A DNA stretch of 64,000 nucleotides. Origin: Balanoglossus misakiensis. Lineage: Eukaryota > Animalia > Hemichordata. A program made the position numbers and the translations under genes. The number at the start of each line of letters is the position of its first letter. Within the stretch, counting starts at the first letter, position 1. The stretch spans positions 4,154,305 through 4,218,304 of the forward strand of contig CM082577.2 of the NCBI GenBank assembly GCA_040954595.2. The letters run 5' to 3'. Positions 1-64,000 of this stretch are shown here, piece by piece. The notes beneath the pieces were generated by a model. It was not told where the DNA came from. It worked only from the letters and a program-made list of their open reading frames with translations, and did no database searches.

Positions 1-392
1 AACCAACTAAGACAAGAAAATAACAATATATGGCAATGTCAGGGTAGAGACAAATTGAGACCAAGAAGCTAGGAAATGCTTCAGTATTTTTACCTGTTTT
101 GTTGAATCACATCATCCAAGTTCCAACTGGGAAGAATTTCTGTATTCTTTTCCTAATGATCTTGCATGTAACTTCAAGTGTCCACTTCTTCTTTAGTGGG
201 GGTAATAGAATATCCTGTCCGTAAGTGGGGAATTAACAACTTTCTTTCAGGCGAATTTGAAATAATTTGAGTATTGCCGTAATGAATTTGTGCTCCATGG
301 TTTTTGTATTCTTCATATGTTTTTCTCTGTATATCTGTTTTCGTTCTGTCTTTTCCTTCCACCTTTGCTGCTGACATTGCGGAATCTCACAG

Positions 393-3300
393 GCCAACCT
401 GGAAGATCAGGTTATCCAAGCCAACCCTCCACTGGAAGCCTTTGGTAACGCCAAGACAATCAGAAACGACAACTCTTCTCGTTTTGTAAGTAGATCTCTT
501 TTATACAAGTGCTAAAATTTCCCAAAGACCATTTCAGATAATGTGGTTGTGCTGTGCAACCTACCTTGTCAAGGCACCTTGATTGCAGCACTGTCTTGGA
601 AGGTTTGTTCTGATATCTGATATAAGTGACCAGCATTCACATATGTATTGTACACCTGTCTGTAAACCAAGTTGACAGAAAAATTATGTTAGCTTGTTAC
701 AGGTTAGCTGATTGGCTAATCATTGAGTGTTTTGTTGTTTGAAAGAGAAAACACTTCAGAAATGAACAATTCTTTTTCTTTCTGTTTCCACAGGGTAAAT
801 TTATCCGTATTCACTTCGGTGCAAATGGTAAATTGGCCTGTGCTGATATTGAAACATGTAAGTAGAATTTGGTTGAATGCATCAAGATCAAAGTTTTCAT
901 TGACAGCAATCACAATATAAAGTGATTAATAATTGAAAAGTGTGTGCAAAAGTGGAGTGTTGTTATGTAGTGTACGCTGTTACCCTCATAGCCAGTTAAT
1001 ATGTGTGCAATATTCATGCACATTTAATTTGCGTCATCTTCCCTTTTCTCGTTTCCGCTTGACTTCAAGACCTGCTTGAGAAATCTCGTGTGATCTTCCA
1101 ACAAGAACGTGAAAGATGTTACCATGTCTACTACCAGTTGATGTCTGGAGAGATTGAAGGGTTGAAGGAAGAGATGTTGGTCACCGGCTCCATCAAAGAC
1201 TACCACTACGTCGCCATGGGTGTCACTCACAATGACAGTATGGATGACGCAGAGGAAATGAGGACAACCGACGTAAGTGTCATTCTCTGGGTTTTTGTGG
1301 TTTTAGCTGGATAAACTCAGTTTATCTTTGGTTCTGCCCTGTTGAGAATGGCGCTTACTTAGCCCGGCTAACCCCACTTCTATGTCATCATCTCTCGACT
1401 GCAGAATGCCTTGACTGTATTGGGCTTCAGTGAAGAACAGAAAAGGGGCATGTACAAGATTTGTGGTGGTATCATGCACTTTGGTAATGTCAAGTGGAAG
1501 CAGAGGCCTCGTGAGGAACAGGCTGAAATTGAAGACACTGAAGGTATAGCTATCTCCACATTCAGTGTTCCTGCAGAAGGCTTATTTAACCCTTTCACCC
1601 CCAGTTCCCGCTATAGAGGTCCAACCTTACCATTGAAAACAACAGGTTTGGACCCAAACCATGGTGGTGAAGGGGTTAAATGCTAGTTGTGCATGTCTCG
1701 GTTCTTGCAGTAAATGACACTATTTTGACTTCGTGGGGATTTTAATATAGTTGTGTACTCTTGCAATGGGCAGTTGAATAAACGGATGTGGCACCCGTTT
1801 ATTATTCAACTTGTACATATGCACATCCACAATCAGATGTTGATAATATTTTTACATGTGTGCCCACCGGTTAGCTTACTAATATAGACCATTATAAGTT
1901 CGAAAGTATAATCATGAAAATAAGTCAAACATTCACAGCTATTGGGGCTTTAATCAATCAAAGAATTGAAAAGTTTGGAGGACTATCCTTTTTCTGAATA
2001 CCTATCCTTGAGGCTCGTACTACCTTAATATTTTCATCTTTTAACAGATATTGACAAAGTTGCTTTCCTGTTTGGTGTGAACTCCGCTGACTTGCAGAAA
2101 GCTCTGCTTCGCCCTCGTATCAAAGTCGGTAATGAATTTGTGAACCAGGGTAGGAACAAACAACAGGTGAGATGATCCTTCTCTATTATACCTGTCAGGT
2201 TGCAGCACCTCTTGGAAACTTAATCCTTTCACCCCCAGTTCCCTCTTTTAGAGGTCCAACCTTGTTATAGAAAACAATGGGTTTGGACTGAGCCATGGTG
2301 GTGAAAAGGGTTCAAAGCACTCCTGGAAAGTCATGGAAGAAATATTAAAATTATTGGAAAAGTATTGGAAAATTGATTGGTTCGTATTTCTGCTGTCATA
2401 ATATGTTGATGGCTGTGAAAATCTTTTATGAAAGTAGCGAGCCTCATCTTACAGAATGTGCACAAAAGCTGCTGGAGACTGTCTTGAAAAATCCACTGGT
2501 ACCAAAAGACGCACCCGTTTAACCATACATTGTATATGGGCGTATGTAAGTTAAGGGTGATTGCATACCTTTAAAGTGTGACACATCCCAAACTTCAACA
2601 CCTCCAATTTCATGTCCACAGGTGCAATACTCCGTGGGTGCATTGTGTAAGGCTATTTACGACCGTATGTTCCGTTGGCTGGTGGCCCGTGTCAACAACA
2701 CTCTGGAGACGAAAGCCAAGAAGCAGTTCTTCATTGGTGTGCTGGATATTGCTGGCTTTGAGATCTTTGATTACAACAGCTTTGAACAGCTGTGTATCAA
2801 CCTGACCAACGAGAAACTGCAGCAGTTCTTCAACCATCACATGTTCATCCTTGAGCAGGAAGAGTACAGGAGAGAAGGAATTCAGTGGGAATTCATTGAT
2901 TTCGGTCTGGATCTGCAAGGCTGTATTGATCTGATTGAGAAGGTAAGCTGTTGTTCTGCAACGAAAATTTTGGCACTGTGTAGAATCCAAGAACAATCAT
3001 CTTGGGTACTGTGTGCGGTCCCCAATGCCTTTCTAATGCTCAGAATTAATAACAATCATCTTTTAACATTTATAGAAAAGAAAAATAGTCACATAATCAA
3101 TCATTTGAGCTCTGTGTACATCTTTTATGTCAATATCATATGCCAATACTACATTGGTGTAATTTAACATTAACCAGCAAGTCGCACATTCAAAATTTCT
3201 AGAACCATGGACTGTCCAGCCTTAAGTAAGATGTTATTGTTTGTCAATTCCACAGCCCATGGGTATTTTCCCCATTCTGGAAGAAGAGTGCATGTTCCCA

Positions 3301-6300
3301 AAAGCCACAGACAAGACCTTCTTGGAGAAGATGATCAACCAGCACAAGGGCAAGTCTGCCAACTTCGGCGTCCCATCTCTTGGAGGAAAGAAGAAGGAAA
3401 AGGAACATGAAGAGCATTTCTTGATTCATCATTACGCTGGCTCTGTAAGTGTACAAGACCTATCAAGCTATTAACCAAGTCTCGCGAGATCTCACAATGA
3501 GTGGAAAATAATCTATTACGATCTTCCATACTTAGTTAAGTATACATAAACTTGAAACTATTGTTTTGTCTGGACAGGTTGGATACAACGTTGAGGGATG
3601 GCTTGAGAAGAACAAGGATCCCCTCAATGAGAACTGTGTGGATCTCTTCAAGAAATCAACCAATAGCATGTGTGTTTCTCTGTGGGAAGACTACGGAACC
3701 GCAGCCAGTAAATACAGCTTTTCTTATTTTTTTCCCTCTTTTTTTTGTGTGGATGGAGTTTGTTGGTATTTTGCAGTGGCCATTTAATTATGTTTTTATT
3801 ATTATTGCAATAATTTCAGTTCTGTTCTTTGTTCAATTCTTATATTTCTTTGCTATTGGAACCACTAGCTATAAACCACATGCTTTGTGTGTATTTTAGT
3901 AATATCATTACTTTTTGTTACATTCTTATTTTTTATCATCTGAAATGCATTCAAAGTGATTTTGAGCTCAAATAGTTGTGGACTCACAAAAGGGAAGTTT
4001 TAACAACTTCATTCACTGCAGTCTGATATAACTACATTGATTTAACCCCTTCACTTCCACCACATGGTTTCATCCCCACCATTTCCTATGATGTGGTTTG
4101 ACCCATATGCAGAAAAAGTTTGGGGTGAAAGGGTTAAGTGACGCAGTTGAACTGGGGCAGAGAAAAAGACCCAGAACCAGAATTGCCTTTTGTCATCATG
4201 GTGTACGCTTGACAGTACCTCGAATTTTGATTTTAAAAAAAACAGGATGTTTTTCACACCATTTCAGAGACATCACCTTAACCCTTATCATGCTATTAAA
4301 CTTTGACAGTGTGATTTGTATGACTCTAACATTACATCTGACCAATAACTTAGGTGGAAGCCGTAAGAAGGGGAAGGGTGGATCCTTCCAGACCGTATCT
4401 GGAATGCATCGGGTAGGCACCACTATTCTTACTCATTACAAAGGAGAAAAACGTTACTGAACTGTTGACAGTAAAATGCCGTGTTCGTTGTTTTTTCTCT
4501 CTCTTTTTTTAGCTGGTGCAAAGAAGAAGAAGAACATCAAGACAATCAGTGGCGGTCATCTGGTTTGCATGATAGATTATTCCATCTTCAGTGTGGCTTT
4601 GGGGGTGTGAACCCTGTGGCCCCTCCCCTCCCTATTGATAGCTGCATGTGTAGAATTTTTTGTGTAGATTCGTAAAATCTTGCACTCACTCTTCTTGTCC
4701 AGATCAGAAGATTCATGTGTTAAATAATGTGATACTCGTTAACACTAAGTAAAAGACTCGACTCTCTCTATTCTAGGTTTATATAAAACACTTTCCAGTT
4801 ACACACACATTTACACACATATTGAAAATAAACCTTCATGACGCACTTCCAACTTGCCGATGATCGGGGGATCGAAGACTGCTGTTACAGCATCCATACC
4901 TGCACATACATTTACACACATTTCAGAATGAAAAGAACACTTGGTCAACTTCACACCCACAGTTTCACCCATCTTCACAGACACTTGTCCTGTGGATCCA
5001 GCTTGTTGTTCATTGATTTTTGAGACATCATCTGACGCCCCCTTCCCTCAAAACACACGCCCCCTTCACCCGATCATTCATGTACTTGACATAAAAGCTG
5101 CTCTACATCCCAACTATCATGCAAGTGCAATTTACTTGTTGGATTTTACTAATTTCTGTAAAATTCAAACACCACTGACTTTATCTGCTAGTGTGTATCA
5201 ACATTCACACAGCCATGTGTGACACTCTTGTGTCCATTACAGAAATATTCTGTTAACCCACTTCCTCCTCTAAAACTATCATCCTGAATAACCTAACTTT
5301 ATTCACATAACATGCTTCCCAAATCACCCCCCACCCCCACCCCAAAGTCTTCATTACCACTTTCCCAGCATGCCCCCACTTACCTTAGACTCAGAGTTCC
5401 CTCATGAAAGCCTACCCATAACCCCTTGCATGTACAAAGCAAGGCTGTTCCCAGCCAGCAAACCCCTTCCCACCAACGCACCCAGTCCAAACCCAAAAAT
5501 CATCCATGTACCTCCACTGATCCATGCATGTATTTGCACAATCCAGACCATTCCATCCAAATATCCCCCATATCACATCTTTTATCCATCACATCAACAC
5601 ACCATTTACACAGATAACTTATTATTTCTTTTCAATGTAATAGTAATATTAAAATCTATCATGATATCATTCTTCTATAATATTTTACTTTCTTTCCATA
5701 CCGCTATTAAAGTTACAAAATGTCTTTTTTCACACGTTAAAGACATCTCAATGTGTAAATTTATCAATTTCTGCTTCTGTTACATCACACATTTCTTGCA
5801 ATTCAGAAAAAATGGATTTGCTCAACCAATTTTCCATGCAATCTCACATTTTATTTTCTTATTGGCACAACAAGCTTCGATCACATGCAGATAAAACCGC
5901 CCTGAAAATATTTTACAAAGAGTTGCTTTCGTGATTGAGTAATATCTATTTTTTCTTGCTGTTGTTAAAACATCCGTTGATTTGTTATGGGTATTTCACA
6001 TGTGAACATATGTCATTGATCTTTGTCGATGATAGGCTGATTCCCAAATGATGTGGCAAATGTGTACCTCAATGGCTCTGTAGAATCCCTTCCTGTGGAG
6101 TATCTGCATAGTCTGTCTCTTGCATGTGCAGTTTATCAGTAACTGTGGCATGTATTTTTGTCAACTATGCCTGTAGCCTGTATATATGGATTTTGATGTA
6201 AGAAGTTGCCTGCAGCATAGCTGTTATGCGAAAGGGGATAAAAGGCTGCTTGGTGCAGAAAAGGGTCAAAGGTTCACCTTCTTACTGTAGCAAAAAGATA

Positions 6301-9300
6301 TTAGGCAGTAGGTAGAAAATGAGCACGTTCAACTTAGTGTATAATACAGTTTCTTGCTGTCATGGCTTTTCCTAAAGAGGTCTAAGATTTGCCAGTCGCA
6401 CGAAAATATCGTACCTCAATCTATCAGCTTCAAGTTATCAATGACATTGTTCACAAGTAGTTGCTGACACTGACAGCTGCTCTGGTCTTTTACATGCAGC
6501 ACCGATAAAAATAATGATATTTTTTAACTCACTCCTGTAACTACTTTTTGTAGTCAATTACAGTAGGCTATAGTGTGGCACATGTAGGAGTTTTTAAAAA
6601 GCCAAGGCCCCTCCAAACAATGCATGAATACACACATTGTCAGTGTTTCTTCCAGGAAGATCATAAAAAATATCTGGAATTTTTTCTTTGACATGAATGC
6701 CAACAAAAGAGTCATTTTTATGATCGTGATGATTGTTAAAATTTTGGAATAGTCATCTCTTGGAAGAACACTGCACGATTGTGTCTTATAGTGTTTGGTT
6801 TGAAAAAAAAAAACTGCTTGAGTATTGTACAACCTAGTCATGCATGCCGACTTAGTATTGGAAAGTGCTGTGTAGTTACTTTTAAAAACTTCTGCACGAA
6901 TAAGATTTTCTGCTTGGTAGGAAATACCCATATCATTTCAACAATACACTCTCGCTGGTGGCAACACTCAGATACTGTTGTTGAAGTTGCGTACACTTTT
7001 GCACCCTTGCTGTATCAAACTCACTGGGGGAAAACAGTAAATATCTCATGCCGGGATCAAACCCTGCAGGATCAAAGTACTACACTTTGCCTTTTTTTTT
7101 CTCTCCAAAAGCGACTCGGAAAAGTCGGCATACGCGCAAATTTGGCTTTGAAGGGTCAAGAGTTACCAATTTCAATTCATCCGCCCAACATACACATTAT
7201 GTTTTGACACATTATCAAAAGACAGAGAATTATGATCGGATGTGAACTACAAGAGAAATACAAAGCTGCTGCAACCTGAAAACGGCAGCAGCAGCAGCAG
7301 CACCACAACACTTGATGCAGACAGACACATTAAAGTACATGCAGTCACTATCTCCCTACCTTGCTAATTTGTTGTTTTTTCGTTTGTGTTTCCATCATAA
7401 CAGGAACAACTGAACAAGTTGATGATGAACTTGAACTCAACACAGCCTCATTTCGTGCGTTGCATCATCCCCAACGAGCACAAGAAAGCCGGTGTCATTG
7501 ACGCCAGATTGGTCTCTCACCAGTTGGCTTGCAATGGTGTACTAGAAGGAATCCGTATTTGCCGTAAAGGTTTCCCCAACAGGATGTTGTTCGCTGATTT
7601 CAAGCAAAGGTATATTCCTGGAACTGTGAATAATAATCTGTGTCACGACATACAATCACCTCCAATTTAGATACAGTAAAACCTGTCTAAACTGAACTCT
7701 GGAAACCTGTCTTTAACAAATACACTTCCAGTCCTTTTCACATACAGCCACGTATAAAAAGAACCTCTATAAACCAAACACCTCTATAAACTGGACAATT
7801 TCTCCAGTCCCGCTTGTGTCCAGTTGAGACAGGTTTCACTATGTATGGTTACATAGACATGTCTGACAGAACATGTGGTTCTCTTTTTCCTGTGGCCAAC
7901 AACCGAAAATATTCACTTTCCATGGTAACTATTGCCAAAATCTGCATAGGTGACGGTACATACCTTTTAACTCTCCCACTCGCAGATACCAGATCTTGGC
8001 ACCCACAGCAGTACCTCAGGGTTTCTTAGATAACCGCAAGGCTGCTGAGAAATTGCTTGATGCTATCCAGTTGGAGGCTGCTGAATTCCGTTTGGGTCAC
8101 ACCAAGGTGAATATTCCCTTCTTCGTTCTTGTTATGTAATCGCTTTTTGCACAGCTGCAACAGGTGTAGGTGCTGCATGGCAAATCTGCGCAGTGAGATA
8201 TATAGAGCTATCCTGTGATCGGTCAGCGTGGCAAAAATTGACCAATTTCAGCGTGTGCTTGATCAGTGGTCTTTTGATGGTCATGTTGATTTCAAGATGA
8301 TACAAGACAAGTTCAGTGACAGTGGGACTAACAGTACTACATGTATAACAGCGAATCATTTTGTTACACAATAATTTTTTTTCAGTCTCTGGTAATTATG
8401 CAACAGTCTCTCTAATTAAAACATGAATGGATGTATGGCACATCAAAGCGGTCGCCACAATACTGAAATGGGACATGTTTTGTTTTTTTCTTCAAGATTT
8501 TCTTCAAAGCCGGTGTACTGGGTAACCTGGAAGACATGAGAGATGAACGTCTTTCCAAGATCATATCCATGTTACAGGCCCACTGTAGAGGATTCTTGAT
8601 GCGTAAGGTCTACAAGAAGATGTTGGAACAGAGGTGAGAGAGAACACTGACGTGCTGGTATCAGCCAAATCACAAGAAATGCAACCCATCCCCATATATG
8701 TTGGATTTATGCCACTCCCACATCAGTTGGTACTTGATAATGTCCACACTGTCCAGTCTCTGCCTCCAGTCTCAGCCAGTTGGTACTTGATAATGTCCAC
8801 ACTGTCATGTCTCTGCCACCTGGGAAAATGTACATAAAACAGAGTTTAATTACACTCAATAATGGTGTTAATATAATTGCATGTCATTTGGTAATAATAT
8901 TTGTGGCTTTCAATTTTACCTACACAGAATTGGTATCGCTGTTATCCAGCGTAATGTACGTAAATATCTCATTTTACGTAATTGGCAATGGTGGAGACTA
9001 TACACCAAGGTAAGAAACGCTTTTCACTCTTTTTTATGTTTTCCATCTTTATCATGTGGTTTATTTTGTTCTCATTCATTCTCACAAGCCTTCTCACTCT
9101 TTTACTTCATTCCAAGACGCTATGTGAGAAAAAAGCTGTGGCTGTTTTCAAACGTAAATGCATATTGATGATGACTGTGTGGTAAGCCTACATTTTCAGC
9201 ACTCTATTCGTCCTTCCTTCAGTACTGAGTGAATATTATTTTGCTCTGTCAGGTCAAGCCTCTGTTGAACGTTGCCCGTGCTGAAGATGAGATGAAGATC

Positions 9301-12300
9301 AAGGAAGAAGAATTGAGGAAGGTGTTGGAGAAAGCTGAGAGAGAAGAGAAAGAACGCAAAATCTTGGAAGCCCAGAACACAACCCTGCTAGAAGAAAAGA
9401 ATAAGCTTTTCACTGATCTCCAAGCTGTAAGTACATTAACCCTTGACCCTGGGAAATTAAACATAAATGAACATGGTACAAACATTTTTTTTTGGTTTTA
9501 CAACCAATCCCATTAACAGGGTGAGGTTACACACCACTCCTGGGTAAGGCTGAAGCAATGAGAAGTAAAGTGCCTTGCTCAAGGGAACAACATTGCAGCC
9601 ATGAAATCACCATCCTGGGATAGAGAATCCAAGGCCAAGTCCGGGTCTTGAACTCACAACCCTCCTCCCCCCACGATGCCTCCTAAATACATCATATGGA
9701 TTGAAAGGAGTAACTCCCTCATTTTTCTTCTCCCTGTTCATCACTCAGGAACAAGACACATCAGCTGAATTGGAGGACAGAGTCAACAAACTGGAAGCCT
9801 TCAAAGCTGACATGGAAGCACAGTTGAAGGTGAGATTGGAGTCCAATAATCCCTTTGACTTATTTTCATCTACAGTCAAACCTGTATATATGACCAGTCA
9901 GGGGTCTTTCCTAAACTGGCCTTTATAGACAGGTGGCCTCTATAGACAGGTCAGTTAATCACCATGTAAATTGCACTGGGTGTGTAAAAAGTGGCCACTA
10001 TATAGAGGTGGCCACTCACACAAGTTTGAATGTATCGACAAAAACGGGGTCTCACACTTCGAAGTTCCCAAAATAGATTTCGCCTGTGATATTGTGAATG
10101 ATGCACAATTCTATACCGTAATCCGTTTTGTGGGAGTCCTGGCATTTCAGTTTCCTCTTCTTTGAAAATTCACAGGAATACAAAGAACGCTTGGAAGATG
10201 AGGAAGACGCCAATGCTGAAGTCAGCTCTACCAAACATAGATTGGAGACCGAATGCTCTGAACTGAGGAGGGACATTGAGGACTTGGAGATTACTTTGAC
10301 TAAGGTACTACAACTGTAAAAACTCGGAAAATACAACCCAACCACACATTGCTGATCTATAGTCACTTTCACTTTCACACTCTGTGAATTCACATATCTT
10401 TATATCTCCACACAACAAACACCCACTCAGACACACTTCCATGTCATTGCAACATTTATTTCTGTTGTTATTATTATTTTTTCTTCTCTTTCTCGACATT
10501 TCACTCCAAAGTTGATCTTCGTTATCTTTTCTTCTGTTGCTCACATCACTCCTAAGTTGATCTTCACCTTGCTGTGAGATCACTGCAGAGTGGATCTATT
10601 TCATCTTCTGGTATCAGCTCTTTTTCCGCCATATTTCCACAATCTTTATATAAGCAGTACATGACATATCTTGCCACTTCGCTTGATTTGCATATTCTAA
10701 TTTATGATTTGCATAATATGTGCATGTTCATTGTGTCTGCATCTTCTGATGACAATTCTATGTCTGCATCCGTTCTTTTACTTCTTGCCATATTTTCTTA
10801 CTGCTTACCAACTCTGTCACTCTTGGAGTTCTTTTTATGACTCTTTTCTTCGTCACTCATTCTACATCTTTTTTTCTGAAGCCATGTATGTTGGGATGCA
10901 TATAACAGAGATTATAGTTGTAGTGCATCAGACACTGATTTCCAAATGTTACTGATTTCACAGTTATTCTCACAAAAGCTAACCTTGTAGGACTTACTGT
11001 GTATTTCTTGTGATGTTCTGAGGAATTTGTCCGTCAAATGCATCTGGCATGCAACTGACATGTTTTGCTTGAGTCTGCTCATAATGAAAGGATAGTTTTT
11101 TTGGCTAAGAATCCAACAAAGTTACTTCACTGAAGACTCAAGCAAAACAAAGCAGTTTTGACAAATTCTCAAAACATTAAACAAGATGCACTGTGGTTTG
11201 ACAATGGTACAAACAATGTTTTTGTCTTTTTAATATTGAATGGTGTGTGATGTTTTTGTCTGCTTGGCAGTGTTTCAGTGTAACTGAACATCTCACATAG
11301 GATGGATGTTCATTTTATTTTTGGGACATTTTTTGGAGATGACCATTTTGATACAGAACGCATGATTCAAAGCCGGCCTCTAACCAGTGGCATTTGAAAT
11401 GATTCAAAAACTGTGGAGAAAGAGAGCTCTGTGTCTGTGTGTCTGAGTGTATGCACCAGTCTGTGTTGGCACCAGTTTGTGGTGTGTTGTGTCCGTCTGT
11501 GTGTCTGTTTGTCTCTGCCTTTTAGTGTGTCTGTCTGTCTGTCTGCCTGCAAGTGGCATTACTGAAAAGCTGCCTACCAACAGGTTGAGGATGAGAAGAA
11601 ACAGAAAGAGGAACACATCAAACAATTGTCAGAAACTCTGGCAGCCCAGGAAGAAGCCCATGCTAAATTGAACAAAGCCAAGAAAGAATTGGAGGAAGAG
11701 CATGCTGTAAGTAATTTTTCGTGGTTTTCAGTCTGGAAAAATACTTAATTTACAAGATCACTGCAGTGATCTAGTATTACGGGCTGCAGGTGGTGGTTGT
11801 GAGAACATAACTGAACATCACCATCAACTTGATGCATAAGGAATGTACTAAGATGCTTGCAGAGACTTGACAATGTACACATTTTTCTGATTCCAACAGA
11901 GAACCCAACAGGCTCTACAGGCTGAGGAAGACAAGGTGAACCACTTGAACAAAGTCAAGGCCAAGCTGGAATCGACTTTGGATGAGGTAAATTGAGCTAA
12001 GCTGTACAAAATACAAATATTTATGATCATACCCATCCTTATACTAAAGTTCATTGGTCAAATATACAGTGTTTACATGGCCATTTGCAAAGTCAAACAG
12101 TCAAAAAACAATACAGCACAGCACAGATAATCAACAAAACACAGAACAAAGTCAAGTCCAGGAGAGACAGAAACATGTACATGTATATAGACTTCTGGCA
12201 AAAAAAAAGACCAGGAAGTGATGTCAGATGTTTCGAAAATATTAAGTGCATCCTGCCCTGCCCCATATGTACAACACTACAAGTAAATATGTCACATGTC

Positions 12301-15300
12301 TTCACAAATGATCATCACTCAGAGACTACATGTACTAACACGCCATCTCTTTTTTCTCTGGCAGACTGAAGAGAGTCTTGAACGTGAGAAGAAAGCCCGC
12401 GCAGATCTTGAGAAGGCTAAACGTAAGCTTGAGGGTGATTTGAAGATGACGCATGAAGCTCTTGATGAAACTGAAAATGCCAAACGTGCCCTTGAAGATC
12501 TTGTTAAGAAGTAAGTTAAATCTTGTTGACAAAAATTACCAAAGTTAGCAACTTTTGACACTGGCTGAGCGAAGTGACAAAATCACAAACATCACAACTG
12601 GTCATTTCACAGACCAACAATGTGGTGGTTAGTGTTACCGGTTCGGAATAGTTAAAAGAGTCAAGGAACTAAATCTGTACTTTCATCTGTTCGCTTACAG
12701 GAAGGATGGTGAACTGAATGCTTTGAGCAGCAGGCTTGAAGATGAACAAAACCTGGTGAACCAACTTCAGAAGAAGATCAAGGAACTGCAGGTAATTGTG
12801 AGAGAGAAGAGTGTCATGTAAGAATGTTAAAGAGGAACAAATGGCAAACAGATGACATGGTTTGTGGTTGTTACAGTTGCCTATAGTGCTCAGGAAAATC
12901 GGTAAAACAAGTCTGGAATTGGCAAATACAGTACGACAAATTGGATTTCTGCTGTCAGAGATATAGAACATCTAAACAATGTCTACATTGTCAAATAATT
13001 TAGAAAATGTGTGTGGCATGTGAATAGGTGCGTCTGACCTGCAGTGGTCTGAACAGTGAACTGTCTTGTTATACTAATCTGCCAGCAGGTGTATACATGC
13101 TGTTGTGAACGTTCTGAGAGTACTCACTCTGGCTTTGGCTGAGAAATTGAGAACTGATGAGGAGTAGACGGAGTTGAAATGGCTGAGGAGGGGGGTAGGG
13201 AAGGAAAGATGACAATAGATAGGGTGGCATATTGACTGTTGATAGGGGGAGTCTGGGAAGGAGGGATTCGTGATGGGAAAGAAAGAAGCGAGAGGGGTGT
13301 AGCCAGAGTGGCATTATGGGAAGAGGGGAGTGGAGATCTCTAATGATTGTCATTCGCCCCCATTTCAACACTTGACGTGTGCCGCCATTGCACCATGTCT
13401 GCAAGCGCAAGTCAACCTTTACCAGCACTCCATTTCAAATGTCAGAGCTGGGGTAATTGAACCCCCCTTTGCCCAAAGAGCTGGGATGGTGTGTTTACAT
13501 GGTTGGGAAGTGAACCCTTCATGGGGTGAAATCAACAACTCAACAAGGCGTGTAAGTGACCTCAATGCTCCAATAGTTGCAGGCCAACTGTGAGGAGAGA
13601 CTGCCTCCTGTGGTTACAGTTCTATTTTTATCAAGGAAGAATAAACTAGCCACTGCAGCTTGTTTAATACTATTTATACAGACAAACAACCTTCTGGAAT
13701 TTTGACAAGCAGCTGATTTTATCAGCTGTTGATCCACAGGGTCGTAAACCACATCTGCATACACAGGTCTCCATAAAGTGAGAATTCCTGGTGTTAGATT
13801 TGTTTTATAATCGGACAAGGAATTTCAGAGACTTGTCTCCGATTTCCAGATGAATATTTGAGTGCTATTTCAGAAGTCATAATGTCTGCTTTGGAGACAT
13901 CACATTTTCAGACAAACTGTCAGTCAGTGCAACGTTGCATTTTACTTTGACAGGACGTGACTTTCATCGTGTTTGAAGAAAAAACGAGACAGTTGGAAAA
14001 GAATTCGCCCAAACAGTAAACTTGTACCATAAATTACGTCAATAAATTCCGGCTGCTCATTGTAATAATTGAAGTATGTTAACTGACAGATTCTGGTTGT
14101 TTAACGGGAATACCGCCTGTGCCTTCGCCCTTATTTCCAAACCTGATTGGGTCCCTCTCCTGCAGGTCAGAGGTCAAATCAAGTGCTGCCGTCATGGAAT
14201 TACAAATATGCAGATGAGAAAAACATAAACAACTTAGATATTAAATATTTGACTTCGGTTTAATAAAAGGTGCTCCAAATACTTGAGTGACCAAGATAAC
14301 AGAGTGACAAATTTTTCAAAAGTTATTTGATGATGGGATTTGTCAGCAGGAAGAATTGATACCAAATGAGTAATCCTGAAACATGACCCATGTTGCAGTT
14401 ATATAGCTTACTGTCACTTTGTGACCCAGACATTTGACTTATTCGGCCTATAGCCTCCCATGAACCAACGGGGTCAAGAATGTTGTCGCTATGGAAACAT
14501 CCCGGGATAATTGCTATTTGCCAATCATCTGGTTTTGTTATATACAGACAGGCATAATGACAACTTGAAAGGGATTTATTTTCATTGAAGGAAACAGAAT
14601 CTGTTTAATTATTAAGTAAGGGTTATCAGTTGTTGCTGGCGTAAAAATCTGATTGGCTGGGCGCCTATTTACCTGGATTGTAACCAGCCAGAGGGTGGTC
14701 CTCTGCTGGTATGTATCAAATAGGCGGTAAAATAGCATTAATGTAGAAACGCCCCACTTTTAGTCTCTCCTGAATTCATTTGCAACTGATTACAGATATG
14801 TATGTGCGTTTCAAACCGCATATGGTTGAACGCTGGCTGGCTCGGGTCAAACATAGTATTTTCTCGGCGCATTTACATAAATGGGCATGAGGAACACTAG
14901 CCACCGGCAGAAAGAGAACACCCTCAGAAACTTCCAGGCAGCGTAAAGGCAGGAGTTCAGTCTTCTTCATCTCCATTCTAGTCCTTTCAACCACCTGACA
15001 AAATGTCCGTCCCGGTTCAGTTACTGATCGATGTGAGTACCCAAAAACATTCTCTTCTACAGCAAGTTCAGCTACGGCAACTTTTTCCGCTGTAGCCACT
15101 GCTCTTGGTTTTCACCTGTCTTTCCTTTGCTTTGCTTTATGCATGAGCGACTCTCGATCAGTGATGTAGTTCACAGAGGCTCTTTAAACTATTGTAAATA
15201 TTGCCTAGTGTGGCTAAGGCTGGGCTGATCTTATGGGTCTCCTCACTGAGAAGTGCTTCTGCTAATCTATGGTTGTTCACTTATCATTATCAGCGGGAAT

Positions 15301-18300
15301 CAGCAAACAATACGTTATGAAACCTGCAACTTAATATACGCCTTGACATTATTGAGAACCTGGGCCGTATCTGGTGTAAATTTCTGATTTGCAGATTTCT
15401 AGGCCTTGACATCTTATAATCCCCATCAAGGTCTTTTGTGTAAAAGTATCCAAAAGACCTTCCGGACCGTGGCATTTTATACTTGAAATGTATTTGTGTT
15501 TTGACGATGAAAGCATCTGTGTATTAGAGAGTGGTTTTCTATGTTTTCCATTGTTGACAAAAGTTTACTGTGGCTGAAATATTTTGAAACGACCAAACCT
15601 ATGAATTTCTGAATATATACAATAGCCTAGCCTTCCAACTTCCTGAATGACATAAAAGTTCGCAAAGGAGACTTGTCACATTTTTTCTAATTGTTTTCAG
15701 GAGTCCATTACAAATATAGCCATATTTCAATCATTCAGCGACATTTTCTATGTTGTCGGCTAAAGCCAGACATGATTCATGCAGAAGGAACTTCTTTACC
15801 GTTCAGTTGAATATTTTTGATCTTGTTCATGAAATTCCTCGCATTATTCTTCGGGTCTCAGAAGAATTGAGTTTGCCTCAGCGGGCATCTACAATAAAAA
15901 TTTTATTGTAAAAATTCTTGCGGGTAAACATAGTTGAATGTTTAGTCAGTCTAACAGATGGTAAATACACTCAGCAACCTTTAAGTAATCAAAAAGACTG
16001 TAATGTTGGCATATGTTGTTGACCTATGCTGATTTTGATAGGGTAAGAATTTCCTGTCTGCATTTGGCACTTTGGTTAAAGCAAATTTGCACTCAAAATG
16101 TTGGGGGTTATTTTTAGTTTAAATTAAAAGTCATTATATGTCAGTTATTTAAATATTTATTGATTGAAGTGGCTTCTCAGCTATTTTTTGACGGTTGGTC
16201 CAAATATTATCAAACTGTGTGCATGTTTTCTTGCATGTAGAATGTTTGGCATCGTCAACAGAGCAAAGGTGACACGTTTTTACTGTGTTTGTCGGTGTGT
16301 GGTAAAATTGTATCAAGCTATGAAAATGATGAAGTCAGCATGTCGGCATGATAGCAGCTAGCTTATATACATAATGGGCTACTGGTAGCATCCATCATCA
16401 GTATGTGAAGGCTCATATACCTGCCAATAAAAAGATATCTGTCATGAAGTGGAGTCGAATTAAATTCTCAAGTGTCGGGAGGGAAGGAATTGTCAGTGAG
16501 ATTGATTAACGATTTCGGGCATTGATTGATGAAGTAGTACAGTGACATGTAACTGTTCCTTGACATGTCACACAATCCAATGACATTTCCAGTTTTGTCG
16601 GTTTCTGTTGCCATGGCCGAGGGTTATGTGTCATTGGTACATTGCAGACATTTTAAAGGACTGAGGAAAGGCTGCTCGGCGAAATAGCATTTCAGGTCAG
16701 GGACGTGTACGACATGACATGACAGCATTTCAGGCATATTCGACAAGCATTTTATAGAAACTGTAAAAATTGTGAATTATTAGATTTCATTCATTTTGGG
16801 GCATTACATTCCATGGCCCCATTTGGAGTGTCTGGATGTGAACTCTGGTGCACGAGTGATGCTGCGAATGCGTGATATTTTTGCTGGACGTTGGCTGGAA
16901 TTCGTGTGGAGTCTATGAGGACGTTGTGCAGCGACGTCTAGCTGGTCTCGGGTTACTCATTATCATAGAGTGATGTGCTGACTGAGAGCTCTGGTATCCA
17001 AATAGAGAAAGTGGAATTCAACAGCTGATCCCAGACATGCCAATTCCATTTATGGTTGCATACCAAGCCAGTTATCTGGGACGTGACATCTAGGGTTGTC
17101 CTATCTCTCGGGCTCTCCCATTGGCTGCGGGCGTGGCCTGTCTTCAGTGATGGGTACTTGTATGTAGGGTGATTTGCATTTAAAGTTAGTAGCAAGAAGC
17201 CTGTTGGTGGCACAGTCAGCATTCACGCTCTTACTTAGGGGCATGCCTCATAGAATTCTCTGACTTTGGACAACTCGGCCTACTCTGAAGGAAAATATAC
17301 TTTGTCACTGGTGGTGACCTGACTTGATAGTCAACACAGTACCTGCTGCTGCTGCTCAAATTTTTTCTGCCAGTCTTCGAGGATATCCCAGACTCCGGAT
17401 TATCCCTGCCAACATGTCGATGAGTTCCTTGGATATTAGCTCTTGGAGCGATGCCGGTCCCAACGTTTCCACGACAACCTCTGGAGGGGGCACTTACCAT
17501 ATGCGCCAGACCTTCGAATCCAAAATGACACAGAGGGGATCGTTCCAAAAATTGAGCCCAAAATCACGGAAAGTTCTGCGACAGAGTTATGAAATGGGAG
17601 ACAGTGCAGTTGGGCTAAGACATATCTTTGAAGTAGGAAACTCTTTTTCTCAGCTGCTAAAGCTTACAGTAATTGCCTGATTCCTAGTTTTGCAGCTTGC
17701 CAGACTGACTGAATGAAAGTATGCTATTATTTGTGTATATGTGTTTTTTTTATGTGTTTTGTTTAGACTAATTACGTTCCTTATGTTAACTATCAGTAGA
17801 AATTTTGACAGGAGAAATCCACCAGCGGCATACTGATTACTAATGAATGAATCATTAAAAAAATATCTGCACAGCTGGGCTTAGATGTAGTTATTTTTTA
17901 TTTTATTTTTAAGAAGGCAGGAGTTATGTTATCGCAGTAGATCTTTAAATCACGGAGACATTGTACTGACACAGTTCTTAATTAGCCCTGCTTGCCAGAG
18001 ACTTCAATGGATGATTATTAACTGCAATTGTTAAGTCTACTGCTTGGAATGCGTCTGCTAAGTTGTGTGAAACAAACCATGTCATCTGGAGAAAGTCTTT
18101 GATCTTCTTGGTCAAAGATTACAATGTATTTTTTGTTCAGCTCACATTGTGTTTTGAGCTCACTGCCCTGTTTTGTTCCGAGAAGATCATTCACTCAAAA
18201 AAACAACTTTGAATTCTGACAGGCCCGTATTGAAGAACTAGAAGAAGAGCTTGAAGCAGAAAGACAGGCTCGTGCTAAGGTGAGTTATGATTATTATGTA

Positions 18301-21300
18301 TACATATCTATTTTTGATAATTATATTCCATTTATGGAGAAGGGATAAGATACTTGACTTGTATGCCCGTCAGTTATGTTTGGAGTCAGGCACATACAAG
18401 ACATTCCTACGAGTTCAAATTACCATGTATGTAGCATTGGTGTCAGGGAAGAGCAATAAGTGGGAAGGGCCAAAGTATGGAATCCGTGGCATTATGCATG
18501 ATAATTCCTAAGGAGAAGGTTAGGATGAAAACATTCAAGGCAGAAGGATGAATCACCGAGGAATTATGAATCTGGATTAACAGTCCAAGTACCGGAGCAA
18601 TGTGACCCCCCTGTATCCAGTCTTTATTTGCTGTTTTGTCTGTGGACGGTGGATATTAATAGAGATGTACGCAATAGAGGCTAAAGCGGGTTACCACTAA
18701 TTAGGTATTGAGGCATCCCTGAGGAGATTTCAAACCCTGAATGCTAAATATTTCAGTGGACTTAACAGTTAGCTTAGAGGAACGAGAATTGATGAGCGTG
18801 GGGCCTGCATAGGTGACATATTTTACATTTTCATCATTGTTTTTAATGACTGAAATTGGACATGTCCGTCCTCGGACACTTGGGGGAAATAGTCAGGGAG
18901 TGGTATAAAAGAACCGAGAGATGCTTTGGTCATTGGAAATTTCATTCAAGATTTTGAAAGGGGGACATGACTAGTGGCAGTTTGTCCGGCAAAAGTTCAA
19001 CTCCTCAAGTGTTGACTGAAAATTTTTACTACAACGTCCCGAAGAGGGACCCCAGAGTGGGACCTGCAGAAACACAGACTTGTAATGGAAACTCCACAGT
19101 CTATGCGTTTTGTCAGATTCACAGTGTCAACAGCCTTTTGTCCGACATATTAAAAGCAGCTTTCATTATAGAATGAATGGGGCCCTTTACAAGACAGACA
19201 TGGCCCAAAAGTTACTCGCCTTTGATCACTGTAGCATACCAAGCCATTCTTGTCACATGCAAAACAGGGCCCCGGTTAAATAAGAACCCTCACTGACAGA
19301 GGGATGGGAGTGAGTGCCTGAAAGGTCATGACCCCAAACTCTCTGATGTGTACTTTATGGCTGGCGGCACAGTGTTTATACTCTCTCTCTGAAAGCCAGT
19401 GATTTCACCGGCTCTCACAGATCTGGCCAATAACACAGAAACTGCCTCACATACCAATCTAAATTTAGACACTTTGTGCATAGCCGTTCCCATTACAACA
19501 CAACACATGTCTAAATGAAAAGATACCGGTCGGATTTTTATGCGACAAGCGTCTCTTTTAATTAAAGTAAAGCCAGTTATATGGACAGGTCTTTCTATTC
19601 TTAGACACCACTTGATACCGTTTGGAGAGGGATGTTTTTGACATCTGACACCAGCTTACTGGCACACCAGGAATTCAAGGCTTTTAGCTGTTGTAGCTCA
19701 TCAATTTCTCGGCCAATAATAAACACAGCAGTCTTGAAATGTAGCTGACCCGACCTTAAAAGTATCAACTTGAAATACCTCCTGCTTCTGACGGTTTACG
19801 CTTTTGCTCATCTGCTACATGGAACAAACTGAGATTCTTTGCATCCTTAAAAGGCTTGGAATGTCAGTGGAAATGTATCCAGTACCCCAACCTGGACTGT
19901 TGCTAGAAATATAACAGCAAAATTATTTCCCCTCTGTATCTTTTTTGCTAATCGGGTATTCCATCTCTTAATCATTTAAGAGTTTCTTTTATTACCTGAG
20001 AAGTTCCTGTTAATGATATAGTTACAAAATAAACAATATAAATTTCTTGACAAATAAACAAATTATAAATTACTCCTTTCAAAATTGTTTCTTTTACCAG
20101 CCTTTTCTAGTGTTAGGATTGAATGAGAGTTTACAATTTTTTCCCCATTTCTTCCAAACTCAGGTCGAAAAGCAGCGGGTAGATTTGTCTCGTGAGCTGG
20201 AGGACCTGAGCGACCGTCTTGAGGAACAAGGTGGTGCAACAGCCGCTCAGATTGAGCTCAACAAGAAGCGTGAAGTCGAATTAGCCAAAGCCAAAAGAGA
20301 AATTGATGAGGCCCACCTCCAACATGAAACTATTGCTGCTCAACTCCGCAAGAAACACCAAGATGCTGTTGCTGAACTCAGCGAACAGCTGGATCTGATG
20401 CAAAGAGCAAAGAACAAGTAAGTCAGAATTCTCCATTGTTGGTCCTCCCTTTTCTGCTATACTTGGCAATTCAGTCAATTGGTATACACTCATGTTTACT
20501 GTCTCTTACCTCCCGCAGGTCTGAAAAGGAAAAGAATGCACTGAAAATCGAATGTGATGATTTATCATCCAACATTGAAATGCTCCAAAAGGCCAAGGTA
20601 ATGAAGCTGTAGCTATGATGATGTTCAATACTTGGTAGTGTGTTCCTGGAAATACTTGAGAACTGATTTTACCAACTTTGTATACTTGTACAAATCATTG
20701 TATGCAATTCTTCATTTCCACAGTCCCAGGCTGAAAAAGTCAACCAACAGATCAATGCCCAATTGTCTGATGCCAACCTGAGAATCGACGAAAACATCCG
20801 CACCATCAACGACCTGAACTCCAGCAAGTCTCGCCTTGCCCAGGAAAACGCTGACTTGAACCGTCAACTGGAGGAGAGCGAGAGCCAGGCTGCTCAACTC
20901 AGCAAGGTTAGAGTCAGTCTCACTGCCCAGTTGGAGGAAGCCAAACGCGGTCTGGAGGATGAGGCCAGATCCAAGTCTTCTCTCGCTGGCCAGCTGCGCC
21001 AGGCTCAGGCCGATTGCGACGCACTGCGCGAGCAGCTGGAGGAAGAAGCCGACAGCAAGAGTGAATTGCAGAGGCAGCTCTCCAAGATGAATTCCGAACT
21101 CCAGGCCATGAGAGCCAAGTTCGACGGTGAAGCAGTCCAGCGTGCAGAGGAACTTGAAGAATCCAAGTAAGTGAAATCATTTTGGCTTCTTTCTGAATGC
21201 TTAAAGAGGGCAGAGGTGCACACAGTGGATCCCAAGGATTTTGCTGGTCACCCCTGTAGAAACAGCCTGGACACCAGTGTGCACTCTAAGCCAAACACCC

Positions 21301-24300
21301 CAAACTCACTCAACAAACTCACTGGTGACTCAAGAAAATTGTCCACACTACATGCAAAGGTATAGGGCCAACTCAGAGAAATTTTTAGAAATCCTCAAAT
21401 TGACTCAAAGCTTTTAAAAACTGCGTTTGTTGGAGGGCACACTGCTGGGCACATTAATTGCTTCTTTCAATATACCGATGATGCATTTTCTAATCCCCCC
21501 CTCCCCCTCCCCGACAACAGGAAGAAGTTGTTGATCAAACTTAGCGAGGTTGAGGAGGAACTTGACCAATTCAAGAGCAAGTGCAGCAGCCTGGAAAAGA
21601 CAAAGCATCGTCTCCAAGGTGAAATTGAGGATCTCTCAATTGATGTTGACAGGGTGAGTTTCTCTTCTTGTTAGTTCATGTACATGTAGATAAAAACTGC
21701 TGCAGTTGAATTTTGAACAGGTATAGATGGAACACCAATGGTAATGCATTAAATCGTTATGATTGTCACCCGTGCACAGGCAAATGGTTTGGCCCTATCC
21801 CTGGAGAAGAAGCAACGCAACTTTGACAAGACAATCATGGAATGGAAGCAGAAATGTGACGAGCTTGCCGCTGAACTCGAGGGTTCCCAGAAGGAGGCTC
21901 GCTCATACTCTGCTGAGGTGTTCCGTCTCAAGAGCTCATACGAGGAAACCATTGAAACTATCGAAATTCTGAAGAGAGACAACAAAGGACTTCACGGTAA
22001 TTTACAAGACTTCTATAGCATTCTATAGATTTTGATGCTTCAGTAGAATTCAATAGACAAATGGTCCAAAACTGTTAAAAGATGTACTTAGAGTGAACTC
22101 TGGTATAAAAAGTGTTTCTACCAATTATGCCCATCCTACAGATGAGATCGGGGACTTGACTGACCAGCTTGGAGAGGGTGGTAAGAACGTCCATGAACTT
22201 GAGAAGGCTAGAAGGAAGTTGGAGATGGAGAAGGAAGAACTACAGAGTGCCCTTGAAGAGGTTGAAGGTCAACTGGAACAGGAAGAAGGAAAATTCTTGC
22301 GCATCCAACTTGAACTCACACAAGTCCGCCAAGAAATCGACAGACGCCTGGCAGAGAAAGAGGAAGATTTCGAAGCCACTCGGTGGGCTTGCTACTTAGT
22401 TCAATACTCTTATTCTCAGAAATGTGAAATTAAGCAGTCCTGGCAGATTCTGACCAATCAGTCCTATACTCGTGCTTAAATCTTACAAAAAGAAGAAAAA
22501 ATTCTCTCTTTATCTTTCTGTCTTTCGTCTTTTTCCTCGTCAAAATCACTGTCCAGTGAAATTTCTCTATCTTCTTATCTTTCCATTTCTCCTTCTCAGT
22601 ATATTTCAGTATCTGCCATTGCTTTTCACATCATGCATGCAGAGTGTTTGCTCTTCTTTATGTATGTGGTTAACCCTTTCACCACAATGGTTTGGTCCAA
22701 ATCCATTATTTTCTGTGGGAAATTTGGACCTCCATAGAGGGAAACAGGGGGTGAAAGGGTTAAAACTATTCTAAACAGAACAGACACCCAGGAACCTATG
22801 GTCCTAACCTGTCCCATGATTTATTACTGGGATATAGGACGGACACAATACTGACAAAAATGCTTTCAGTGAAAAAAAAATCAGCGTTCATGCCTAAATT
22901 ATCTTCTATGGCATAAAAAAAGTTTAAAGTGCAAAAAAGTCAGCCCTTATGCTTCAATTAACTGTTCTGGGATAACAAATCAGGGACCTGCTGTTGGGTG
23001 TTTGGTTCTGATTCATATGCTTGGAGGTGTGTATTAATTCATAGTTCTGTTTTTGCGCATTCCTAACATTATCACCAGACAGTACTCTTTTCTGTACTTG
23101 AACTACTGCATGCAATATTTCCCCTCCTGTTCACAAGTGTGTTATTCTACTCTCTTCCTGCTCTGCGTTATCTATGTTGGACCGACTGTCTGTGATGGAG
23201 TTTGGCATGACTGCGACAGTTTCTTGACTGTTATGAGAAGTGTGTACTAAGTAGACTGTCCATCAAGCGACTCTTGATTTTCACGACATCTGTTGTTGTT
23301 TTTGTTTTGTGAATCCCTCTCTGCATGTCCCCACAACATCACGACGAATCCTCACCTGCAGTACCTGTAATTTCCACCCTGAATTGTGTTCACCTGTCAC
23401 TAACCAGCTCGACTAACCACTGCTCTGCCCGGAGTACTGGCATTGCAGCTTATAACATCCATTTCTCCATACAACATTGCATGAAAAGTTAGAGGTGTTT
23501 CATTCAGTTATCACCATGTCACAAGAAACGTTCTTTTCTATCAGCAAAATGCCAGAAATCAGTCCCTGTGATATCTTTCTGGCATTGTTTCTGATTGACA
23601 AATTAGTTCTTAAAAGGGAAACGATGTCACCTTTACTTTCTGTGATAAAGATAATTGTAATTATCATGTTTATTTTCACAAATTGCATGAGTATCATCTT
23701 CATGTTCTGAACATAAAGCACAAGCACAAAATGTCAACTTCTTTTTGTCAAAAAAGCACAGAGAGATGCAAAACTGTCAAGTTATGAACCGAATATTGTT
23801 ACAAGCTGCCTCACACTGACTCCTGTAAACCTTAATAATACTAACAAAAAAAGCACACGACACCTTCACATTCACACAGCACCTGCACATTTTTTAATCG
23901 CCAAACTACCTTGTGATTGTTACCACCAAACAGCAAGAACCACCAGAGAGCTCTGGAATCGATGCAGGCTAGTCTGGAGGCCGAGACAAAATCCAAGAGC
24001 GACCAGATGAGACTTAAGAAGAAACTGGAGACCGAAGTCAATGAACTGGAAGTTTCTCTGGATCACACCAACAAGGCACACGCCGAAGCCCAAAAGAACA
24101 TCAAGAAACTACAACTGCAGATTAAGGTTAGGAAGCCCATGATGGCGATGTTAAAAAGATTTCTGGAAGAGAACACTAACCCTTTTCATGACCAAGTTGC
24201 TCAAACCCCGTAGTCTTCACTACAATGTAGGTTGGGTAGAGCTCGGTACAGGGTGAGGCACAGTGGTGACAAACTGCAGCTGGTTGCAAACAGCTTAGGT

Positions 24301-27300
24301 GCATGTAAGAGTGAGTTGTCGTTTCAGGGTGTGTGGTGGTCTGTTTAATATGTCGCGATGGTATATATGTCACTGTGAATAATTCATGGATGCATGGTCT
24401 TGTAAAAATGGTGGAAGGTATAGTTCTTGTGTTGTCTGAATAGTTTAGAGATGGTTGGTTACATCTTCAAGGGATCCTGAATGGTGGCAAAGAGGATGGT
24501 TTTGCCAAGATTCATGTGCATGAATGAGGTGCAAAAAAGATGAAGTATGTATTGGGTGTCATGGTGATTTCAAGTACAGGGTTCAAATTAAGGAAACCAC
24601 TTTTCAAGATATTTACTGTGGATGACTTAATATCAACATTCTTCTAAACTAACACACGCTGTTGTTTCTCTCATACTTAGCTTTCTTTAAGGATGTGTGA
24701 GTGAAGGTAGGAATTGTCTCCATCTATTAACACCTTGTCATTGTCACTGATGAAGGTCATCATTAACAAAAGAATGACTGTCCTGTTATTTGTATCAAGT
24801 CCAGGAAAATCAGAAGTTTCAAGTTGTCTACACCAGCAATGTGATTTAGTAGAATTTTTCGCAGAAGATTTTACCATTTCCTAACGATTTTGTGCTCAAT
24901 CCTGGGTATTTTGAAAGAGTATTTTCTACCTGAGTAATGATGACTTGTAAACTTCAATTCACCTGGACTTGATACATCTCCTGTTCCTCTTTGAGAAGAA
25001 TGTATGAACATTTTGTTCCTCAAATTTCTTGGATAACAGGATATGCAAACCCACATTGAAGATGAACAGCGTGCTCGTGAAGATCTGCGTGAACAACTCC
25101 AACTTTCAGAAAGACGCAACACCGGTCTGAATGCCGAAAATGAAGATCTCAGAGCTTCATTTGAACAGGTCAGTATCTCTTTCACAGATCTACAGCATTA
25201 TTTGTGTATTTTCCAGTTATCACTGATGGTGGATATTTGGTGATTCAGTTTACTGGCCTGTTTGGCTCATCTCTACATTTGTGTTTCTCTCTCTCTCTCT
25301 CAGGCTGACAGAATCCGCCGTCAAGCTGAAGGTGAACTGGGTGATGCCAATGACCGCATTGGTGAACTTGGCACCCATGTCAGCTCACTGACTTCAGGCA
25401 AGAGAAAGGTTGAAGCCGAGCTGGCTACTCTGCAAGCAGAACTTGATGAGGCCATGGCTGAAGCCAGAGTCAATGACGACAAAGCCAAGAAAGCAGTGTC
25501 TGACGTAAGTATCTAAAAATTTCCTCTGATAAACTTTTGTCAATTTTTTATCATGTAATGGGGTGTAACAGCTTTGGATTCGACCAGAAATTAAAAAAAA
25601 AATTGAAAATATCAAACACAACACAACTACAATATCAGTGAGCCACATTTCTGTAAACTTTTCGCCTCATCTTATTTCAGTGTGTCAGAATTGCCGAAGA
25701 ACTCCGTGCTGAACAAGACCATGCCATGCACGTGGACAAGATCCGCAAGCAACTAGAACTGCAAGTTAAGGATCTTACAGCCAGAATTGAAGAAACTGAA
25801 ATAATTGCATCCAAGGAAATCAAGAAACAACTTAGCAAATATGAACTGAGAGTGAGTACTCTTTCACATTCTGAATATTGGAGAGACTTGTACTTCACGC
25901 TATTTCACTACCATAAGCTTTCGATAAAAACATGATTTTTTTCTTTCATGATAAGACAGAATATCAGAAATTGAGTGACAATTTTCACCTCTGAATTCCA
26001 GATCCGTGAACTAGAAATAGTCATAGAAGAAGAACGCCGCCACCGTGCCGAGAGTGAAAAGAACATGCGCAAGTCTGAACGCCGCGTCAGAGAAATCCTC
26101 ATGGCACAAGAAGAAGACCAGAGGACTGCTGAACGCCTTCAAGAACAGATCGAGAAGTTGAACATGAAGATCAAGACTCTCAAACGCCAACACGAAGAGG
26201 CTGTAAGTAGACTGTGTATTCAATTGACTGGAGCTGTGTGGTTCATGTATCGTCATACTTCTTGAATAGTGAATAATGCTGATTTTGCTGAAACCATGAA
26301 ACATCCAAGCCATCTAATGTGACAAATTAGTGTTCATTTATGCAAATTGCATGAATGAACAATGTTTCATTGTTACATTTTGATGATAATCAACCATTAT
26401 CAATGGTCAGTATATACGGACGTATACCTCAGATCATGCCTTGCATAATCTAAGCTAGATTTAAATGAATCCCTGTGGCCCAACAACTGCCTCTTTCCCC
26501 ATCCACAGGAGGATCAAGCAAATATCAACCTGGCCAAATTCCGCAAAATCCAACTGGAGCTGGAAGAAGCCGAAGAGCGTGCTGATATTGCTGAAGGTGC
26601 ACTGGCCAAACTGCGTACCAGAAACCGCAGCCAACTTGCCGCATCATCATCTCGCTCCAGTTCGGTGAGTGTTCCAACTGAACTGTGCGCCGATTACTTA
26701 CGTTGCTACACAGTTCACCAGCTGCAATGAGCTGAAAGTGCTCATTCACAAAATCCTAAAAAACAGTCTGATCTTTTCAATACCGAAAAAAAAGTGAAAT
26801 GTGTAGCATCTGTGGGAATGACTTACTTGTGTATCTTCTCTCCTGCTTGCGTACAGTTACTCAGGCCATAAACGGGTAGTAAGTATAGAAGATGGCCGCT
26901 CTCATCAGACTTTGATCACCTGAAAGACACAAGGCAATGCTTCATCTCAAAACTTGTAAACTGAAATCATGCAACTGTTCCAGCAATGGCACAGAATATT
27001 TCAGTGATGCTGATAAAATTGCTGATTTGCATCCATTACAAAATTTATCTTAATCTGTTAGAATGGGCTCTGCTGTTGTCATGTCAGGTGACTAAAGTGC
27101 AAACACAGACACTGGAATTATTGTCCATCTCGCTATTCTCAATGCTGTGTGTGTGTCTCTTGTTTGTGTGTTATTTCTCTCCTCCTATTTCTCTCTCTTC
27201 TCATTCTCCTTGTCAACTCTTACGGGCTCATTGCCACGAAGAAGGTGTCTATATCAGCAACCACAAGCAGCAAATAGAAACAGCTGAAAGTCAACTTTAA

Positions 27301-29209
27301 ATAATCAATCAGTACCCAGTAAGTTCTTTCACGTTGACACACGTAAAGCCTGCTGCCGCCTCCCCAGCAAGACCGAGCATCGCTTTGACAAAAAAAAATT
27401 GCAAAGAGTGTGTGGTGTAGGTTGCTAGTACCATCCTTTTGTAGTAATTTACTAGGAAGTGTTTCTCTCTCTCTCTTTCTCTCTCTCTCCATCCGTTTTA
27501 TCTACCCAATGCGCAGTCCTCCTACACAACTGGTTCTGGTGGTGTCATTGTCAAAAAAACATCCCGAACCCTGGTGACAGAACATGAGTCTTCATAAATG
27601 CCTAGTTGTTGAAAGATGGTAAATACTCTCCCAGCATGTTAGCTATAGTGGGCATTTCTTGTCCGTGCTACGCCGCATGCTATGCTCTCTCATTTTTCAA
27701 CCTGCTTGTCTTTCATCTTTCACTTTTCTTTTCTTATCTGTTTGTAGCATGACTCACTATTGTCTAGAATACTGTCATTTCAGTGGATGGGATTTGCCTA
27801 ATTTACATGTTACTACCATCTTTAGCAGATGGAAACAGATTTATCACGTCTAGTGTAGTTGTTTCTCTTTCGCTACTGTATTTTGTTGGATAGACAATGG
27901 GAATTGCATTGTGAAAAAAATTGATATCTTACCACGCCAAATCACCTTGGTTACTGTTACCATGGTGAAAATGGATTTATTTAGTTTGTTACTTAGGGTG
28001 TGGCAAGACTGGGTCAACTCCAAGATACAGTAGTGTGTATTGGGATGTAATATTGGCATTGAAGGGGCAAATCTGTCCATAATCAAAGAACTAGCCAACA
28101 TGTTAACAAATAACAGTCACATCAATTATTTCTTTTGGTCAATAGTGAACACCGAAAAGGTACTATACATGCATACTGTTTGATCATTCGACTATACAGT
28201 ACGAAAATTGCATAATATTCCATGATGCCTGATGAATGAACCAATATGGTGGTTTGCTTTATGGAAAAGAAATGTAGTTAGAGACACTTGATTATGATAC
28301 ATGAATGTTCAGGCATTGAAAGTGAATGAAAATGCATCAATCAGGGTTGGCTTTCCAAGTCTGTGATATGAATTTTTTTTTACTGAAACAAGAGAATGAT
28401 ATCAGAAAATTCCTGGTATTCTAAAAAAGATTATAGAATCTTTAAATAATTTCCTCCAAAACTATTTTGTTATATGATGAAAGAAAGCTTGCCCAATGTG
28501 CATGGCATGTGATGTCATGTGTAACAACTATCTTAGAAACTGCCATTCCCCCTTCCTTGAAACTTGACATGGTCTTGTTTGGAGTCAAAGGAATATCAAG
28601 TTTCAAGGAGCGCAGGAATAAGTTGTAGAATATGCAGGAATGATGTTCAGAGTTTATCAAGTTGGTGAAAATTGAATGAACTTAAATGTTTTGTGAGCGT
28701 TTTCATGAAATAGACAGTTGTGTTTTAAGTAGTTAAACCTCTCAATGTAGAGCTGTGTTCAGTGGATTCTTCTAACTTTGCTCTGTTTTGCGTTTGTCAG
28801 ATAACGCACTACATATTCGCATTGCTGTAAAAAGTAAAAAATGAAAAACACTGATGGTAAACTTAAAATAAAAATATTCACATTGAATTTAGCTTCATCA
28901 ATCCAATTTGCATAACAACCCATAGGACAACTTCTGAGACAAATCCTGAAATTTACCAATAGATCTTTAAATATGGAGTATACGCTATTCACACTACTGG
29001 GACCTTGTACATAACATGATAGCCTAACATGAATAACAATTAACTCCAGTCTTTATGTTTTTGCACTGTTTTGCTGATTTTCTGTCTCTTTTCTCTCTCA
29101 GGGTGGCTACTTAAGATCATCGTACTCGCCACGAAGTAGTAGTGACCGCTTTAGTGATCGTGGTAGCATCGGATCGCCATCCAACGGGGGAGATGAAGAA
29201 GAAGAATAA
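393..29209 (+). CDS. Mhc: Striated/sarcomeric-type myosin II heavy chain, multi-exon, 5' end outside window
   Basis: Phase-consistent GT-AG exons: 393-485 ([17 protein letters not shown], switch I), 794-857, 1070-1272, 1405-1543, 2048-2166, 2622-2942 (LDIAGFE switch II, relay), 3256-3444, 3578-3707, loop-2 exon 4354-4412 or 4513-4562, 7404-7609 (PHFVRC, SH1/SH2 [18 protein letters not shown]), 7986-8106, 8497-8633, 8928-9009 (IQ, WQWWRLY), 9253-9426 (KPLL, rod start), 9749-9829, 10176-10304, 11584-11706, 11900-11986, 12365-12510, 12701-12791, 18223-18279, 20164-20417, 20519-20597, 20724-21166, 21521-21653, 21780-21996, 22142-22382, 23934-24126, 25040-25168, 25304-25504, 25681-25851, 26002-26202, 26509-26664, last exon 29102-29209. 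Confidence 0.97.
1586..1679. mobile_element. About 90-bp piggyBac-like MITE (TTAA-CCCTTTCACC...GGTGAA(A/G)GGG-TTAA)
   Basis: TTAA at both ends and CCCT/(A/G)GGG termini typical of piggyBac; related copies at about 2220-2314, 4042-4137, 22670-22763, 38483-38558, 46816-46909 and 54845-54934; fragments near 24177 and 60109. Confidence 0.8.
4354..4412 (+). CDS. Myosin loop-2 exon, variant A: (S)[19 protein letters not shown]
   Basis: TAG acceptor 4351-4353, GTAGG donor 4413; phase 1 in and phase 0 out fit exons 3578-3707 and 7404-7609; canonical KK..SFQTVS..HR loop-2 motif. Confidence 0.93.
4513..4562 (+). CDS. Myosin loop-2 exon, variant B (mutually exclusive): (T)[16 protein letters not shown]
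   Basis: Strong polypyrimidine tract and TAG acceptor (AG 4511-4512), GTTTG donor 4563; same phases as variant A; paralogous Lys cluster and T(I/V)SGxH motif. Confidence 0.75.
7672..7842. mobile_element. Tc1/mariner-pogo-type MITE (TA-CAGTAAAACCTGTCT...AGACAGGTTTCACT)
   Basis: Imperfect terminal inverted repeats after TA; a partial relative at about 61830-61960 shares AAAAGAACCTCTATAA and ends AGACAGGTTTTACTG-TA. Confidence 0.6.
8724..8818. repeat. Two-copy tandem duplication (about 52-bp period) in a myosin intron
   Basis: CAGTTGGTACTTGATAATGTCCACACTGTC..GTCTCTGCC occurs twice. Confidence 0.8.
9520..9670 (-). mobile_element. Degenerate tRNA-derived SINE fragment
   Basis: The minus strand has a B-box-like GAGTTCAAGACC followed by CCCTTGAGCAAGGCACTTTAC, resembling the CORE domain of MIR-like SINEs. 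Confidence 0.45.
9871..10034. mobile_element. pogo/Tigger-like MITE (TA-CAGTCAAACCTGT...ACAAGTTTGAATG-TA)
   Basis: TA-flanked imperfect TIRs and internal repeated TATAGACAGGT / AGGTGGCC units. Confidence 0.55.
17022..17225 (+). promoter_or_regulatory. Candidate internal muscle promoter inside the 5.4-kb myosin intron
   Basis: E-box CAGCTG 17022-17027, perfect CArG box CCATTTATGG 17046-17055, reverse CCAAT (ATTGG) 17120-17124 and GC box GGGCGTGGC 17129-17137, all just upstream of the 17414 ATG exon. Confidence 0.55.
17414..17632 (+). CDS. Alternative first coding exon of a headless myosin-rod isoform (catchin/myorod-like), 73 aa
   Basis: GCCAACATG start context; [73 protein letters not shown] followed by a GTAGG donor in phase 0, in frame with exon 18223 ([14 protein letters not shown]). 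Confidence 0.75.
22670..22763. mobile_element. Copy of the piggyBac-like MITE, opposite orientation to the 1586 copy
   Basis: TTAACCCTTTCACC...GGTGAAAGGGTTAA with an internal sequence matching the reverse complement of 1586-1679. Confidence 0.8.
26857..26871 (+). CDS. Candidate alternative myosin tailpiece exon 1 (LLRP*)
   Basis: Pyrimidine tract plus TACAG acceptor ending 26856; phase 0 after exon 26509-26664; stop at 26869-26871; GT donor candidates a few nt downstream. Confidence 0.4.
   Translation, partial: LLRP
27242..27277 (+). CDS. Alternative myosin tailpiece exon 2 ((K)[10 protein letters not shown]), stop-containing cassette extending to 27318
   Basis: Very long pyrimidine tract (about 27150-27220), tandem AAG/AAG acceptors ending 27241 and 27244, phase 0, Ser/Thr-rich peptide, GTAAGT donor at 27319. 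Confidence 0.6.
   Translation, partial: KVSISATTSSK
29102..29209 (+). CDS. Terminal myosin exon, long tailpiece [35 protein letters not shown]
   Basis: Strong acceptor ending 29101, phase 0, Ser/Arg-rich then acidic non-helical tail; AATAAA at 29759-29764. Confidence 0.85.
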   Translation, partial: GGYLRSSYSPRSSSDRFSDRGSIGSPSNGGDEEEE

Positions 29210-31946
29210 ACTTTTTAAGAAATGCACAAAATAACCAGAAAAAAGTCGAGAGATTTAGACAATGCCTCACCAAGATGCAATCTAAATTCTATCCTGATAA
29301 AAAAAAATACAGAACGCTCTGTAGTGTTCTTATGACCATGTCAGTATTTCTTGGGAAAAGGGGGAATTATTGAAATATGGAACATTTGAATTCGGGAGAA
29401 CAGAAAGGGGAATCTTTTTTTCTTTTTTTGATAGTAACATTTGATTTTGTTGCTTGCCTAGGAGTTAAGTTTCAATCTGAGCCTTTAAGTAGAAACTTTT
29501 TTCCTCACTTTTGTAGAAAAAAAAATGAAAGGAAATAGCGTGGATGTGTGAGTGAATGCAGAATTGCCTTGCATCGTAATCATTTCATTTTTGTGGCTCA
29601 CGAATGATTGATGTAGGCAGGACTTGCCTGTTAGATCCGCTGTCTGGCTCCATCATGTTTGTAGCACTAATTGTATAAAAAAATCTTTTTACTAAGATAA
29701 AAATACAGATTAAACTTAACTCTTGTAGATCTTTCTATATTTACCGCTTTCTGTAGAAAATAAAAATCAGGCTCTTTTACCTGGTTATTGTTATTTATTA
29801 AACTACTGTTATTAAAACATAGAGACAAGGCAACTCTCCCCCAAATGGCATGGAATTCTGTATCCCATATTTACCACTATTGTAAGCCATTTTTTCTCAT
29901 TTTAGACCTTATTATTTTTTACAATACTTGTGTGGGTTGTTGGTAGAGATTTTAGCAAAACTTAATTAGAAGTTATTTTTTCTGTGGGAAGTCATCAGCC
30001 ACCCGAAACCGCAAAACTAATGTATTTTCCTTTTTACCAATGCTAATAAAAATGTCAGAAGAAAAGACAAAGCCATCTTCTCTCTGTGGGTTTGATTCCA
30101 GTGTGAGTGTGAGTTCGGATGCTGCTGCTGGAAATAAGTAGAAATCAAAGCTGCCATGAGTTTCATTTGAAAACATTTTGAAAACCAGATCCATTCAAAT
30201 TCAAATGAAATTTTTCTACCATCATGATAAAAGTGAAAACCAGACAGAATGTTATGTCGCATAAGATTTAAGAAAATGTTCACAAAATCCTCTAAAAATG
30301 TTGGCAGTTCCATATTGTGGAGCATCCTAACTTGGCTTGAGTGAGAATATGAAGGTTGGTGTTTTGGATGACAAGAAGTGAATGAGAGTCATTACATTTG
30401 TGATGAATATGAAAAAGAAAAAAAAATATCTGCTCATTAAAGAGAAAGACAACACAATTTCTTACAAGTATATATGTAGGATGAGAGAATTTGAGTCTGA
30501 TACCAACTTTGCAAAAGTCTTGTTGAAAAACTCTGAGTGAGAACAGATGGAGTTTTCTAAGCATGTACACCTGACGCCTATTAAAATGCAAACAACTTCC
30601 GTTCACATGCATCTGTGATGACAGACAAGATTGGTGACAGGTTGATAAGCACTGGTAGCCAACAACTGAAGACCATCGTCGTAAACCATGACCTCTTTAC
30701 AGCAAAAGTTTCTTGTCTCTGTGGAGCGGAGGGAGGTAGATGACTCTGGCTGGCGGGAATGCCGAAGACAGTTTTAATGGGACTGGAACAAATGTTTTGC
30801 TGGGATAGGCATGCATACAACATAAACATCCATGAAATCCACAAATGCAAACATTCCTGAGGTTTAAGTAGACCCTGTCTGAAGAATGACACTGCCAGTG
30901 TTGCCATGGAGATGTAGACCTCCTGGTAGCTGATCAGGTCAAGTGTTGATGAGTTGATCAGATGTCAATAAATTTGGTATCAGCTCCATAATCTTGGATA
31001 TATTTGGTAAAGCCCCCTACTAAACATGATAAATGTCAAAATACACCCATCTTTATGATTTATGTCATCATACTGTATGTACCTTTAATACTTTACAGAT
31101 ATATATCACTGATATCAGTTTATTTAAAGCATGAAAAGTTTGAGTGCATTCATTCTAGGTTGTATTAAATCTGTGTAAAAGCCTGAGGGACCCGGGTTAT
31201 CAACCCTACGATCAGGTCAGAGATCGGCCTTATAATTCTCCAATAAATCTCATGTGAATCTGCTTGTTGAGAATCATGACATGACCTACTTGCTATCTAA
31301 CAAGTCATGTGCAGGGAAACATTTTTCTTCCATTTATGGATTTTAGGAATGCGTGCCAGGAGTTGGCGTAACCTGGAGGATGTCTTGATCAGGATTAACG
31401 CACGTTAACTTGCCATTATACTTCACAAGAACATTTGAGGTACTTCTCAAAAAGTATTGAAATTCAGAGTTGCTGAGATACCACACCAATTGTACAACTT
31501 GCTTTCTTTTGTTGTCATGCCAGAAAGAAAAATAGCTTTGCACTTCCATGGTTACATATAACCTAATTGGAATCACCTCTTTATCATGGTTAGATACACC
31601 TAGATTTTTATCATGGGGTTGGCGTGATATTGCAACTTGAAACAGTGCTGCCCAACAACCCATAATGTTTACCTACAGTTTGTATGTAACACATTCAATA
31701 GTATATACCACAATGTAAACTCTTCATACCGCATTAGGGCTTACCCTTTGTCCAGAGGTTAAGTATTCAGGTGCAGATTTGATCGACGTAAGTGTTTATT
31801 TATGAGGTTTTAAGGACACGTATCAATCTTATGTAAAAGATTTATACATCACAGATCATGGCACAGGCTTGTACATTGCCTGAGAAAGTTTATGTGCCTT
31901 CGATACACTGCAACTTTACCAGGTATACCCTGAAGAAGGCAGTCTG

Positions 31947-31947
<1 letters not shown>

Positions 31948-32016
<69 letters not shown>
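31948..32016. repeat. (GAT)23 microsatellite
   Basis: Perfect trinucleotide run. Confidence 0.97.
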
Positions 32017-32017
<1 letters not shown>

Positions 32018-32951
32018 CATTTTTTAAAACAATGTGTCATTCCTTTGTTTGTTGATGTCACAATTAATTGGAGTAACTCCTCTGGCCCTCGTTGTCAAGT
32101 CTGATATAAATATGCCAAATTGAGCGAGAAGGTTCTTTTATAAACACCATGTAAAGAAAGCATGGCAACGTGGTAGGCCCTAGTAGCGATACACCGGAGC
32201 AGAATACAAATATTACCTGTTTTAATACCATTCTGCCCTTTCCAATGCACTGTGCGAGGGAATTTCCACTGTATGGAGCACGCAGTACGCACTTTCAAGC
32301 ATGGCAGTCACTTTCTTCAACATTTACATATTAAAGTGTCTCAGCTGTAAATTTCAGCAGATTCCATCCACCTGGTGGCAAAACCCCTCTCTTCAGGTAA
32401 CCGTGGTGACACGTTGTCCTGAAATTTCTTAAAAAATACTGCTTGAAATTCGTTGACGTAATGACGTTCTTTTACGGTCAGCAGCAATTCAGCTTTTGGT
32501 ACATGTGGTAGAAAGCCATTTTGAAATGTAGCAGACGACAAAACGTGACACGTGATGATTTTCAGCCAATAAAACTCCCCAAAGCATCAGTGTGTTTTGC
32601 ATCCGAGATGCGGTGCCAGCCAGACGAGATCCGGGCCGGAAGATGCGAAAAGATAAAACACTCGCTGGAGCAGAAAACGTACTTTCTGTTACGATTTTCG
32701 TATTTCATCTTGATACAATGTTCAAATTCCTTTCTGTAACTTTAATATTATCAGTATAGACCATAAGACAAAGTGCTTGAATGATTTGTGAGATGTTTTC
32801 CCAAACGAAGTCCACTTCATTCAGTGATGATGGTGTACAGGTGGGACGTGGCACAATACACTAATTTATAACCCTATACAAACACAATACAAAGATGAAA
32901 TTTAATACGTTTTTGTTGGCGTCGTTTTCCATTTGTCACGGGTACTGTACT

Positions 32952-33110
32952 GGGATGACCCTGGGGATATTCTGGGATCTGCGCGTGTACGGATAGCGCC
33001 CCCACACACAGAGTGGTTGCGTGTTACTGGTCACGTGATCTACCGTAGGACGTCGCCATCTTGATTACCGGCAGATATTTTTGACCAGAGTAGCTACGAT
33101 TACGGTAAGT
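32952..33110 (+). promoter_or_regulatory. COX6B promoter and non-coding first exon
   Basis: CpG-rich patch, CACGTG E-box 33032-33037, YY1-type CGCCATCTT 33054-33062, GTAAGT donor at 33105. Confidence 0.6.
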
Positions 33111-33795
33111 GAAGATTCACCCGAAATTACACAATTTACACCCCAGATTTGATTGTAAGACTTGATTTAATCACAAACTAAATTGTTTCGGTGTATTTGT
33201 GGCTTTATTCTTCGGAAACCAATGAATTTACGTGCATCGCGCGGGATGTGTAATGGTGGATTCCGAACTAGAAATGTGTGTCACACATTTACCGGTATTT
33301 TCACTATCCACGTTTTGGTGACTTGAAGTCATCCTATGCCTTTATATACGCTCGGAAATGCATAAAAAATTCCACAAAAAGAACATATCGCGTAAGAAGG
33401 AAGCACAGATCGTCAAGCAAGAAATTACCGCATTCGTCTTGCTGTTGACCTTGTAAGTTTCTTTCGTTTTCATCGAGCCGCCCTACACGTACACGCGACA
33501 TTGACCCCCAAATTAAGGTCAGTATCGCTTGTGTAACTGTAGTGTACATATACTATGTAAATCCTCAGACCCTAAGCACCATAGACAACAAAAACAACGA
33601 TTATTACCACCACAAGCATGTTGACAGAACAACATAATAGTACTTTGCAGCTAATTCACACTTTGGTTTAAGGTGGTATAAATAGTGTCATCAAAGTACT
33701 TAGAGATTTGGCACCAACTTATGTTAGAATAATTCACATAGTATAATATATAAACATTTTGAAACATTGGTTATTGTTTGTACAGATCACCAACC

Positions 33796-34225
33796 ATGGA
33801 TGATTACAAGACAGCACCATTTGATGCCAGATTTCCCAACCAGAACCAAACAAAGAACTGCTGGCAGAATTATGTAGACTACCACAGATGTCAGAAAGTC
33901 AAAGGAGAAGATTATCAACCCTGTGAATACTTCAAAAGGGTATACAAATCACTCTGCCCACTGAGATGGGTAAGTTACACAATTTCCCTCCCGACATTTC
34001 TCAGTGTTATTCCATATATATACATAAAGCTGAAATGCACTGGCAAACTTCACACTTGCAGACTTTCGTATGCTGCTGAGTGCAGGCCAATAATGGCTCG
34101 TGGACGCTTCATGCAAATGGGACCTAAAAACTTTACAGATTGTTTTGATTTTGTCCTTTTCTTCTCCACAGGTTGAAAATTGGGATGAGCAGCGTGAAGA
34201 AGGTACCTTTCCTGGCAAGATTTGA
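33796..34225 (+). CDS. COX6B1: Cytochrome c oxidase subunit 6B (75 aa; coding exons 33796-33969 and 34172-34225)
   Basis: [27 protein letters not shown]...[14 protein letters not shown]|[17 protein letters not shown], with four conserved Cys; AATAAA at 34315 and 34494. Confidence 0.97.
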
Positions 34226-35561
34226 TGTCATGGCCTCAACAACTGATGATGTGTGTGTGTCTTCTGCTGCTATGTCTTTTTATTCAGGTTGCTGTTTAGT
34301 GTTACATAGAAAATAATAAAACCAGGCAGGGAAGGTGTTCAGAAAAATTAAGAGTGGGGACACTTGTATTTCAAACCAGAAGTTAGAGACCCTTTTTTCT
34401 CATAGAGAAATGATTTTCCTGTGTTTTGTGATTTGCTAATAATTCCATCTGTATTGTTTCCAAATCTGTGTCAGGAAAATCGACAGACCTGTTAATAAAA
34501 TTAATATTTAAATTTACCTGTGTATTTGTGTGAATTCTTCAGAAGACAGTAAAACTGACAAGAGGTGTGAAACTGTTTATGATAATACTCTATAGAAGCC
34601 AACTTGACAGCAACATAGGCAGGAATAAAAGACAGCCATGATTTCAAAAAATCACTGATACTGTATTTGATACTAGCAGTAACATATATATGAACATCCA
34701 GCTGTACAGTGTTTTTATGTACAAAAACAAAACATCCATGACAATAAAAATTGAAGAAAAAAATGTACATAACAGCTTATCATTAAACTGTGTAAATAAC
34801 ACATGAAATGTTCACAAACAGCAGTTGGAGAAAAGAAATTGAAGAAATGCTTGGCTGAATAATGAATATTGAAGAAACCTTTTTTTCTGGTGCTATATGT
34901 TTTATACTACTCAATGGAACAAGGTAAAAACTCTGTTTTTAAAAACCCTGTGGGCAAAGTATGAGTATGGTGTTGATATTCAGAATAGGCTGCAAAATGT
35001 ACTTGGTATGAACCTGGAAAAGTTCTTGTACAATACTGGCATGGATGCACACTTCAAATGTATAGACCATTTACATCACACTTCTGATAGTTGAATATCT
35101 ACACATAAGAGTTACCCTACCACCATTTGAGAACTGAAGAAAATACTCATTTGAAAGACACAATGAAGTAGAAGGCTTTATGAAAGACTGGGGATCTCAA
35201 TATATATTATATTTACTTAAACACTACTTGCCATTTAATTTAATAAGATAAAATTTTGATGTCACTGACTATACTACTGACAGCATGTGTACTGTGTATA
35301 ACATACTATAAGTAAGCTGCCATTGCACCAGTAATACCCATGAGAACTGGGGAAAGGGATTTTCAAAAATTATTCATATTAAAGCGACAAGGAATTCTTA
35401 CAGCCAATTTTAAAATACATGTATTTAAAAAAAATTAGCTGTACATGTATATCTTGTTACATAACTTTGGATGATTCTTAACGCTAACCAGTAACTTGAA
35501 TACCAGATCCAAATTTTGTAGATTTGTCTTTTTTAAGTTTCATAGCAATGTTTCTGAGCTT

Positions 35562-36685
35562 TCATCTGACTTTTGGGATCTTCTTCCTTGCTGAAGAGGC
35601 AGGTACGCTAGTCTTGGGTCTGAGAGCTGTGAATAGACAAATGCAATGAATTCAGTGCTTCACTCGACTCCTTTTCCTCCTAAACATCAAAACTTCAGAA
35701 ATGAAACCTTTGCATGAAATGTTATTATCTTATGGAACGGCTGATCACAGCATGAGTAGTAAAGTCTCTAGAAATCTGTTAAAGTTTTCCTCCATGATGT
35801 GATATCGCTTATACCTTTTATACATGTATGTAACAAGACTGACGACTTCTACAATCTCGTTGGGTGTAGCATGCTAGCAGGGTATTAGTTTATGTTTACC
35901 TTGGTTTACTGTTTGGATTGTATTGGCTTGTGGGTCATTGTAATGTGCCATAATGTGACTGTCATTGGTCAGCTGAACATCTTGATCCATATTCTGATTG
36001 CTGTCAACAAAAGGGTGGGGAGGGCCAAAGAAAGAACTGTTTACTTAACTTTCACTAATAACATGAAACACGGGCATGTTGTATCTTCTGGTTTGGGAGA
36101 GCTACAGTTGTAAGTGAAAGCTTTGGTTCAGGTTTTGAAAAGGACCAACAAAATTTGTACTGGAACTCTTCCATGAAACTTACTTCAATATCTACATGTA
36201 TTTTGCTTATGAGGTCAAAGTAGTACCAGAGTGCCAAAGTTACAAATACAAAAATCCCTACAGATGTAATAACCCCCTACCTGATGACAGTATGCCTCTC
36301 TTTGCGTAGGATATCTTTGTTGTTTGTAAATAATATTGTATGGTAAGGTACAGGTGCATCACAGGTTGGTAGGATACCTCGTCCAGCTGATGTTACGGAT
36401 CCAAGGATTCCATTATACACCAACAAATCATCCACTAACAGCTAGAGGGGATAAAAAATTGTTGATACAGGTCTTAGATCAAAGAAGAGGAGTACTTGGC
36501 CATTTTACAGGAACAACAGCTCTATTTTTGTATGTCATCATATCTACATTGTGCATGGAATATTTTTACTTTGTGGATAGTAAGCATGGTGGATGCTGCT
36601 CTCATCTTGCCCTTTGTCCATGGAGCACCATAGGGAACTGAGTAATTTTGTTATTGTTATTGTTGTTGTTGTTGTTGTTGTTGTT

Positions 36686-36724
<39 letters not shown>

Positions 36725-37796
36725 AAGATTGGTAATAAAATTTAAAAAAAAATCAATGTTCATTTCTTGCTATGTTTGTCGATGTTGTAGATAACTGTAA
36801 AAAAAACCCAACCATAATCGTGGAAAACACGACCTAGGTCGCCGAATGTCACTACCGTCTTACATACAGGCAAGGGTGGAATCCACATGCCCTGGATCTA
36901 GGCTCATGGGCCACCTTCAAGGCCCTGAAAAATCACCCCATTCACCAGCGAGCGATTAAATTATGCCACCATAGGCATTGAAATTTATCTCACTGACCTA
37001 ATTTGGGCTTCACTTCATCTATCGACCTGCAAACGAGTGGAAAAACGGCGATTTCCAAGTCGTACCCAGTCAAATTCAATCACATTTGAATGACGCGACC
37101 GGTGGTGATGGCTCCATTTCTCTGCCTATTTAAATTGACCAATCGGGCGCCCTGTAAAGGCTGCCTCGGCCACCCGATTGTTTATTGCTCAACTCGTACG
37201 AGTACGTGTAACTGCGTTCAAAATAACGCGAAAAAAAGGAGGCGAAACCTTAAGAGTCATACAGATAAATGGATACTTCCCAACTCTTTGTCATAAAATC
37301 TACCATTTTACGTCTTGAATACAGTGCAGTCGATAGTCAGAACGTACACTTCCGGGTGTTGCTTTACAGGGCGCCCGATTGGTCAATTTAAATAGGCAGA
37401 GAAATGGAGCCATCACCACCGGTCGCGTCATTCAAATGTGATTGAATTTGACTGGGTACGACTTGGAAATCGCCGTTTTTCCACTCGTTTGCAGGTCGAT
37501 AGATGAAGTGAAGCCCAAATTAGGTCAGTGAGATAAATTTCAATGCCTATGGTGGCATAATTTAATCGCTCGCTGGTGAATGGGGTGATTTTTCAGGGCC
37601 TTGAAGGTGGCCCATGAGCCTAGATCCAGGGCATGTGGATTCCACCCTTGCCTGTATGTAAGACGGTAGTGACATTCGGCGACCTAGGTCGTGTTTTCCA
37701 CGATTATGGTTGGGTTTTTTTTACAGTTATCTACAACATCGACAAACATAGCAAGAAATGAACATTGATTTTTTTTTAAATTTTATTACCAATCTT

Positions 37797-37841
<45 letters not shown>

Positions 37842-40800
37842 AACAACAACAACAACAACAACAACAATAACAATAACAAAATTACTCAGTTCCCTATGGG
37901 AGCACTGCAGCTGAACACGTAACATGCCCGTAAAAGGGGTAGGCCAACTGGTGACTTACCGCAAATTCTTTAACTCCTCTGTTTGGCGTTTTACTGTAGT
38001 TCCACAGTTTGATCAAGGAGACAGTAACAGGTTGGTCAAATACCACATACACTAAATTCAGCTGCAAGACAAGATGAGTAACATACATTGAGACATGTCT
38101 GCAAAATTTTCCGCTCAACTATAAAAAGGACACTGGTCTCTTTATAACACATTCAGTTAACCCTCTGCTAATCTTGGTAAGTTTTAATTTTTGTGTCATT
38201 GTGTTAGATTTGCACCCTCCAAACAAAAGAACAGCAGACAAGCTGCTTGCCACAAGTGTTTACGTTTCTCTTCCTCACCTGTGAGGGCAGTATAGGTGCT
38301 AGCCACATGTGTCTTCCGTCCATGGTGTCATTCACACCATCTATCAACTTATCTGGAGTTCTCACATCATTTTCCACACCCTCGAGCACATTAACACTTG
38401 CAGGGTACGCAGCAATATCTGTGTGAATCAACTAAGGAAATGAAAAAAAAACCATCCTGATCTACTCAAAACATGTTTCTCAAACCTTTCACCACCGTGG
38501 TTTTGCCCAATTCCTTTGTTTTCTATGGCAAAGCTGGTCCTCTGGGTGAGAGGGTTAAACCTTTCTGCACTGTCACTTCACTGTGTCTCTCTCAGTGTTG
38601 AGACATGTGAACTGGCAATCTTAATTATTTGTCTGGATTGAACCTAGATTTGACACTTTGCTCGTCACCAATTCTGCTGTGAGTGATGATGGTAACCATT
38701 CAGTAAATACAAAGTTACCGGTACTGCCAATTTCAATATCTGTTGTTATTTTTGCTCTGATCAATGTAACTCTTTAAAAAGGATACTGTTTTGTGTGAGT
38801 TCAATCTGTTGTCCAAACTGGTCATAAAATTCCAATCCGTTGAGTCCCACATAGTATGGATCTCCCCAAGTTGAGATACACTGGAACTGAAACACAACTG
38901 TCAACAAGTTAAGGATTATACACAGAAAAGGAAGTGTGTTCCACTGTCATTTCAATGAAAATAGTTGGTAACGTACAAGTGTAATAGGCATACAAGAAAG
39001 TCACATTAATAATGAAATGGTGTGAATTGTCAAGGCTTGATTTTTTAACAAAGGATACAACCACATGGCATAATCATGGGTTCATAGTCTTGACTGGGTT
39101 CTTCTGTTTCCACCACACTGCCCCTGAAAATATGCAGATAAGTAGAAAATCAAGCTACTGGAACTGGACACTACTGAGGAAATACAGGCTTGCAGAGACT
39201 GGAATGCAATGGAGTGTACATGTAATGGGTTCCTAAAACTCTTGGTAATCTTCTGTGGTGATTTTTCCATTTTCATTGCTCTGAAGTACATGTAACTGTA
39301 CATGTAACTGTACACCACACCACACCACACAGTGACAGACATTTCACAGTCCTATATTGACAGTGTGATCAGCTCACCTAACACTGAACTCTCCATACTG
39401 ACTTGACTGACTGGAGCTACCACTAGGACTGCTGCCACTCTCAAAGACCAACTCTTGCGCAAAATCAAAGAAGCAGTTTCCAGGTCCTTTTCTGATAAGG
39501 AATCCGTCAGGAGGTGACACAACATGGTTGTCTAGGGATACATGTACCACTTTTGCCTAGAAGGACAAAAATCACACGTTCGGCATTTTCACTACAATTT
39601 TCATATACAGCAAAACAATCTTAATCATATAAGAATATATGCACTTTTTCAAAAAACTCAGATACAGAAAATCAAAGTAACAAATCCAAGCTTACCCCTC
39701 TGTACGTGTCTTCTGCAGATTTGTTGTAATTCCACACCCTCAAACCGGACACTCTGGTAGGCCTGCCAAACTCTATGGTAATGTAATGCTCCTCCCCATC
39801 AAGGAATGGAATCAACCACATGTGTTGATCTGTCATTGTGACATTCATACCATCCAGCAACCTGGAAAGAACAAGTCATTATCAATGACACAGTCCCTGT
39901 TTGAGTAATAGATTAAGAAAAAGTGGGGGGGGGAACACATTGGAATGAAATTGAAATTCTTCTAAACCCCTAACCCTAACCATCACCATGTTGTTTATTT
40001 ATCAACTCACTTATCCAGGGTCCTCTCATCATTGTTATAATCCGGCAGATCATTTAAATCCCTCGGATGTGCATCCAACTGATCCAGGCTGATGTCGATG
40101 ACTTCACCAGTATCATCCAGCACTTCTAATCCAGTCAGTCCTAGGTAGTGTGGATCTCCCCACGTGGATGAGAAATCTAGCCTCAAGTCTGAAAGATGAT
40201 ATAGAAAGCAAAATAATAATGGGCTTGTACACTCAAAGTCAGTCAAAATCCCGAGACCTTAAAAGATTTTTTTCCAGCAATGCCCCAGGAGTTTGGGGCC
40301 TGTCAAAAGCCACTTTCAAATTCACAAACATAAAGCAAGTGAGGAGATCAACAGAGTCAAAAATATGAAAATGATGCACAAATGAAATGTGTTATATCTT
40401 ACATTGCCCAGTAAGAGTACCGGTACTGCTTGCACTGGTGGGGGTCACTGTCTCCATTGGAGATACGTCTGTTTCTTGTTGAATCTGTCTTTGTGGTATG
40501 GCAGCTGATGTATATGGTCTCACCTGTTACAAAATATACTTAATGGGTGAGTATTTCATCCGATGTTGAGTTGCATCAGACAAAATTGTTGCTTTGGGCA
40601 CTGAAGCTACAAAGTATTCAAAAGGACTTTCAGTATCAAAACTACGAAGCATTGAAATAGCATTGAAAACTAGACAGCATTTTTAAATAAAGAGAGACAC
40701 TCACATCATCTTCGTCTGCTGTCGGTGGTCTCTCAATATCATGTGTTCTTGCACTGAAAAGCTCATCACCTTCATAAGTTTCATCGTACTGTGACATCAC

Positions 40801-43800
40801 CTCAAGGATGTCATCATCCGTTGTAAATAGAATTGTCTGTTGGAAGAAAACATTCCATTGTATGACTAATTTTTTTTTTAAATATTTGAAAGAACTGTTT
40901 CCCATCACGGACCCTTAGAACTGTACGTATAAAGTGTGTATTTTCCTGATATGTCTTGCGAAACAATTTTGAAGTATTAAATATGGCAATGAATACAAAG
41001 TACAGTTCTTTTACTGGTAACACTTACATCTCCAAAAACATCAGTCTGTCCTATGATACCGCCAGATGACCTAGTTAATTAAATAAAACAGAAAGACGAT
41101 CAAATACAAAAACCATAAAGGAAATGACCTCTGAATCTGTACTTTGGCGTCTTGCAGTTCTTACAGCGCGACACACTCTTCTATGCCTTCAGGGTATGGA
41201 ACCATGTACCACTGGTTATTGATGTGGAGCAAGAACTAACCCCGGAAGCAAAATATTTGCCAACTGCTTCATCAATGGCCAAACACATACAAGACTTGTT
41301 TCCACTGTTCATTCCCAAGAGTTTTTCCCCATACATCAACGTTCAATCAAAGCACTCATCACAAGTGATTGGCAAAAGGAACCATATTCAGGATGTAACA
41401 TGGCTTTCCAAAAGAGGGCAGAGCTAGTAGGAGTTACATGCCTGTTATCCCCAGCTAACTGTGTACTACAGGTGTCCACAAACAAGCATTGATTTGAACA
41501 CGCCCTGTCAGAATGATCCTTTCTCTTTCAGTCAAAGCGATGTTTACTCAGTTGGAAAAGTAGCGTGTAAGACTGGGGCTCAACGGATTTGCAAAGTACA
41601 ACTCCTTTTACAGCCCACACACTCTATAAACAGCTACAGTCAACATCTGACTTCTTTATGCGCATAGATCTCTCTGAAATCTTGATTTTATTCTCACAGT
41701 CTTTCATTCACAGTGTGTTTGTACATCACACCCTGACTTGCATCACTATTAGTACAGCTGGATCCAATATAAGTTGTTTTCAAATCTTGCTTTAATAGTC
41801 ACAAACATTTCTTGAAGACAAATTTCACAAAGCCAGACCACACATCTTGGTTAAGGCACTATCTTCTCCAACCCCATCCCTGTTTTTACAAAAAAAAATC
41901 TTTTTTTTTTAACCATAAGATGAAATCTAAACTGTGACCTGATCCCCTCTGACAGCAACATCATCAATCTTTTCAATAAATTTTTGTTTAGAACAAGATG
42001 TACATACACAGAATTAACACTTACCTGGCTATTTCTCCCTTGAATATACATCGCTCATTGAGCGTTATTTCCACATCTTTGGCCCCACGGAATGAATGGA
42101 TGCGAGATTTGTTGTAATTCTGAAATGACAGTAAAGGAGAACATCAAAGAGATGGAATGACCATTTCAGTAAATGACAACATGAAATATTTTAATGATCA
42201 ATCCTGACAACCTCTCTGAAGATCAGGTCTACTGCTTTTCAATGAAAATTGATGGTTTTTATTGAATTTGCAATATAAGAATTACTTACCCATATCCTAA
42301 TCATGGCAATTCGAACTGGCTTCTCTAATGTAATGTAAATTATGTGATTATTTCCCGGTGTAAATGGTGCCAACCACATATGAACATCATCTTTTGTCCT
42401 GTTGACTCCATCAACCAAATTACTGACCACACGGGGATCGCTGCTGTACTCTTCAAGTTCATTGATGTCTGAAGGATCAGCTGAAATCTGAAGTGAAAGT
42501 GTGATGCTGGTTGTAGTTATTTTCATATTATAGGAACCTCTGTTTTGCAATACAGCATGACATATTTTACATGCATATATAAATATGCAGTACAGATCAA
42601 TATTTATATTGTGCAGCTAATACTATTTATTGGCAGGTATACTCTGAACGTTTAAGTCAAACTGCAATAACAAATTCACTTTCTAACATCACAGGAGTAT
42701 GGAAAATATAACGGTCACTAAGAACACATGGTGATAAACAAACTCGACTCTCAACTCAACTAACCTGGATAACTTTGATTGGTTCTCCAGTACTCTGGAA
42801 AATCTCAATGCCGTTCAAACCGACATAATTTTTATCTCCCCATGTGGATCTGATATTGATGTCAATATGGTCACCAAAGGGTAACTCCGGTATCTCAAAA
42901 TCACTATTAAAGAAAAAAAAAGAAAAACATGTAGCAGTGACAGCCCATATTATTGTTATCACTATTTCATGTTTTTAAAATCTTTTGTTGACTCATACCT
43001 GTCTTCATCATCTTGGTTCTCCTCCTCCTCCTCTTCTTCTACCTCCTCTGGAATGGTGGACTTCTGTCTGGATTGAGCAACGTATTTGTCCAATGCATCA
43101 CCTGAAGAAGAATGTGAAAAGATGACAACTGTGAAGGAATATCAAGTCACCTGCATACACAGACACAGACACACAAACACTGGGTATTATCCATTACTAA
43201 AAGTAAACATTAGACATGATTTCCTCTTGCACCTCAAAATGAAAGTTACCGACCTCTCAGGAAAAATATTCTTCATTTCACACTTACATGTAACAGTACA
43301 TGCCATGACACATGATGAGCAAACGAAAGCCAATGTACATATGTATGTACTGTATAAAAATGAAAAGTTCGCAAAGTCTTTACGTTTGAGGGCGCTCAAA
43401 CATTACTGCGAAATTCAGTTCAACTGGGTTCATGACCAGTAACGATTTATACCAGTACTATCAGTTTCCACTCACCTTGTACATCCAAGTTCATATTAGC
43501 CGAAAGTCGCCCTCTCTGTGACTTGTTGAAGAAGGACAGAGAACTCCAAGACTCTTCCAGACTTAAATCTTGATTCTGTCTCCACTTTGCCCTCATGGTT
43601 AGTGAGCTTTCCCCTTCATCGGATAATTTCTGAGGTTGCTTCTTGGGAAACTGAAGTCCATGAGACCACTCGTCTTCTTTTTCTGTGTGGAAGCGAAAGT
43701 GTTGATTTTCAGTTACGAGCTCCATTAGCTGTATCTTTTTACTACGTTTTCAGTATTTTTGTTTTGTGTGTATTGCATGAAACTTACCCTGTTGCGCTGT

Positions 43801-46800
43801 TCTTCTGCTTGATGGTCTGTCGTCTTTCCTGGCAGGCCCGTCCTTCAATATGGAGGATAAGTCTCTGCAAATACCAACAAATGATTCACAGCTCAATGAA
43901 AAACTCGCCACAAAGTACAGCCATTATGGAAGCACAGCAAATCCATCACTCAAAGGTGTGACTGTTCAGCTATATACAGTATTGTGTAAGATGCAAAACT
44001 GAAATGAAACAAAATGTTGTTTGCCAGTTGCCTGGTACAAATGTAGACACTATTTAAAAATATACATGTCAGAAATACCCAGTAACTGTTGGCGTACTTA
44101 CAATGATTTGAAATCTTCACTGATATCTGATTTGTTCCCTGAAAGAGAAAAGATGTATAACTTTGCTATTATATTTACTATTCAAACAAAAAATGAGTGG
44201 TTTCCTCTCATTCTGTTGTACAATTTTTTTATAAGGTCTACGTCAAACCAAGATAGTCAATATTAACTTCATAAGTGAGGGACTTCAATAACCACTCTGT
44301 GTATTTCTTGTCCACTTCACTTTTTTCAGGGAAGAGACTCACCTCTGGACTGCAGCCATGGTGGTCTGTCAGCTTTAGATTTGGGCGTGCCAGATTTACT
44401 GCAGGAAAAACAAGTGATTGAAAATAACATAAGTCTGTGCACACAAGGGTTATAATTCACACTTGTTAATACCAGCTACCACTGTTGTGTTTCACAAAAC
44501 TTTGGGGGAATTGCAGCTTTTAGTATCAAATAACAGATCCTTCCATCCATGCATTGGCGCATACTTGAATCTTGACAAATTTCCATTTATTACCAAGACA
44601 CTAATCTCCTTGCTTTTCCACAATACCCACTCTAATTTTATCCGTTCAATTCCTACCTTCTCATCTGCATGAGCTGCTGTAGCATGGAGGGTTCATCAGG
44701 GCTGGCAGCTACAGCCACTGCCTTGGTTGGCCGTGCAGGGGCAACATCTAGGGATGGTGTCTCTTTGGGAATGGATTCGCTACTAGAGTGTATAGAGTCA
44801 CTGCAAATGCAAAGGGTAACTGTTCACTGGATTTTCACCACAGTTGAGTTATTATTGTGACCTTGTCATACATTCAGTACCTGGAAGACTTAGTTCTGTG
44901 CTTGTGTTTGAATGGCAACAGAATAACTTGCTTTTTAAATGATCTTTTTCACTTCTACAGGCCTGGAGCTTAAGACCGATTTATTTTAAAATACACATTA
45001 AACCTTACACACATTTACAGTACAAACTTCGGAGTTGAAGCAGATGACCTTTGACCTTACCTTGTTGAAGTGCTGGTGTCAGAGGACTGGTTGATAGACA
45101 TCTGAGCTGCCATTTTACGTGGAGTTCTACTCCGCGGCGTTTTACTTCGCTTCTCCTTCTTTATTTGTGGCGTCTTTTTGCCCACAAACATTTCCACAAC
45201 TGTGACGAGAAAAAGAAATTTATTTGGCTAAATAACGAAACTACTGTGATTTTGAGAACAAACACAAACCTATGGAGTACATTTAGCCTTGGGACCTGAT
45301 GGAAAATACACATTACTTTTTGCACATGGGAAAGAAGTCACGTCATTTTGTGGTTTCAAGGCGGTGACCCCCTGAACATTTGCCACCTAGACGTAAGGTT
45401 AGGTATAGGGTTCGGGTATGTGGCTGATGGGAATATATTCAGGGGGTAACTGACCTAGATCCAAACTTTCTCCCAGACTCACCCGATTCTTTTTTCTCCT
45501 TCCTTGGCGTTGCCGGTTTCTTTTTCCTTGGACTTGTCGGAATTTCCTCCTGTTTCAACACCGGCATATTCTTCTCAACCTCAGCCGGTGTTTTTGATCT
45601 GTTCACTGCCTCGATCACCACGGCCCCACTTTCCCCTCCCCCTCTCTTCGGGGTTACGTCAAGGTGTGTGTCGCCATCGAGGTGAATCTGCTTGCTGTAA
45701 TCAAAGACTTGGTTGGCACAGCCTTTGTCGGTCTCCCCACTCCACCTCTCCTGGCCGTTCACTTTAATACTGATATATCTTGCCCCCATGTTCAAGTCCT
45801 GAAAAAAAGAAACATACAGTGTTCCATATATATAAAGGGCTATGAACCTGACTCAGAAGAAAACTTCTGAATGACATAATAGGTCACCAGGGGGTCAGGG
45901 TGCAACCTGAACATCTGAAATTTCTCTGGTTCTCAAGGTGTTAGGTTCTCTCCCGACAGAAACAACTTTCCCCTCATACTTACACTGGTAGATTTGTTAT
46001 AATTCCAAATACTGATTTTAGATAGCTTGTTTTCTTCACATGGCAGTTGAAATATGATTTGTATACTCTGATTGTAGGGAAGATTACAGCTCCACATGTG
46101 CCTCTCTTTTATAGTCTGTGAAAAAAAAAACAGGGATTACTGTGTTTGATCGACATTTTGCCATTTTATACCCCACTGAATGTTATTTACAGGGAAAAAA
46201 AATAAAAATATTTTGTCTCTGATCATATGATTAATAGGATATTACTTGTCTCTGACAGATACAGCTAGCTTCTAGTTTTCATGTTTCTGCCAGACTTGCA
46301 TAAATATTACATATACTGATGATTTTGGATATGTCACCAAGTCCAGACTTTCATACCTTGCATTTTCCATTGGTGATATTGCCCACGTCGCCCTTCTCTT
46401 GCCTTGCATTCACAACCCTTGTGTCGTTGTCATCTACCAGGATCTTCTTGCCGTTATCATCAAAGAACTGAACTTCAGTCAAACCGACCCGACTTGCATG
46501 ACCCCAGTTTGATGAGATTTCAATGGCCACTTCTGTGTTTAACACCTGCAGGACAAAAAGGGGCAATTACAATCATATATGAAGCATCACATTGTATTAC
46601 ACAATCTCGTGAACAGCCATGCAAGCATATTTCTGCTCAAGACTATAAAGGCACAAATATGTAATATAATACTGAGGAATGCAACAGTATCCTTACCTCA
46701 TGTTTTCCAGCAGATGGGCTGACAGGATCAGAGTCTTCAAGCACTGTCAGTGTTTCTAGAAGACGATGCTGTGACCTGAAAATTGCATTACATGATTTCA

Positions 46801-49800
46801 TCATTTATCAAAGACTAACCCTTTCACCACCATGGTTTGGTCCATATCAATTGTTTTCTATGGTTAAGTTGGACCTCTCTATTGAGGGAAATGGGGGTGA
46901 AAGGGTTCAACAAAAAGTGACAGAGCAGCGCCTCAAATGTGACATATTAGGTACATTTTCAACAGAAGAGGGAGCTGTCCAGATTGTTCTTTGAGACACT
47001 AACTCATGATGATGGCTGAGGATGATTCTGATGTACAAAGATCTATGATACCTTACCTGCTATCCATTGCTGCAATTCGTTTCACAATAGTATCCAGTTT
47101 ATCCTCAGTCAATGTAGAGTTTAATGATTCTGTACTTTTATCAACCTGGCGATGAACATCAGTAAAATATCAATTACATAATATCATCTGTGTGTAATTA
47201 TCTTGGCTGAACAACCAGGTTCTTTACAGACTAAAAATGCAGCAATTCCTGGTCAAAGAGATTGGATTTTCTCTTCAAGAAAATTATTTAAATATCAGTC
47301 TATGTTCTTCTGGATGTTGACACACACAATTGAAAGATAAAATAGCACCTACTGGATCCTCAAAGTGTATCTATCTAGCAAATTTACAAAAGTCAATAAT
47401 ACCTTAAGACATGGAAGCATGATTGATCCCTACCTGAGAATCAACTTTGGACGGAATGGTTTTCTTGTGGACGGCTTCATATTCTGCTTTCATTGCTGCA
47501 GCAACCTGTTCTGTATCAACACTTATCTCAGTCTCTTTTAATTTTCTTGTCTGTGCTGTTAATTTCACATTTTGCATATTGCCTGTGAAGATAAACATAC
47601 AAGAAAAGATACTGACACATTTTGCTTTTTCCTAATGCTTGTTTGGTTGGCATTCTAGTCCATCGGGAACAAAATTGAGATGCTTTCATTACACCACAAG
47701 TAGAGGTAAGAGCATACTGTCCCTTTTAAGTGGCAAAGTGCTAGTGTTACTAACCACACTACATCAAGACATCACCGAGCATCCACAATATACCGAGAGC
47801 CAAACAAGAACTTCATCTGGAAACTGACACTTTTACAGCAAACTTACCTTTACTGCTTCTAGATGTATTGCTTTGTAGTACTGAATACTTCTCATCTTCA
47901 CTCTTTCTCATCCTGTAAGTATTCGACATCATAGACCAGTTTAGTGTTAATATAACATATCATTTCATAAAAGGTGGTTTGAAAAGGAAGAATGCATCAG
48001 CTGGCTAAGGAATGAACTTCAATGAAGGTATATTTTGTCTCCTGACTGTATATCTCCTACACCCTTGTTGATATATATGCGCTATTTCTACAAACTGTAT
48101 CAAATGATTGACTGTTGGCTTACCTGTTTGAAGATGATTTTTCTTCACTTGCATCTGAAAGATCATTAATGATTAAAGTTCTCGAGAAAGAACAATTGAC
48201 CAATTCTTATCAACTACTCTTTTCCAAGTAGAATTAACTTAAAGCACAAGTAAAAAAAAAAGAGTTCTTATTATTTAAAAGAATCTGCGAAATATTTCAA
48301 AGAATGTACATACCTGAAGGTTTGGCTAATTCCAAGATGATGAAATCATCTGGAGCAAACTTATTACTGTCAACCTCTAAGCTATCTACCATATCTATAT
48401 CTTCTTCTATTTCTTCATCTTCTACCAGTGGAGACCTCTGCATATTTGACCTCTGTTGACAAAAACACAAATTTAACTTCTGATTTTTTTATGGGATGAG
48501 CAAAGTTGCGATGTAGCAACCACATGGAGTTGGTGTTACGGAAAAGTAGTCAGCATTGATCATTATATTCTGAAGTAGGCCTATGGACATGGCACACTTC
48601 ATGTCAACAACTAGCTATGCACCAACTCACTCACCTGGTTCCTGTATTTGGCAATGCTGTCGTGAATGTCACAGTTGAGTTCCAAACTTTGTCGTAATTT
48701 CTACAGGGAGAACAACAGAGAACAGCTTAATTATAAGTGTCTTTTGTTTTTACAAAGAGCAATCAGGATTTTCAGTCTTTCTACACTCTGTTAAAACATA
48801 CAGGGATTATCAGTATCACCCTTACAACTTTTAGTATATTATATCGGACCACATTATGTTTGCAACCAAAAATGTCTGTGTTTTGCTCCAAGGTGGCATC
48901 CTTACTTCGATTTACAACATGCGGTTGAAGTAATTTTCATTATACTAAAACTGACATGACTTTTTTTTCACTAGACTTACCCTGACATCACAGATGCTCA
49001 GCATTACAAAGTCTTTATCATCTTCTCGGTCAGTATCATCATAATCATCATCATTATCATCAAAGTCTGATGTTTCCGACTCCAGATCAACCTCAAGACT
49101 GTCAACAGTGTCAACAGTTTCAAAGTCTTCCGAATAGTCATACTCTGATGGGTCATTTTTAGCTGCGTTTTACAAAGAAAGATACGAAAACATGAACACA
49201 TCATGGAATAGCATGTATGTAAATTTTGAATGTAAATATCCCTTTCGTCCATATATTCAAAAGTCTCAAAGCTTTGGTGGCGCTCTTACTTCAATTTGCA
49301 AGCTATTACAGTCACCCAATGATACACTTACAAGGAGCATGTAGTCTCCTCTTGGGACCCTTGTTTGTCTTTATTTCAATGGAACCCTGCAACAAAAGTT
49401 ACAATAGTGTTTCTTTAATAACAGAGCTGGTACATACTACTCCATTACCACTCCATATACACACAGTGTTGAGAATGCAGCATCTATTCATTAATGACTT
49501 CAGTCAAAATAGTGTACAGTAAGTCTCCCCTGTAATCAACCACTTGAATGGTATACCTACCTTTTGCCAGTTTTTTCTGTGTACTTTACTGGGTGCTGTT
49601 TTCGCCCGGTAGCTATGGTAACTGTCAGCAGGATCTTCATCATCAATGTCCAGGTAATTGAAATGCTCTGGCTTAGCAGCCCTTGGGATATCTAGGTGAT
49701 TAGAGGGAAGAGAGTTAGTGAGAGTATTTCTAATAAAAATATTCAATTTCATGTATTTTACATGATTGAAGGTTTGATTGTATATTCCAGAATGCTTTTG

Positions 49801-50837
49801 TCAATCAAAATCACAGTAGTTCTGGTTTGACATTATGCTTCTCAATATTTCAGCCTGACAAGTCCCATTCGACTATTTTCATGGTCCCTACTGGATTGTA
49901 AATATTTCAATGTGGTTTTTTTCTTCAAAATTGTAATGAGAATCAAAATCTTACCTCCTGCTGTCTTTGGTTTGCGACTACTGAAAGGTGTTTTGGACCC
50001 ACTACGTGGTGTTTTGGAAGGATAGTTCCTGCCGGTCTGTGGCTGCCCTCCTCTGTTGGCACAATTGGCACCATTCAAGTACAGTGCAAAGCCTTGCTCT
50101 CGTTTCTCCATCTCAATTTGTTTATCATCCTTCTGCTGAAGTTTCTTCATTAACCTGGATTATAATACACAAAGTGGCGCATTTATTCGCCTCTCAAAAG
50201 TTTTTCATCTAGACGGGGCCTGGTATGTTAGGTGTAAATTCTTTAAGAAAAGATTGAATGCAATCTCTCTAAACAACAAGAACACACGTGATCATTACCT
50301 GTTTCTTTGCTGTAACAATAACAAATATTCATCATATGCTGGGTTAACTTCTTCCTTTGCTATTGACATTTTCTGCAGAAAGAGAAAGGCTAGCAAGTTA
50401 CAATTAATGTGAAATCAAACATGAATTAGAACAGAAGCACCCAGTAGTTTTAAACATATGTGTTTTTTGAGGGACTCTATTGCACCTAAAAAATCTCAAA
50501 CTAAACATACATTGTAATGATAATGATAAAATTAATTTTCTGATGAATTTCTCACAATCTCCAATGTTTTACTTACTTTTTCTGTAGGCAGCTTTATATC
50601 ACCAGTGCCCATGTCCCACTGTTTTCTCTGATATCCTATATACATTGAAATCAAAGACAGTTGATAAACTTATGCTGGAGAACTTTAAATGCAGACTACA
50701 TTATAAGCACGGAGGTAGAAGTGATGGTCCAATGTATTTGTTGCTGTCATATCAATGTAAACGGCCGACGCTACGGAACTGAATCTTGCAAACCCCAAAT
50801 AAACGTACAAAAAATATTTTCGTTACTTACTGTCCAT
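35562..50837 (-). CDS. KATNIP: Katanin-interacting protein (KIAA0556, DUF4457 repeats), multi-exon
   Basis: N-terminal [13 protein letters not shown] and [13 protein letters not shown]; repeated STWGDxxYxGLxGxE, HMWLxP and WNYxKx..RG motifs; C-terminal [13 protein letters not shown]...PYHTILFT and ALRPKTS; ATG 50835-50837, stop 35562-35564. Confidence 0.93.
36629..37898. mobile_element. Non-autonomous foldback DNA transposon with about 530-bp terminal inverted repeats
   Basis: Arms 36629-37159 and 37362-37898 are near-perfect reverse complements, including a (TTG)n/(CAA)n tract; 202-bp spacer; termini CATAG...CTATG; 7-bp direct repeat GGAGCAC at 36622-36628 and 37899-37905. Confidence 0.92.
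38419..39058 (-). other. Two consecutive U12-type (minor spliceosome) GT-AG introns in KATNIP (38898-39058 and 38419-38786)
   Basis: Both donors read GTATCCTTT on the minus strand; branch sites are TCCTTAAC (38908-38915) and a TTCCTTAG variant close to the AG; spliced reading MPCG|FVFQ...LTQN|NIAAYP is in frame. Confidence 0.85.
46816..46909. mobile_element. Copy of the piggyBac-like MITE in a KATNIP intron
   Basis: TAACCCTTTCACCACCATGGTTTGG...GGGGGTGAAAGGGTT, closely similar to the 22670 copy. Confidence 0.75.
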
Positions 50838-51233
50838 TTTGTTATGGGCTCTAATATTAGCACGTCAGAAGAAGAGTTGTCATCTTTAGTACAAACGGCA
50901 ATTCCAACGGAACAAAATGTTGTTTACATTCATTTCGAGTCGTCTCTCCTCCACCAGCTCTCCGCTATGCATTTCGTTTGTTCGTACCTTTCATCACTCC
51001 AGTTTTTTTAAAGAGCGCCGCCAACCTTGTGAAAGTAGGATATGGAAAACTAAAAGGTTTCCCTCAACTCGATTAATCACATGCATACTGCAGTGCATCT
51101 GTCCCTACGACAAAATACATGTATCACGTTCAAGAACATGTGCATACAGATTGCAACCCTTCTCTGTTGTCTGACGGTACTTCGCACAGTTTCTTTATCA
51201 TAAATACATTTTTGGGCTTCCGTTTTGCGGAAG

Positions 51234-54200
51234 ATGGATGTTGTTGCGAAGGAGAAGCCAACAACTGCGGAGATAACAGCCTCATCACCGTGTCTGCAAC
51301 CTGTTTATCACCGGCTGGGGTGCGTATGTTTCGAAATGTCAGCTGTACTGTGGACGGTGTTGTGATTAACAATGTACAGCATAGGATTTCCTTGTAGCTT
51401 TATGATCGCACATGATTTTACAGTAGTGTAGCCTTACAGTACCCCAGACAGCGGCACGTGTCATTGTCATAACCGGACACTGTCGACGTGCATAGCTTTA
51501 ACATGAGATGACATCTTATAAATGATGTTCTAGCTCCTTAGGTTTTACATGAAATGCCATCTTGTATCCTGACGGCTGATTACCCCCCCCCCCCAACGGT
51601 ACAGCTGTGTACCACAGCTAGGCCTCTCACTGGGTCTTACACTGTACTAATGCTTTTGCTTTGAAGTGGGCAAGAGTTGTTCGCCTTGAAGAAGCTGGAC
51701 ACTAGCCTTCCTGTTCGAGGGGAGAAAGACTTTGCACCAGATGGTTCACCATGGCAGACCAATCGTTTACAAGAAGCATACACAACACAGAAAACTATTC
51801 TGTCTGAAGAGAGAGGAGTGAGGCAGTGAGTTCAGCCACTTTAATATTTTGAACTACACCTACGAAGAGCTGACATAACTGTTTAATGTGAATCCCATTA
51901 TATAAGCAAAACATTATTGTTTGAGACTTTTATTATAATTTATTGCCCATACTAGTTCATTATCCTTAGGATATATTCCAAACCAGTAATTTAATTTTTC
52001 ATATCTTCTTGACAGTGGAAGTGTTGCAAAAGCTGTTTGGAACAGTGAAGTTGGGTTAGCCGAAGTCACTGTTGAAAAGGTAGGAAGGATATTTTTTCTT
52101 GAAAGAGAGTTGGTCTATGTTTTCTCTAATTCAAAGAAAATCAAAACTGTCACGTGTTCATTTCAATCAATTTTGACAATTCCTAGCAACTGTTGGTAAT
52201 CCTCAATAACCGTGTGTATCATTCCACTGGAATCTAACTTTCCCTGTCATGGACTAATTTCAGGGCAAATTTTGGCTAACCATGGGTCACCACAAGATTG
52301 GAAAGAAATGGCTTTATCCTGAGGAGGCGTTGTTTCTCATTGATGTTGTAAGTTCTTAGAATTAGATAAATAATTCTTTTAACATCGTTAAAGTGTAAAA
52401 ACAAAACCAAAAGGAGACTTTGGTGAAATCAGATTAAAAGGAATCATCATGAATCTCAATCCATTTACAGGGAGTGCTGGAATTATTCTATGATGGTATC
52501 ACTTTATCAGTGCAAGAAGCCTACACAATGATAATACCAGAAAATATACCTATGGAATACTATCAGGTATGAAATGTTTTTCTAATAGACCGTAATATGT
52601 ACCATATATAACCAATAAGAAATATCCCTTCACCTAATTTTATTTACTGTTCACAAAAATTATATCTGTATTCTTTATAGGTATACAGACATCTCCTAAC
52701 ATTGGGTTATATTGTGACGAGACATCATGGGTAGGTTCAACTCTTTCATGTGATACTGTTACCAGCACTTCATTTCACAAACTTGTAATGCTACGTATTA
52801 AATTATAGCAAATTATTATAGCTCATATGAGCACATATAAGATGTAAATACAACTTACATATTACTGACTGCAAAATTGGTGCGATTTTTGAAAGAGATA
52901 TCAAAAATATACAAGTGGGTTTGACTGTAGAAAAAAAGAGAGGATTTGTGATTGGTATTTACTCAAATTGCAGTATTGTATGCCGTCTTCCAGGTCACGC
53001 TTCACACAGTACGAACGAACCATACGGTTGGATCAGTACATCTCCCGATCAAGATACTCGCCGCTGCGGTCTCTGCACTGGCAGCAGGAAAGTTCGGAAA
53101 GCTACGACCCAGCCAGCACGAGCAGCGAATGTGACGGCAGGTATATCAGACACCATACCCCCTTGAGCATAACCGGCAGCAGTGGAGACTCGCAGTCCCC
53201 GAAATCATCCCTGTCGGCATCGGATTCAGACTGTTCCCAGGATTCGCTGGATTACTTCTCTGATGGGACTGTTGTGCCCGTCAAAATACCCGAGCCCGAG
53301 CCACAACCCGAAGCGTACTCCATCAATCTTCTTGAATTCAAGAGAAAAATGGAGGAAAGGGAAAGTGGGGATAACACGGTGGAGGAAGACAGGAACCGAA
53401 AAAGACTAAAGAAAGAAAACGGCAAGCAGGTGGATGTTAAAAATAATGACAAAAATTCAAACGGAAAAGAACATGCTAGGTTGAAGGAAAAGGATAATGA
53501 GAAGGAAAAAGTGTCGCCTAGGAAACGATCCAGAAGCTGGGAACCGGAAAATAAGCTGCCGTATTCCTCAGATAGTTCTGATTATTGTAAAACTCGGCCC
53601 AAGCATTTTCGCCCGAATGAGTTTGCGAACGAATCCTCGTCAGTTGATATAAATGATGTTTTTGACGTGTTCAGAGATCTAGCCAAACGTCCGGTGCCGT
53701 TTGGCCAAGCACTAACATTTACAAATCAGCTTAAGGCCTGCAACACCGAGGAAAGAAACCCAGACTGGAATTTCAATGAGATTTTGTTTCCGAATCACGC
53801 GGAGGACATTGTGCTGAACGAGTTACCGCTGATGAAGCCGGGTGTGCTGCCTGAAAGTATTGAACTGGCCACTCGAGAGAAACTGCAGATGGACGCGAAC
53901 AACATGCTCAAACTTCAGCAGCTGATACACATCTCTCACAACGTCATGAAAACCTCCGAGTCCATGGCCGCGATGTCGAAGACCGTCTGTGAGCGTGTGA
54001 AGGCTATCGGGCCGGGGGAGATCAGAGCAGGCAGGCAAGTGACTGCAGCCGCCAGGCCGAGAAACTGGACCGAGTTTAAGAAACTGCAAAGACAGCAACA
54101 GCAGAGAAACGCCATCAAGAATAGTGACAATCCGTGGGAAGGAGACAGTATACAACCGCTGGTTCACCCATCGAGGGCCACTGATACAGGTACGGAAATG

Positions 54201-55207
54201 TATTGAAATGTGTGTCCAGGTTGGCATTTGAGTTACCAGCTACAAGTCAAATACCACGGGCTGGGTCTATTGGACAGGAATTCTGTTGATATTAAATGTT
54301 CATGAGATGCCACCAGAGGTTGAATGCATAACAAATCAGGGACAAGTCTGCATATTAGACCAGGGTATTGTTCCCATTGGAATGTATATGTGCATGCTTG
54401 ATCGTACAGGTTATGCCATGGTGAGAATTTTAACTTGATTTGGTGCATTTTCTTTCTTATACAGCCAGTCTCCTTGATCAACTGAAAATAATTCCTAATG
54501 TGAATACTAGTATCAGTGGAGACAGAAGGTAAATATGTCAATTTTACATCATCATATGTTTTGAGAACTAAAAAATAAGCAATTAAACATGCAAGTTTTT
54601 GAAAAAAAAATCTGTTCTGACATGGTCATTGCAGGGTCACTACACATAGACAATATCCAATTCAACAATTTACCATTTACCAGTATGTACAAATTGTTCA
54701 TTTGTTTTTCCAGGTTTATGAATGAGGGATCGATGTCAAGCCAGATTGTCTTTGATATTTATCTACCAGACTCTGGGTACAAGAAGAGCAACCCGGGCAA
54801 ACCACACCTTCGTGTGTGCATCATGACGTAAGTTTCTTGAGTAATTAACCCTTTCACCACCATGGTTCAGTCCAAAGTCATATGGTGAAGTTGAACCTCT
54901 CAAGAGGGAACTGGGGTGAAACTTGAAAGAGTTAAATTTGGAATACTTTGGTGATAAGAATATTCTTAAAATATACCGGTACAAGCAAGTGATTGTCAAA
55001 GTTCAGTCTGTTCACAACATATCCAATAATTCTCTTTGATTTCTTTCTTCCAGTTATGAAGACCCTCCACCCTCGCTGCACACCATGGCTTCGCTGATGA
55101 GTCAAAGTCAAGGGGTCCCCCTGCTCTGGGCTGTCTTGGATAATGGAGATATCACGTTCAATGTATTCCATGATGTCAGCTTACCTCGTGAGATTAGCCT
55201 AGGATAG
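51234..55207 (+). CDS. TSEN54: tRNA-splicing endonuclease subunit Sen54
   Basis: Exons about 51234-51319, 51667-51825 (ELF...GEKDFAPDGS..Q), 52016-52079, 52264-52347 (GKFWLTMG...LYPEEALFL), 52471-52566, 52681-52730 (VYRHLLTLGYIV), 52994-54189, 54465-54528, 54714-54827 (FDIYLPDSGYKKSNPGKP), 55054-55207 (WAVLDNGDITF). Confidence 0.92.
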
Positions 55208-56216
55208 GAAGCGCTAACAACGATACACTTCAGCAGATTTCAATATTTATCAGAAACTTTATGGCAGTTCTTTATGAAACTATAATTCTTAATGTTTTTC
55301 ACTTGCACCTGCTTGGATATTTCAAACTTGTGCATGGTAAAAAAATTCTTTGTTGAGCTGTATGTGGCTCAGCTGTATTTCAGTTATCATGCACAAATTC
55401 AAACGCAGTTTGGATAAGTTTCTGCTTTCACTGAAATTGTGCATTTTGATCTTATTCAGCATTCATAGATGGTCCCTCAAATACATGCTGATTTGCTATG
55501 GTCTGCAAGACCTGACACAATCAAAAAACTATTGTATAATAGAAAATACAGTGTTCATATTTTTTCAAGCTCATGTCATTTACTGGAAGTTTCAACCACA
55601 ATTAAAGTATACTTTCTATGTTTTTCATGTTAAAATTTCATTAAGCAGTAAATTTGTTGAAGTATTTTGATGCACAGATTATAACTATGAAAATTTAATT
55701 TCTTAGTTGGAATATAAATCAGTATAAATTCCTTTCATTAGAGCCTGTAATTGAATGAACAGAGACTCAATCTCTATTGCTGCTTTTGTTGTATGAAATA
55801 AAGTAACACAATTCTACTTGACGTACTCGTGTGCCTTATTTTGTTGATCTTGCGTGTACGATAGACCAAGACCAAACACATTCTTATTGGACATGCTGAA
55901 CCTCAAGTGATGCAGTTGATCACAGGTTATTTATTACACTCAAAGAGTAAGACTGCATATAGCCAGAGCAATCAATGTAAGAAATATTTTTCAGTAAAAA
56001 TACACCACATTTAGATGCGTGTGAGGGGATAGCGCCCTCTGTGGCCTAGGTGACCTCGGGATGACCCTGGGAGGGATGACCGGGAATGACCCCATCAGCT
56101 GACTGGTAATTCGTACACTTGTTTTCTGTGACTTCAAAGTCGAAAAGGGCTCGAGATCGGTGTCAGCCGCTGATAAGAATGTGACATACACATTGGCGTC
56201 AGAAGTGGCAGCTAGA

Positions 56217-59200
56217 ATGAACTTCAATACTTTACAGATTATGTCCCTCACCGCCTTCGCCAGTTGCCTGTACGTTTTAGTCACTATTGCTGAAGCTGGT
56301 GTTCTCTCATTGGACGGGAAGTGGACGATTAGCAATGGAAGTAAGTTGGTAATTTATACTACCAAAGGCCTGTGATAAAATACATTGATTCTGAGCCTGT
56401 GGTGCAATTGGGTTTAGGGGGCGTGGTCGGGGGGCGTGGCGTGGCGTTTCGTTTGCTTTGAAAAGGGTGCATTCGAGGTCATTACTGCGTCCATAGTGAT
56501 GGGGGGGGGGGGGGGGGGGAGACAATATAGAGGACCATTCTATGGCCTGGTAATTATTATAGTTATGTCAAAGTAAAAGAGTCACAGTATTGTTGTAATA
56601 TTCATTTGTTCAGTCAAGATTGTTATATGAAGCAGTTGCAAAGTATAAATTCACTGTTGCAGGACATATAACCCGACCCGACCTTTAGATTAATCGCAAA
56701 ACTCTTATGCTGTTTTTTTCCAGATATTACTGTGGAAGGTGACGTCCCTGGCAGTGAACACATGGCATTGTATAATGCCAAGGTGATTTCTGATCCATTG
56801 TATCGATTCAACGATGCAGAATACCGATGGATTCGTCTTTCTAATTGGACTTATTCCAGAAAATTCAATGGTAATATGCCATGGCATTTATATATTAACA
56901 CAGTTACAGTAAGTCTGGTGCCCTAATGAATTTGTGTTCAAAGTGAGGTCGATGGGAAAAGTTGACCAATTACATCAAGGAGATTCCCAATTGGCCTCAC
57001 TTTGAGTTCAAATTCACGATGGCTGCATGAGGGCGCTAGACCTTAATGGAAAGCGTGTATCAGACAAATTATTTATTACACAAATTAAACTGTACTTAAT
57101 AACCAAAAGAACAGTTTGGTGTGGATTAATAAGTTTTGTCACTTTATCTGTTCCAGTTACTAAGGCAGAGATTGGTATGAGTAGTGTTGTCATGGTAGCA
57201 GAGGGTCTGGACACCATAGCAACCATTGTGATCAATGGAAAAGTAGTTGGGAAGGCTATGAATATGTTTGTTAGATATGTCTTTGATATCAAGTCAGCCA
57301 TTAAGGTGAGTGATCCCCAGAAGAGTGATTTGTTGCTGTCTTGGGCCATTTTATGAATAGAAACCAAGTAGGACTGTCTGCTTGCTCATGTGACAGTGTG
57401 GGAGATAAAATTGGCAAAGACTGCACTGGGTTTCAACTGTTGCTAATGGAATTCTTGGTGACCATGAACTTGCTTAGTTCATAGTAATGATTCATCCACC
57501 CCCTTTACCTGTGTACATATGTGTGACCACTTTCATCTGCAATCAAGAAATGTTGAAAAGTACGACAACTACACCAAAGTCACTCTTACTCAGTCTGCTG
57601 TGTACTTCCTAGGAAGGTCAAAATGAAATTGTGGTGAAGTTTGAGTCGGCACTGGAATATGCGAATCAGACGGCTCAGAAATATCCCTACGTGGTTCCTC
57701 CGACTTCTCTTCCCCCTGAGGAACATTCGGAACACCATGCAAATTTTATCCGGAAGTCACAGTCCTCGTTTGGTTGGGATTTTGCTCCAGCATTTGCCCC
57801 ACAAGGAATTTGGTAAGGAAAATCCTTTTGTACATTAGTACATGCCAGTGTGCCGTCTAGTTCAAGAAATTGATCGACAAAAGAAAAGATATTTATTATT
57901 CAGCATATGCTCACATTTCCATGTCAAAACAAACTTTAAACTCAGTCATCACGGACATTTCAAACTCCTCCCTGGCATACTGGCGAGAACTTTGCCCCAG
58001 GGGTACACCAGTAGTATCACAGAGCTACTCTATTGACATAACACGTTTTGATTTTATAATAATATTCTACAGGAAGAGTATCTATATTGAAACTTGGAAC
58101 TGTGCAACATTGCGGGATGTCTCTGGGATACCCATGAGAAGTAAGTCTTCATATGACTGTTTGGTGTTTTTGGGTCGAAGTTGACTGTATCACTGGCATG
58201 TGGTTCTCATTCTGTTCATCATCTGGTCGTTGGCTTGACCACAGTCTCCCTATCGAGGCGAAGATGTCTGTTATACTTGTACATGTATAAACCAAACTTC
58301 ACTCGCATGATTGCCACAGCTGACGGTGTCTTCTATGATACAAAGACAAGTCTATACACACTTCAAAACTGGACACCATTCTCTTTTCATCACAGGCTTT
58401 TCTCATCCCCAACTGTGGATCCTGAATGTCACCGCTTACGTCAACGTCGCCGACAACGCAAAGGTCAAAGGTCAGGCGCTGGACCTGATGGTGACCGTGC
58501 CGGCGCTGGGAAGTGAGCATGGAAAGAGCTTCCAGGTCACGCCTGGAAAACATGAAGCTGTTAGCATCATTGTCAGTGCAAAGGGGGTAAATTGAGCGAA
58601 GTCACTTGTTTGTTTTGGTGATAAACAACTGTCGTTTGAGGGAATGATATTGTGTCATAGTCTGTACAAGTAATAGCTACAATTTTACTTCTGAGATACC
58701 CCTAAGGTCATATCTGACAGTGTTAATGTTCAGGTTAAATATTGTACATTAAACATTTTTCTGGTAGTTGCCAATTTTGATCTATGTGGACTAATATAAG
58801 CTGTACTATATGATCATTGCCAGGCCAAAACATGGTGGCCCAATGGATATGGTGAACAGCCACTCTATGACGTCAACGTGGAATTGATGTGCCCAGTCTT
58901 TCAGGAAAAGTCCACCAAGCAATTTACAGTTGCATTCCGGACTGTTGAGTTGGTGCAGGAACCATTACCAGAGAAGAACCCAACAGGTCTGTGGATGTAT
59001 TGCCATAAGGCAGTGTGCTAAACAACAAACAAGATGGCCACAACCATAGTCTGTGTTTGAGATCAAGCAAATGTGATGAAAAGAAGTGACAAAACTTAAG
59101 TTAACTTATAGAGTTTAGTGCGATATATAATATATCATAGTGCAGTGGTCAACCAACATGAACTAATACAATAATATTTGCGATAAATTATTGATTTTGA

Positions 59201-62200
59201 CTACATTTTTCTGCAGGTTTAAGTTTTTACTTCAAGATTAATGACAGACCCATATTTATGAAGGGATCCAACTGGAGCCCAGCAGATGTTTTCCAGGAGA
59301 GAGTCACCTCTGAAATCCTGGAAAACAGACTGCAATCCACCGTGGACGCCAATATGAACATTTTACGCGTTTGGGGTGGTGGAATTTATGAACAGGATGC
59401 GTTCTACGACAAAGCAGACCGCCTTGGGATAATGTTGTGGCAGGATCTCATGTATGCTTGTGCCCTTTACCCGACCAACGAAGAATTCTTGAATTCTGTT
59501 AAACAGGAAGTTACTCAACAGGTAGCAATTATTTGAGTTCGATTTTCACAAGATAGTACTAGCATTCAATTCCACCCTCACGTCCTTGAAATTATTAGCT
59601 GTGTTTTCATGTCAGACAAGAACATGTTTACATATTTCTGTGCATTTATCAGAAACTTTCATTGTATATTTTAATATTGATGAAAAGTTGACAAATTACA
59701 AATGTGCTGTTCTTGTGGTAGGTGAAAAGGCTGGGTCATCATCCGAGTATTATTGTGTGGAGTGGAAACAATGAAAATGAAGTGGCATTAGCAGGTGGAT
59801 GGTAAGTTGTCAACAATCATGTTTTACGTGACATAGATGGTTAATTCATAAAAAGTAATTCCTCTTCTTTCTTTTTGCAACAGGTATGAATCTGTCGTAT
59901 CCAAGAACAGAACTCTGTATTACAATGACTACAGAAAGCTTTACATAGATACCATGATGCCAATTGTCAAAACGCTGGATGTGACAAGGCCATTTATGTC
60001 GTCAAGTCCAACTAATGGTGCCGAGTCAGAAACCGAAGGTTGGATTGCCAAGAATCCTCAGGATCCTCAATATGGAGATGGTAACTATGGCAACACTTCT
60101 TGATAAATTTAACCCTTTCATACCCACCTGTTTTTTAGGGATGATTTACATGTGTTTATTTTGTACCTTCTTGATCACTGTTTATCAACCTAGTGCACAA
60201 CTACAACTACTATGCTGACTGCTGGGACGTGACAAATTTTCCAAAACCCAGATTTTCTTCTGAGTTTGGCTACCAATCCTGGCCATCATTTGAGTCCATT
60301 CAGAAAATATCCAAGGCGGAAGATTGGAACTACAGAAGTAATTTCAGTACCTACAGGAACCACCATCCATTAGGTATGCAAAGTATAGCTTCATGATGTC
60401 GACCATTTTGAACATTGAAAATATCATTGCTGATATTCAAGAAGTGCTGACGATTGGCATTTCAGAAATCTTTCTTGTATGCTTGCATTTTCAGTTTATT
60501 TTCTCCTTTTAGTGAAACGTGTAGGATAAAATATATTAATATGAAAACAAGCTTTGCAACAAATTTGGTTTGGTTTTCAGGAAGTCTGTGATAAAAATTA
60601 TGTGTAACAAATTTAAATGTGTTCATGTTGAAAATAGGCAACGATCAGATGTTGAATATTGCACAGCAACATTTCAAGGTACCGCAAACAAATGACACCC
60701 AACAGGATTACAAAGATATAATATATCTAACACAGGTACTGTGCCCTCCATGTGTAGAACACCCCCAGAAGCAATTAAGTAGACCCCTGTTTCTATATTC
60801 AAAACCATGCATGCTTTGGACTATACCACTGTAGTGTGGGGATTAGCTGACTGTTGGCGTGCACCCTTTTCAGGTGGCATTGAGATGGCACTGTTAGCAG
60901 CACTTCACTTCCAATTGCCCGTAACAACTAACACCACACAGAAGTTTCTAGATATGATTTATCTAACCCAGGTAAAATTTAACGAAGGTCAAAGACTTTT
61001 CACCAAAATACATAGCTATAATTGCTTTCACTATCATGATCAGTGAAACAAACCAGTAAGTGAATGTCATGTGATGTGAATGTCAGCTATTCTCAGCCAG
61101 ATTTTCAACATTTACTTATCGACCACCGGTCAACGCATGATGTTAATTAACTTTAACAGATTACACATGCCCTCTGTACGAAGTCCGAGATGGAATACTA
61201 CCGTTCCCTGCAGAGTAGTCTGGATGAAAAAGGTCTGGGAAGAACCATGGGTGGCCTCTATTGGCAGCTGAATGAAATGTGGCAGGCGCCAACATGGGCT
61301 TCAATTGGTAAATATAGAACCCGTGTAACAAAGCTGATCGAAATGTGATCAACCATTCTTTAGATACATTCACAATACCGGTACTTGATCGAGAAAATAT
61401 TGCTTGAAAGTGAGAACAAGAAAGTTATTTATTTTCAATTGATGAAATAACTTACTGCATTGGACCAAAAAATACATAATTTTACAGAAAAAGATTACCA
61501 AATAGAAGCTTTCTTTTTCTCAACAGAATACAGCGGTAAATGGAAAATGCTTCATTATTTTGCAAAAAACTTTTTTTCACCCATAATTGTGGTGAGCTAC
61601 ATCATAGATGGAACTGTACATGTCCATGGTGTGTCAGATTCTACAAATGATCTCCCGAATGTTGTTGCCACGGTAACTCTGTGGCAGTGGGACTCGTTTC
61701 AACCATTGTTTGTGTGGAATAACACATATAACCAGGTAGGAGAAATTCCTAGTAACACTTGAACCTGCCATTGACAGCATGCATATCATACCAGTGTTCA
61801 CCTTTATTTCCTTGTGCTTTGTCAGACCTCAGTTTTGACAAACACATTTTCCAGACCCTTTCACGTAGAACCACATGTTAAAAGAACCTCTATAACCCGG
61901 ATACCTGCAAACCAATTTCTTCAGTCCCTTTGGTGTTCGGTTTAGACAGGTTTTACTGTACAAATGAAGTCCCTGATAGTTTGTTTGATGATCTTGTTTT
62001 CTTTGGATCTTCCTCTTTTGCAGACGGCACAGTCGTCTGTTCCAATCTTCTCTAAGAAGCTGTCCGAGCTGCTGTCAGCTGGTAAATGTCCAGATCAGAC
62101 CAGGTGCTTTCTGACCTTTGACCTCATATCAGGTGGCAAAGCGGTCAGTCCGACCAACACCTTGTATGTGACTGGATTCAACAAGGCTCAAGGGGTCAAG

Positions 62201-62580
62201 AAGGTTAACCTTACAGTAAGTGAAATTTTGCACATAGCTCAACCAAAAGAAATTAAATTCAGTGTTTGATTCAGTTGATCACCATGCTCCAGATGTGGAC
62301 AAACACAAAAGACAGTCAGTCACCCGTTATTTGTTTATCTTTTCAGGTCACCAAGGTAACCCAACAAGGCGACAAAGTCTTTGATGTCGAGTTGAAGACC
62401 GACAGCATCACAACTTTCACCTGGCTGGAAGCACTGGGCATTGCGGGACGTTTCTCTGACAACGGATTTTTGATGACAGCGCCAACTGCAAAAATCAGCT
62501 TTTATGCCTGGGAGAAAACCACCGTTAGCGATCTGCAGAAAGCTCTAACAGTGAAAACATACAACAATATGAACGAGTGA
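56217..62580 (+). CDS. MANBA: Lysosomal beta-mannosidase (GH2), multi-exon, with signal peptide
   Basis: [35 protein letters not shown], acid/base WSGNNENE (about 59758-59781), nucleophile [38 protein letters not shown]; stop 62578-62580. Confidence 0.96.
60638..60735 (+). CDS. MANBA duplicated exon, variant A: [33 protein letters not shown]
   Basis: TAG acceptor, CAG|GTACT donor, 98 nt, phase 1 in and phase 0 out. Confidence 0.85.
60874..60971 (+). CDS. MANBA duplicated exon, variant B: [33 protein letters not shown]
   Basis: TTTTCAG acceptor, CAG|GTAAA donor, 98 nt, same phases as variant A, gap-free alignment to it. Confidence 0.85.
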
Positions 62581-63663
62581 AAACTAAGGTGGTTGTTTGT
62601 GTTCAAATGGCCATCCATGCTGATCATAGATAGAAAAGGATGTACCGGGTATAGAAGTCTTTTAACGACCATTTGGTGACATGGTTTTTGCATGACCACC
62701 CTTGTGGAAATCCGTGATTGGCTAGATTGAAACTTTTCCATGGTAGATGAATATGTAATGAATTATTGTGAATAGAATGTTGCAGATTTCAAGTGGTGAA
62801 AAAAGGTAACCTTTTTAAATATAAAAAAGTGAAATGTGAAAATACACCTATTACTTAAAACAACAAAGTTACCACTTGCTCTTTAAAAATGATTGTTTTT
62901 CCCTGATTTTGCTTAGCACTGTTGAACAGAAATAAATTATCTCGGGCTTGTGAGAACATAAAATAAAATAAATTAATAATAAAATTAAATGACAGATCCT
63001 CATCAGTCTAACATACATTCACTGCAGGCAGCCCTGAAAGTGTATCAGGAATCTGATGTACCTGAGATTGTTGCCTTAAAAATTAGGCTTGATAAGGTTT
63101 TCTAAGGAGTATGCGTCATAATTGTTCACTTTTGTTCACTACTTGAATACCAGGTAACCCAAATATACAAAATACAGTTCTTTAGAATATATCCTCCTAT
63201 TAAATAGGACCATTTTACAGATTATCAACTTTATATCAACAAACAAATCTACATCAACAAAGGTTTTGAGCCAAACAACCATTCAATGTCAACAAGAACT
63301 AATGTGAGAACCAGGGATTGAAAACTGCCCCTTTAAACCTGAAAAAATACTTGTAAATTTTCCAACACCGAATTATACGTATAGGGATTGCATCATGAGC
63401 TTCAGTGCTCACCCTGAGAGAATAATTGCAAGAAATGGACAACGATTGATTTTCCAGTCAACAATAAAATACAAAACTCTGTATTGAACACAAGTTTGAA
63501 ATGTTGAAATCAACTCAACATTGAAATTTGACATTTGTCACAAGTTTCAGAAGCTCAAATACTAATCGTCATGTTTCTAGCTATTTCTCCCGTAAAACTG
63601 CACAATGGCACTCTTAACTCCACTGAGTACGACAGGCTTTTATACCCTGCTTCTTGACGTTCA

Positions 63664-64000
63664 TCATATCACTCCTGCATTCTTTGCCAAACTGTAAAAT
63701 ACTCCACGATCTTCAAGTAATTTTTCAGGGGAGTCAAACTCCACAACATTTCCTTTCTCTAGCACCAATATCCTGAAAAAAGTCAGAAGTAAAATGACAA
63801 AATTATGACAACCAGTCTATGACGTTTTTTAAAATCTGTTATGGAGAAGACAAGGTCTTGATATTCAGATATCTGATAAAATGCATGTGGCATGTACCAG
63901 GGTAAATGCACATCAAATATTCGAAATAGGAGACAGACCAGAGTCTTACCTGGTGCTATCCATGATGGTGTTCAGTCTGTGAGCAATAGTCAACACTGTG
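63664..64000 (-). CDS. C-terminal exons of an ABCC/MRP-family ABC transporter (NBD2 end), truncated by the window edge
   Basis: 63950-64000 TVLTIAHRLNTIMDSTR (H-loop) spliced to 63664-63772 ILVLEKGNVVEFDSPEKLLEDRGVFYSLAKNAGVI*. Confidence 0.92.

Follow-up and report, generated by a model that had tools for sequence, protein, structure and literature searches.

A predicted alternative first exon in the muscle myosin heavy chain gene of Balanoglossus misakiensis: a probable short-headed catchin homologue in deuterostomes

Can the muscle myosin heavy chain gene of a deuterostome also encode a headless rod of the catchin (myorod) type? This question is raised by a long intron in the muscle myosin heavy chain gene of the enteropneust hemichordate Balanoglossus misakiensis. 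Catchin was described by Yamada et al. 2000, as known through PMC3912159, PMC12040844 and PMC4410989, and in the available part of PMC12040844 it is given as a unique head followed by 830 rod residues, with masses of 106 and 113 kDa. The DNA analysed here, referred to as the window, is a stretch of 64,000 nucleotides (contig CM082577.2, positions 4,154,305 to 4,218,304) that contains the myosin gene, the 5' part of which lies beyond the window. An initial annotation had placed a nested headless catchin/myorod-like gene in the longest myosin intron. This intron, 12792-18222, is 5,431 nt long, and exceeds all others between the myosin exons mapped in the window (next longest 2,838 nt). The exons on either side are as follows.

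12702..12791, + strand, last upstream exon of the full-length myosin, the donor of which competes for the acceptor of 18223
18223..18279, + strand, first shared rod exon, 19 codons, phase 0, belonging to the full-length myosin and to the predicted headless form; the same exon is found at 2152 in L001, the related locus described below
20164..26664, + strand, twelve further rod exons, which with 18223-18279 give 825 open codons and no stop
26857..29209, + strand, four candidate alternative tail exons at 26857, 27245, 27517 and 29102, encoding 4, 10, 26 and 35 aa

The rod encoded by the 825 codons is 89% identical to that of Ptychodera, 78% to that of Glandiceps and 71% to that of Saccoglossus. 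A single rod exon of 147 aa is 82% identical in Ptychodera flava and Glandiceps talaboti, 75% in Saccoglossus and about 60% in echinoderms, and the matches of a rod exon in a PDB sequence search were all myosins. The tails at 27517 and 29102 match tails of Ptychodera isoforms well; those at 26857 and 27245 appear to be tail exons from their position and a weak similarity. The four candidates parallel the four tails of the Ptychodera isoforms. Depending on the tail, the predicted headless chain would have 902-933 aa and 103.6-106.8 kDa, with 829-860 residues common with myosin, in agreement with the annotated estimate of an 825-aa rod plus a tail of 4-35 aa, about 900-933 aa and about 105 kDa in all. 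The junction corresponds to about residue 1103-1106 of Ptychodera myosin, inside the rod.

Several other elements were observed in the window. We take an exon just downstream of the myosin gene, 33790-33970, to resemble cytochrome c oxidase subunit 6B, and exons of the + strand within 56100-62580 presumably resemble a beta-mannosidase gene. The long intron also holds three short ATG frames, 15003-15032, 13486-13551 and 16013-16042, which end at the strong phase-0 donors GTGAGT, GTAAGT and GTAAGA; they are possible further first exons or may be due to chance. CCAAT-like words lie near 14650, above the frame at 15003-15032. Four other ATG-to-donor frames of the intron were compared with the 1 kb that precedes the exon of L001, and none matched. 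Further upstream, 4356-4412 and 4512-4562 are two alternative loop-2 exons of the myosin motor, matching different Ptychodera isoforms. They are probably the mutually exclusive pair described for Saccoglossus and sea urchins in the available part of PMC3912159.

The frame on which the headless reading rests starts at an ATG in the context GCCAAC-ATG and ends in phase 0 at the donor GAA|GTAGGA, after 17632, from which it can be joined to 18223. Its length of 73 codons and its Ser/Thr-rich character, with 20 of the 73 residues being Ser or Thr, are as first annotated.

17414..17632, + strand, coding part of the likely alternative first exon, ATG to phase-0 donor, 219 nt, 73 codons; homologues are L001:1026-1226 and P0286
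17546..17632, + strand, conserved last 29 codons, comprising a basic segment, Ser58 (17585-17587) and a Gly-Leu cap before the rod
17633..18222, + strand, intron of 590 nt predicted from sequence, from the donor GTAGGA to the shared acceptor; the counterpart in L001 begins with GTAGGC and has 925 nt

Taken alone, this ORF hardly exceeds what chance gives: in 23 of 500 shuffles of the intron there is an ATG frame of at least 73 codons that ends at a phase-0 donor. Neither the 73-codon exon nor the L001 exon has a match in Pfam. A word-indexed protein search with the 73-codon exon (proteins of 129-2000 aa) gave 23 candidates, none of which scored, and by blastp the exon is without a match to the myosins compared.

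Relatives of the exon were found in two places. A phmmer search with the 73-codon exon over 1.84 billion representative proteins returned two matches, P0286 and P0287. P0286 is an unnamed ORF without genomic context (E 7e-5). Its identity to the window exon is 55% over the last 31 residues, with 94% similarity; the similarity stops at the same point and is followed by Val, as expected for read-through of a GT donor. P0287 (E 7e-4) was set aside as a tandem-repeat ORF. When metagenome contigs were scanned with a two-sequence pattern, 284 stretches matched, and one of these was confirmed. This is L001, the rod exon of which is 89.5% identical to that of the brittle star Amphiura over 86 residues and 65-76% identical to those of the other ambulacrarians tried. 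In L001 a frame of 67 codons runs from an ATG at 1026 to the donor CAA|GTAGGC, and beyond the intron the 19-codon rod exon of the window is found again.

The last 29 residues of the window exon are identical to L001 at 18 positions and to P0286 at 17. When all 973 stop-free 29-codon frames that end at a GT in the window were compared with the end of the L001 exon, this frame scored 18 of 29 and the next best scored 7. At the DNA level the window and L001 are 56% identical over the last 31 codons and 30% identical in the intron after the donor, and blastn of the window against L001 found no match in the exon or its flanks. The mismatches over the last 31 codons are distributed 14/7/20 over the three codon positions, and 12 codons are changed synonymously. 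The substitution pattern and the frame ranking show selection on a protein in this frame, ending at this donor. Coding-type conservation of the ORF in related species, which the initial annotation had set as a check beforehand, is seen in the comparison with L001, and judged by its sequence the 73-codon exon is a real, conserved coding exon. The window exon, L001 and P0286 all begin with Met and a similar Ser-rich start. Of the four kinase-type sites proposed in the exon, L001 and P0286 both retain the Ser residues of RQS (Ser58) and LSPK; RQT, RGS and the LSPK proline are not conserved.

The end of the exon is also similar to mollusc catchins. Kollmar and Hatje 2014, Fig. S3 (PMC3912159), gives the catchin exons of Lottia, Crassostrea, Argopecten, Aplysia, Biomphalaria and Mytilus, and the six exons in this figure end at the same junction as the window exon. 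In an ungapped comparison anchored at the junction, the last 29 residues are identical to the six mollusc sequences at 12, 9, 8, 11, 12 and 12 positions, a hand count on the published figure and not a run alignment. By this count the junction-proximal end of the head is similar to that of the mollusc catchins. As controls, 83 other distinct 29-mers from above this junction in the proteins compared score 0-5 and the window's own upstream myosin exon scores 1, and with a background of 8% the binomial tails are 2e-3 for 8 identities and 1e-6 for 12. A 10-column motif taken from the mollusc figure has one match in the window and 0 in 2000 shuffles; it is given little weight because two of its columns were relaxed after the window sequence was seen and because it misses P0286. 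According to the part of PMC4410989 available, Thr141 is the site of smooth-muscle MLCK in mussel myorod. Mytilus Thr141 aligns with Ser58 of the window exon, which is kept in L001 and P0286; the position is Ser in 3 of 3 ambulacrarian-type sequences and Thr in 5 of the 6 molluscs of the figure.

The window gene resembles catchin/myorod, as far as the sources describe it, in a unique ATG exon within a myosin intron, an in-phase donor and an identical junction. The predicted product has about 830 rod residues common with myosin (here 825 plus 4-35 aa) and a similar mass; its head is Ser/Thr-rich, with similar last 29 residues and a Ser at the Thr141 position. There are differences as well. The Mytilus catchin head has 156 residues (figure of PMC3912159; PMC12040844, in part), whereas the ambulacrarian-type heads have 67-76 aa and that of the window 73 aa. 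The central head block conserved in the six mollusc catchins of the figure has by eye no counterpart in the 73-aa exon, and in L001 and P0286 at most a faint short echo. Unlike the molluscs, the host is a deuterostome, for which the literature consulted, in the parts available, reports no catch muscle. Because the exon is conserved in L001 and aligns without gaps to the mollusc exons at the identical junction, it looks like a catchin homologue and not a mere equivalent. We consider with good confidence, on sequence grounds, that it serves as first exon for a deuterostome catchin homologue with a short head. The catchin-type reading of the initial annotation is supported at the genomic level; the nested gene is not, since the exon is likely to be an alternative first exon of the myosin gene and not a separate gene within it.

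Other explanations of the exon were weighed. An ORF that arose by chance, or a duplicated myosin exon in decay, without a product in either case, would agree with the frequency of such frames in shuffled introns and with the lack of a Pfam match, but is largely refuted by the coding-type conservation with the echinoderm-like locus. A decayed duplicate is further contradicted by an identity of only 1 in 29 to the window's own upstream exon and by the blastp result, and we find this explanation hardly credible. The exon might instead be an internal cassette that adds a Ser-rich, non-helical segment to the rod of the full-length myosin, or a poison exon serving to lower its expression. Weak in-frame AGs inside the ORF are compatible with this, as is an acceptor-like tract above the ATG.

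17360..17373, + strand, T-rich tract with an AG, out of frame, 40 nt above the ATG; possible acceptor of a 5'-UTR intron

L001 has a comparable out-of-frame T-rich tract with an AG at 980-999, 26 nt above its ATG. However, all five AGs between 17300 and the ATG at 17414 are out of frame, including that at 17372-17373, for which this had been noted before. Splicing of the exon that ends at 12791 to 17374 leads to a TAG after 21 codons, and an in-frame stop lies 33 codons above the ATG in the window and 8 codons above that of L001. The common beginning with Met and a Ser-rich stretch in L001 and P0286 speaks against a cassette, and preservation of this reading frame is not expected of a poison exon. 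None of the 12 hemichordate isoforms examined exceeds 1964 aa. A cassette or poison exon is very unlikely. It could also be that the exon is a real first exon of an ambulacrarian headless rod that arose independently of mollusc catchin; the junction would then be shared because a phase-0 intron is convenient there, and the similarity would come from convergent evolution of a basic kinase site and a helix cap. Headless rods have arisen repeatedly, Drosophila MRP having another junction and Lottia Mhc8 being a separate gene without the exon (PMC3912159, in the sections available), and the central block of the mollusc heads is absent here. Against this stand the 8-12 identities in 29 ungapped positions with exact junction spacing in six of six molluscs, compared with 0-5 in the 83 controls, and the coincidence of the phospho-acceptor position. 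Independent origin is in our view improbable. If the preferred reading, a homologue of catchin, is right, shared ancestry places the exon before the divergence of molluscs and ambulacrarians, and from these sequences catchin is likely to predate the protostome-deuterostome split.

CArG boxes bind SRF in muscle genes, and a group of promoter-like elements including such a box lies above the exon.

17040..17185, + strand, candidate internal promoter: CCAAT and perfect CArG at 17040-17055, reverse CCAAT at 17117-17127, GC-box-like element at 17129, TATA-like TTTAAAG at 17179

The CArG at 17040-17055 is the only perfect one in the intron, with 7 in the window. L001 has upstream elements in the same order, at 495, 569 and 651, its CArG-like site having one mismatch. 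At both loci a CCAAT word abuts the CArG or CArG-like box, a reverse CCAAT follows 74-77 nt further on and then TTTAAA. A collinear pair of 9-mers is shared between the upstream regions of the window and L001, as in 15 of 2000 shuffles; a single shared upstream 11-mer is not significant alone (64 of 1000 shuffles). A uORF of 6 codons at 17243 lies inside the predicted leader and was counted against the best reading. We infer that 17040-17185 may act as a promoter.

In the proposed mechanism the CArG/CCAAT/TATA-like promoter would start a transcript near 17205-17215, about 200 nt above the ATG; alternatively, an upstream non-coding exon would be spliced to 17374. The transcript would be spliced from 17632 to 18223 and encode a predicted chain of 104-107 kDa without motor, lever arm or the beginning of the rod. 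Because it keeps the filament-forming C-terminal half of myosin, the chain would be expected to dimerise through its rod and to co-assemble with myosin in thick filaments, which would lower the density of heads and expose a Ser-rich head of basic character. If mussel myorod is a guide, this head would stand out from the filament surface and attach to actin or myosin, and phosphorylation of Ser58 would switch the tether, tuning ATPase activity and held tension in smooth muscle. The available parts of PMC12040844 and PMC4410989 report that the unphosphorylated head peptide of mussel myorod bundles actin and that phosphorylation raises the actin-activated ATPase of myosin. Hemichordate muscle is mostly smooth (PMC5888912, in part).

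The annotations examined contain no headless isoform. The RefSeq-type myosin models examined for three hemichordates are all full length (7 of 7 in Ptychodera, 4 of 4 in Glandiceps and 1 of 1 in Saccoglossus). A search for rod proteins of at most 1077 aa revealed no ambulacrarian headless form among the best 120 of 1616 matches; such a form would score 169-242 bits, the cut-off being near 148. Among these best 120, 105 have the junction motif and none of the 105 a catchin-like head, and the remaining 15 were judged on residues 1-45 only. Since mollusc catchins would reach 138-159 bits, close to the cut-off, their absence from this search is uninformative. Ten mollusc and unnamed myosin clusters had no catchin-length member, and the short members of echinoderm myosin clusters were fragments without the junction. 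An 881-aa stickleback model, P0282 ('myosin-16 isoform X2'), begins 12 residues above this junction; it is likely to be an annotation artefact, although it does place a headless vertebrate model at the position of catchin. The lack of headless ambulacrarian models supports the novelty of the exon, the expression of which stays predicted.

In the sections available, myorod is called exclusive to molluscan catch muscle (PMC4410989) and specific for bivalve catch muscles (a 2025 review, PMC12040844), and a term search of a 2026 paper (PMC13762225) gave no mention of echinoderms or annelids. Kollmar and Hatje examined Saccoglossus and echinoderm genes, and the portions of PMC3912159 consulted show no catchin exon for them. 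Our literature search, with subscription papers outside its coverage, found no paper that links catchin or myorod to deuterostomes. It is the deuterostome host that makes the finding new.

Other headless rods differ from the predicted form. Drosophila MRP (Standiford et al. 1997, via the available part of PMC3912159) is likewise a headless product of the myosin gene with an internal start. MRP, however, starts right after the motor and light-chain domains, at the first exon that follows the latter, and is about 260 residues longer, whereas the window junction lies further down the rod; as far as that source goes, the MRP head is not conserved even among insects, whereas the end of the window head is conserved across phyla. 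Lottia Mhc8 is a rod-only product that begins at the same position, but in the same source it is a separate duplicated gene without a unique exon, whereas the rod exons of the window are common to the full-length myosin.

Paramyosin, like the predicted form, is a headless thick-filament coiled coil. In protostomes it comes from a gene of its own with a diverged rod and begins close to the same rod position; in the window the rod is encoded by the exons of the full-length myosin. The acorn-worm 'paramyosin' is said to be of about 100 kDa and to have been identified by paracrystals and antibodies. A headless rod of 104-107 kDa could pass such tests of size, paracrystals and antibodies. Paramyosin has been reported from sea cucumber, sea urchin, sea lily, acorn-worm smooth muscle and amphioxus notochord (PMC8945602, in part), and reference lists give titles on acorn-worm and echinoderm paramyosin (Sonobe 2016, Obinata 2014). 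The paramyosin-like protein of jellyfish is a different case because it is less than 30% identical to myosin rods (PMC5958069, in part). A wider reading, which we put forward tentatively and with more doubt than belief, is that catchin is an ancestral product of the bilaterian myosin gene, that the 'paramyosin' of about 100 kDa of acorn worms and echinoderms is a headless isoform and not the product of a paramyosin gene, and that protostome paramyosin may descend from a duplicate of such a transcript.

A homologous exon in hemichordates and echinoderms would shift the origin of catchin to the protostome-ambulacrarian ancestor. If the exons are homologous, catchin would be a general component of thick filaments that was later used for catch. 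The short deuterostome head would single out the 29 residues surrounding the kinase site as the core of ancient origin, and would offer a minimal version for the idea of a myorod bridge. The predicted mass fits that of the deuterostome 'paramyosin', and the exon bears on the identity of that protein.
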